Under the pieces are notes generated by a model, which saw only the letters and a list, made by a program, of their open reading frames with translations, searched no databases and was not told where the DNA came from. From the NCBI GenBank assembly GCA_951406725.2, contig OX597819.1, positions 131,688,001 through 131,752,000 on the forward strand: a stretch of 64,000 nucleotides of DNA, given 5' to 3'. The position numbers and the translations under genes are program-made. The DNA comes from Octopus vulgaris (Eukaryota). Positions 1 through 64,000 of the stretch are shown here, piece by piece. Positions within the stretch are counted from its first letter, which is position 1, and each line of letters opens with the position of its first letter.

Positions 1-1543
1 GCCCCCTTTTATTCATCATAGTCCTCCAGGCAATAACAGAAGAATTCAAAACAGGTTGCCCCTGGGAGCTCCTCTATGCTGATGACCTGGCTCTCATAGC
101 AGAATCACTACCGGAACTAGAAAAGAAATTTCGGGTGTGGAAACAAGGGTTAGAATCAAAGGGCCTTAGAGTCAATGTAGCAAAGACCAAAGTTATAGTA
201 AGCAGAAAGGCGAACTCAGCACACACCCACTCAGGCAGGTGGCCCTGCTCGATCTGTAGGAAAGATGTAGGTAGAAACTCCATAAGATGCACCAAGTGTA
301 AGCTATGGACGCATAAGAGGTGTAGCAACATTAAAGGGAAATTAACTGATAAGATAGCTTTCATGTGCAGCAGATGCACAGGGACAATAGACACCACAAA
401 TACTCAGAAAACAGATTCCATCACACTCCAGGGGGAGAAACTAGAAGTAGTTGATAGTTTCCGCTACCTGGGTGACCAAGTTAGTAGTGGAGGTGGATGC
501 TCAGAGAGTGTCACCACTAGAATACGAATAGCCTGGGCAAAGTTTAGAAAGCTCCTACCCCTACTGGTGACAAAGGGTCTCTCACTCAGAGTGAAAGGTA
601 GATTGTATGATGCATGTGTGCGAACTGCCATGCTTCACGGTAGTGAAACATGGGCCGTGACTGCAGACTTGAAAGAAATGAAGCTAGCATGATCCGCTGG
701 ATGTGTAATGTCAGTGTGAATGCACGACAGAGTGTAAGCACCCTGAGAGAAATGCTGGACATAAGAAGCATCAGATGTGGTGTGCAAGAGCGACGCCTGC
801 GATGGTATGGTCATGTACTGCGGATGGATGAGGAGAGATGTGTGAAGAAGTTCCGCTCCCAAACAGTTGAAGGAATCAGGGGAAGAAGTAGACCCAGGAA
901 GACATGGGATGAGGTAGTCAAGCATGACCTCAGAGTGTTGGGCCTCACTGAGGCAATGTCGAAGGACCGAGATCTCTGGAGATGTGCTGTGACTGCAAAG
1001 ACCCGGGATGCTTCCGGCACCAGTTCCGCATAGCCCCTGCCCATTCAAAATACCTTGGGTCCCAGAACATCTCGTTGTGCTTGAGGAGACCTGTTGAGTC
1101 AAGTGCATGTACATGAACAACGAAACAAATATCAATGGAAATAGTAGTTGTGATACCTGTGCCGGTGGCACATAAAAAGCACCATCCGAACATGGCCGAT
1201 GCCAGCGCCGCCTCGGCTGGCTTCTGTGCCAGTGGAACATAAAAAGCACCATCCGAACGTGGCCGATGCCAGCTCCGCCTTGGCTGGCTTCCGTGCTGGT
1301 GGCATGTTAAAAGCACCAACCGATCGTGGCTGATGCCAGACACCCCCCTGGCACCTGTGCAGGTGGCACGTAAAAAGCACCCACTACACTCGCGGAGTGG
1401 TTGGCATTAGGAAGGGCATCCAGCCGTAGAAACACTGCCAGATCAGACTGGAGCCTGGTGCTGCCCCTGGCTTCCCAGACCCCAGTCGAACCGTCCAACC
1501 CATGCTAGCATGGAAAGCAGACATTAAACGATGATGATGATGA
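1..1543 (+). mobile_element. RTE-clade non-LTR retrotransposon, 3' part (RT C-terminus, 3' UTR, (GAT)n tail); runs off the left edge
   Basis: The frame from nt 3 reads PLLFIIVLQAITEEFKTGCPWELLYADDL...KVNVAKTKV...FRYLG...RIRIAWAKF...LHGSETW, and after a frameshift ERRLRWYGHVLR...RPRKTW...DRDLWR. The 3' UTR has tandem units, the RTE-type motif GGCATTAGGAAGGGCATCCAGCCGTAGAAAC and a GAT-repeat end. Confidence 0.93.
3..1033 (+). pseudogene. Frameshifted RTE ORF2 (reverse transcriptase with internal PHD-type zinc finger)
   Basis: YADD lies at 75-86 and CSIC-x10-CTKC-x4-H-x2-C-x14-CSRC at ~246-378. The frameshift near 668 corresponds to a 13-nt deletion relative to the homologous fragment at ~21681-21770. 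Confidence 0.88.
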
Positions 1544-2022
1544 TACATATATAAACACATACACTCCACATTACTAGCAAATACTATTTTAAAATTAATG
1601 AATTTAATTTACTCCATGTATGTGTGTGTATGTATGTATGTATATGTGTGTATCTATGTGTGTATCTATGTATGTGTGTGTATGTCTATGTATGAATGAA
1701 TGTATGTATGCAGATGTGTGTATGCATGTAATCAAGTCATGTCATATTATGAAGCAACCATATTTCTCCACCATTAAATATCTGTGTGGTTTATTTATAA
1801 TACCTTTGGAATGCCTCTCACAACAATGAGTGACCCAAATAAACTGTTTCACTTCTGCTATTTTCTCAGCAGCAAATTAATTTCCATTGAAAGTAACTAA
1901 AAACCTCTAACACGGAAGGACTATACGACAAACACACAGACACACGCAAGCACACATACACACATTCATATCTATCCGTCCATCCATCCATCCATCTACC
2001 CCATCAATCTGAACATGTAGAT

Positions 2023-2076
<54 letters not shown>

Positions 2077-3454
2077 TGTGTGTGTATGTATGTAATGTAA
2101 GATAGATACATAGTTATCACTGTGTGTATATGTGCTTTTTAGCAGGAGTGGGGTTATGCGATACATGTGTGTGTGTGTGCGTGTGTGTGTGTAGGTGTAG
2201 AAACAAGTAGGAGATAAGTCACTGCTGGGATCATTTTTCATTTCTGATGCCATATCATATCTTTCAGTTCCTCGCTGCCTACCACGCCCACCACCTCAAA
2301 CACGCTCTGTCACCTCAAAGGTTGTTGCTTATGATGATAGAAGCTAATAGCAGAAAACATCTACCTTTCCCTTCCACCTGCTTCACCCCACTCCACCCCA
2401 CCCCACCCCCACCCTAACTCAATTTACTTAATGTAAAAAAAATCACTATTTATTTTCAGTTTTGGCAACAGTTCAACTATTATCTCTTTAAAACTTAACA
2501 GGTGGGAGAGACGAAGAGGCAGGTGGGAGAGACGAAGAGGAAGGCTGAAGTAAACCTCAATGGCTTTTCTCATTTATATATTTTTCATCTTAAAAGTGAG
2601 TCTCCTCCTCTATGAAAAACATGTGCATCATTATTACGTTGAATTTTGAATCGCATTCGAGAATAGTAAAAATATTATTGTAGTGCAACATTGAATTATA
2701 CCTGCCTGATTCTCCGTTATATTAGTCTAAGAGACATGCTCTGCTTTAACGTGTTTATTCAACTGTTATCTCATCTATTTGTAAAATGAAGAGAACACCT
2801 ATGGAAATGCAAACTTATATAAGATGTCTTGCTGTGTTGAAATGGTTGTCAGAGCGATTGCACATTCTGGCAAGGAAGATTGATGTCTACCAAATATCTC
2901 TCGACTTCTTTAGTTACACAAATATGAGAATATTTTTTTTAGTTTTATTTTATTTTCTTGCATTTTAGTGTGTGTGTGTGTGGGGGCGGATAGAATCCAT
3001 GTTAGTTGCCTTTGTAGACATTTCTCCTATAGTGGCAAAGTCAATGGGGTGGATTTTCAGCTTTAATTTTTGCATCTTGTTGCCTGGATTGAAAATATGG
3101 TCAAGAAGTCATCATCATCTTTTCAATGTCTGCTTTTCCATGCTTGCAGGAGTCAGACAGCATTTATTGGGGCAGATTTTTTACAGCTGGATGCTCTTCC
3201 TGTTGCCAACTCTCACCTGTTTCCAAGCAAGGAAATATTTTTTTCCATGGCCAGACATGTTTTTGCAGTAGATTGGAAATGAATGCCACTGTTTATATGA
3301 TAGTGATACTCATTTACAAATATCACATCAAGACCAGGAGACACATACAGTCACACATACATACAAATTAAAGTATATATCTTAATGTTTATTTTTATGT
3401 TAAGTTATATATAAAAACAATTCAGCATTAAACTTTTTAATAAAGTATATGTTT

Positions 3455-3723
3455 ATTGCAGTGTAGAAGGTGTTTATAAGCCATTTAAAAAAATACACAA
3501 AAACTGTTAGATTCACTTCAACATTTAAATTTAATTTGTCAAAATCTTTTTGTCGCTTTGAAACTGCAGCTGTTCACAGACAAAATTTCATGCTGCATCA
3601 GGGAACAGGTCACAGATTGAAAATGATGGAAATATTTTGACACAAATTAAATTTAAATGTTGAAGTGAATCTAAGGGTTTTTGTGTTTCTTAAATGGCTT
3701 ATAAACACCTTCCACACTGCAAT
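3455..3723. repeat. Fold-back inverted repeat (~125-bp arms), probable Penelope-like element remnant
   Basis: ATTGCAGTGTAGAAGGTGTTTATAAGCCATTTAA... is mirrored by ...TTAAATGGCTTATAAACACCTTCCACACTGCAAT. The inner part has a degenerate hammerhead-like layout. Confidence 0.7.
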
Positions 3724-4372
3724 TGCTCTTGTTTCAGTACACCATCTCAGATCATATCACTTGCTATGCAAGTACATCTCCGTAATATATGTTTATTAAA
3801 CTTTTAAAAGAAGAATGCTGACAGTGACTTTGAAGTTTCCACCTGCTAGCCTTCACTGGATGTAGGAAGTGGATAGGAAGAAAGCATATTTGTAGGGTGT
3901 CGATTGATAGGAAGATATTGCTGAGCGATTTTGTCAGGTTTGAAGCAGGAATTGTATAATTGTTGAGTCAAGTGTGGAAATAACTTTGTACATAGGGGTT
4001 TCCATTTTAGAAGTGTCAGGCTCATCTTCTACCCCAACTGCCTAACAATTCATTCACTCCCCATACATACAGCAAGCCTACTCACAATTTCACATAGCTC
4101 CCAGAAAAACAACTTGCTAAAGAATATATAAAGCAACAAGGAACCCAACTTTACAGTCATTCAGCAAAGGTTATCAAGTAGAAACTTCAAAGATCTGGCC
4201 AAACCGTCCAACCAACCCATGCCAGCATGGACAACAGATGTTAAATGATGAAGATGATGAATTTATTGGTGAAAATGAATATATTAATTAAATGATTGAT
4301 TCAGAGGAAATGTATTATTCATTCTCCTGGTTTGTGTTACCAACCAATTGTCTTTGTGAAGGAGGTTGTATC

Positions 4373-6075
4373 TCTTTTACTCTTTTACTTGTTTCAGTCA
4401 TTTGGACTGCGGCCATGCTGGAGCACTGCCTTTAATCAAGCAACTCGACTCCAGGACTTATTCTTTTTGTAAGCCCAGTACTTATTCTATCGGTCTCTTT
4501 TGCCGAACCGCTAAGTAACGGGGACATAAACACACCAGCATCGGTTGTCAAGCAATGCTAGGGGGACAAACGAGACACACAAACCCACTCACACACACAC
4601 ATATATATATGAGGGGCGTTCAATAAGTAATGCCCCTGACCCACTTCCCATAGCAGTAGAGCAACGAAACTTGGAACAGTTATTAGTCTTTTTCTACATA
4701 GGAACCACCCAGAGTCACGCATTTCTCCCATCGTTTGATGCAGCTCTGAAGACCGTTTTTGTAGAAGACCCCAGCTTGGTCCTCCAACCACGACGTGACT
4801 TCAGAAATCAAGGCCGCATCATCTGGGAAACGCTTTCCTTTCAAAAACAACTTCATGGCTGGGAAGAGGGGAAAATCAGAGGGTGCAAGGTCAGGAGAGT
4901 AGGAGGGATGGGGGATGAGTTCATAGCCGCACACCCGTGCTTCTGATCTGGCGATACGCGAGTTGTGGATCGGAGCGTTGTCCTGCAGGAGGAGGATGCC
5001 TTTGCTGATCTTGCCCCGCCTCTTGATTTTGATAGCTTCTCTTAATTTCCTCAAAAGTGAAGCATAATAGACTCCTGTAATTGTGGCACCCTTTGCCAGG
5101 AAATCTGTCTTCACTACTCCGTCCTGGTCCCAGAAGACTGTAAGCATGACCTTGCCAGCGGAGGGCTGCACCCTTGCCTTCTTTGGAGGAGGTGAGTCAC
5201 GGTGCTTCCACTGCATTGACCGGGCTTTGGTCTCTGGATCATAGTGATGGACCCAGGTTTTATCCTATGCAATCAGTCTTTTGAAAAATTTTGACTCATC
5301 TTCTTGGCACATCTCCAAATTCATCCTCGAGCAATCGACGCGTTCTTGCTTCTGGAAAGGTGTGAGCAACCTGGGAATCCATCTGGCAGACACCTTTTGC
5401 ATATGCAAATGGTCATGAATGATAGTTTCCACAGACCCGGTACTAATCTTGACCTCGTGGGCTATTTGGCGAATAGTTATGCGTCGATCTTCCAAAATGG
5501 CAGCCTCAACTTGACAGACAGATGCCTGATCAATGGCAGAAGGGGGCGACCAGATCTGGGAACTGTTTCCACAGAGTTCCGACCATGTTTGAATTCACGA
5601 TGCCAGCGTTTTACAAGGTCATATGATGGGGCATCATCACCATAAGTTACTTTCATTCCATCAAAGGTCTCCCGTGGTGTGCGTCCTTTCAAATACAAAA
5701 ACCAGATCACTGCTCGACACTCAACATGCTCCATTTCACACTTGACTCAGTTCAAACACCTGTAAATCGGAAACCACAATTAGTTCAGAGCTGTAATTTG
5801 CCACTTAATTTATAGAGATATAAATAATTGCACATGCCAAATTTCAGCTAGACCAAACAACTGCAAGTGGGTCAGAGGCATTACTTATTGAACGCCCCTT
5901 GTATATACATATATACGACAGGCTTCTTTCAGTTTCTGTCTACCAAATCCACTCACAAGGCATTGGTTGGCCCGGGGCTACAGCAGAAGACACTTGCCCA
6001 AGATGCCACGCAGTGGGACTGAACCCGGAACCATGTGGTTGGTAAGCAAGCTACTTACCACACAGCCACTCCTGT
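4373..6075 (-). mobile_element. tRNA-derived SINE (family A, internal TA/CA microsatellite), split by a mariner insertion
   Basis: Segments 4373-4609 and 5902-6075 join to give the same sequence as the intact copies at 15902-16318 and 40720-41114. Confidence 0.9.
4610..5901 (-). mobile_element. Full-length mariner (Tc1/mariner) DNA transposon, 1292 bp, transposase pseudogenised
   Basis: TIRs of ~37 bp (4610-4646 TGAGGGGCGTTCAATAAGTAATGCCCCTGACCCACTT and 5865-5901) with TA at both flanks. Transposase motifs WIPRLL, (stop)DKTWVHHYDPE, QDNAPIH and YSPDLAPSDF occur in three pieces broken by a frameshift and a stop. Confidence 0.96.
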
Positions 6076-6250
6076 GTATGTGTAGCTTATTGACCAATGT
6101 ATGGACTGAGCTGCTCTGTCACCTTTTTGCAAAGAGCATGCCAGCCAAGGGTTTCATCTTACATCAGGGTCCCTGACTCTAATCAATTATTTGCCATGCA
6201 GTGGTTCTTGCTCCCATTTCTCCTTCGTGTATGGGGTAGGGGTTGACTGG

Positions 6251-6657
6251 TTACATTTCTTGTTTTGCCGCATCTTGTTCTGGTTCATCTAACTGCACAT
6301 CCCAAACGTATATTTTTACCTTCTTTTCATCACTGAGTGTAGTATTTTGGTATCTTTGTGTTTCGGAATCAGCTTTAACATCCAGTTGTTTGCTTGCTGC
6401 AGAAAGTCTCCCATCATTGCAATTTTCAACGAGAGTTGAGATTGTATCAACCCCTGATTGCCTTCCTTGTTCACGGGGTCTCTGCAGTCTGTCTGCTTTT
6501 GAACGATGCATTTGATACATTGTCATCTGCTTTCGGGTTTCGTCATCAACTTTGTTGATCTCAGAGAGGAACCAACTTCTAACAGTGAAACGGTAGTTGA
6601 TTACAAGCATGGCAAACGTGTTCATGGCCTCAGTTTTGTTTCTGGCATTCAACTTAG
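6251..6657 (-). mobile_element. Fragment of an R4/Dong-like non-LTR retrotransposon ORF
   Basis: LNARNKTEAMNTFAMLVINY...W...VDDETRKQMTMYQMH..KADRL..PREQG resembles the post-RT region of R4-clade elements. Confidence 0.65.
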
Positions 6658-6667
6658 TTTATTTATG

Positions 6668-6856
6668 CTGGTGCCATGTAAAAAGCACCCAGTACACTCT
6701 GTAAAATGGTTGGCATCAGGAGGAGCATCCAGTCATAGAAACCCTGCCAAAACAGACAATTAGAGCTTGGTGCAGCCCTCCAGCTTGCCAGCTCCTGTCA
6801 AACCGTCCAACCCATGCCAGCATGGAAAACAGGTGTTAAATGATGATGATAATGTT
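6668..6856 (+). mobile_element. 5'-truncated RTE 3'-tail copy
   Basis: GTAAAAAGCACCC...GGCATCAGGAGGAGCATCCAG...CCCATGCCAGCATGGAAAA...GATGAT, homologous to 1360-1543. Confidence 0.8.
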
Positions 6857-7412
6857 GATGGTTGTTGTTGTTGTAACTTTCGAGGCCAGTATGTATTTTT
6901 AAATGACCCTCCTTACAGGAAGTCAGTTGGAGTTAAGTATGTAGCTGTTTAACTTGCTATGGAATTTATGGAGGCCTCCACCCTTCAACTGGTATGTCAT
7001 AGTAACACTAAGCAGTGACTCAGAACATCCAAATGAATAATAGGTGTAGGTGTTTATAGCTAAGCCAAAGCTACCACACTGATTTAAAAGCTGCTGCCGT
7101 CAGCATTTTCCTGAAGACATTCTCAGCATGACCAAAAAGAGATCCAGCAATTTCTTTTTACCTCTCACCAATTTCATTTGTTGGTGATGGTGGTAAAGTT
7201 TGGTCTCTCTTTGAATGATTCATTTTGCTTTATTTAATCTGTTACCTGGTTTAACAACACCACCACCTAGCACTTGGGTACCTTTAGCAGAGTCCACTCT
7301 GTTGTAATAAACTCTGTTGTAAGCAGGGGTCTCTGGCCTTTGTTACCTTCTTCCAATCGGCCACAAAGGTCCTGAAAATAATCACGGATGCTTTCTTTCC
7401 TCGTCTAAGCCA

Positions 7413-7600
7413 TTAACCTCTTATCATTTGATTGTGATTGCTTATTCATTCTCATAGCTTCAGGATTTTGATGATGTGGATGTTTATTTTTAGAATGACA
7501 TTGTAGGCTAGGCATGAAGGGCCGAATCTAGCCATTTTGACCATGAAGCAGGCAGAATAAATGGCCAGGGTATGGCCAGTTTGAATGCTAATGGGTTTAA
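7413..7600. mobile_element. Degenerate MITE with TTAA-CCC.../...GGG-TTAA-type ends (piggyBac-like)
   Basis: TTAACCTCTTATCATTT ... AATGCTAATGGGTTTAA. Related sequence occurs at ~25305-25366 and ~44745-44957. Confidence 0.5.
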
Positions 7601-9091
7601 CAAATACACAGAGACACGATTCTACATGTGCCTTGCTACTTTTCCTCTGTCCCTGATCTGATCTTGTGCCCAGGAATCCTGTTAAAAGAGTCTCATTTGC
7701 ATGTTTGCTGGGTGTAGTGTTGCTCTACATCCTCCAGGTTTTATTATTAACCCAAGCAGGCCCGGAGTACTTACTGCAAAATAATTGACACTGCTTAGAA
7801 TGTTTAGCTAATCAGTGGTTGCGAAGGCCACAATCTACCAATTGACACCACAGTGTATATATTTATTTATCTAGCAAAGACAGGAATGGGGAAGAGATGT
7901 GGTGGGGTATGGACAGGGTGTGTGGGGGTGGCTACAAAAGAAGCTTCTTCAACTGCTGTTTGTTGCATTAAGACAATTCAAAGAGGAATGATGTAAACAA
8001 GGATTCCACAGGAGAAATGGAAACAGGAATAGGAATTATAGAAACAAAAATAAAAGAAATAAATATTAAAACAAAAATAAAAAAAACAAAATCAGTATAA
8101 AAAAAAACCCACTAAAAAAATTACTGTCAGTAGCAAAAAATTTGCTTGAGTGGGAAGTTAATGGTGATATGTCTTGTCTCTGACCTGGCTGAGAGGAGAG
8201 GGAGAGAGAAGGGTTGGTGGGAGGAGAGAAAGAGAATGTAAGAAGGAAAGGGAGAGGATAGAAGGGAAGATCTTTCTTACTTTATTTTATCCTTTTTTTT
8301 TTTCCTCCTCATTTCTTTGGAATAATTATAAAGAGAAAGAGGCAAGAAATGTGGAGGAAAGTAGGCGGATGATTTAACGATATTTTCTTATTGTAGTTTG
8401 CATTGGCAACATTCTGCATTCATATGGAGGAGACTATAAAACAAGTTGTGCGCTGGATGTGTGTATAATAACAATAGACACTATTTAAGCAGTGGTATTT
8501 GCATAGATGTTGGGCTGCCTGCCTTGCACTTTTTTCATATATCTAGGTCAGGCCTGAGTGGACAAAGCTGTGTGTTATGTTAAAAAGACTGACAAAACCT
8601 TATCAGATCCATTATGGTAACCCTCCCCCCCCCCGGTCCAGTTGAATGACTTAATAAAAATCCCCCACTGCATTCGTATTACTTTTCTAATTGGTTTGTT
8701 ACTGTTGTTGTTGTTGTTGTTGCAGTTGCTGAAAGCATTGCAAGGGAAGTATTTGAATGTAAAACTATTCAGCTATTCTCTCCACCTCCACCCCCTACCA
8801 CCACCACCACCACTCTGCTTAAACTACATTTATATAAATACTAACCAACCTATTATTGAAAAGGAAGTCTCTTCTTGAAATTCAAGTCAAAACAATTCAT
8901 ACCCTCGGCTTTGTTTATTATTGGTTTTCTGTTATGTAACTCAATCTGAAAGTTTGTCTTGGGAATAAGAACAGCACAGCACACTTTTTCTCTCTCTCTC
9001 TTCATAGGTATCTTCTGAAATAGTTTGTCAGGTAAACAATACTTTTAGACTTTCTTTATATTTACTTTAACACCAGTTGGCAGCAATTGGT

Positions 9092-9140
<49 letters not shown>

Positions 9141-10249
9141 GTAGTAACCAACATATGTGATGGATATATTTATTTACCTTTGAAAAGGAGGTGTTTGAAT
9201 ATTTTCATATCATTTATAGCTTATCATTGATATTTTATTCAATATCATTGATATCATATTACATTTTCATTGTTGTTATCATCCTCATTTAACATCAATC
9301 TCTTGTGCTGGCATGGATTGGAGGACCCAACCAGATCTGATGATCCAGGAAACTGCTAAACTCCAATGTCAGCTTTGGTATGGTTTCTATGACTGGATGC
9401 CCTTCCTAATGCCTACCACCTGTGAAGTCATTAAGTAACTTGCAAAACAAAGACCCCTTGACTGAGTAGGTGTGCAGTGTTGAGGGAGATGGCTTTGTAC
9501 TAGATGATGATATAGAGAACAGATGTCTTGATGTAGAGGAGATATATGGCTGCCCAAAGGATGTGGTGATAATGTATCAGAGCTTACCTTCAAAGAACAA
9601 AGTAACAGATGGTTAGAGTGGAGATACAATGAATGGTGAACAGGGTTGGAGATGTGATCAATAATGAATCTCAGTTTAGGGGTGGAATGTAAAGGAAAAT
9701 AGGGAGTGGGTCAGAGAGGAAGAGATGGTAGGTGGAAGTTCATAAATAGGGGAAGTGGAGAGATGAGAAACAGGGAAATGATGTGAAGTTGGAGCAAGTG
9801 GTAGAGAGAGAGAGAGAGAGAGAGATGCACAGTGACAGAAGTGGAGGTCAGAGGTTAATAGGGGTGGATATAGTGAGTGACAAAGTTTGGGGTTGTGTTA
9901 ATGGCAGATATGAAAGGGTGTTCAGAGGAAAGAGTATTCAGTGGAAAAAAGGTGATAAAGGATGATATTGAACAATGGTAGAGGTAACAGAAAGAGGTTA
10001 CAAGGAGAGAGATAACTAGCAGCAGGAAATGGGAAAGAAATACCTGTGGTTCTACTCTCAGCAACTGAACAAACAGTGCCATAGTTAGAAGAGTGATGAA
10101 GGGATGGGTGTTAAGAAGCCGAGTCATGGAGAAGGTTTGATATGGACCGACTGGGTGGGTGTAAGGGCATAAATATAAATGGTATGCTTTTAGGAGCTCA
10201 TTTTTTTTTACTGAGATAGTTGGGTCTTCTCCTCAAGTGCAGCAAATCA

Positions 10250-10710
10250 CCCCTCATCTTAGTCCTCTTTCATCTCCTCCATGAGGCTTAACATCCTGTT
10301 GTCGATCTTCACTACTTCATTCTGCATCTTCTTGTGTCCCCCTCTTCTGCATTTAGCTGTCCTCATCCATATGCATCACGTACTAGTGATGCATACAACA
10401 TCTGATGCCTCTTATGACCAATTTTTCTCTCAGCTCATTTGCACTTTGTTAAACATGCACAGTGACATTGTACATCCAGTGGAATTTTAGTTTCATTACT
10501 TTCTAGTTTGTGCAAGTCCTCTGCGTTTGTGACCTACATTTCACTACTAAATAGTATTGCAATTCATACACAAGCATCATACAATTAACCTTTCATCTGA
10601 GATAGAAACCTTCTGTTACCAACAGTAGCTCTGTAAATTTTCTCCTGATGGTTCCTATTCTAGCAACTATACTTTCTGAGCGTTCTCCACCATTGCTAAT
10701 TAGGTCATCT
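10250..10710 (-). mobile_element. Old degenerate RTE ORF2 fragment
   Basis: The minus strand retains RIGT..KF.ELL.VTEG, KLYDAC, IRCC and HMDEDS-like remnants homologous to 520-930. Confidence 0.65.
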
Positions 10711-10859
10711 CAGTCAGTGCTTCTCAAACTATCTGATGTGACGTACCGACAGTTTTTTTTTTTCAATGTGCCAGGGACCAGCAATATTTCTTAGTAATAT
10801 CAATATATATCAGAAACAATATAATATAATGAATATAATAAAAGTTGACAATTTTTTTT

Positions 10860-12380
10860 ATCTTATATCTGATATTGATGTAAGAGAAGTGAACGAAGTT
10901 GATTCCCAACATAAAATCTTGGACATAATCTTCACTGCCTCTGACATCATAACAGTAATAAATGAGGTCAATGGTTAATGGTTCGCGGTCCGACGTCTCC
11001 AGTGCGAGCAGTGGTGTGCCTCAAGGTTCAGTGCTTGGGCCCTTATTGTTCTTAGTCTTCATAAATGACTTGCCCGACGACCTCACGCAACACACCCTTC
11101 TATTTGCCGACGATATCAAACTGGTCGCTCCTCGCGGTGATATAGAGGATCTTCGTCGATGCCTCCACCAAATTTGGAAGTGGTCTAACGAATGGGACCT
11201 GTGTCTGAACGTGTCAAAGTGCTGTCATCTGCCTGTTGGCTCTCCTCCTGCAACTCAACTTGATTTCGAGCCGGGTCGTCAGTTGCTGGAGAGGACCGAT
11301 CAGGTAAAGGACCTGGGTATCTTGGTGGATTCCTCCTTTTCGCCTTCGGCCCAGTGTGTCCATGCTGCCAACAAAGCACGCGGAATTCTGTTCTTGATTC
11401 GACGGTCATTCGGAATGCTTACAGCAGCCATATTCCTACCACTCTATGTCACGCTGGTGAGACCCATATTGGAGTACGGGATTCAAGCCTCTTCTCCTTA
11501 TCTCCTCAAAGACATACAGCATCTCGAAAGAGTCCAGAAGCTGGCTACCCGCATGGTTCATGGTCTCAAAAATTTGTCCTATGAAGAAAGGCTGAGGACG
11601 CTCGACCTTTATTCTCTTGAAAAACGCCGCCGCCGTGGTGATCTCATTCTCGCCCACAACATCATAAGCGGAAAGTGTAACCTCTCGAAAGAGCTGTTCT
11701 TCACTCCTGCTCCAGAGCGTCGGCTGCGGGGTCATTCCGAAAAGCTCTACCTGCGATGATTTCATCTCAATCGAAGGAGAGGAGCTTTCTCCGTCTGGGT
11801 TGCGGATCCGTGGAACAAGCTGCCAGACGAGATGGTGAAGATGCCGACGACCGCTTTGTTCAAAGCCTCCCTTGACCTCAAGTGGCCTGAACTCTTTACA
11901 TGAACACCACCCTGTACTTAACTCCATGTCCCCCTACATGGCCTTGCTATTTGCTTTTGAGCCAAATTAACTAACTAACTAACTAAGGTCAAGTATTATT
12001 CTGCTGTAGGCCCTGATAGATTCCCCGTTAGTCTCCTGAAGGAATGTAGACACCTACTTGTAGTCCCTCTGACCAACCTCTGGAGAAATTCTTTAGACTC
12101 GGGTTATATACTGAAACAGCTCCTATCCCAGTCTGTCATCCCAGTTTTCAAACAGGGAAACAGATCCCTCACAGTCAACTATCGCCCAATCTCACTCTTA
12201 AAGTGTTTGAAAGAGTGGTAAGATCAAGGATAGCTGACTTCCTGGAGACCCACAAACTCCTAAATGCAAATCAGCATGGCTTTCACTGTGGCAGGGACTG
12301 CCTAACACAGAACTCTTTCACCACATTGAAGATATACTTAAAGCCTTGGGAACAGGTTCGAATTCTGATGTCATCAGCTA
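10860..12380 (+). mobile_element. Older LINE (CR1/L2/Jockey group) ORF2 fragment interrupted by a younger LINE
   Basis: Removing the insert restores ...DIIFTASDIITVINEVK/YYSAVGPDRFPVSLLKEC...VIPVFKQGNRS..VNYRPISL...KVFERVV...NQHGF, the typical N-terminal RT region. Confidence 0.8.
10972..11985 (+). mobile_element. Young 5'-truncated CR1-group LINE with (CTAA)n tail
   Basis: SGVPQGSVLGPLLFLVFIND, LFADD, KDLGI, LVRPILEY, LERVQKLAT and RRRRGDLI. There is one internal TGA at 11757 (likely from CGA) and the natural stop at 11901-11903. The TSD AGGTCAA lies at 10965-10971 and 11986-11992. Confidence 0.93.
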
Positions 12381-13179
12381 CATTAGTATGTTTATTAAGG
12401 ATACTTTCTTGATAACAGAAATGGTTCACTTTTTCAACTGGTTGGTCGTGAATTGGAAACTGAAGGTGGAGGTTGCATCAAGACCTTCATTTTTAAATAT
12501 TAATTTCTCAACAAAAACAGTCATAAGTATTCACAAATGTGTCTGGAGTGGCCTGAAGATCTTCCAAATAGTTCTGTCTGATGGTGAAGAGAGAAGTACG
12601 GCTTTTGATCCTTCCAGCTGCTTTGAGTGTAAAAGGGTTGAAAGTACCACCATCCAGATGGTGAGATTTGTAATATTTATTACAAAAGAGAAAGTAGGAA
12701 CAAGAACATCACAAGGGGTTAGGGTGTAAGCGTACACATAACACATGCACATACATATACACGTGTACTCGCTATAACGACGACAACATTATTATAACAA
12801 CACTAATGTAAAAACGACCAAACTATCACAATACTCACCATATGTTGCTCTACATACTCAGTAACACCAAAATTCAAACATTTCTCTCATATCTTATGTG
12901 AGAGTGACAGTATTATCTCCCCTGTTTGGCAGCTTCTCTAGAAAGAAGTGCAGTATATGCATCTGCACTCAAGTGCCATCTAGGACATGGTGTTTTTTAA
13001 GAGTGGAGTACATAGGAACTTGATACTAAGTAATCAGTGTAAACAGTGGGTACCCTACAAGTACAGAGAGTGATTTTTGGCAGACTGACAAGAATTCAGG
13101 TCTTGAGAATTGTTACCAATATGAGCATCCATAAATGATGCCCATGAACTGCTCAGACAACTTACATTCTGTTATCACT

Positions 13180-14420
13180 GATATCTTATCACAGATGGAA
13201 CTGGTTGTGATAAGATAATATTACATAATACGAGAAAGGGGTTGGAGGACTGTCAATTCTCATAGAGAACAGAAAGTCAGGGGTTGTCATACAAAACCTA
13301 GATATCTCTTTTTTTTTTGTTTTTGTTTTGAACATCTCAAATAAGGTGAAAAGCTGCTTAGTATAAGGGTCCATGAAGAAGAGAAAATTAACAAAATGAA
13401 AGGAATGAATTTACTTTAGACTTGAAGAAGTTCAGGTCATAAGAAGTGGGGAGAAAACAATGAGATAAAAGAAAGTCCCAAAGTCTAGCAGTTCAAAGTA
13501 AAAAGCTTCAAGTGTTGAAAGAGTTCTTTATTCATGGAAGCACAACAGCATTTGGATGAAGATGGTGTGAGTTTTGATGCAGGTGAGATGGCAGAAAGTG
13601 ATCTGGAACTAAGAGAGAAAGTTCATTATAACACTTCCTGTGATAGTAACAATAGAAAAAAACCAAGGCTGGTGAGATCACGTCAATGTGACAAGGGTTG
13701 CAGAGTTGAAGCAAGAGAGGGACCAATCAAATTAGAGACTCGTTACTGAACTTGTTTGACGAGATCCAAATGACAAGATGGTGCGCCTGCCCAAATATGA
13801 CATCATTCCATACAAGAATGGATTGTGGACTTGTAAAAATACAAAATAGCTTTGGATTTTAGGTTGACCTTTGTTTGACCAAATAGTGACCCAACAATAT
13901 GGGAAGCAGACCTACCAGTTGATTGTATGTAGGCTCCTCAAGAAACCTCAGAAGAGAAATTAAGAGCAAGCAGTTTCAAAGGAGACTTTTCCTCAAGTGG
14001 TTTCACTGTTTTACATGTGATGCCTTGGATCTATAACTTCTGAAGATGGGAGGAGGAAGATAGGGATCCTGCTTCCTGAAGACAGGAGTTTGCTGTTGCC
14101 AAGGGTTGAAAGTTACTAGCCACTTCTTTCCCCATTTCTTAACAGGCTGCAGCTGCATCTCAAGATTAACTGCAAATCCCAACCATTTTAAAGGGAGAAG
14201 GATTACCAGGGAAATTAGAATAAAGAATATCGTTGCCGTAGCAGAGAAACGGATTATCTCATGGATTAATGAGGAGTATGATACAGCATCGTTGTGAGTG
14301 GTTGACTTTGAATGAAGACCTGCAGCCATGCAAAGATGTGATCTGTTGGACATCTAAATTGCTAGATCAGCAACAAGTTGGTTAGATGTCTGAGATATTC
14401 TTTCTCAGCCTCAGACCTCC
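13180..14420 (-). mobile_element. Highly degraded LINE RT remnant
   Basis: LQPVKKWGKKWLVTFNP resembles the 'W...W...FN' RT segment of CR1/Jockey-group LINEs. The rest is disrupted. Confidence 0.4.
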
Positions 14421-15463
14421 ATCCTTTTTTTTTTTTTTTGTCTGAAATTTCTTCAAATTTAATGTATTTGTGGACCATTGATCAGTCGATAACTTTTAGA
14501 TCATCTTTTCTGGCATGATTTGTTAGAGTTTTGCATATATATACATTGCCAGTGGATGGAAATGGGAGTGGAGATAAGTAGGTATATTTTCATCTGCAAG
14601 ATATAATATAATAGACTTGGTGGTGGTGGTGGTGAGCAACTCTAAAAAGAAAAGGAAGAGGGGATTATTACAAAAACTATTTCTGATCTCTGGTTTAAGT
14701 TAAGTTGCTTATTTGTTTTTGAACTTTAACCCTTTTTATATTAGCTTGTCTGAGACCACCCTTGCTCTTTAAAATCTTTCATCTAAATTCCATGTTAATT
14801 TGTTCCAAACACCAGTTTGCTAATGGCACTGTTAATTCTTTTCAAAATGTATGGAAATTAACGCAGTATATTTCAACACAAATATGGCAGTGGAAAGTTG
14901 AACACAATACAGGGTATTTTTGTCTACTAATTGCTGGGATAATGTCAGTTAATGAAAGTTTTTTTTTTTTTAACTCACTGTGTTCCATGTAAGAAACACC
15001 ATGGTGTTTCTGTTCTGCAACTAGAAATGCTACTCCAAAGTGTTTTCCTTCAGTCGTATCACAACAATCAATGATGATGATAACGATCTACAAATTTGTA
15101 TTGCTATCATCATTTAACGTCTGCTTTCAAGGCTGGTATGGGTCAGACAGTTTGACAGAAGCTGGCAAGCCAGAGAGTTGCACCAGGCTCAGGTTGTCTG
15201 TTTAGGCATGGTTTCTATGACTGGATGCCCTTTCTAATGCCAGCTGCTTTACAGAGTATATTGGATGTTTTCTATGTACAACCAGCACCAGTGCTTTTTA
15301 TGTGGCATCAGCACCGACAGGGTCACCAGGCAGCTTGCAAGACAAAAACGCTTTGACTGAGAGTAGGGAGGGGGGAGTAGTATTGAGGTGGGGGGGAGAC
15401 TTTGTGCCAGTTAAGAGATTAAAGGTAAAGAGGGACAAGGATAGGTATATATATATATATATA

Positions 15464-15757
15464 TCATCATTCTTTAACGTCCGCTTTCCATGGGTTGGAC
15501 AATTTGACTGAGGACTGGCGAACCAGATGGCTGCACCAGAATCCAATCTGATCTGGCAGAGTTTCTACAGCTGGATGCCCATCTTAATGCCAACCACTCT
15601 GAGAGTGTAGTGAGTACTTTTACGTGCCACTGGCACGAGGGCCAGTCAGGCAGTACTGGCAACGGCCATGCTCAAATGGTGCTTTTTATGTGCCACCTGC
15701 ACAGGAGCCAGTCCAGCGGCACTGGCAATGACCTCACTCAAATGTTTTTTCATGTGC
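15464..15757 (-). mobile_element. 5'-truncated RTE 3'-tail copy (a second, older copy lies at ~15105-15340)
   Basis: (ATC)n...CTGGATGCCC...GTGCTTTTTATGTGCCAC units, the reverse complement of the 3' UTR at 1158-1543. Confidence 0.85.
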
Positions 15758-15901
15758 TATTGATTAGAGAGCAAACATCAAATTTGAGTCAACAACTTTA
15801 TATAACACCATGCTTCCATACATTTGATCATATATAAATATTACCATAGCCTTCAACATATTAAAGGAATACATATAAAAAGACAGAGGGTAAAAGATAT
15901 A

Positions 15902-16111
15902 TACTCTTTACTCTTTTACTTGTTTCAGTCATTTGACTGCGGCCATGCTGAAGCACCGCCTTTAGTCGAGCAAATCGACCCCGGGACTTATTCTTTGTAA
16001 GCCCAGTACTTATTCTATCGGTCTCTTTTGCCGAACCGCTAAGTGATGGGGACGTAAGCACACCAGCATCGGTTGTCAAGCAATGCTAGGGGGACAATCA
16101 CAGACACACAA

Positions 16112-16154
<43 letters not shown>

Positions 16155-16318
16155 CGACAGGCTTCTTTCAGTTTCCGTCTACCAAATCCACTCACAAGGC
16201 ATTTGTCAGCCCGGGGCTATAGCAGAAGACACTTGCCCAAGGTGCCACGCAGTGGGACTGAACCCAGAACCATGTGGTTGGTTAGCAAGCTACTTACTAC
16301 ACAGCCACTCCTTCGCCT
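15902..16318 (-). mobile_element. tRNA-derived SINE family A, full length
   Basis: The minus-strand head has A-box TGGCTGTGTAG and B-box GGTTCAGTCCC, followed by an internal (TA)n/(TG)n tract and a (GTAAAAGA)n tail. It is multi-copy in the window. Confidence 0.92.
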
Positions 16319-16861
16319 ATAGGCACATAAAGATACAAATATATAGAACAGCCTATCAAGAAAAGGTATATTCAATCAACTAAAAATAAGTAATCAGCAT
16401 GAATTACTAAAGTGTGTCAGGTGACTAAAAAATCAACCCAAAAAGTTTTTACTCTTCTCAATTAAAAATATGTCAAAATAGTTCATTTCATAAAAACCAT
16501 GGTAGGCTGAAGTCCAAGGAGCGTAAGAGAATTCCACAAAATCAAGTCAAAACACATCTATGGCCATTTCAGGCCATGGTCCGATTACAAGTTAAAGTGC
16601 ATCTCGGCAATGATGAACAGGAATCTCCACAATTAGTCATTCACAAGAGTTACAAAATGGTTGCAGAACCTAATTTCAAGATAATAACCTATAGCAGGAA
16701 CAGTCCCAACATTTTCTAACACACACATAAGAAAAGAAAAGATTATTCTATTTTATGGTGAAACATGTAGGTGGCTACTAATCATAGGAATTTTTACTAT
16801 CCGGTTTCAAAACCCAGTAAACAAACTAAATATTATTTACCATATCTAGCTTTAATTCTAT

Positions 16862-17335
16862 ATCATCATCATCATCATCGTTTAGCGTCCGCTTTCCATG
16901 CTAGCATGGGTTGGACGGTTCAACTGGGGTCTGGGAAGCCAGAAGGCTGCACCAGGCCCAGTCTGATCTGGCAATGTTTCTACGGCTGGATGCCCTTCCT
17001 AACGCCAACCACTCCATGAGTGTAGTGAGTGCTTTTTACGTGCCAGACGAGTCTGGCAAACGGCCACGATTGGATGGTGTTTTTTATGTGCCACTGGCAC
17101 GGAGGCCAGGCGAGGCTGGCAACGGCCATGAACGGATGGTGCTTTTTACGTGCCACCGGCACGAGGCCAGTCGGGGTCGCGCTGGGGGCGGACACGTTCG
17201 GATGGTTCTCTTATGTGCCACCGGCACTGGTATCTCAGCTGCAATTTCCATTGATCGATTTCGATTCTGATTCTCACTTGCCTCAACAGGTCTTCACAAG
17301 TAGAGTTTTGTGTCCCAAGAAGGGAAGGTATGCAT
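16862..17335 (-). mobile_element. 5'-truncated RTE 3'-tail copy with repeat units
   Basis: Reverse complement of the RTE 3' UTR, with four GTG(C)TTTTTA(C/T)GTGCC-type units. Confidence 0.88.
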
Positions 17336-17574
17336 AGAAGGGCAGAAAAGTAGAAGAAAACTTATGGTTGCAGAAAGGGGTCACCTCTGTAAATTTATTT
17401 AATGTTTTAGGCCCAAAGGACCTAAGGATGGCAAGAGATACCTTTATGCACTTGTTGATATTAATCTTTTTGTCCCTATAAAAAGAAGCAAAAATTATTT
17501 CTTGTCACACACACACACACATATCATTTGGTAGACATAGATATTTAAATAGGTAGATATAAGTATTTCTTCTT

Positions 17575-17858
17575 AGGCATAGGCACAGCTGTATGGTAAG
17601 AAGCTTGCTTCCCAATCACATGGTTCTGGTTTCAGTCTTAATGCATGGCACCTTGGGTAAGTGTCATCTACTATAGCCCCAAGCCAACCAAAGCCTTGTG
17701 AGTGGATTTGATAGATGGAAACTGAAAGAAGCCTATTATGTGTGTATTTATTCCCACCACTATCACCACCACCACCACCTCTTGTCAACTGGTGTTGGTG
17801 TGCTTACATCTCTGTAACTTAGCAGCTTGGCAAAAAAGACTGATAGAATAAGTGCTGG

Positions 17859-17860
<2 letters not shown>
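17575..17860 (+). mobile_element. Older SINE family A copy
   Basis: GGTAAGAAGCTTGCTTCCCAATCACATGGTTC...GGAAACTGAAAGAAGCC...GATAGAATAAGT. Confidence 0.75.
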
Positions 17861-17905
<45 letters not shown>

Positions 17906-18263
17906 TTCAACTACTACCGTAGTTGAATAATATTCTTAAGGCTGGAATTTACTCACATGCACGATCTTTCAGAGCTTCTTGCTGACTCAGTTCTTAACTA
18001 AATTGAAAACTCTTAACATTTTTGAAGAGGGCTGGTCCCTTACTAGATTTTGGCATAAAAAAATTGAGATTTGATCCAGTAGAAAAAAGTTTACAGTAAA
18101 ATTTGTAGCAACATTATAGGACACTAAGTACCACCACCAATCAAGTTTAGATCTAAATAACTTTATTTTAAAAGCAAAATATATTTATCTTAGCTTCAAT
18201 GATAGAAGAAAGCATGAAGAATTTCATAGTTTTGGTCCCATGTAACAAAAGTTTTTGTATTGC

Positions 18264-18633
18264 TACTTCTGCCTTAGTGAAGGCAGAGATATTGTTTTCA
18301 GTCATGTTAGTTAGTTTGTTTGTCTGTGGACAAGATATCTCAAGAACCACTGGATGGATTTGGTTGAAACTTTCAGGGATGTTTGGCCTCATGACTTGCA
18401 CTATCTGAATAGATTTTGGGACCAATCTGGTACTGGACAAGGATTCTGGATTATTTTTCCTGTTCTTTTACTTAATTTTTGAGAGTGGTTCAGGTTCATC
18501 TTTAGTATTCTCATTTGTGAGAGCAGTAGAGTTTATTTCAGATATTCTCGTTTTAAAAATCATCTCTGGCTAATCGTTGAGAGGGAGTTGGCGTTGCCTT
18601 GGCAGAGGTTTGTGCTCTCTGAGTGCTCTTGTT
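18264..18633 (+). mobile_element. Non-autonomous Helentron/DINE-like element
   Basis: Subterminal inverted repeat TACTTCTGCC / GGCAGAGGTT, a GTTT/GTCT microsatellite, a TGGATGGATTTGGTTGAAACTT core and a 3' hairpin GTGCTCTCTGAGTGC, matching the recalled architecture of such elements. Confidence 0.6.
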
Positions 18634-19099
18634 CTATTTATTGTACTAACTAATTATGTACTACTATTATTTTTTATAACCTATTTTCAAATTTCTATTT
18701 ATCAATGAATTATTAAAAAAAATATTTTTTGCTCTTCAAAAAAATTTAGAGTTATTTTTAATAGAAGTAACAAGTAATAACAAATAGAAGTAATAACTTG
18801 TAATAAAATGTTTAGTCTTAATAAAATCTAATATTTTCTAAATCTAAATATTTTATTTGAAATTTTATCCTCAGCTGCAATATTTTAAGTAAAAAATTTC
18901 TCGTTCTGTACTTTACCAGACGTAATAAGTTGTCCTCAACTTTTCCAGGTTTATAATCGTAACAATATTCTTTCTCTTGCTCACATTTTCCCATGTAACA
19001 CTCACACACATTTATATGAATATGTGTGTGTGTGCGTGTGTATGCATATATGTGTGTCTGTGAGTTTGGTGATGCAAACAGAAAAACCCAAACTCAAAA

Positions 19100-19477
19100 C
19101 AAGTAGCTTGCTAACCAACCACATGGTCCTGGGTTCAGTCCCACTGCGTGGCATCTTGGGCAAGTGTTTTCTGCTATAGCCCCGGGCCGACCAAAGTCTT
19201 GTGAGTGGATTTGGTAGACGGAAACTGAAAGAAGCCTGTCGTATATGTGTATATATATGTATGTGTGTGTATGTGTTTGTGTTTGTCTCCCTAGCATTGC
19301 TTGACAACCGATGCTGGTGTGTTTACGTCCCCGTCACTTAGCGGTTCGGCAAAAGAGACCGATAGAATAAGTACTGGGCTTACAAAGAATAAGTCTCGGG
19401 GTCGATTTGCTCGACTAAAGGCGGTGCTCCAGCATGGCCGCAGTCAAATGACTGAAACAAGTAAAAGAGTAAAGAGT

Positions 19478-19478
<1 letters not shown>
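19100..19478 (+). mobile_element. SINE family A, slightly 5'-truncated
   Basis: Near-identical to the reverse complement of 15902-16318. Confidence 0.92.
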
Positions 19479-19516
<38 letters not shown>

Positions 19517-19687
19517 CATATACACACATACATATATATATATTAATATTTAGCAGAAGAAATAGTGACCGAAGGGCTAAGAGTTTCGTGCATTTGCACT
19601 TCTGTACATCTTTTATGTCACAGTGACTAGCAACACAGTGTTCAATACAAGGAGTGGGGGTTTATTATCATGTAATCCTATATATAA

Positions 19688-19727
<40 letters not shown>

Positions 19728-19974
19728 TCACACACATGCATTCACACACAAAAAAAACACAAAAAACAAATAGCTGAGGCAATATATTAACATGAAATTG
19801 TATATCTGCAGACACACATGTGTTTTTGAGATCTCTTGACATCATCGTCTGCAAAATGAATAAAAAGAAAAAAAAGGAAATTCTGCTATTTGTGTTTATT
19901 TATTCTATTTATATGTAGCTTGGCTTCTAATATGCTGTTGTTCGGGCAAGGGTGAAGTTGTAGTTTTATATATA

Positions 19975-20295
19975 TCATCATCATCATCATCGTTTAACGT
20001 CCATTTTCCGTGCTAGCATGGGTTGGGACGGTTCGACCGGGGTCTGGGAAGCCAGGGGCTGCACCAGGCTCCAGTCTGATCTGGCAGAGTTTCTACAGCT
20101 GGATGCCCTTCCTAACGCCAACCACTCCGTGAGTGTAGTGGATGCTTTTTATGTGCCACCTGCACAGGTGCTAGGGGGGTCCGGCATCGGCCACGATCGG
20201 TTGGAGCTTTTAACGTGCCATCGGCACGGAAGCCAGCCAAGGCGGCGCTGGCAACGGCCACGTTCGGATGGTGCTTTTTATGTGCCACCGGCACA
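19975..20295 (-). mobile_element. 5'-truncated RTE 3'-tail copy
   Basis: (ATC)n tail and three repeat units, close to the reverse complement of 1225-1543. Confidence 0.9.
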
Positions 20296-20518
20296 GTATT
20301 TATGTGTGCATGTTTGTATACATATATATATATATACATGCAAATATATGCATGTGTAGGTGTGGTTGTGTAGTTGTTGAGTTGTTCATTTCCCAATCAC
20401 ATAGTTTCAGGTTCAGTCCCACTGCAATGCCCCTTCTGCGTGCATATTCTACTATAGCCTCTGGCTCACAAAAGACCTTCTGACTGGATTTTGGGGATGG
20501 CAGCTAAAAGAAGCTCAT

Positions 20519-20688
20519 TGTGTGTGTGTGTATGCGTGCGCATGCGTATGTGTGTGTATGTGCATGTGTATGTTTGTGTGTGTGTGTATATATATATATA
20601 GACACATATATATACATACATACACACACACATATATACATACATATATATACACATATATATACATACACATACACAGATATATGTA

Positions 20689-20731
<43 letters not shown>

Positions 20732-20800
20732 TTTATGTATGCATGTATGTATGAATATATAGATATGTGTGCATTTATATATATATATATATATATATAT
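20519..20800. repeat. Compound (TG)/(TA)/(CA) microsatellite block
   Basis: Directly visible dinucleotide runs. Confidence 0.95.
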
Positions 20801-20805
20801 AATAA

Positions 20806-21351
20806 GAATGTTTTGCGTAATGAGATAAAAAAAACCAAGGCTGTATAGATATTAGAGCATTTATAGATAGAAGGTCTTACACCTGTTTCTAGGATATTAA
20901 TTAATAATATCCCTTCATTGGAGACGGTGTGAGAGGAAAAATTAAGTCATAGTTTCGATGTGATGCAAATAGAGAGTGAGGTGGAGGAAAGAAAATAGAT
21001 GTAAGGTATGTATGGTTATTGAGTTCATAAATCCGTTTTATAGGCATAATGGAATATATGTGTAATATTCCAATATCCTTTGATTGGAATAATACACATA
21101 TATACCATTATGCCTATAAAACGGACTTACGAATTCATTAACCATACAGATCTTACATCTGTTTTCTTTCCTCCACCTCACTCTCTATTTGTATCACATC
21201 GAAACTATGACTTAATTTTTCTTCTCACACCGTCTCCAATGAAGGGATATTATAAATTAATATCCTAGAAACAGGTGTAAGACCTTCTATCTATAAAGGC
21301 TCTAATATCTATACAGCCTTGGTTTTTTTTATCTTATTATGCAAAACATTC
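20806..21351. repeat. 546-bp palindrome (269-bp arms, 8-nt loop), Penelope-like inverted repeat
   Basis: Arms 20806-21074 and 21083-21351 align without gaps, with about 15 mismatches counted by eye. Confidence 0.95.
21232..21283 (+). ncRNA. Minimal type-I hammerhead ribozyme-like motif with degenerate core (mirror copy at 20874-20925, minus strand)
   Basis: Stem I GTCT/AGAC, core CCAATGA (cf. CUGAUGA), stem II GGATATTA-TAAAT-TAATATCC, then GAAAC-AGGT-GTA. This is the layout known for Penelope-element hammerheads. Confidence 0.6.
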
Positions 21352-21680
21352 ATATATACACACGCTGACATAGAACCAACGTTGAACCCTTTATTCGCAA
21401 TATTACTGAATCTGGAACTTAACTATTGTCTGTCTATAACACTTATTCAGCATTACCTGAAACCTTTGGGTCTCAATGACACCATTATCTATTATAACTT
21501 CAACTCTCTATATATATATTTTATGTATGCATGCATGTATGAATATATATATATATATGTGTGTGTATTTATATATATATATTTGTATATGTATTTATAT
21601 ATGTGTGTGTGTATATATATATATCATCATCATCATCATCATCGTTTAGAGTCCGTTTTCCATGCTAGCATATATATATA

Positions 21681-21772
21681 TGTACGAACAGCTATGCTAC
21701 ATGGCAGTGAATCATGGGCTGTGCCTGCAGAGGACATACAAAGGCTTGAAAGAAATGAATCTGGAATGCTTT
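21681..21772 (+). mobile_element. Short RTE ORF2 fragment
   Basis: VRTAMLHGSESWAVPAEDIQRLERNESGML, homologous to 618-695. Confidence 0.8.
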
Positions 21773-23776
21773 ACTACATTTGGCACCCTCCTACAGAAAG
21801 TTTGTCTTTTAGGGACAGCAAGGATTATGATAAGGGTTCTAAGCACCTGAAAGACTAATGGAAACTTGTGGATACCTAAGGTTACCGGCAGTAACCTTAA
21901 TATCCACATAAATCCTACCAGGAACAAGACCAAACCTGAGTCAAACCAAAAATAAAAGCAACAACTATAATTATAATAAGTAATATTCTAAACAATTAAC
22001 TATTTTTGTAATACTTTAGCTTAATTAAATTGTTAGTTTCTAATTTATTTCTAAATCATTAACAAGTCATTCCTTTTATGACATACTAACCTTAAATATA
22101 TATTTAGTAAATAACACGGCTGTGTATTTGCAGGGTGATTAAATCTATTGAAAGCAGAAATGGAAAATAATAAATCAAATGGAATCAATGAGAGTTATTT
22201 GACAATTAAAAAAGAAAGAAAGAAATTAACTGGTGTAGTAATAATAGATCTAATTGCTTTTCTTTGACCATCATCATCCTCATCATTATTTAACATCTTC
22301 CTTCCCTGCTGGCATGAGTTGGATGGTTTGAGAGGAGCTGGCAAAGTCAGAAGACTGCAATGAGCTCTGCTGTCTGCTTTGGTATGGTTTCTACGGTTGG
22401 ATGCCCATCCTTCCATGCCAACCACTTTACCAAGTGTACTGAGTGCTTAATTATGAGGGCACCAGCACCAGGGAGGAGGTCAGCAATTAACTTGCAAGAC
22501 AAGATTCCTAAACTGGGAGAAGGAGGAGTGATAATATTGAGGGAGGTCACTCTGTGTCAAGTGGTGAGGGGGGAGAAGTATGAATAGAGGGAAAGAAACT
22601 GGTGTCTTGCTATAGGAGAGATACCCCAGAGAGAGAGAGAAGTTGGTGAAGAAAAATGGGGGCACACTTCAGTTACAAAATAAGTGATGTGGAAGCAAAG
22701 ATTGAATAGGGTGAGTGGGTGTGTAACTTTCTGAGACTAATTGAACATGCAAACACAGACATACATTTATATAACGAATGTGCAAACACACACATACTCA
22801 CAGACACATACACACACATATACAAAATGTGTAAGTTATGGTGGTGGTATAAAATGTCCTTTACTATGTCGTACATAATGAACATGCAAACACACACAAT
22901 TGCACTCACAGACACATACATACTCATATACAAAATGTGACATTGTCATCATCATAGTGGTTGTATAAAATGTCCTTTACTATAGTTGACTCCAGAAAGA
23001 TTATTTTAGATACAATGTTATATTGTTTTAATCCAAATGAAAATAAAAATTACGTGTTGACACTCCTGGGGTCTAATACTATTACCTTGTAAAATTTGAT
23101 TTGATTTGGTCAAGTCATTTGGGAATGCATTGGGAACAGACAGACAAAGAATTTTATATGTATAGAGACTAGCAAATAGAGAGGTTGGCAGTTTAAATGA
23201 TTTTAATAGCCCCAGATTATATCTGTAGCTGTGACACTCCTCTTTTCAAATAACTCACTCTGCCAAGTTGTAAACATTTCTGTATTGGAACAATTCACTG
23301 CTGGAAGTAGAAGCAGCAATTTCAGTTTAGTGTGGTTAACAAGTTCCATTCCTTCTGTGGGTTACGGGCTAGGGTTTGGGTAGGGGAAGGCTCTACGGTG
23401 TCAACTCACTCTTAACATATTACATTAAGATGACTTCTCCAACAAAACAGTTTCTACAAACCTTAAGGTTTATGAAACTAGCAAGTTTTGATTGACAACC
23501 ATGTCTACAGCAACAATTTGTTGTGACATCATTATTGAAGGAGGAACCATTTTTCTATATAAAAATGTTTAGGTCCTCTCTTGTCATCTAGATTTTCTAT
23601 CATAAATCATCTGTTTTGACTCGGTTATCAGTATATTAACACCTGAGAAAATGTTGAACTTTCAAAAATCCCATTTATTGTTATTTATGGTTTACATCAT
23701 ATCTTAAGCCTTTTTACTTGATTTCTTTTGGCTTAAAAAACTTTTTTTTTGTTGGCTTCATTTTTCTGCAGCTATA

Positions 23777-24670
23777 TGACGTGGTATCAAAAGGTTCCCA
23801 GACTAGTTATGCTTAATAAAAAATAACTTATTTACTTAAGTTTTAACCTCATCTCCTTCGAAGTAGTCACCTTGCACAGCAATACACCAGTCCCAGTGTT
23901 ACTGCCACTTTTGGAATTCGTCCTGAAAGTTGTTTTCTGTGATTCGAGGATCTCTGCAATTCGCTCTTCATTTCAACAACAGTGTGAAAACAGTGACCTT
24001 TGAGCTGCCGTTTCATCTGGGGGAAGAGATGTAAGTCTCTGCAGGTGCTAAATCTGGCAAATAGAGTGAGTGTAGAAGCAATCCCATGTTGCTTGGCAAC
24101 AAACTCACAAGTGGGGGAGCTCAGTGACAGGGTGAGAAGAGTTTGGTGACAGGGTGCATTGTCATCGTGAAGAATCCAATTCTTCACACATCACAGATCC
24201 AGTGGCTTTCATTGTATGTCCTCCTTCAAATGCTTCAAAATGTTGTTGATTGTCCTCCAACGATTCTCATACACAAGCTGATGAATTTTTGCCACATTTC
24301 CAGGGGGCAACACTCATGGCAGATCTTCCAGATCACTCATTAGCTTCCAGGGACGTTCTTCTTCTTTTGAAGCACCTGTGCCACTCAAAACATTGCACAT
24401 GCCTCGTCACCATAAGCTTACCAAAGCATGCTCAATGTCTCTGTAGAACATTTCCCGTTGGCTCTTTGTTCCAACTTCCTGTCCATGGCAAAAATTGCAG
24501 ACTACAGCATATATATATGACCACAAAGGCACAAATTTCACAACTTGTGAAGTAAGCACAGCAATGTCACTCGGCACACTGCCAATTGAAAGTCACTGCA
24601 CATGCAACCATGTGCTGCCATCTGTTGGCATGCTACAGAACTGGTCTGGGAACTTTTTCCTACCACCTTG
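23777..24670 (-). mobile_element. Degenerate, internally deleted mariner
   Basis: Imperfect TIRs TGACGTGGTATCAAAAGGTTCCCAGACTAGTT / AACTGGTCTGGGAACTTTTTCCTACCACCTTG, with transposase remnants WILHDDNAPCH and DLHLFPQMKRQLKG. Confidence 0.82.
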
Positions 24671-24736
24671 AAAGATTTTAGTCAATTACATCACCTCCAA
24701 AGTTTCAGTTTGGTCACCATTTTATTGGTCTCTATT

Positions 24737-25142
24737 TACTCTTTTTTTTTACTCTTTTAGTTGTTTCGGTCATTTGACTGTGGCCATGCTGGAGCACCAC
24801 CTTTAGTCGAGCAAATCGACCCCAGGACTTATTGTTTGTAAGCCTAGTACTTATTCTATTGGTGTCTTTTGCCGAACCGCTAAGTTACAGGGATGTAAAC
24901 ACACCAGCATCGATTGTCAAGCAATGTTGGGGGTACAAACACAGGCACACAAACACACACACACATATATATATATATATGACAAGCTTCTTTCAGTTTC
25001 CGTCTACCAAATCCACTCACAAGGCTTTGGTTGGCCCGAGACTATAGTAGAAGACACTTGCCCAAGGTGCCACATAGTGGGACTGAACCCGGAATCATGT
25101 GGTTGGTAAGCACGCTACTTACCACACAGCCACTCCTGCGCC
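24737..25142 (-). mobile_element. SINE family A, full length
   Basis: Homologous to 15902-16318. Confidence 0.9.
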
Positions 25143-26511
25143 CTATTATTTATTAAAATGGTTAAGTTCATCTAGTGAGTTATGTCCCTTTAGTGATAAA
25201 TGCCTGAAAGTATTTACACCATGACACATACAAATACACACGCTTACATAATAGGCTTCCATACAGTTTCTCTCAATCAAATTTCCTTATAAGGCATTGG
25301 TGACTAACATAAAACAGGCAGAATACTTTTGGCCGGATATGGCCGGTTTAAATGCTAAAGGGTTAAGGTTATGCATGTCTGTGGAGTTCTCAGCCACTTG
25401 CACGTTAGTTTCATGAGCAGGCTGTTCTGTTGATCGGATCAACTGAAACACTTATTGTTGTAACTGACAGTTTATAAACAGAAGACAAAAGTTCTTTGTT
25501 TTGTGTGGATAGACAATGTTTGTGTGCTGTGAAATCAAATGAGGCAAAGTTGACCAAGCAGCCTGCATCGTTAATCTTGTTATGCACTGGAATATTTGCA
25601 GACTAAAAGAATGACCATACAGTACTCGTGTAGTTTATCATGTTGGAATACCTGATCAATCACGAAATCAAACGATCTTGCAGAAGATGTGGCCTTCGGC
25701 ACATTCTCTTCTTACAATGTCTCCTGAAACCGCCAATTCTTAAATGCCTACCTAGCACAAAAGTTCAAACTCTGTGTACTTGTGTCCTGCTAAAAGAACC
25801 CTTCATTGTTTTTATGTTCCTGACAATTGCTTACCTGAAACAAATTAAACATCTTCAAACCAGCATGGCATCATTCTCCGCATCACTGAGTCCTTTTATT
25901 CTTCCTCAATAAACTCTTTTAATGAACAAAAACAAGGAAGAAATTCCAGAAAAGTTCCAAAGTTAGAAATAGCAAGACTTAGCAAGTAGCCTTCATCATC
26001 CTTTAATATCCATTTTCCATGCTAGCATAGGTTGCACAGTTTCATAGGAGGTGGCCAGCTAAAGAGTTGCCTAGGCTCCGTTGTCTGTTTTGGAATGGTT
26101 TCTATGTCCTTTCTAATGCCAACCACTTTACAGAGTGGACTGGGTGCTTTTTACATGGCACCAGTGGGGGTTGTCAGTTGAGACATTAGGAAGTGATTAG
26201 TAATTATGTTTATGAGGTGCTAATGAAATGTCTACTCGTTAGCTAATAATTTAAGGTATTTGACACTTGAATATGATTAGTAACTTTCTCCAGGTGATAT
26301 CTTTGTTTAGCCTAAGGCAGTGAGATACCAGAATAATTCTTAGCATAACCAGGAAAAATCCTTAACAGCATTTCGTTTGTCTTTATGTTCTGAATTCAAA
26401 TACCTTTTAAGGTTGACGGAATCAATAAAAGTACCAGTTAAGCACTGCGGTTGCTGTAATTTATTTGACTCTTCCCTGGAAATTACTGACCTTGTGCTAA
26501 AATTTGAAAGT

Positions 26512-26718
26512 CTTGCCAGCCTCGTCTGGCACCTGTGTCGGTGGCACATAAAATCACCCACTACACTCTCGGAGTGGTTGGCGTTAGGAAGGGCATCCAG
26601 CTGTAGAAACACTGCCAGATCTGACTGGCCTGATGCAGCCTTCGGGCTTGCCAGACCCCAGTTGAACCGTCCAACCCATGCTAGCATGGAAAGCGGACGT
26701 TAAACGATGATGATGATG
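26512..26718 (+). mobile_element. 5'-truncated RTE 3'-tail copy
   Basis: GGCGTTAGGAAGGGCATCCAGCTGTAGAAAC...GGACGTTAAACGATGATGATGATG. Confidence 0.9.
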
Positions 26719-26824
26719 TCTTCGCTTAGCCTCTGGCTTTACAAGAGGCTACACCAATATCATAAATGCCATACTTTTTTTTTTTCTTTCAGTTGGTTTA
26801 TAGACTATTCAAACAGGTTTATCA

Positions 26825-29800
26825 CATGCAATGTTTAAAAATTTTATTTAAAATTGTAAATAAAAGAGATTAAATTGCTGAAAGTCTGCCCAACCATCCA
26901 CAGATCTATTTAGAGTTTGTTAGACAAGATTATTGAGTATCTTGTCTTGTCTTTATGCATTAGCAAGTCAACCAAGCTTGGAAACAGTTGGATTTGTATT
27001 ACCATCCACCGTTTAAATAAAACAACCACCCACACAAGCTGTGACGTTAGACTAATCATGTTAAAAATGTTTCTAAAAGAAACTGAGAAACTAAACAAAC
27101 AGTGATGTAAAACCCGAGATGTGTTTTGAAAACACATCTAAAGGAACTAGTTTCTTGTTTTGGTTTGAAACGGCAGACAACTGTTTCTTTATCTTTATCT
27201 GTTACAAAGAACAAAGTCCTCTCCAAGAAAGAAATACTGACAAGGAATACATAGAACTCATAAGAAATATAACAAGGAAAGAAAATACAAAATTTTAGAC
27301 ATAGTTCTCTCAGAGAATGCTTTTATTTTCATCTTCATTTTATTTTTCTCTTTGTTGTTGTAATGTCAGATTTACCAAAAATATTATTGGCAGCAGTAAT
27401 TTTTTTTTTTTTTTTTTTTTTTTTTTTGCACAAGCAGAGCAGAGAATTGAAATAATGGATAAAACAGCAGACAGTAGTGGAAGTTGTACAAAGAGAGGCA
27501 AAAATAACAAAAGGACAGTTTCCAAATCAATAAGAACATATATCAGTTGGTGTAGTGTGTGGTTGCTGAGAAAAATAATATAGGAGCCGGGGGGGGGGGG
27601 GGTGAGGCAAGACAAAGGATGCAAGGCAACAACTAAAGTTCCCACTGAACAGGAAAAAGATGGGTTTGGTTTCCAGGCAAAAGACATCAGCAAACTAAGT
27701 TTTGATGAAAACATTTCAAGAATTAAAAAAGAAAAATCTAACTCTTGTATATCAAATGAAACCAAGAAGGGTTTTCAAGATGAGGGAGAGAAAAAGGGGG
27801 GAAACAAACAAACCACTTATGTTGCCATTTCTAGCTCTAACAACATGAATACAGCAGGAGAGAGAGGAGAGAGAGAGGAGAGAGAGAGAGATGAAGGCAG
27901 TTGAAAAGTTCTTTTTATAAAAGTGCAATTTCATACATCATCGTCTAAAATAAATATTATATATTTGTGTGTATATACATATATACACACACACACATAT
28001 ATGCAAATTCTGTAGTATGTGTTTTTATTTTTTGTTTAACAGGAATATAAACTATATTACTTTGTAAGAAATTTTTATGGTGTAGTCAGTGTCCTGAAAT
28101 ATTTAAGAAAAAACGAAAAAACAAGACTTACCTGCATGTTTGTAACTAGTGTTACCGGATTGTAATTTTTTTTTATTGAAAACAGAGAAAAAAAATCTTA
28201 CAAAGATTTATTTGATTGTAGATTGTTTTAAGATAATCAGGCAACATTAAATTGTTGATGATTATCTTAATGTCCGAGGCAAGATTGAGAAGAAATTCTT
28301 TAAAAAATTTTTTTTTTAAATCCATGGTATATCATCAGTAATATATTTAAAATCTCTTTAAAAGATGAATACAAACAGGTTTTCTCAAAATTCTTCAAAT
28401 TTGGCTTAAAGTGGGGAAATAAAATAAAAAAAAAAAACAAGTATTTTTGATAATCTATTTTCACCTTAAAATCCCATGATCTACGCTTTATGTATAAGAC
28501 ATCATCATTAGACGTATTTATATTTCAAATAATATTTTGTGGTTCAAAAAGAAACCTCGATTTTCTTTGATTTATGTTATACATAGATTGAGATTAATAT
28601 TTCATAAAGGGAAAAGTTGGTATTATGAACAGAACTAATATTTGAGTGTAACTCGGACTGTAAACACATACCCAATAGTTTTGGACAGTCAACCTTGTCT
28701 TATTGAGTGAAAGAGAATATATATATAAAAAAAAAAAAAATTTTAAAAAAACAATAGTGGTTAACTTTGACCAACTATACAAGAGTCACAGAGCATATAT
28801 TCTGTGAATGCTGCTGAGAAAAACAGTGTTCTTAAAATTGATTTAGAAATTAAAGAGATGACAGGAGAAATATGAACTTTACAGAGGGAATTCTTGGATA
28901 GAAGATCAACTTTTAGAGATGAGTCAAGATGTTAATGACTTGGTCTCAAAAGCAAATTCCATAGCTTCCACCCAACCCAATTTCTAAAAGAAAAATATCC
29001 AAAAATTTGAAATGTTTGGTATGATGCAACATGTTTCAATTCCTTCTTCCAAACTTTAAGAAAATTGTTGGCACAATACAAGATGAAAGACTTCACATCA
29101 GAAATGATGCATGACTAGTCAACAACATCCATCATAATTTTTAAAATGTTATCTTGTTTTCTCATTTCAATTACAGATGAGTCGGGTTCACAGACAAGGT
29201 TGTTGGTTCTATAGAAAACCTTGTTAAAGTAGGTTTGAAATCCTGGTTACTCTACCCAGAGATTAAACTCTGCACACTACTACTGCTACCTCTATAAACG
29301 TGTATTGAATGCTCTTGGGGTTTTGGATGATAAAATAGACAGACACACACAATAAATATATAACTTTTCGTTTATTTTAGTAAGAATAGAAAATCATTTA
29401 TCAGTAGCTGAATTTTGTTCCACACACCATTAGACATAAAATGTGTGAAATAATCTACAGGGTATTACTTTTGTGATTTAGGTAGATTTCATCACAAGTC
29501 TGATAGAATTAGAGAAATCAAACATTTTCAAGATCAGTAAATATAATAGAGTTTGGAATTTCTTAAGTAATTTTGTGCGCTCAAAAAACACTGTTTTGAA
29601 CAGTAAAATTATTTGATAGAAAGGAGCAATAAAAACTAAGTACAGTTTCACTTTATGATGTCCAATATAACTTTACATAATTGACTGATAAAATTTATTG
29701 AACAAAATTAAACAGAAGTTCTGAAATTGAAACAAATTATATTTATTGGTGTCTAAATTACCAAAATGAACCAACTTTAGAGACTAAAAGAAAAGGTGGG

Positions 29801-31216
29801 TACCACCTAGGCAGAATTAGTTCCTTTGTGTCAATCTTTGGCGCAGCTTGCTAAATACATTTCAGAAGATATTATATAATTCTAAATTGAAAATTTGTTT
29901 TTATTTCTATTATTTCCAAATAGGTACAACCCCCTCTTCCTTAACAAAAATATTTGATTTCTTTTTCAAGCATTAATTAATTAAAAAAAGCTTTCACAAA
30001 TATTGTTATAATTTTTAAAAAACAGCAGCAAAAAAAAAATGGTAACAAAATTCAATATTCTTTTGGCTTCGTTATTTCATTTTGTTTTATATATACATAC
30101 ATATGTGTATATACATTTATGTATATATGCATATATATATTTAAAAGCAGTTAAAACTGAGTTTCTTGTCACATTCTTTCACAGCCTACCAACACATACT
30201 TGAAATCTAAAGAGAGACCATTATCACCATCATGATTACAATTTAATTGAATTTTTATTTTAAAAAGGTAAAAAGATTATATAAATTGAACCAATTTGAT
30301 ATCTTATAATTCATTATCCCAGCAACAAGTCATTTTATATTCACTTTGTCTCCAAGTTGCCATCGTTTAAGATAATCAATAAATTGGAAATTATGAAACC
30401 TTTTCTTGGTTTTAGGGCACACAGCATGGAAGACTTATTATAACAAGTGTGAGAGAGTGTGATGTATTTTAATAGCAACAGAAAATGTCCATTTGCTCAA
30501 ATACTTTATAATTTTTAGCTGCGCCACAGTTTAGGAAGAAATTTATAAGTAAAACAACAGACAGCATAAATTAGTTATGCAAAACATATAGGCTTAACGA
30601 TAATGATAGGCTTAATAATAATGAAAAAAATTACTGCATTTCCAAAGATTTTGTTAAACTAACAAAAACGAATATTGATAGTTTTCTTAAATCAATTGAG
30701 GTTTTAACTGTGTTAAACTGTTTTTTTCTTCTTGTGGATACAAAAAATTAAAAAATAAGCTCATACCTGGAGAAATAAATGGGAAAAATTACTTCAAAAA
30801 TGAAATTAACTCTTTAATCATAAACTTAGAATGCGTTGATAAATAAACAAAATTGAAAATTTAGGAATATTTTAGCACGATATAAATTATTTCCCAAATT
30901 TTATTGAAACAAGCTCAAATTCAATGAAAAAAAAAATCTTGAAAAAAATAACTTCAAAAATATTTATTGTATTTTTTTTCTTCAACACTTTGTTTAAAGA
31001 AAATTTAGCACAGCAGACCATAATTATAGAAAAGCTACTTGATTTATTTTGTCAGGTTTTTCCTTAACGAGCTGCATGGATCAGGGAAATTATCAAAGGA
31101 GACTTTAGAAAGATGGAATGCATTAAAAAATGAGCATTTTAAAATTAGAAGATTAAAAAGAGAGTCAGTGGAAAAGGAATCATGCAGACAGAACTAAAAA
31201 AAAAAGAAAAAATGGT
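26825..31216 (-). other. Probable long 3' UTR of the nucleoside-phosphorylase-domain gene
   Basis: About 4.4 kb immediately after the stop codon has no recognisable SINE or LINE, unlike its flanks. Several minus-strand AATAAA occur, the most distal at 26843-26848. The true end is unknown. Confidence 0.45.
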
Positions 31217-31962
31217 TTAGAAATCTTCATCTACTAAAGGATTGATTAAGGCCTTTATAATTGTTTTCATGAAAGCAGCAGCTGTAAGAGCGGCATAAGG
31301 TTGCCATTCTTTGTTCTTGGAGCCATCGGTATAATCAGATATGCCACGAATAAACATGAAACTGTCTTTCCGATTGCCAATAATAGACTCAAGAACTTGA
31401 TCAAATTCAGTATCGAAAGCTTTGATGTTATATTTCCCAGCAAAATCAAGCCGGATGGCATCGCTTTTGACCACAGGCCGGCCTGAACCAAGGACACCGT
31501 AATGAACCCTCGGCTTGTCTGGATCGAAATTGGAAGCAATCTCCTTTGGTGGTTGTGGGTGTTCAACTTCAATGACGTTGTCTTCTCCAATATTCATATA
31601 AAGACGGTCAGTAGTGGAAGAGGGACGCATAAAGTGGACTTCTTGACCTTGCAATAATTTCTGACCTTCCTCCAAATAGAGTTCCCATGGTTTGGATTCG
31701 GGATTATTTTCACTGGTCTCAACAATCTTCCTTGCAGTTTGTTGTAAACTGCTATCTTTAGGAGCAAATGTCTTGTGAAGATACTGCAAGTCTCCACTTT
31801 TGTTTTTCAGGATTTTCTCACAATAATAATAGATGACAGCTCTCTCTTCCCCTCGAGATATCACCACATCCCCTAGACGAACGTGTTTGTAATAGTCTGT
31901 GTAGTAAGGAACTCCACCTGCAACACCGACGACAAACACATGCTCTATGTTCTGGAATGTAC
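31217..31962 (-). CDS. Last coding exon: C-terminal part of a PNP_UDP_1-fold nucleoside phosphorylase/nucleosidase domain
   Basis: Acceptor tatttcag|GT, phase 1. It reads TFQNIEHVFVVGVAGG...VRLGDVVIS...PRVHYGVLGSGRPVVK...FDTEF...FIRGISDYTDGSKNKEWQPYAALTAAAFMK... to TAA. Confidence 0.93.
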
Positions 31963-32529
31963 CTGAAATAGAGACAAGTCAATAAACACATCTCCATTAC
32001 ATTAAATATTTTCACAAATTCTAGAAAATACATTCAATGAACTGAAATTTTTTGAAGAAGTTGAAATAATGCAAAGAATTAAGAAAAAAAAAAAGAAATT
32101 TTACATAAAATATGGACTTTCTCTTTTAACCCCCCTCCCCCATTCTTGCAATTAAAATAATGATTCACTTTTTCCTATTTTGGTTGGTAGTATTAGAGAG
32201 ACTAGTAAGTTAAGCATTTGCTCTGCTGTGCCTGGGCTGAGTCCAGAAGCAAGTGCCTAGCCTTGTGTACACTGACCATGTCTCTATTCATGAAAATGCC
32301 ATGAAAGAATAAGTCAATATGTTTGTGGCATCTGCACAGCCTCAGAGGATGCCAGATATTGGTTTAGTATAACCATATCTGCTTCACGGTCCCTTCCCTC
32401 CAGATTTTCTGTAGGGGTCTGCTCCCTTAACCTTTTTAAAAATGCTCAATAAATTACTTGACAAGACAGTAGGAAACAAAATAATACAGTATTTTAATTA
32501 CAAAATCAGTTTCAATGTTAAGTCAGCTC

Positions 32530-32636
32530 AATGCTTCAGTTTTGCAGATTTGTTAAAAACAGCTGAGAGAAGAAGAAGAAGAAATGCTTCAGTTTTGCAG
32601 ATTTGTTAAAAACAGCTGAGAGAAGAAGAAGAAGAA
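32530..32636. repeat. Perfect 53-bp tandem duplication
   Basis: AATGCTTCAGTTTTGCAGATTTGTTAAAAACAGCTGAGAGAAGAAGAAGAAGA occurs twice. Confidence 0.95.
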
Positions 32637-33099
32637 TCCAGATTGTTCTAAGAACATGACTGACCACCATCCCAAGAAAATGTCTGGGTTGAAAGAGTAG
32701 TAGAAAAGAAAGCAAGAAGAGTTTGTTGGTTCTTGTCCTGACATAAGCACTAACTGGTGTCGAGACACTCTTTTGGTTGCTGTAAATATGTCCTGAAACA
32801 CAGAATCAATGTTCCGACCTTAAGATCTAAGTTCAAATTCTGCTGTAGTTAAATTTTCCTTTTATCCTTTCAGGGGCAATAAAATAGGCCCTAGTCGAGC
32901 ATTGGGGTTGATGTAAACAACTGCTAGTTAGCTGGTACTTATTCTATTGACCCCAAAAGGATGAAAGGTGAAGTTGACCTCAGCAGCATTTGAACTCAGG
33001 ACATAAAGATGGATAAAATGCCACTAAGCATTTTTGCCTGGCATGCTAATGGCTCTGCCAGCCCACCACCGTAACAAATTGAGTGACAAACTCTAATAA

Positions 33100-33320
33100 T
33101 AATCCTTTCTATTGAAAGCACAAGGCCTGGAATTTTGGGGGAGGAGGCAAGTTGATTACATCGACCCCAGTGATATAACTGGTACTTATTTCCTCAATCC
33201 CAAATGGATGAAAGGCAAAATCCACCTCTGCGGAATTTGAACTCAGAACGTAAAGACAGGCAAAATACCACTAAGCATTTCGCCTGGTGTGCTAACCACT
33301 CTGCCATCTCACTGCTTTAA
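33100..33320 (-). mobile_element. tRNA-derived SINE family B (neighbouring copies at ~32820-33070)
   Basis: Minus strand GAGTTCAAATTCC B-box followed by GCCTTTCATCC...AAATAAGTACCAGT, shared with 37972-38190. Confidence 0.75.
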
Positions 33321-36300
33321 ACTCTCTAATAATAATAACAGGAAAGTAGAGTGTTAGACAATCTTCTCTCCACAGATGCCTAATATTGAAACGTGTGATA
33401 TAAAACAACATGTTTCTGATTGTTAACTACAGGATGTTTGTAAACCGAGACAATGAAGCACTCCTGTAAATATCTACATCAACAGTACAGACTAACCTCT
33501 CTGTATAACACAGCTCAGCTCAACATCAGCAAACCTTACAACAACATTTGATACATGTAACAGTATACAGCAGAAGGGAGATAGCAAAACAAAAGCTAAG
33601 CGTTCAGTTAGAAAACAGCTTGGAAGGATGCCAGGTGTATCGGCTTCAAATGCAGAAAGCAGTTGTAAAATTGATCTCACTGCAAACGGGGACAGGCGTG
33701 ACTGTGTTTACATTGTAACCACAGAATTCCAGGTTCAATTCCACTGTAGAACACCTCGAGGAAGTGTCTTCTATAAAACTTGGGACAAACCAATGCCTTC
33801 TGAGTGGATTCTGGTACATGGAAACTGTGTGTCTGTGTGTGTGTGTGTGTGTGTGTGCACACACGTGTATGATTGACAAAAGAACGGGAGTTACATAATA
33901 ACTTTCATTAGCTTACAGCTGTTTCTGCTTCAAGAAGCATTGTACTCAGAGCAGAGTGCAACATCTTTTAGCATCATTTGAGCCATATGTAGCTTGCTTT
34001 CCAACCACATAGTTTTAGGTTCAGTCCTGTCACATGGCGCCTTGAGTAAGTGTCTACTATTTATACCTCTGGGTCAACCTAAGTCTTTGGAAATTAATTT
34101 GGTAGAAGGAAACTGAAAGGAGCATGTCATGTTTGTGTGTGAGTGTCAACCACCATCACTTGACAACCGGTATTGGTTTGTTTACATCCCCATAACTGAG
34201 TAGATTGGCAAAAGAGATTGATAGAGTACGTACCAGGCTTAAAAAATAAGAACTAGTGTCAATTTGTCTGACTAAAACCCAAGGATTGAAACAAGTCAAA
34301 TATATACTTTTATTTTTATGTCCATTTTTCTAAGCTAGTATGGGTTAGATGAATCTATTATCGGGGCCTTGTTTTATATCTTGTGTCCTTTTAACATTTG
34401 ATGGTGATCCTGCCAGTCATGGTGGATCACTCCCTCCCTATAGCATCTAATTTTCTAACACAAGTCCAACATAGCATGTTTCTGACTATCCATTATGGTT
34501 CTGCTGTTTCCCCTGCTTTCACATCCTTAATGCACAGATAAAGAATTGGAATTCATATTATTATGGTGCCAGATATAATGCCTTGTGGTATTTGTTTTAG
34601 TTAAATGCATTTTGAGTTCAAATCAAATAGAGGTCAACACTGTCTTTCATCCAGGGTTGATAACTAAAGTGCCAGTCAAATGCTGGAATCAATTCTTTGC
34701 TCCTTCTCAGAATTGGCAGCACTCTGCTGCAGAAAGACATGCAAGAAGAACTTGATGCTAACCTTTACCAGTTTTAAAATCAAGGCATTTTTTAAAAAGT
34801 TCCATACATCTTTGAAGGTGAATAACAAGTGAACAATTTGTTGACAGGGGTAATGACAACAACATCACCACTTGTTGTAGCTTAGTGATTTTCAAATGTG
34901 CAAATTTAAACACATGTAAACTCAAACACATACATGCATATATACAATGGGCTTCTTTCAGTTTCCATCTACCAAATTCATTCAAAAGGCTCAGGCCCAG
35001 AAATATAGTAAAAGACACTTGCTTAATATGTCATACAGTGGGACTGAACCTGGAACCATGTATTTGGGAAGTGAACTTCTTAACCACACAACCAGCCCTG
35101 CATATGCAGAGATGTGTGTGTGTGTGTGTGTGTGTAAGTCAGATAGACTTCATAGTCACCAGGAAATAGGACACACAGTTGCTTACGCATCTTAAGTCTT
35201 GTCCTAAATGAAAACTATCACTCGACAAAGATTAGTAATTGATGACCTCTTAGCGTGGGGGAAGCACAAGGCAACCTTTAGAAAGATGGTGTGGAAGCTG
35301 AAAGAACCTGCAGTCAGATGTAGCTTCTAAGAAATATTAGGCAAGATAGCGACCTATAAGACGGAAGACAACTGGAACAATCAGTTGTGAACCACAGACC
35401 GGAGAAGAATGGATGGAGCAAAGTTCTAGCTGGATGGAATGGTATAGGAGATGGTGCCATAAAAACTATGAGACTTGCTTGAGAAGAATGGAGGGTAGAG
35501 ACATTATTTGGTAGCTAGACAAAAAGTTAGATGTGAGGTGTAGTTAATAAGATACAAACATAATCAGAAAAAAAAAATCCAGTACTTTCAAATATACCCT
35601 GTATAGTATTTGTTCTACACTGACTTACAGATACTCCCTTGACACTGTTGCTGTCAGAAATGGATGCAACTAGTAATTGGTAGAAAACTTAAAATTTGAG
35701 CAGAATTTAGGTTAGTTGAAATATGTTTGTCATATACCTCAACTGCTAAAGGTAAATACATGGCAGTTACCACGGAGAAAAAAATCTCTCTTATGGTAAA
35801 AAGGTGTGAAAACACCTGGTTCATTCAGTGTCATCATCTCTCAAATGAGATATAATAGAATTAAATAAATACTTTGTGTAGTGCAGTGGTTCACAGACCC
35901 CTTTTAATATGCTTGTCCTTATCTATACACATACATACATATATAGATTTGAAATTTTGAATTTAGTTCATGGACCCCCCCCCCAGTACTACCTTTGTGG
36001 ACAACGCTTTCCATGCTAGCATGGGTTGGATGATTTGACTGAGGACTGGCGAATCAGATGGCTGCACCAGGCTCCAATCTTGATCTGGCAGAGTTTCTAC
36101 AGCTGGATGTCCTAGTTTATATTTTTTTTTCTGGCATATTATATATCTCAACTCAGTTATACAATTTTAATGTTGGTAGGATCAAGTCTGAGGGATATTT
36201 GGTTGCTCTTTCTAGCATTTTGTGTGATTGTATGGATGCTTCCTCATCAATTTGTAGAGTGAGCAGTATCTACCCATGGGTATCTATTTATGGTTAAATG

Positions 36301-37267
36301 TCTGATCACAGGTATAGAGGCAGCACAGGTGATCATTCAGCCCTTGATCATTGTTCTAACAACTTAATGAGTTTGATCACTTATAAATTCTGTCCAATGT
36401 CTTTGGTATAAGACACTGAGCCATGCTTTCAACATCCATAACCCTTTCAGGACTGGATTTCTGTTGAAACATACGACCCTTGTTTCAATTAATTTTGAAA
36501 ATAATGAGGAATTTACAAAAATAATTTTGTCGTTATTAATTCTGGTTTTTGGAACAAATTAACATTATTTTGAGGGAAGATTTTAATTTGGATTACTTTA
36601 AAACGAGATTGTCAAAGAACAAGGGACAGTTTCAGGCAGGTTGGTGTATAAAGGATTGCACCATGTAAAAAGCAGCCGTGTTGGTGCCACATAAAAAAAG
36701 CAGCCAGTACATTGTGGAAAGTGGTTGGCATTAGGAAGGACATCCAGCTGTAGAAATCACACCAAAACGGACAACTGGAGCAGTTTTCCTACATGTTGGT
36801 TTCTGTCAAAATGTTCAATCCATGCCAACATGGAAAATGGATGCTAAATCATGATGAAATTAGCTTCCTTTTGAATCAACAATGCACATCCAACAACAGA
36901 TCATCATCATCATCATCATCTTGTTCAATCTGTTCCTCTCCACCTTTTGCGGCTAATGTCTTTTTCATTAACATTAAATGGCTTTCATAGAAAGAAACAA
37001 AACATGATCGTGCACCGTTGTGTATTAAATAAAGCTGCTTCATTCTTACCATTGAGGGTTTTGTAATTCCTCATACAACTTAGTTTCCCTCCTAATTACA
37101 TTGGTGCCACCAATAATTCTCAACAGGAAATAATAAAAAACAACATAGAAAACAAACACTAAAAGATGTTTAACACAAAACGTTAGACTTATACTTTTTG
37201 TAACCAGGACAAATAAATACATTTAATAATTTAAGGATCATAAAAAGAAAACAACTTCTTTCCTTAC

Positions 37268-37393
37268 CAAGTAATCTTGTTGTGGTGTTTCCAGAAGAAA
37301 TCTGAGCAGATCTTGCATGGCCAATAGCAGGGAGTTTAGTTGAAACAACTTTGTGTTCTCCAATAAAACCAATTGTGTACACATTGGATTCAC
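37268..37393 (-). CDS. Internal exon of the nucleoside-phosphorylase-domain gene (126 nt, phase 1-1)
   Basis: Boundaries gtttcag|GT GAA TCC ... CTT G|gtaagg. It encodes GESNVYTIGFIGEHKVVSTKLPAIGHARSAQISSGNTTTRLLG, in frame with both neighbours. Confidence 0.92.
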
Positions 37394-37936
37394 CTGAAAC
37401 AATATAAGGAATGGTCAACTGACTTTGAAAGACTTTCTCAATGGCAACAGAGATACATTATTTATTATCATTCTAGTTCCATCTTTCTATACTCAATAGA
37501 TTCTTTCAAACACTTTTTTTAAATTCAAAACCATGCAGGATTATTAAAATGAAAAAATTTTTTAAATAAAAAAAGATGTGGGGCCCCATGACATTTTTCT
37601 CACATTCAAAATAGTCAAAACATGGAACAAATTATCCACATGAGTTGTTAGCTGTCAAGATAATGCATCCTTTGAAAATTCCATGCTTCCTGGAATTCAG
37701 CAACACTTCATCTGACATGCCTACAAACCCTTTCCTCTTTATGACTTTTACTCATTAATTTTCTCTCTTTCTGGGTTTCATCCTGAGGCCCCGAGTATGT
37801 GCTTCTGGCTTACACTGTTGGGTTTGTTTTTGTCTTCTTTATTTCACTTATTGCTGCATTTTCTCCTCTCTTTTAACCTCTTCCAACGAGATGTAGTGCA
37901 CCTGAACACTGTGTACTATAAGCACATCATTATTAC

Positions 37937-37971
<35 letters not shown>

Positions 37972-37972
<1 letters not shown>

Positions 37973-38190
37973 AGGCAGTGAGCTGGCAGAATCATGAGCA
38001 CACCAGGTTAAATCTTTAGTGGCATTTTATTGGTCTTTACATTTCGAGTTCAAATTCCACCAAGGTCTACCTTACTTTTCATCCTTTTGGGGTCGATTAA
38101 ATAAATACCAGTCATGCACTGGGATTGATGTAATCAATTTACCCACTTTCTCATAATTGCTGGCCTTGTGCCAAAATCTGAAACCATTAT
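37972..38190 (+). mobile_element. tRNA-derived SINE family B
   Basis: AAGGCAGTGAGCTGGCAGAATC...GAGTTCAAATTCC...TTTCATCCTTTTGGGGTCGAT, flanked by (ATT)n. Relatives lie at ~43185-43390, ~57160-57345 and ~62072-62225. Confidence 0.8.
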
Positions 38191-38619
38191 TATTATTATC
38201 TGCTTTTTGTCTTTTGACTATTAAAGACATAAAAAAGAGCTAAGATTATTAAATAATAATTATGATAGAAGATCCAAAGTAATACTGCTAAAGAAATAAA
38301 AGAAATGGCATTTGAGACTTTGGTCACAGCAACTTCTTATGAAGAATATCATGAAAACAGGCCACAACAGACAATGTGAAAGAAAATGGTTATAACATAA
38401 AAGCTGTAACAAAAATAAATGGCAGCACACACAGCTCAGCAGCTGTAGTGAAAGCATTTGATGAGGATAAGGGATGGCTTCTTTAATTTTTAAATTATCA
38501 ACAAGATTTACAATTGAGCAAACCTTTCTGTGTAGGTATTTGACCAAATAATTTTTAATAAAGAACATATTCATTCATGAATAGTACCACTGATATAGAC
38601 TTGTTACATTTTATACACA

Positions 38620-39040
38620 AGACAGGGGACCGAGACCTCTGGAGGTATGCTGTGACTGAGAGGACCCGGCAAATAAAGTGAGTTCACAGCTGTAGCTTAC
38701 ACCAGTGTCACATAACCAGCCCAATGAGGAGACCTATTGAGTCAAGTACATCAATATCAAAGTCAAATAAAATGGAAATTGTAGTTATGACCCCCGTGCT
38801 GGTAGCATGTAAAAAGCACCATCCAATCGTGGTCGATGCTAGGTCTTCTGGCCCATGCCATGTAAAAAGCACCCACTACACTCTTGGAGTGGCATTAGGA
38901 AGGTCATCCAGCTGTAGAAACTTTGCCAGGTCAGATTGGAGCCTGGTGCAGCCATCTGGCTCGCCAATCCTCAGTCAAACCGTCCAACCCATGCCAGCAT
39001 GGAAAACGGACGTTAAACGAAGATGATGATGATGATGATG
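38620..39040 (+). mobile_element. RTE 3' end (last ORF codons plus 3' UTR)
   Basis: GACCGAGACCTCTGGAGGTATGCTGTG (DRDLWRYAV), then the UTR and (GAT)n. Confidence 0.88.
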
Positions 39041-40719
39041 AATACCAGTGTTATAGACCTGTTACAGTCAAGGCTGTGCACTTGTGCCAAGACTGTTACC
39101 TCTCAGCAATGCTCATTCCACAATCCAACTGAAAGTATATGTGTGTGTGTGTGTGTATACAGACACATTATACAGACATGACCCTAATGCTAACCATTTT
39201 AAATGGTCACACATACCAAAGCTAATATAATAAATACTACATTAATGAAAGGGATGCCGTTTTCCAACAACTTTACTCTTATTTCCTCAAGTACAGACAA
39301 CATGCAGTCTGGTAGCTGTTTCTGATGGGGCTGCCACAAAATTCCAATTGAATTTAACAGCCAAAACCAGGCGACATCTCTGTTCCACTGGATTTCCTTT
39401 GCAGACAAATGTATAATACTATGACTTAAAGGGAATTACTAATATAAGTTGTAATTATGTTCTTTAGACTCTCATATTACAATTAGACACCAAACACAGC
39501 ACCTTAATTTGTTACTATCTTAACTAATTAGTAACTCAGTCTAAGTCGACATACATTTGCCACAATTGTTTATAAAATATTTTACATAATACTTAAAAAT
39601 TAAAACAATCTGTTTTCATATATTATATCAGTGTGTCTATGTATATACACACACACAAACAGAGGGGGAGAGAGAAAAAAATTCTATCAGTGCAGATAGA
39701 TAACAAATCTGTAACTTAGTTGATTATCTCCCTTTATCTAAAACCTTTTTACTTTTTTTAAATCTAGCCAACAGCCTCCATTTCAAATGTAATTATTTCC
39801 TGTGTTTTAGTATGGATGAGATGGTGGGGAGGGTCCTTCAGCTCTTCCCTTTCAGTGTGCGTGTATGTACGGGTCAGTGCGTGTGTGTGTATGTGTGTGT
39901 GTCTGTCTAAGGCTGCCCTAGGGTTGCTGGTGCCCTGGACAAGCTGAACTTTGATATGTACAAGCTGACAGTCTTGGAAATGTTATTGTCACGCCCTCCT
40001 TGGTGCCCCCTAGCACATAGCGCCCTGAGCGACTGCCCAAGTTGTCAGTACCTTGAGCCGGCTGTGTGTGTGAGCATGCATGTGTACATGGTGTGTGTGT
40101 GTGTGTGTAGGTTATCATGTTGGACAATGTGGATGCGTATACAATAACTTAGGCCAATATGTATAATCATCATCATCACCATCATAAATATGTTATACAG
40201 CTGCATGTGTGCATTAAAATTTTACATTTCAGTTGCTATCTCCTTATGTATGATCTGGTTCCCTTGAGTAGGGGCTCTTCTGACAAATTGTGACACCCCA
40301 CAGAAGAAAGAAAGCTGTGGGGTTGGTGTGAGAAGATATTGTGACAGCTTCCCACAAGAAACCTTGTGGACGTGTTTGCAACAGAGTAGACTGTTCAAGG
40401 AATCCACGAGAAAGTTATTCACAAGTATCTCTATATACATACACATAAAGATACATAGTTGTATGTGTGTGTGTGTGTAGAATAATCATCACTATCGTTT
40501 TAACGTCCATTTCTCTATTCCTGCATGAGTTAGATGGAGTTTACCAAAGCAGATTTTTTATGGTGAGACACCTTTTCAGTCTCCAGCCCTCATCAGTTTC
40601 CAAGTAAAGTAATATCCCCCCCCCCCTAGACACACACACGGCCAGACATGTTTCCATGGAACATTGGAAATGAATGACACTGCTTGCATGACAGTAGCAA
40701 TCAACTGTAAATTATATAT

Positions 40720-41114
40720 ACTCTCTTTTACTTGTTTCAGTCATTTTGACTGCGGCCATGCTGGAGCACCGCCTTTAGTCGAGCAAATCGACCCCGGGAC
40801 TTATTCTTTGTAAGCCCAGTACTTATTCTATCGGTCTCTTTTGCCGAACCGCTAAGTGATGGGGACGTAAACACACCAGCATCGGTTGTCAAACAGACAC
40901 ACAAACACACACACATACATATATATACATATATATATATATACATATATACGACAGGCTTCTTTCAGTTTCCATCTACCAAATCCACTCACAAGGCATT
41001 GGTCGACCCGGGGCTATAGCAGAAGACACTTGCCCGAGGTTCCATGCAGTGGGACTGAACCCGGAACCATGTGGTTGGTTAGCAAGCTACTTACCACACA
41101 GCCACTCCTGCGCC
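40720..41114 (-). mobile_element. SINE family A with target-site duplication
   Basis: Full-length copy, with CTGTAAATTATATAT repeated at 40705-40719 and 41114-41128. Confidence 0.93.
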
Positions 41115-41211
41115 TGTAAATTATATATCATTTTTTTATAATAATAATAATAATATAGGCCCATCTTTTTTCAGTCATTTGTTTAGGTTTAGTTGATTTA
41201 ATTGGAGCTTC

Positions 41212-41245
<34 letters not shown>

Positions 41246-41789
41246 AAATATACAATTACAGTCATTATAAAAAGATTTATGTGGTCACTTTTCTCCAAAA
41301 TTTACAGCCTTTGGGTGTTATTTACAAATTTATAAAAAAATATACATGATGGGCTTCTTTCAGTTTCTGTCTACCAAGGCTTTGATCAGCCAGATGCTAT
41401 AGTAGAAGACACTTGCCTATGGTACCACACAGTGGGACTGAACCTGGAACCATGCAGTTGAGAAGCACACTTTGTACTACAGAGCCATGCCTCTGCCTAA
41501 TCTCTCCCAAGAGTGTGTGTGAGAGAGATGGTCGTCTATCTTGGGTTCAAACGTAACCATATTCTCATTGCAGGCATCAGACTGTAATACATTTCATAGC
41601 ATTTCCATGATGGGTCTTCAGCCCTGATTGTTTAAAGGCATTTTTTATGACCAAAGAGGGATATAATTTGGTCAAGGATTACTCCAACAGTAGTTTCATC
41701 TTTGTGCATTAATCCAAAATGAATTCTCACCCCAGCAGCCAGTGAATACACCTTTGAACGGCAGTGATTCATTTGTATTGATCAAAAAA

Positions 41790-42600
41790 TCAAAAATCAA
41801 AATCGATCAACATGAATGGAAATTGTAGCTGTGATACCAGTGCTGGTGGCACATAAGAGAACCATCCGAACGTGGCCGTTGCCAGTGCCGCCCTGACTGG
41901 CACGTAAAAAGCACCATCCAACCGTGGCCGTTTGCCAGCCTCATCTGGCACCTGTGCTGGTGGCACGTAAAAAGCACCCACTACACTCACGGAGTGGTTG
42001 GCATTAAGAAAGGCATCCAGCTGTAGAAACATTGCCAGATCAGATTGGAGCCTGGTGCAGCCTCCTGGCTTGCCAGTCCTCAGTCAAACCGTCCAACCCA
42101 TGCCAGCATGGAAAGCAGACATTAAACAACAATGATTTGAATTCTTCCACTGATTTCTGGTCCTTCAAATAACTTGCTTCCTCTTCCTTCAAGCAATTCA
42201 TTCCAGATAAATTAAGATCCAGCAATTTCTGCTGTTATTTATGCTTGGTGTCCAGAAGTTGAGATATTTTCATCAAACCAATCTTTGTTTTTGCATTTCC
42301 TGAGACCCAAAATATTCACAGAAATGGCACAAACTGATTTCTCCGAAGTCTATCCATGAATCCTCAAGCAGTCAATTTACTAAGAGCTTCATGTAAATAT
42401 TAAGATACTAGCCTTGAAGCTGCCCTTTGGGTGGCATTCAGGCTACACTCTTGGAGTGGTTGGCATTAAGGGCATCCAGCTGTAGAAACTTTGCCAGATC
42501 AGATTGGAGCCTGGTGCAGCCTCCTGGCTTGCCAGTCCTCAGTCAAACCGTCCAACCCATGCCAGCATGGAAAGCAGACATTAAATAACAATGATTTGAC
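41790..42600 (+). mobile_element. Two RTE 3'-tail copies (41790-42140, 42445-42599) flanking a minus-strand LINE fragment
   Basis: Both tails match the RTE UTR. The intervening minus-strand sequence encodes KNKDWFDEN, typical of BovB-like RTE ORF2. Confidence 0.8.
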
Positions 42601-42917
42601 CACTCAGTGCTATTTCTTATTTGCTTCTATCTAGAAATCAAAGGAAATGACCACTGTTCCCTTCAAACTTTGCTTTTATCACCTGGACATCAGTGTTTTG
42701 AAACTGACCTATTTTCCATTACATTTCAGACAGAGTCAGTGCTGAAGCAGAAATATCATTATAGCAAATATTCTGCTCAATTCCACAGATATGCTTGTCA
42801 GTTGCTTGACCATAGCCACTTGAGCATGTCCCTTAGTTAGTGCCTGAAAAGAATTTTTTTTTTTTTTATTCACAAACAATTCAGAACATTAAAAAGAATA
42901 GAATTGAACCAACAGAC

Positions 42918-43061
42918 CTTCTGTTTTGTATTTCATGTATGTCGTCTTATTTTCCATCATGGCATCAACAGCAAGTTTTTCATAATACATAGCAGTGATG
43001 ATAGCAATGGTCGGCTGTTGGTTGGCAGCAATCGTTGGCATCTGTTTTACGAGTTGTACCT
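42918..43061 (-). CDS. Internal exon (144 nt, phase 1-1), start of the phosphorylase domain
   Basis: Boundaries tctcttgtag|AG GTA CAA ... ACA GAA G|gtctgt. It encodes EVQLVKQMPTIAANQQPTIAIITAMYYEKLAVDAMMENKTTYMKYKTEG, and IAIITA..E is the first strand of the PNP_UDP_1 fold. Confidence 0.9.
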
Positions 43062-45157
43062 CTACAAGAGAATCCATGAAAGCATGGTGTGAGAATTTAC
43101 AACAAACACAAGAATCTCTTTCCAATGAAACAATGAATAAATATGACAATGGTTGTCTAAAGTTAAGGAAATATTGGTTACAAACTTTGGTACAAGGCCA
43201 GCAATTTCAAGGGAGGGGATAAGTTGATAACATGGACCCCAGTGTTTAGCTCGTACTTATTTTATTAATCTCAAAAGGACAAAAGGCGAAGTTGACCTTG
43301 GCAGAATTTGAGCTCAAAATGTAAAATTGGAAGAAATGCCGCTAAGCATTTTGTCTGGTAAAGTAACAATTCTGCCATCTTGCCACCTAAATTAAGGAAA
43401 TATCAACTAATAATAATTAGCAAAGAGTGATGAGTGGGAAGCATTATGGCCAGCTAATGCAGCATTCTCACAAACCAATGCATAGTTGTCTCTTCCCATT
43501 GGTTGATTCTATCTTGTTCTGAAAGTGACACAAGTACAGAACATTGATAAGCTGCAACAATAGTGAAATGCACATCTGTCACTCTCATGGTCACTTCTGG
43601 GTAAATTTTGTTTTAGCAATGATATATATAGTGTTGTTTAATACAATATATCTATAAAATGATTATTTGCACACAAAAACTGCGGCTTCTGGTTTCTTAA
43701 CAATTCACATAACATTAATTATGTTATATAGATGATTTTATTCTGGAGATGCTTCTACAGCATAACCTAAATTTTATACTCACACAAATGTGCACGTGCG
43801 TGTATGTGTATCATTCAATATTAATAGTGCTGCTGTCACTGATATCTATTTCTAAAGAGCCTGCTCATTATTTGTGACATCAGTGATTGAACAGTCCCTA
43901 TTTTTCAACGTCATTGGTGGTGGAATTCTGCTGGCATGTAGTCAGTAAATGTCTGTTCCTGATGAAGCATATGTATGCTGAAATCGTGATCTAACAGTTC
44001 TCCCATGCATGCCAGACGATTCTCTTCTGCTAATGATATTCTTTTACTTGTTTCAGTCATTTGACTGTGGCCATGCTGGAGCACTGCCTTTAGTCGAGCA
44101 AACTGACCCCAGGACTTAGTAGAAGACACTTGTCCAAGGTGCCAGGCAATGGAACTGAACCTGGAACCAGGTGGTTGGTAAGCTACTTACCACGCCACCA
44201 CTCCTGTGTTTTTTTATATGAGAGAATCAGTAATACAATGTTCTAACACTACATCCACACTGAGTATAAAGATTGCCACAGATAAATTTATAAGATGGTG
44301 ATTAGAATGTTTGTATGTGTATTAAACATTGTAAAATGTTGACATTTTATTTTTCACAAATCTCATTATTTCTCTTATCTTGAAGATTTATCAATTTTAT
44401 TTTTAAAACAGCCAGCTAAAGGTCATGGCTGGAAAAAAAAACAAAAAACAAAACAAAAAACCTGATCTTTTCTTTCAATGTATTCCTAAAGCAGAACATA
44501 AACACACATTGAGATGTGAATCTGGCATCTCTACGGCTGTTTCTAGGAGATTGTGTTTGTGTTATTAACGACGATAAATCCGCATATTTGAGGTGGTTAT
44601 TTTAGCCAGTACAACTGGTTGAGGTTGGTGAGGGCAAGGGTTCAAATATTTATGTCACTAATCTCTTATTATGGACCTACCATGTTCTGTGGGTTTTATT
44701 TTGCTTGTTTTCTTTGCAATTCTTATCTAAATTTTGTTTCACGCTTTAGCATTCAGATTACTCCGTCAAATGTAATGCTTATTCATTCACATTACTTTTG
44801 AATTATTCATGTATTATCTCAGTATGAGGACTTTGATGATGTGATAGAATAGAGGGACAGTGTAGGCCAAGTGTAAGAGGCTGGATCTGGCCAGTTTGAA
44901 CAAAAAACAGGAGGAATATTTAAGCTGGAAATATCCAATTTAAATGCTAAAGGTTAAGCAGGTATTTGATTTTGATGTGTTTGTGTATTTGTGCTGCAGC
45001 TATTTCAACAGAATTGTGAAAGGAAACTATTTTAATAAAGTTTTCCAAAATGTATTTTCCAAGGTTTTATGAAATGTAATTCAATAAGATAATTAATTCC
45101 AAAATGAAGTCCTGTAAAGTTGTTTAAAGTTGTAAAATATAAAAATCAAATTGTAAC

Positions 45158-45276
45158 CTGATTTCTCGTCTAGTACGTGTCTCATGAATCCACCCTGCTC
45201 CATTTCTGTGACCAAATTGCGTGTATGGAGTTCTTTTAGCTGTTCACGGACCATAACTTCATCAGCAGCAGTAATT
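45158..45276 (-). CDS. Internal exon (119 nt, phase 2-1), second half of the winged-helix-like domain
   Basis: Boundaries aatttctag|A ATT ACT ... AAA TCA G|gttaca. It encodes RITAADEVMVREQLKELHTRNLVTEMEQGGFMRHVLDEKS, and the phases match both neighbours. Confidence 0.85.
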
Positions 45277-45934
45277 CTAGAAATTAACAACAATTCGTTA
45301 GAGACAATATTACATTTTTAGGGAGCGGTGGGGAATGAAACCAACCAAGCTATGGTATATAACTCATACTTATTACACAGTGAGCCCAGAAGGACTTTTC
45401 CTCCACCTGGGCCCAAAATTTGATGGTAGAACTTAAAATAAAAACTTAGGGCTGATATTTAATATTTGTCAATATGCTAGCATTTCTGATTTGCTCCTAT
45501 TCTATAAAATAATAAACCAGGAAGGTAATGAAAGTCACTACACAACACAAAGTTGGTTATTCAGCATTTCGTTTTTGACAAGCTCTAATTTTGAAGTAGA
45601 AAATCTAAACTTCTAAACCCCAAAAGGGTCATGACTTGAAGTGGATCACACAATGTAGCAAGGAGATATCGGTTGTGATATTTAAGCCGTGAAATACTGG
45701 CAGACAAGAAACTTATTTTCATTTGTTTAAGATGACAAATGCATTAAAACTATTGACTAATCTATGTTGCTGATATTTCTATGGAAGGTCAACATCCTCG
45801 GCATTAGAGTTCACACAACTTTTAATTGCACATCACCTTCATCATTTAACATCTGTTTTCCATGCTGGCATGAGTTGGACAGCTCAAAAGGAGCTGCATC
45901 AGGTTCCATAGTCTGTTTTGACTTGGTTCCTACA

Positions 45935-46274
45935 CTCGCCTCCTTATGAGAGCTCAAAATCTCTCATAGAAGCGCCATCCAACCAAAATGCAAATATATG
46001 GGAAACTACCACCTGTGTCATCTCTTGTGAAAGGTAAGAGAGTCCAGTTTGCTGGACATTGTTGTAGAGCTGAAAAAGAGGTAATTTCTACTCTTCTCCT
46101 CTGGAAGCCATCTACTCGCAATACCAGAGGGCGCTCACTCTCCTACCCTGATGTAATCTCCAGGGATACAGGCATCCAGCAACAGGACCTCCGTAATGCC
46201 GTGATGGAGCGTGAAGTCTGGCGTAGCATGGTAAATTCCATTGTCTCGACCACAGTCGAACAATGATGATGATG
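45935..46274 (+). mobile_element. 3' end of a second RTE-like LINE family nested in a minus-strand RTE tail (~45838-46345)
   Basis: IYGKLPPVSSLVKGKRVQFAGHCCRA...LLLWKP...RGR...RDTG...VMEREVWR, ending in a (TGA)n tail. The host motif TTCCTACA|GCT is split with ACA duplicated. Confidence 0.8.
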
Positions 46275-46929
46275 ACAGCTAGGGGCCCTTCCTAATGCCA
46301 CCCACTTTACAGAGTGGCACTGGGTGATTTTTATGTGGCACCAGCACAACAGATATCACAAACTGTTTTAACATCTCTCTCTCTCTCTCTCTAACACGTA
46401 ATGAGCTGATGATGCTGTTTGTCTAAAGTCTTATTTATGTCATAACATACACTAAGTCCCCGCTCAAGAATTTGTATTTCCAGTTGTGAAGATTTCCAGG
46501 GTCCATATTCTCCTGGTTTCCATTTCCTTTGTTTCGCCTTTTCCATAGAAGCACAAATAAATATCAGCCCAAGATGGCCAGTGAACCTGGGTTATTAAAC
46601 CTGACATTCATGTACGAAGGCATCAAATTGACCAAGTCCACACAGCGGCTCAGTCATTTATATAGAATACCTTGTGGTATTCTGGGATCAAATGAAACCA
46701 AAGTTAACTTTGTCTTTCATCCTTTAAGGGGTCAATAAAAATGGTGCAAATCCAAGGTTGTGGAACAATGGAAGTTTGGGAGGGAAAAATGATGCCTTGC
46801 AGTGTCTCTTCTGGCTGTTTTGTTCTGATAGTAGTGCCTTTGACATTACTGGTGCCAAACTGAACCTGTTAGTAGCCTTACTCTTAAATAAACATGTATC
46901 ATGAAGAGAGAAAACTTGAATGCAAGCGC

Positions 46930-47410
46930 AGATGCCAATCTGGTATTCCACATCTAAGGCCCACATCTTGCTATCGTGCAACATTACTTTACACACAAAC
47001 ATCTTACAATCAGACCTTGACCTTGAAGAATAAGCTTTTTGCTGCCAGTAGAGGTAATAGACCCCTAATCTTTCTAGAGCTTATATTCTAGTTACCACAC
47101 TTTCGGAAAATCACCTTCACTGCTAATTTGGTCACCTGGATGAAAAACAAAAACCTATCAATTATTTCTAGGGAGTCATCTGGGAATTTAAGAAAATTTA
47201 TTTCCTGAGCACTTCTAAGGCTTATTGCCTTGGTACACCAGCTGCATATGAACTCTACCATCTCTGTTAGCTTGCAGGGGATCCTATCACCCCTCTTGTG
47301 TGCCCATTGTTTTCATTGGGTACATCTTAGAGCATTTCTATGGACTCCTTTCTGCATGCTGAACATGACCATTTCTTTGATGGTCTCGTGATACTGTCTT
47401 CCTCCCTACT
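46930..47410 (-). mobile_element. Old copy of the PHD-containing RTE ORF2
   Basis: The minus strand reads KWSCSACRK/GVHRNALRCTQ*KQWAHKR...KLTEMVEFICSWCTKAI...LLPLLAAK...MLHDSKMWA. Confidence 0.8.
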
Positions 47411-47650
47411 TTGCTAAAAAACACACACATTAACATACCAGAAACCACAGCCCCTGACATACACAGAAACACTATGAAACATGCATACCTCCACCCACAC
47501 ATATGAAGGTTTATAAAATAAGAGGGCATTCCAAGAAATATAGCAAAGAATCGGTATCTTTTGCTATCTTCATTGCTGTTTTCACTGTTTAAGAAAAACA
47601 TTAGGAAAGATCTCGTTTGAGATTACAAACATCTTTGGCTAGTTTAACCT

Positions 47651-47991
47651 TGTTGTGTCCACTGATCTGATTGGTTAGCATCTAAGCGCGGTCTGTCTCT
47701 CTACTTATTTCATGCCAGTGTGTAAACTGACCAATCACGGCTTTCGGATAGGACTTTTCATTTGAGCCATCTTAACTCTTTAAATAGGCTGATCATATCA
47801 CGATTCAACGTCTTTCGGCTTAAGACCTTTTAAGGTCTTGGTCGGAGACCACACAGAGCTTACTCAACTATGTTCCAGTTCGAAAGGCAGACGACAGCCA
47901 AGCCAAACATAATATGAAGACGCTATTGTAAGCCAGCGACAGACAGAACGTCATCGTCTCCATCTACGAAGATTTCAACTTGTACACAACA
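47651..47991 (+). mobile_element. Possible solo LTR or promoter-like CpG-containing segment
   Basis: Ends TGTTGTGT...ACACAACA, with ATTGG and CCAAT boxes, a TATA-like TTTAAATAG and a downstream hairpin. No TSD was found. Confidence 0.35.
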
Positions 47992-49005
47992 AGATAAATA
48001 CAGATTCAACTCATGCTGTTAGTGTGAAAATCTCACCACGGAAAAACAGTTGCAGTATATATCTGAAAGAATATCTGGTTTTATAAATGTGAGTCTTCAA
48101 AGAAAAACAACCAGCAGCAGCAGCAGCATTGAGACAAGATACCAAAGATGGATTAAGATGGACCCTGATTGGGAAAAATCAAAGCTTGGAGAGTAAAAGG
48201 AGGGATGGCAGGAGGCACACCTGGCTTGGAAAGGTGGAAGGTGAACTGAGAGAAATGTCTCATACATAGAGTGTGGCACTGTAGAGAGTTGCTAAAGACT
48301 GTCGGAATGGTGTTGAAGAGGTCAGGTCTTTCTTTTCCAACTGAGAAGATGAGCTTTAACTAAATAATCATATCTATTAATGCATGTTAAACACTGAACC
48401 CGAAACAGTAAAACTGTTATTAAAATCTCTTGAAACTTGTTTTCACTGAATAAATAACATCTGTGAACAATAAAAGACAGAAGTAGCAGTGAGAGGTGGC
48501 AGAATAATGAAGGTCGGCTGATTCCATGGCAGTAAGACAGTAATAATTATCATTCATTACATTGATTATTTCTACTGATGTCCCCCCCCCCTCCGTACAA
48601 TTAGTGACTGGACAAATGGATTTTGACATCATTGAAGAGATTATTGGAAGAATTGCTGCCTGTTACCAGAGATGGTTGGCAGATGAAATGGCAAGATTTT
48701 AAGACTTTTGGCGTTTGAAGATTCAAATCACTTTGAGGCAACAAAAACTTCATAAATTATCCAATCAATTAGCCATCTGTTAGTAATTATTGACAGATGA
48801 CTAACTGTATAAACTTCATAGAAGATTAAAGGTTAATGACTTTGGAACAAATCAGTCTTAGAAGCAAAACACTAACAGAAAAAAGATTAAACATCTTTAA
48901 ACAGCATTTATATATATAATCAGTATGCACACACACAGTGAGGAGCAATTAGGGAGTTGTGTGTAGATGTATTGTATGTGCTGTATGACATATGGGTGAA
49001 ATATA

Positions 49006-49320
49006 TCATCATCATCGTTTAATGTCCGTTTTCCATGCTAGCATGGGTTGGACGGTTCGACCAGGATCTGGGAAGCCAGAAGGCTGCACCAGGCTCCAGT
49101 CTGATCTGGCAGTGTCTCTACAGCTGGATGCCCTTCCTAACGCCAGCTACTCAGTGAGTGTAGTGGGTGCTTTTTACGTGCCACTGGCACAGGTGCCAGG
49201 CAAGGCTAGCAACGGCCACGATCGGTTGGTGCTTTTTACATGCCACCGGCGCAGAAACCAGTCAATGTGGCATTGGCATCGGCCACGTTCAGATGGTGCT
49301 TTTTATGTGCCACCAGCACA
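49006..49320 (-). mobile_element. 5'-truncated RTE tail with 12-bp TSD
   Basis: GGGTGAAATATA at 48994-49005 and 49321-49332 flanks the copy. Confidence 0.92.
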
Positions 49321-49863
49321 GGGTGAAATATAGTTGAATAATAAAAGAATTCTAGCAGAGACAAATATTCCTCAACTGTGGAAAAAGCTAAAATAGAGTT
49401 GCTGATTCCTGGATCATAAAATGGTTAGAATAATCAGTAAATTAGCAAGACAGACAAGGTTCATTTGAGAATGAACTTGTTATTGATTAATATCAAATGC
49501 AAACTTGAGAGTTTGTGGAGAAAGGGATAGTCGTTAGTACATAACGAGGTAGGACAGTCCTAGATACGTAACAAGTGCTAAGTAACGGTTTCCATTACAA
49601 AGATGTGCCAAAGAATATCTGAGATCCATAGAAAGTTTGGCGAAATAGATTGGAATGATGAATGTGGAAGAGAGAGGAAAATGAAGAAATTTTCATTAAC
49701 CTATGCTAATGAGGCAACAAACTACAATTAACGAAGACTAAATTATGAATTTGGGTCCTGTACTGTATGAAATCAGTTCCATTTTAAAGAAAATATTCAA
49801 CCTTGCTAAACTAAAAGACATCAGTTGAAAACCAAACTAAATATACATTTGGAATAAACTCAC

Positions 49864-49972
49864 CGGCAGATATCTTCAACTGCCAAAATGTTGGGATAAG
49901 CAGATTCCAATATGTGCAACATCTTTTCCCGGAGAATTTCATCCTTAGGCCGATTGTCTATTTTGGGTAAAC
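49864..49972 (-). CDS. Internal exon (109 nt, phase 1-2), first half of the winged-helix-like domain (missed by the ORF track)
   Basis: Boundaries attttcag|GT TTA CCC ... ATC TGC CG|gtgagt. It encodes LPKIDNRPKDEILREKMLHILESAYPNILAVEDICR, and CG+A joins the next exon as Arg. Confidence 0.9.
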
Positions 49973-51357
49973 CTGAAAATAAATTTTCATTCATTAAAAA
50001 TAGTATAAAATGGACCAACAGAATCAGCTTCATCTGGATTGAAAAGTCTGAAAAAACTTCTTTTTCTTTTAAATTATAACAAGAATAATTTTACGTATTT
50101 CTATAAAAAAATAGAAAAAAATATTGATTTTTTAAAAAATATAATAATTATTTAAATTTATCAATATTAAATTACATTGAAAATAAAAAAATAATTTTTA
50201 GATTAAATAATATTTGCTGGCTGGCAATAATTTTATTTTTGTCCAATCTGTAAACTACGTTAGATCTGTTAAAAGGTTTCCATGAGAAGAAAAATTAATT
50301 TTATTCCTGAGAATTTGTGATATTCTTTATATCTATAAACATACAATGGTATAACGTTAACTTTCTCAAAAGAAATCATTATTATTATTATTAGCAGCAG
50401 TAATTGTATTAAATGAAATATATCAATATATTATATAAAATTCAGTAATGTATTATTATTATCGCTATTATTAAATAAAAGAAATTAATACATATATTAT
50501 ACATACTTCAGTTGTGCGAATATAGAAAGCAAAATGAAAAGGAAAAATTATGTTTTGAGAATAACATTTAAATGTATTTGCGTTTCTATATGAACACATA
50601 CACATGTGGGATCACATGCACATGTAGATTCACATGTGGATGCATAAGCATGCAAACAAATAATTTGGAATGCAATAAAACTTTGTAAAAAAAAAAAAAA
50701 TTGGAGAACATTTTCACATATTTTAAAACGTGTTCAGTTTTTTGACATTGAGAGCATTTCTTATGAATAAATTTGGGAAAAGGGTACCAAAGTGCAAAGA
50801 TTTCTCACAAGAATTTATTCATTGGTTTTGGTACAAGTTTACCACAAAAGAAAATACTGTGGAGAAATAGCCACAAAGTGGATGGAATTGGAAAGTTCAA
50901 AGTTTACTTACGAGAAACAAAGATTAATAAAAGAATTGTCTGAAGGAATTTTGAAGAGATTTTTGACTGAGCCATTTTATTGACTCCCTACCTTACCATT
51001 CCACTACTAATCATCTAATTAAAACAATCTCTCAATCTCTCAAGTGTTAAACTAATGAATTCTCTTAAGTGGGGGTTTCTAATATCAAATTGATTAATAA
51101 CGGATTCTAATATTTAAAGATCATAAGAAGATTAGAACCTCTTCTCATCATTCAAAAACAACCAAAGCTTTAAGAGGTTCAGCTCTACAGACAAAGAATA
51201 TTACTGTAGTTAATGATTACTTCCAAAACAGATTGTTTGTTCCATCTAAAGTGATCTCTCTCTCTCATCTGCCTTCCATGTGAGTACTTCATACTTATGT
51301 AAAATGTAAGCCTATTACATATTTTGTGTGTGTGTGTGTGTAAATACTTATCTGAAA

Positions 51358-51682
51358 ATGCATGGCTTAGTGGTTAGGGCATTTGGCTAATGGTTGGAAG
51401 GTTTTGAGTTCAATTCCAGGTAACATGTGTCCTTGAGCAAGACATTTCACATTGCTCCAGTCCACTCAGCTGGCAAAACCAAGTAGTAGCTGTAATTGAA
51501 AGGGACCAGCAGCCTTGTCACACTCTGTGTCATGCTGACTCTCCCCGAGAACTATGCTAAGGGTGTGCCTGTCTGTCGGGTGTTCCATCCACTTGTTTGC
51601 ACCTGAATTTCACAAGCAGGCTGTTCCATTGATTGGATCAACTGGAACCCTTGTTGTCATCGTAACCGATGGAGCGCCAGTC
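51358..51682 (+). mobile_element. tRNA-derived SINE family C
   Basis: A-box TGGCTTAGTGG, B-box AGTTCAATTCC and a core TGTGTCCTTGAGCAAGACA. The tail is shared with ~25370-25470. Confidence 0.75.
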
Positions 51683-54600
51683 AGTCTGAAGAGTCATCTG
51701 TTTTTATCTTTTAATATCCATCCACTTCCATTTAGCCTGGGTTGGATGGATGCAACAGGTCCAAGAACTGCATAGTGGTGGTCCGATGACTGTTTTGGCA
51801 TGGTTTCTATAGCTGGAGGCTCTTCCTAACGCCAAGCACTCTACAGAGTGTACCGGGTGCTTTTTACATGGCACCATCACCAGTGCAGTCGGTCACCATG
51901 CAACTTGCAAGAATAACACTTCCTTCAAGATTGAGGAGGCAGCTCTATGTTAGGAGACAAGAGGGTAAAGTGTGAGGGAAGGGGCCAGAACAAAAGGTCT
52001 CTGGCTGTAAAGGAGTTACATGGCTAATCCCACTATAGAAGAGAGAGAGAGGGTAGGAGGTTAGTTGGAAAGAGATAAAATAGTGGTGATGAGGTACCAG
52101 GGTGCCACGTAAAAAGCACAAGGTGAGTAGGAATGAGTAAAAACAGAAGAACTAGCAGATGGCTATGGTTTGTTGGAATTTCTTTTCCCTGTCGTCTTTG
52201 GCTTTAATATTTTGGGGTTATTTTTAAATTAGCACCGATTCATTTTATTCAAATCAAATGATAGAACAACAATGGCTGTATTAATTCAGATTTAGATCTG
52301 GTCAAATATGGGTTTACGAAAAACTGTATATTTAGACATTTATCTATACTAATTCAGTGACTGTACACCTGATGTAATGTAAATTGCAATATATTGATTG
52401 GGGCAAAGTTGGAAACATGATTGTCGAAAGGAAGTTTTAATTATCATATTCCCACCAAATTAATTATTCCTCAACAGAATTCATAAAGAAACTGAACATA
52501 CTAAATATTCAGTATTGTAGATTTCACAAAATACAATATAATTTTAAAAATATAACTGAAACTTATGGAGACAATATTTACACAACCAGATCTCATAATG
52601 CAGGGAAACAGTTGCATAATCAAATACCTGGAGAACTACATTGCATGGAAACAATTGTAGTGAGTAAAAAATTTTTTAAATATCTCCAATTTTTGCAGTT
52701 ACCTATTCACACATGACAGATGCCCAAACACAAACCTGGATGTCCGTATAATACTACAACTGGACAGCACAGAGTGAAATCTGAAGGTGGACAAGCTTTA
52801 TATTGAACTCTACTACATTCTTAACAGAATATACCATAACTATATTATATATATATATGTGTGTGTGTGGTTATAATCTGGTCAGTACTTTGTCTCCTCC
52901 TAAATACAACAAAATCTTCAGAAACTTTTTAATGGAATACTTTTAATGTGTCTGATATAAAGACAACTTGACATTATTCCCAAAACCAATTTGGATACAA
53001 TTAATTAGGGAATCACCTTTTCTCAGATAATTTCAAGACTGAAAATAATAATAATAATAATGCTAACTCATGCCAAGACATCAAAGAGAATCATTGACAA
53101 AAATAAAAACAAAGAATTAAAACAAAACACACATATCTGAAGAATAACACAAGAATGTCATTAAACGGCACCAAGTGTGCGAACATCGACAACATTCATG
53201 CATAACGAACACTGAGACTAGCAAAACATCAACCGTTTTATGCTCTTTCTTTTACACCTGCCTATCGTGTGTGTGTGTGTGTGTGTGTGATAGGAATGCA
53301 GCTACCTATCATGTATGTAAGTAAGTGTAGATGCAGCATGGCTTACAAACTACAAAGTCAGCAGTTCAATCCCAGTATTTGGCATCTTAGTCAAATGTCA
53401 TTTTCTAGAGCCCCAGCTCAGCCCAAATCTTGTGAATGAATTTGGGAAAGTGTACTGAAGCCTGCTGGGTGGATTAGACATGTAATTCAAAGGGGAGACC
53501 GATAACATACTGTGTCATGCTGATTTTGTCTCGGAATTACATTCAAGGTGCACATGTCTGAAATAGCCAATTAGACAGAAATTCAATCAAGACACAAATG
53601 AACAGTCATCATCAAAAGCAGCAAATTTCTTTCCCAGATAGAAGTGATGGCCATCTTGGTAACAAAGGTGAATTGCTGAAGGAATCAGATGCTGGCACTT
53701 AAATTACTGCATTGCTTGGCAAATTGATTGCAAGTTTCTGTTGTTTAACTTTGTTGTGTTGTGGTCGGAACTCAGCTTGGCTGGAAATATAAGACTGTTT
53801 CGAGCTGGCCACTGACATTTGCTTCTCATCCATTTAATGTTATCAGGAGACATCAATATGTAGTTTATGGAATCGATATGTCTAAATCACATCAAAGACT
53901 CAATCAATCATCTTTCTCCACACACACACACACACACACACTGAATAAATAGCACAGAACTGAAAGCTAGGTTCTTGTAGAGTTGGAAGAATCTCTTCTT
54001 TGGTCAGACAAGGAATTACATTTTATGTCAAAGACTGGTAGCAGAATACAGTTGAAGAGTGTTTACTACATAGCATATACTACTATCAACGACTATACTA
54101 CCATATACGTGTGTGTGTGTGTGTGCATACAATGTAAATAGCTATGATTCCATTGTGCAATGTGGGTAATCCAATTTTTGAAATGGATATTATTAACAAA
54201 AGACTAAACACTATTTTACAAAAACTATTAAGATATCATTCAATAATAATAATAATAATAAAGTAACAATATTTGATAGCAATGAAGACCTGAACTCGAG
54301 TGATGTCAATATAAGAATCCTTTGGTATCCCTAATAAAAATGAAGGGAGATTATGAAGTGAAACCTTATGAAAGTAAGGTTTAGTTTTAAGGAGTTTTTA
54401 AAAAATGTTATTCTACTCACTGATAAGCCATTCTGATCACTTAATGTACTCCAAAATGGAAGTATTTCCAAGTACACATAACAATGGTTGACTTTTAAAT
54501 GTTATTCTGAATAGAACTGCTCAAATAACATGGAATGGTTTTCATCTTACATAGCATAATAGGGCAAATATGCTTAATTCATATAACAGGCATCACACTA

Positions 54601-55649
54601 GCAGGGTGATTAACAAGTTAATTAGTCACTCAATAATTATTTTGCATCAAATTACTTTATCAATGATTTTGAGTGTAATGAAAATATAACAAAGAGTTCA
54701 TAATTATGAAGAATTGTAAATAGTAAAAGACATAAATAGGAATCTGATTGATAAAAGAATCGGGATTTATTTAGCCTTTCTTATTTAAACAAACTGAATT
54801 ATATCGTTGGAAATTCCTGTGGGCACCTTTGAGGTATACAGCAGGTCAAATTGAAGTACACCATTATAATTTACTATCGTTTGTATTTAAACACGTCACT
54901 GCTTAGTGCTGTCACCCCAATGGGTAAAATAACAGACCAGGAAAACTTCCAAAAAGATGGAGTATGGGAAATCTCAAAAACAAATTTGTCCAAGATTATT
55001 TTAATTTTCAAAAAACCCAACAAACCAAGCAATGAGCCACATAGTCCTTATGTATTTTGTAGTGACGTATCAAGTATATTGTTCTATTTGCCAAAAAGTC
55101 TATAGTGGGAAATGGAAACAGGAAATGGAACCAGGTCTGCTTCTTCACAAAAAGCAGGAAAACTACTGTGAGAAAGTCATGAAAAAATATATTAAAGACT
55201 TATTTTGAATGTTAAAAAAAATATATTGAAAAAAAAAAAGGAAGTTAAAAGAAGAGCAATGTTTGTGATTCTGGCTATATAAATAAAACAAGCAATAAAA
55301 TGGTAAATAAAATAAAATAAAATTGAATAAATAAAACAGAATTACAATGACAACATTAACATGCAACAATAGAATATTTAAATATTTTACAATATCAGAC
55401 TTGAACAGTGACTTAATATGTCAACCCTGATCCTGTGGCTAATTGCTTTAATACATAAGGAAACGGTTAAGCATTGTGTTAACAATGACTTTTAATAATA
55501 AGCAACAATGGAATCGAAACAGATGACAGGAGCAGGGTTAAACAAAACACACAACAACAACAAGTAGCAAGAATAAAAATATCAGGGGCAATAGAAATGG
55601 TAAAAAAAGCAATAATGGTAAAGGTGTCATGCAGGAGTCATTTACTCAC

Positions 55650-55664
55650 CGTCTGCAGTCATTC
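55650..55664 (-). CDS. Candidate 15-nt exon (GA ATG ACT GCA GAC G), either a phase 1-1 microexon or the start-codon exon (MTADG)
   Basis: Perfect donor G|gtgagt, and upstream ctcttttattctCTAATtaccatgcag|. It splices in frame to exon 49972-49864. Confidence 0.6.
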
Positions 55665-56817
55665 CTGCATGGTAATTAGAGAATAAAGAGTGTGAATGTT
55701 AGCTCAACAGACGCACCACAAGTATTCGCATTTTATTTATATACAGATATATACATACATACAAACATACACAGACTTCAATTGAAAAAGGTTAAGATTT
55801 CAAAGATAAACTCTTATTGACCAACCACTTCATCTTTTCTATCATCGTTTTTGCTAATATTAATTAACAGTTTTTAATTGACACTGATCAGAGATAGTCA
55901 AAGACAACATCAACAAGGAAATGTTTTTCAATAGCTGCCAGCCCAATGAAGAAACCTCTCTGTGGTAGTTCAGGTGGCTAGAAATAATTGTTAAATACCA
56001 TGCCCTAACATCTTAGAGGAAAGAAAAAAAAAAGGGGGCCACGTTGGATAAGGTGGTCTCCTGGATTCAGTGTACCTGGGAAAAAGATAGGATGACTTAG
56101 ATTGTCAACTTGATTAGGACAACCTGAAGCCAAACAACAACAACAACAATGGCATCGTTCAATGATAAAAAAAAACAACATAAAAGAATTTTATATTTCC
56201 ATTAAAAATACATCTTGCAAAGATTTTTACATAAATTAAAGAAAGGAAACAAGAATTTTCACTGATTAGTTTTCATTAATATCACTGACTTGCTTTTAGA
56301 AATTATTATTCTTTCAATATAAAAGCCAATCAATAGTTTATTAATTAATTCAATGATGGAAGACACAAACAAAAAAACAAAGCACTGTACATAAATTATA
56401 AAACAAAAAGCATCATTATAATAAAAAAAAAGAAAGAAAGCAATTAGTTTAATAAATTTCATAAAATATGGCTTCTTGAGTACCATAAGAAGAATCTGTA
56501 ATTTAAGTGAAAACAAATTCAATTAAAATATTCAATAAATGAATTCATAAAATAGGAAATAATAATTAACTTATTTCTAGCATTTAAAAAGTAAACAGTA
56601 AATTTTTTAAAAACTGAAATTGGTTTGTTTAATATTCCTATCACAAAATTATAAAATCTGAAATAATGTTGACTTTAGAATTTTACTTCTTAGAAAACTA
56701 AATTTTTTGTTTAACTTTTTACCTCACAAATCCAGGACTGAAAGACAAGATTGAAAACAAGTTCAACCAAAGATTACAATTAAAATTTATGAGTTTACTT
56801 TAAATTATAATAAGTTA

Positions 56818-56863
<46 letters not shown>

Positions 56864-57786
56864 CATAGGTGAAGGTAAAAATAATAACAGCTACTTTATG
56901 AAACCATAATGGATAAAAGAAAGTTACCCTCTTTGAGATTTAAATTCAAAAACTTAATGTTGCATGGTATTTAGGCCAGTGCTTTACCATTTTCCCCCTC
57001 TCCATTGTTTAGTATTTCTAAAAAAAAAAGTCTGAGAATTTTAACCAAAGAGAAATGTAGAGTGATGTTCATGGTGTTTTCTTTAATGTCTCTGAAATAA
57101 CCAGACATTTAACTAGGTTTTCTGAGATGCTGCTCACCTCAATAATTTTTTCTACCCTAAGTACAAGGCCTGAAATTTTAGGGGAAATTTTAGTACCAAT
57201 TCCAGGGCTCAATTGGTACTTCTCCCATCAACCTTGAAAGGCAAAGTCAATCTCGGTGGAATTTGAACTCAGATTGTAAAGACGGACAAAATGATGGTAA
57301 ACATTTTGTACAATATGCTAACTATTCTGCCAGCTCGCCACTTTAATAACAATAATTTTATTAACACGGAGGAGGCAATAATTATGTATTCTAATGAGTT
57401 ACAATTTACATAGTTTATGTCACAAGAAATTAAAATCAATAGAGAGACAGATCTCTTTATCAGACTAATATTAATTAATATAATTAAAGACTTAACAACA
57501 TCCAAGATAATTTAGTCTGTAATTAAGTATTTGAAATATTTTAATGAGATTGATATGAAACAAGTCCAGATAGTCTTTTACCATTTGGATGACTAACGGT
57601 TTTGTCTTTGTAATAAAAACCAGTCTCTGTGACAGACATTGAAAGTTGCTCACAAAAATATTTCAGTTGACAAAAGGATATTACAATCAATTAAAAAAAA
57701 TAAACATGTTATATAGATTCTGTGAGAGAAGGTATCTACTTGATATATTTACCTGATGCTCCTGGTATGTTTACCAAGATTATTAC

Positions 57787-57951
57787 CTGGTATATTTACC
57801 TGTATGGTCCTTGCAGTTTTCTTTTCATTCCTATTCATATGAAAACCTTTGCTGTTTCCAAATATTTCTTCCTTACAAAAATACCTATAAGGTCCATACA
57901 TCTTTGAGTAAGGGTTCTCAACCTTTTTAATATCTGGGCTAGATCCAAAAC
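57787..57951 (-). CDS. Candidate upstream/alternative exon (165 nt, phase 1-1)
   Basis: Boundaries aatccag|GT TTT GGA ... ATA CCA G|gtaata. The open frame FGSSPDIKKVENPYSKMYGPYRYFCKEEIFGNSKGFHMNRNEKKTARTIQVNIP has no recognisable homology. Confidence 0.4.
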
Positions 57952-58930
57952 CTGGATTATTTTGGGGGGTACACCAAAGAAAAATAAAACACAAGTCAAT
58001 TAAAGAAAAATCTATTTATAGAGGGAAGACCATCAAGGGCTGCTGGAAGAATGCATGCGGCTCTGGGAGCCACAGTTGAGAACCGCTATCTTTGAGAATT
58101 AGGCAATTATGGGTAAAGAAACAAACCTGTTCTCTTTAATAAACTAAAGTCAAAAAGTAATTTACTTCAAGTCTAATGCTATTTTTTAAAAAATTTATTC
58201 CATTTTACCAACAGAAACATCTCAAGTGCAGCTAGTCTCTTCTAAAACAAAAATATTTAATTCTTTCAAGAATGAAATATATCAAAGTCCTTTTTCCCCA
58301 ATTTAAAATCTTTGAGAACGTCTTCCTTCCTAACAATATTTCCTTCAATACCTACTAAAGATTCCTGTCAGTATCCAAAAATTAATTTGGTTCTTAAATG
58401 AATCTTGATGGAATACTAATTGGTGCCTCCTCAGCCAGTTTTCAAGACGTTAGGGAGGTAGCAGGCATAAGAAATCTTTATTCAAAAACATTTGAAAACA
58501 TCTTCCATAGAATTCATTTTTACCCAAGTGACTAAATTAATGGTGCCAGCCCAACGTTTTCTTAGTTCATGGCAGGCACTCCATCCACTACAGCTAAATA
58601 CTTGCTGTCTCTGAGACTCCCATGGCTATGCTGATGGAAGATACCAGTTTGGGATTTTTTAAAAAATCACCAAAACAGAAAATTTTTATTAACTTTATAA
58701 AATTGATATGAAACATTTTCTATCCAAAATGACTGAGTTGATTAAAGTTTGTTAGCAATATATAACAGACTTTCTGGTAAAGTTAATCTGGAAAGACTGG
58801 CGCCTTGTCTAACGAAATGTTTGTCTTTCATAAATTTAAACAAATTTCTAAATCAAGAAAGAATTCCATCATTGAGTTTTATATTTACTCTCTCCTTGTC
58901 TCTACTTCTGCCATGAAGAGTGAGAAGAGT

Positions 58931-59003
<73 letters not shown>

Positions 59004-59167
59004 AAGCACAAAGCCAACTACTGATACGAAAAAGTTCTTAACTCTTAGGTCCTGTTTGTATATTCTTGAATTACAAAACAAAGATAACTTCTCCTTAGCA
59101 CAACAACCTAATTTACAGGTTTGGTTAATTAAAAATATTAACTACCAGGACAACATTGTTCTATAAT

Positions 59168-59640
59168 ATCATCATCATTATCGTTTAGCATCCGTTTTCC
59201 ATGCTGGCGTGGGTTGGATGGTTCGACTGGGGTCTGGAAAGCAAAGAGGCTGCACCAGGCACCAGTCTGATCTGGCAATGTTTCTACAACTGGATGCCCT
59301 TCCTAATGCCAACCACTCCGTTAGTATAGTGGGTGCTTTTTATGTGCCACCGACCCAGGGGCCAGAGGAGGCTGGCATCGACCACGATCGGATGATGCTT
59401 TTTACGTACCACCGGCACAGGAGCCAGTCAAGGTGGTGCGGGCATCGGCCACGTTCAGATGGTACTTTTTACATGCCGCCAGCACAGAGGCCTGTCAGGG
59501 CGAGGGGGCTGGCATCGACCACAATCGGATGGTGTCTTTCTTACGTGCCACCGGCACAGGAACCACAACTACAATTCCCATTTGATTGTGATTTTATTTT
59601 ATTTTGATGTTGATGTACTTCACTCAAAAGGTCTCCTCAA
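59168..59640 (-). mobile_element. 5'-truncated RTE tail copy with four repeat units
   Basis: Reverse complement of the RTE 3' UTR. Confidence 0.88.
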
Positions 59641-61483
59641 AAGAAAAAAAAAAAAAATACAGATTTGCAAAGAAATTGAAGTTTAAGCTTTAGGTTCCAA
59701 TATTCAGTGAAACTAAATAAGAACTGACAAGACCAAAACAGAATTGGTTCTATTGGTCACAAAGTTGTCAAACTGGAGTAAAATAGAAGAATGTACTGTG
59801 TCACATTTTGTACCAAAAGGTATTCTAGCAAAAAGAATTTTAAAAGATAAACTAAATTATGAAAACTAATTTAGAATTCCAATTAACAGGATATACACAA
59901 CGAGCACAAACTGACTCAAACTCGCTCCTACACATGTCAAAATTAAGCAGAGAATACAACCTGGCAACCACACCAGACTCTGGGGGTGGAGTCTTCGACT
60001 TGGCCTGAGCATGGACTCAAACCCAAATGAAATGAAACAGTTTTGATAATTTTTGATACCAACCTGCCTGGTGCTGCCCCGGTTTTTATGATAAAAACTT
60101 CCTGTTCAAAACTTGATCTAAATTAAAATCTACAGAAATTTCATGCTAATTCATTTTTCAAACAGCAGCTAAAAAAATGGCAAAGTTATTTCAATTCTTC
60201 GTTATTTTCAAAATTGAAACAAATAAAGTGCATTTGAACAGAAACATGGTGACAAAAGTATTAATGAAAATTTTGTTAAAGAAATTCTATCCATCAAAAT
60301 TGCCACGCAATTTTAGAGAGAAAATATTCACAAAAATCTCTACTTTCAGAAAATAATTTCTAAATTTTCCTTTTTGTAAATTGATTTTAGCTGCAATTTG
60401 AGTTTATAATACCAAGAATCCAGTTTCTAAATGAAGAGGAATTTGATGGTGTAACAAAAGAACAAGAAAATCTGAAATCAGAAAAGGAAATATCTTAGAG
60501 CAAGGATTCTTAATCCCCTTATAATTGCAAACAGCTGAAGGACTGCCTCAGTGTCTCTTCTCTCCAAACTGCTTCACCAAAAAGAAATTAATCATCATCA
60601 TCAGACCCATTTAGACGCCAAAATGACTTTGAAAAGATGCCACAGTTTGGTTTCACTTGACAAATGGACAAACACGAATGAAATATTTTACAGAGTCATA
60701 AGAGACATTTTTGCAGGAAAAACTGATGAAAAACAATGGCAGTAAATGCCAAAATATAAATTGATCAAAAACAAACCCAAACTAAACAAAAATACCAGTC
60801 GTTAACAACTAATTAATTGTAATTATCATCATGCAAAATAGATACAGCATCAGTTACAGAAACCAGTTTGGTAAAACAAACTCTTTAAAGATAATGTTTT
60901 TGTTTAAACTGCATGGAGCAGCTGCTTTATCCATTTTTTACTACAGAAGCAATAAAAAACACAAAATTGAGGTCAGGAAATGAGAGCAAACCCCAAACCC
61001 CCTGGGCATAGCAGAAGGGGAGTTCTTCCTACGTCTACAGAAGAGAAACAGCATACATTCATTTCCATTTACAAAGGAAATTGAAATAAATTAAGTAAAA
61101 TATGTGGTTGGGTGCAGAGTGAAGTGGCACCTGGCACTGGCACTGGTGACCACAAGACCTGCAAGACAAAGATCGCTCAGCTGAGATGGTAAGTGGTATT
61201 GAAGGAAATGTGGCTTTGTGCCAGGAGATGAGATCTTCAACTAGGATAGGGGCACAGAAACAGGTATCATGCTCTAGTGGAGATGCATGGTTACCCCAGT
61301 TGGAGAGAGAGAGAGAGATAGGAAGAGTAAGGGACAGCGAAAGAAATGGTGACAATGTGCCAGGATGTGCTCTTGAGGTAAAAGGATGCGAATATAAATG
61401 GAATGGAAGAGGATTGTTCAGGGTGTATGAGTAAGGAGCTCATGGAGGTACAAAAGGGAGTGAGGAATGCAGGGAGGGATGAA

Positions 61484-61852
61484 ATCATCATTTAACGTTT
61501 GTTTTCCATCATGACATGGGTTGGACGGTTTGACTGAGGACTGGTGAACCAGATGGCTGCACCAGGCTCCAATCTGATCTGGCAATGTTTTTACAGCTGG
61601 ATGCCAACCACTCCAAGAGTGTAGGGGGTGCTTTTTATGTGCCATCGGCACAGGAGCCAGTCAGGCAGGCCTGGCATCGATCACGTTTGGATAGTGCTTT
61701 TTATGTGCCACTGGCACAGGAGCCAGTCAGGCAGCCCTGGCCTCGACCGCATTCAGATAGTGCTTTTTATGTGCCACCGGCACTGGAGCTAGTCAGGGGA
61801 CACTGGCATCGGCCACTTTTGGATGGTACTTTTTACATGTCACTGGCACCAG
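61484..61852 (-). mobile_element. 5'-truncated RTE tail copy with four repeat units
   Basis: GTGCTTTTTATGTGCCA.CGGCAC units recurring at a ~66-67 bp period. Confidence 0.88.
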
Positions 61853-63926
61853 GTATATAAAGATAGGAAAGAAGTGACAGTAATGATACAGTCGGCAGAA
61901 GGAGGACAGGGGAGAGAGAAAGAGAATTAAGAGAGCAGTGTTGGGCTGCAGCAGTCGTGAGGGGAGAGGCATACACACGTGAGTGCATGTGTTTGTACAT
62001 GTATGTGCATATTTGTGTATGTGTATTTTTGAGCATATGTGTTTGTATGTATGTCTCTATATCTGCATGTTGACGGTGAGCTAGCAGAATCGTTAGCACA
62101 TCGGGCAAAATGCTTAGCGGTATTTCATCTGCCGTTACGTTCTGAGTCAATGTAATCGACTTAATCCCTTTGTCTGTCCTTGTTTGTCCCCTCTGTGCTT
62201 AGCCACCTGTGGGCAATAAAGAAATATATATCTGATGTTGACATTGCTTTGTAAAAGAGTTCTGGTTTTGTTTGTGCTGTAACTTAGCAGTACAACAAAC
62301 AGAGACTATTAAGCACCAGATATTGATATGTTTGAGTAAAACCTTTCACATTGCACACATGACTGCAGTCCAATGAAAGCAAAAGAAAAAGCAGATCAAA
62401 GTTTAGTCTCAGAATGTTGACACTATTGACAAGAAAGTGTAAAAAAAACAACAGCAAAAAATTAGTGAAAACCTACAGAGAGATGCTATGCAAAAGGTTA
62501 AACAACAAAGGGTTCATTTCCACTGTGCGGCACCTTGGGCATGAGTCTTGTGAGCGGATTTGATAGAAGGAAACTGAAAGAAGCCCATCATATATGTGTA
62601 GGCTTGTGCTTACATTTGTGCTCTTTGAGTTGTGAGCTATGAAAGGGTGTTGCTTTTGTCAGTTCTTTTGGCCTATAAAACAACGCTTCAATAATATATT
62701 CATCTAACCCATGCTAGCATGGAAAAAACAGACATAAAATAAATGCTGTGAAACTTAGACCCACTTTCACTTACATAAATATGCAGCTGTTGCTCACTGA
62801 AGACTAGGTTAGTAAGGAAAATGAGATGTTAATCAAATGTCACAAATGGGTGCTGATTAAAGACTTATGATTAAAGACTTCATTGATAAAACAGATCACT
62901 GTTAACTAACACGAAACATCAGAAATTGATAAAGAAAATTACATATGACAGCACAGTAACGATAATGACACCATTACTATAATTAATAAAATTATTATTG
63001 CAAACCCACAGAAACATCAATTCTGTTGAATAAGACAAACATTCTTCACAAACATTCTTAGTGGAACAATCTTGACTACATTTTTTTTTTAAAAAGCAGT
63101 GAGTGAGTGAGTGTGTGTGTGTTCTACTCGCTTTTTGTTGTAATATTAATATGAAATGTAATTTTAAAGTCATCAAGATTTTAAGTGATTAAAAATATTT
63201 GCATGCATAATTAAACTTATGATAAAACCATTTTAAGTTTTCTAAGATTACTAGATAAGCCCAAAATCTTTGACAAGAAACAGCTGCAAAATTAATCAGT
63301 TTACAAAAAAAAAAAAAAAACTACACAAAATAGTTTTTTTTTAAGTAGGAGAACACCATGCTTGAAGCTTCAACTCAATACCTACCAACAATAATTGGTG
63401 CCGAAAATTTGTCTTCTGATAAGAAAAAAAAGATATCTATATATATATGTATAAAAAGTGTCAGCTATTTTATACACACCACAAATTATTGTGAGCATAT
63501 TATATATATATAAACAACTTAAAATTTATAAATTTATTATAAGATTAAAATTTAATTGTAATGTTAACATTATTCCCTTTCTACGGCAAGTTTTACCATT
63601 CTGATATGGGTTGTATTGGTGAGCAAGACTGCATCTTACAATGCTTCTTCGTCCTTTATCATCTCACTTGTGATGGTCACCAAAGTTGCCATATCAGATT
63701 TCTTTTCTTGTGATCTATCTTTGCAACAGAAACAATTCACCCCACCTAGCATGTACAACTAATTAGGGCAGTCACCTGGTTATCAGGAATGTATATTCCG
63801 GGCCCACCGAATGAACACTGCTCACCCACCCAAAATGGTAAATTTTTCTTCCTAATAATTGTTCTTGGAGATAGAATGATAGAGTCTTGTTATACTTTGT
63901 TTCCAAATGTAATATATACACACCCT

Positions 63927-64000
63927 TGGAGGCGCAATGGCCCAGTGGTTAGGGCAGCGGACTCGCAGTCATAGGATCGCGGTTTCGATTCCCAGACCGG
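63927..64000 (+). mobile_element. tRNA-derived SINE head, cut by the window edge
   Basis: GGCGCAATGGCCCAGTGGTTAGGGCAGCGG...GGTTTCGATTCCC contains Pol III A and B boxes. No complete acceptor stem is visible. Confidence 0.7.

What the first reader, a model, noticed from the sequence alone, without database searches (positions are those of the whole stretch)
31217..49972. Winged-helix plus nucleosidase-fold protein resembling NLR/CBASS-type nucleotide-cleaving effectors
Seen: five phase-compatible exons give ~414 aa, with a ~60-aa helix-helix-helix-wing segment followed by a PNP_UDP_1 domain. Known: the motif string VGVAGG / RLGDVVIS / PRVHYG..GSG..V.K / IRGISDY.D..KNKEWQPYAA..AAAF.K is the pattern of the PNP effector domains of fungal NLR-like proteins. 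Related domains in bacterial CBASS (Cap17) and Detocs systems cleave ATP/dATP during infection. Housekeeping PNP/MTAP do not have this pattern. From memory it resembles the poorly characterised Drosophila CG12065 family. Inference: it could be a nucleic-acid-sensing nucleotide-depleting enzyme, or a domesticated derivative of one, in invertebrates. The usual (E/D)ME motif is DTE here, so specificity or activity may differ.
Basis: partly seen in the sequence, partly recalled or inferred. Interest (0 to 1): 0.75.

Follow-up and report, generated by a model that had tools for sequence, protein, structure and literature searches.

The report
Octopus Cap17-like nucleosidase gene
This is the last two-thirds of an intact, spliced octopus gene from an old invertebrate family whose enzyme part is related to bacterial and fungal ATP-destroying immune proteins; it likely still cuts adenine nucleotides, but its supposed Z-DNA sensor lacks the binding residues, and what is probably the same family was already flagged in 2023.

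Summary
Observation confirmed. Five minus-strand exons give 413 aa, exactly residues 177-589 of an annotated octopus protein (LOC106873546). Contigs of 4 of 4 runs join exons 3-4-5. The PNP domain's nearest relatives are NLR-type fungal and bacterial effectors, not MTAN. MTAN catalytic positions E12/R193/D197 are kept in 80, 77 and 80 of 80 members (E12 once as Asp). DTE is a family-wide change, not an octopus quirk. The idea is already in print: Rousset 2023 named CG12065/H14E04.2 as Zalpha-like plus Cap17-like PNP proteins and speculated on nucleic-acid-triggered ATP cleavage, untested. Against that sensor, 0 of 83 winged-helix domains have the Zalpha motifs and the domain is acidic. Low copy number and retention in reduced parasites favour a domesticated, constitutive enzyme. 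The scan found this family before on other DNA (a flatworm orthologue; an octopus linker note). New member of a known, uncharacterised family.

The parts
49864..49972 (-). Coding exon, aa ~177-212: helices 1-2 of the winged-helix (HTH_69) domain with the conserved ESAYPN motif
45158..45276 (-). Coding exon, aa ~213-252: helix 3 and wing of the winged helix; no NxxxY and no PPxW
42918..43061 (-). Coding exon, aa ~252-300: start of the PNP domain with E279 (MTAN E12 position)
   Evidence: its 3' end is joined to exon 4 in contigs
37268..37393 (-). Coding exon, aa ~300-342: PNP core (GNTTTRLLG)
   Evidence: both junctions seen in 4 of 4 runs
31217..31962 (-). Last coding exon, aa 342-589 plus TAA: GVAGG, RLGD, effector-type insertion, D525-T526-E527-F528-D529, R547-G-I-S-D551, W561
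55650..55664 (-). 15-nt symmetric phase-1 microexon of the linker (peptide MTAD); present in some annotated isoforms and absent in others
   Evidence: AG/GT flanks; matches 5 of 7 isoforms tested
63386..63415 (-). 30-nt symmetric linker microexon, with an alternative acceptor at 63436 giving 51 nt
   Evidence: matches 5 of 7 isoforms tested

Best explanation
The exons encode the winged-helix and PNP domains of a conserved three-domain protostome protein that is likely a domesticated descendant of an NLR/Cap17-type effector and likely works as a regulated, constitutive adenine-nucleotide N-glycosidase rather than as a Z-nucleic-acid sensor. Shown: gene structure, folds, kinship and residue conservation. 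Inferred mechanism, by analogy with MTAN (residue roles recalled): D551 protonates the adenine leaving group; E279, helped by R547, activates water that attacks C1'; adenine and a phosphorylated ribose are released. The ribose-side motif is remodelled family-wide (EME+A/G becomes D-x-E-F-D), so the preferred substrate may not be plain ATP. The acidic winged helix, whose conserved face is ESAYPN plus R244 and not helix 3, is inferred to be a protein-contact or structural module. The N-terminal domain, on an alternatively spliced linker, is the likelier regulator.
For: Nearest non-family hits of the family profile among 1.84 billion proteins are fungal tandem-PNP/NLR and bacterial TPR/EAD1 PNPs. 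Profile scores: those 95-161 bits (15 rows, 14 picked by this profile), CBASS Cap17 23, MTAN-like housekeeping rows 8 or less. ML tree: family 100/100 within an effector group 95/93 that holds a true Cap17 (PF18178+PNP beside a SMODS gene). E279 79/80 (+1 Asp), R547 77/80, D551 80/80, W561 80/80; aa 267-345 average 80% identity to the octopus protein over 87 members. Two copies in this genome. Members in Intoshia, tapeworms, Gordionus and Seison. Passages on the fly and worm genes describe expression and regulated splicing in S2 cells, neurons, ovary and worm development. Winged helix: no Zalpha motif in 83 members, 1 of 83 net positive; the genome's own Zalpha has both motifs and charge +4.
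Against: No enzyme activity has been shown for any member in the papers found. E527 (MTAN E174 position) is kept in only 67 of 80 and is Gly in 6 rows, including the named nematodes, which also fits a pseudo-enzyme. AU tests only marginally reject family+MTAN (p=0.049) and do not reject the family lying outside the effector group (p=0.11). The mixture-model quick tree leaves MTAN and Cap17 unresolved. The winged helix's top structural match is ZBP1 Zalpha (Z 11.9), tied with ordinary regulators (11.6). CG12065 appears in a SUMO-enriched immune-response table and among ovary cells with a haemocyte-like signature. A constitutive role is inferred from conservation only.
Confidence: 0.5

Rival explanations
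1. Nucleic-acid-triggered immune effector, the Rousset 2023 speculation and the first reader's first option: the winged helix senses Z-form or foreign nucleic acid and activates ATP/dATP cleavage.
For: Effector-type PNP. The winged-helix fold matches ZBP1, PKZ and viral Zalpha at Z 10.7-11.9. Sponge and fungal relatives cleave ATP in vitro.
Against: 0 of 83 have NxxxY/F, 0 of 83 have PxW, median charge -4; these motifs are described as required for Z binding (PMC11298590). Pfam z-alpha is not among the 25 families most matched by 91 members. Helix 3 surface positions are the least conserved. Low copy number, no expansion.
Confidence: 0.12
2. Immune or stress effector that still depletes ATP but is switched on by a protein or small-molecule signal at the N-terminal domain or winged helix (guard-like), not by nucleic acid.
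For: Sensor-linker-effector layout like other effector-clade proteins. Basic residues R503, K507 and R512 are kept as K/R in 68, 60 and 79 of 80. Weak immune-context mentions of CG12065.
Against: Slow evolution and vertical, low-copy inheritance. The ribose-side motif differs from all 9 bacterial or unnamed effector rows and most fungal rows in the alignment. No direct evidence.
Confidence: 0.18
3. Pseudo-enzyme or nucleotide-binding regulator: the PNP domain binds an adenine ligand and signals through the other two domains without meaningful turnover.
For: Met of EME lost in 78 of 80; E527 replaced in 13 of 80; bulky F528 and D529 replace small residues. Long stem branch.
Against: The putative acid, base and Arg are nearly invariant across protostomes.
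Confidence: 0.2

Closest known systems
Arthropod/nematode 'Zalpha + Cap17-like PNP' proteins of Rousset et al. 2023 (Drosophila CG12065/Q8MRM6, Apis A0A7M7MVF0, C. elegans H14E04.2/H2L0A5); Pfam HTH_69 PF22979
   Same: Same winged-helix plus PNP layout. Full-length homology to Caenorhabditis brenneri (33%, E 7e-85) and to bees. HTH_69 matched in 84 of 91 aligned members.
   Different: Mollusc member; the preprint text I searched does not mention molluscs (Table S6 not seen). The N-terminal domain is not described in the parts read. Identity with CG12065 itself is inferred, as its sequence was not among the hits I could name.
Cap17 / DtcC and fungal-NLR or sponge DDAN ATP nucleosidases
   Same: PNP fold; E12/R193/D197 positions; aliphatic residue at MTAN F151; the C-terminal WQxYAA helix and long central insertion are shared with NLR-type members.
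   Different: D-x-E-F-D in place of EME-A/G/S-A/G; no NACHT, TPR, Death or TPALS domain; low copy and slowly evolving; only 23 bits to Cap17 itself.
MTA/SAH nucleosidase (MTAN, E. coli MtnN)
   Same: Closest solved fold (Z 23.1); catalytic positions align.
   Different: 37 bits against a cut-off of 169 for NF004079; lacks M173 and F151; has a ~90-residue insertion and two extra domains.
Zalpha domains (ADAR1, ZBP1, PKZ)
   Same: Winged-helix fold (Z 11.9, rmsd 2.0, 63 aligned).
   Different: No NxxxY, no PPxW, net acidic.

Membership tests
HTH_69 + PNP protostome family (CG12065/H14E04.2-like) | HTH_69 above cut-off followed by a PNP-fold domain | tested here: met
   36.2 bits vs 27; MTAN fold
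HTH_69 + PNP protostome family (CG12065/H14E04.2-like) | Full-length homology to nematode and insect members | tested here: met
   tree 100/100
HTH_69 + PNP protostome family (CG12065/H14E04.2-like) | Direct comparison with CG12065 or H14E04.2 themselves | not tested
   Sequences not identified among the hits; link rests on architecture and on Caenorhabditis and Apidae homologues
Cap17-clade immune ATP nucleosidases | PNP domain groups with the effector clade, not the housekeeping clades | tested here: met
   Profile ranks and tree 95/93; caveat AU p=0.049 and 0.11, deep nodes open in the mixture tree
Cap17-clade immune ATP nucleosidases | Catalytic Asp of the RGISD motif | tested here: met
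   D551 80/80, aligned with the Cap17 of L011; equivalence to E. coli Cap17 D472 is inferred
Cap17-clade immune ATP nucleosidases | (E/D)ME ribose-site motif | tested here: not met
   D-T-E here; Met in 2 of 80 members; some fungal PNPs also deviate
Cap17-clade immune ATP nucleosidases | Cleaves ATP/dATP to adenine and ribose triphosphate | not testable with these tools
   Needs an assay
Cap17-clade immune ATP nucleosidases | Activated on infection, restricts pathogens | not testable with these tools
   Only passing literature mentions
Zalpha domain | Winged-helix fold | tested here: met
   tied with ordinary regulators
Zalpha domain | NxxxY in helix 3 | tested here: not met
   0 of 83; definition from PMC11298590
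Zalpha domain | pPxW in the wing | tested here: not met
   0 of 83
Housekeeping MTAN | NCBIfam equivalog cut-off | tested here: not met
   37 vs 169 bits

The most novel reading that the evidence does not exclude
A bacterial/fungal-type immune ATP-nucleosidase domain was domesticated at the base of protostomes into a core three-domain enzyme with a re-wired ribose pocket (D-x-E-F-D). It would cleave an adenylate whose 2'/3' position is substituted, such as a cyclic nucleotide, oligoadenylate or ADP-ribose, under control of an N-terminal domain of undescribed family and splice-tuned linkers: an unknown nucleotide-signalling step shared by flies, worms and molluscs.
Probability: 0.15. Interest if true: 0.8.

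Novelty: new member of a known kind. Interest (0 to 1): 0.36.

Why it matters
The family is conserved across protostomes, probably includes fly and worm model genes, descends from an immune effector clade, and has no functional study in the papers found. The octopus gene adds no new system. What the analysis changes is the question to test: the published Z-nucleic-acid-sensor idea is unlikely on sequence grounds, while the conserved but remodelled active site and the unclassified N-terminal domain are the parts worth assaying.

Tried and rejected
N-terminal domain (aa 5-158): confident model (pLDDT 83) but no Foldseek hit at E<=0.001. Best VIA Z was 6.0, to 40S ribosomal subunit chains, which is at background level. 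No usable Atlas hit. Pfam DED at E 0.014-0.16 in 4 of 91 members is far below cut-off and the fold is beta-rich, so it was rejected. This does not show a new fold. The search for a stand-alone N-domain gave 7 short hits, taken as fragments or split models. Complex prediction of N-domain with PNP domain: no verdict. hhalign of the winged helix against one Zalpha sequence was uninformative. Sequence search of PDB found no solved family member or Cap17-type structure. The look-up of sequencing runs listed no holder on record as RNA. Every named family member is a protostome, but only 120 of 644 hits were listed and many are unnamed, so absence from deuterostomes or cnidarians is not shown; one search did not address this. 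No N-domain exon was found for the C16 paralogue in the 80 kb fetched. Two searches for MTAN residue roles gave nothing useful, so those roles are recalled. The Cell version of Rousset et al. is not held and the preprint's supplements (Table S6) were not seen; either may list molluscs or add tests. For the mixture tree, 20 of 54 rows were dropped and only the quick search finished.
Full report
1. Observation. The gene lies on the minus strand. Exons 49972-49864, 45276-45158, 43061-42918, 37393-37268 and 31962-31217 have canonical AG/GT ends and compatible phases, with introns of 4587, 2096, 5524 and 5305 bases. They encode 413 residues that are identical to residues 177-589 of P0001, XP_014776439.1, LOC106873546. 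One source labels that locus Octopus vulgaris and another O. bimaculoides. In 4 of 4 sequencing runs from 4 studies, one contig covers exon 4 only; its loose ends are the adjoining ends of exon 5 and exon 3. So junctions 3-4 and 4-5 exist as spliced molecules. Junctions 1-2 and 2-3 rest on the annotation and on splice signals.

2. The whole gene. The first 176 residues lie upstream. Four exon matches fall at G000:C6:131,795,455-131,831,810, 43-80 kb beyond the window, so the coding span is about 113 kb. Two symmetric microexons of the linker lie in the window, 55664-55650 and 63415-63386. Annotated isoforms carry 16 to 181 linker residues among the six full isoforms compared, and an unnamed 1055-aa relative has a much longer acidic linker. 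An earlier scan note (e1-8668316) describes this microexon array; I checked only these two exons. A paralogue on C16 (43% identical in the last exon) has five matching exon pieces for the winged helix and PNP domain.

3. Anatomy. AlphaFold with 87 sequences gives pLDDT 85 and pTM 0.84: an N-terminal beta/alpha domain (about aa 5-155), a disordered linker, a winged helix (184-245) and a PNP domain (about 266-582). The PNP domain matches MTAN best (Z 23.1, rmsd 3.2, 224 aligned; Foldseek). The winged helix matches ZBP1 Zalpha (Z 11.9), a Lactobacillus regulator (11.6), PKZ Zalpha (11.5) and TtgV (11.4), all tied. The N-terminal domain has many near-invariant residues but no clear family or fold match.

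4. Family and range. The last exon has 644 longer homologues at E<=0.001, of which 120 were listed, 44-100% identical. Named members are molluscs, annelids, a bryozoan, a nemertean, chelicerates, crustaceans, insects and a tardigrade, a priapulid, nematodes, a nematomorph and Seison, and flatworms including tapeworms and the orthonectid Intoshia. The family is one clade (100/100) in which molluscs, annelids plus the nemertean, nematodes and pancrustaceans each group together. That is the pattern of an old, vertically inherited, low-copy gene kept even in reduced parasites (inference).

5. Kinship of the enzyme domain. Against 1.84 billion representatives, the best non-family hits are fungal tandem-PNP and NB-ARC proteins and bacterial-type TPR/NTPase and EAD1 fusions, down to E 1e-56. 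With a true CBASS Cap17 (L011, PF18178+PF01048 beside a SMODS gene), a PADLOC PDC-M60C match and 12 housekeeping enzymes added, the 54-row ML tree puts the family in an effector group at 95/93. Family-profile scores are 95-161 bits for 15 NLR-type rows (14 of them picked by this profile, so partly circular), 23 for Cap17 and PDC-M60C, 0-19 for three other effector-type rows, and 8 or less for the 11 housekeeping rows that scored. Limits: the AU test rejects family+MTAN only at p=0.049 and does not reject the family lying outside the effector group (p=0.11). The 34-row mixture tree (quick) joins the family to the fungal group at 81 and leaves MTAN and Cap17 unresolved. PADLOC and NCBIfam scores of P0001 alone are weak and do not discriminate (31 and 37 bits).

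6. Active site. Alignment with E. coli MtnN maps E12, E172-M173-E174, R193 and D197 to E279, D525-T526-E527, R547 and D551. Among 80 members: E279 79 (+1 Asp), R547 77, D551 80, W561 80, D525 80, Met at 526 only 2, E527 67 (Gly 6, Asp 4, Gln 2, Ala 1), F528 69, D529 76. The roles of the MTAN residues are recalled; PDB titles of E12Q and D197N complexes are consistent with them. So the acid/base set is under strong selection, while the ribose-side motif has been rebuilt in the family ancestor.

7. Is the winged helix a Zalpha sensor? PMC11298590 (passages) states that NxxxY in helix 3 and pPxW in the wing are needed for Z binding. None of 83 members has either motif, the median net charge is -4 and only 1 of 83 is positive. 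The genome's own Pfam-positive Zalpha (L003, probably ADAR1; name inferred) has both motifs and charge +4. Conservation sits on L-x-x-x-ESAYPN and R244, not on helix 3's surface. Direct nucleic-acid sensing is therefore unlikely, though not excluded.

8. What is known. Rousset et al. (bioRxiv 10.1101/2023.01.24.525353; I read parts 1-4 of 7 and searched passages; supplements not seen) place Drosophila CG12065, an Apis protein and C. elegans H14E04.2 in the Cap17 clade, call their extra domain Zalpha-like, and speculate that they degrade (d)ATP on recognising foreign nucleic acid. They assayed only a fungal NLR domain and a sponge Death-domain protein. Six library searches found no functional study of the family. 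Passages seen mention CG12065 in a SUMO/immune proteome table (PMC4592996), as a T4/T5 neuron marker (PMC10752939), as an RBP-bound and SR-regulated transcript in cultured cells (PMC4617965, PMC4274639) and in ovary stretched cells (PMC7205450). H14E04.2 appears as developmentally spliced (PMC2265522) and in an expression list (PMC11363564). PMC11249213 (passages) repeats the PNP immune-module view. An earlier scan note on a flatworm orthologue (e1-9512670) reached the same reading; I saw it after my own tests and it is not independent support.

9. Verdict. The feature is real and correctly read, but it is an annotated orthologue of a family already flagged in 2023. Most likely it is a domesticated, regulated adenine-nucleotide glycosidase (0.5). 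Rivals are a pseudo-enzyme or ligand sensor (0.2), a protein-triggered immune effector (0.18) and a nucleic-acid-triggered effector (0.12). Novelty: new member of a known kind. Interest 0.36.

Noticed in passing
window 4686-5746 (-): Mariner/Mos1-type transposase remnant in separate frames (HTH_48 and Transposase_1)
   Followed up: partly
window 3-1030 (+) and 10962-12409: Reverse-transcriptase (LINE-like) retroelement fragments (RVT_1)
   Followed up: partly
window 32530-32635: A roughly 50-nt direct duplication in intron 4, seen by eye
   Followed up: no
introns, e.g. window 38800-39040, 41790-42140, 49000-49330: Many copies of a dispersed SINE-like repeat, seen
   Followed up: no
G000:C16:45,779,500-45,824,900 (L002, L047-L051): Paralogue with the same winged-helix and PNP exon layout and a DSEFD motif; its N-domain exons were not found in 80 kb
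   Followed up: partly
L003:1477-1710 (G000:C5): The genome's only Pfam z-alpha match, with intact NxxxY and PPxW; probably ADAR1
   Followed up: yes
L011:2-3066: CBASS-like locus (SMODS nucleotidyltransferase beside a Cap17) in Archangium gephyra
   Followed up: partly
P0148, P0150, P0154, P0158, P0171: Nematode members replace the MTAN E174-position Glu by Gly while keeping the other catalytic positions; possibly a lineage-specific change or loss of activity
   Followed up: partly
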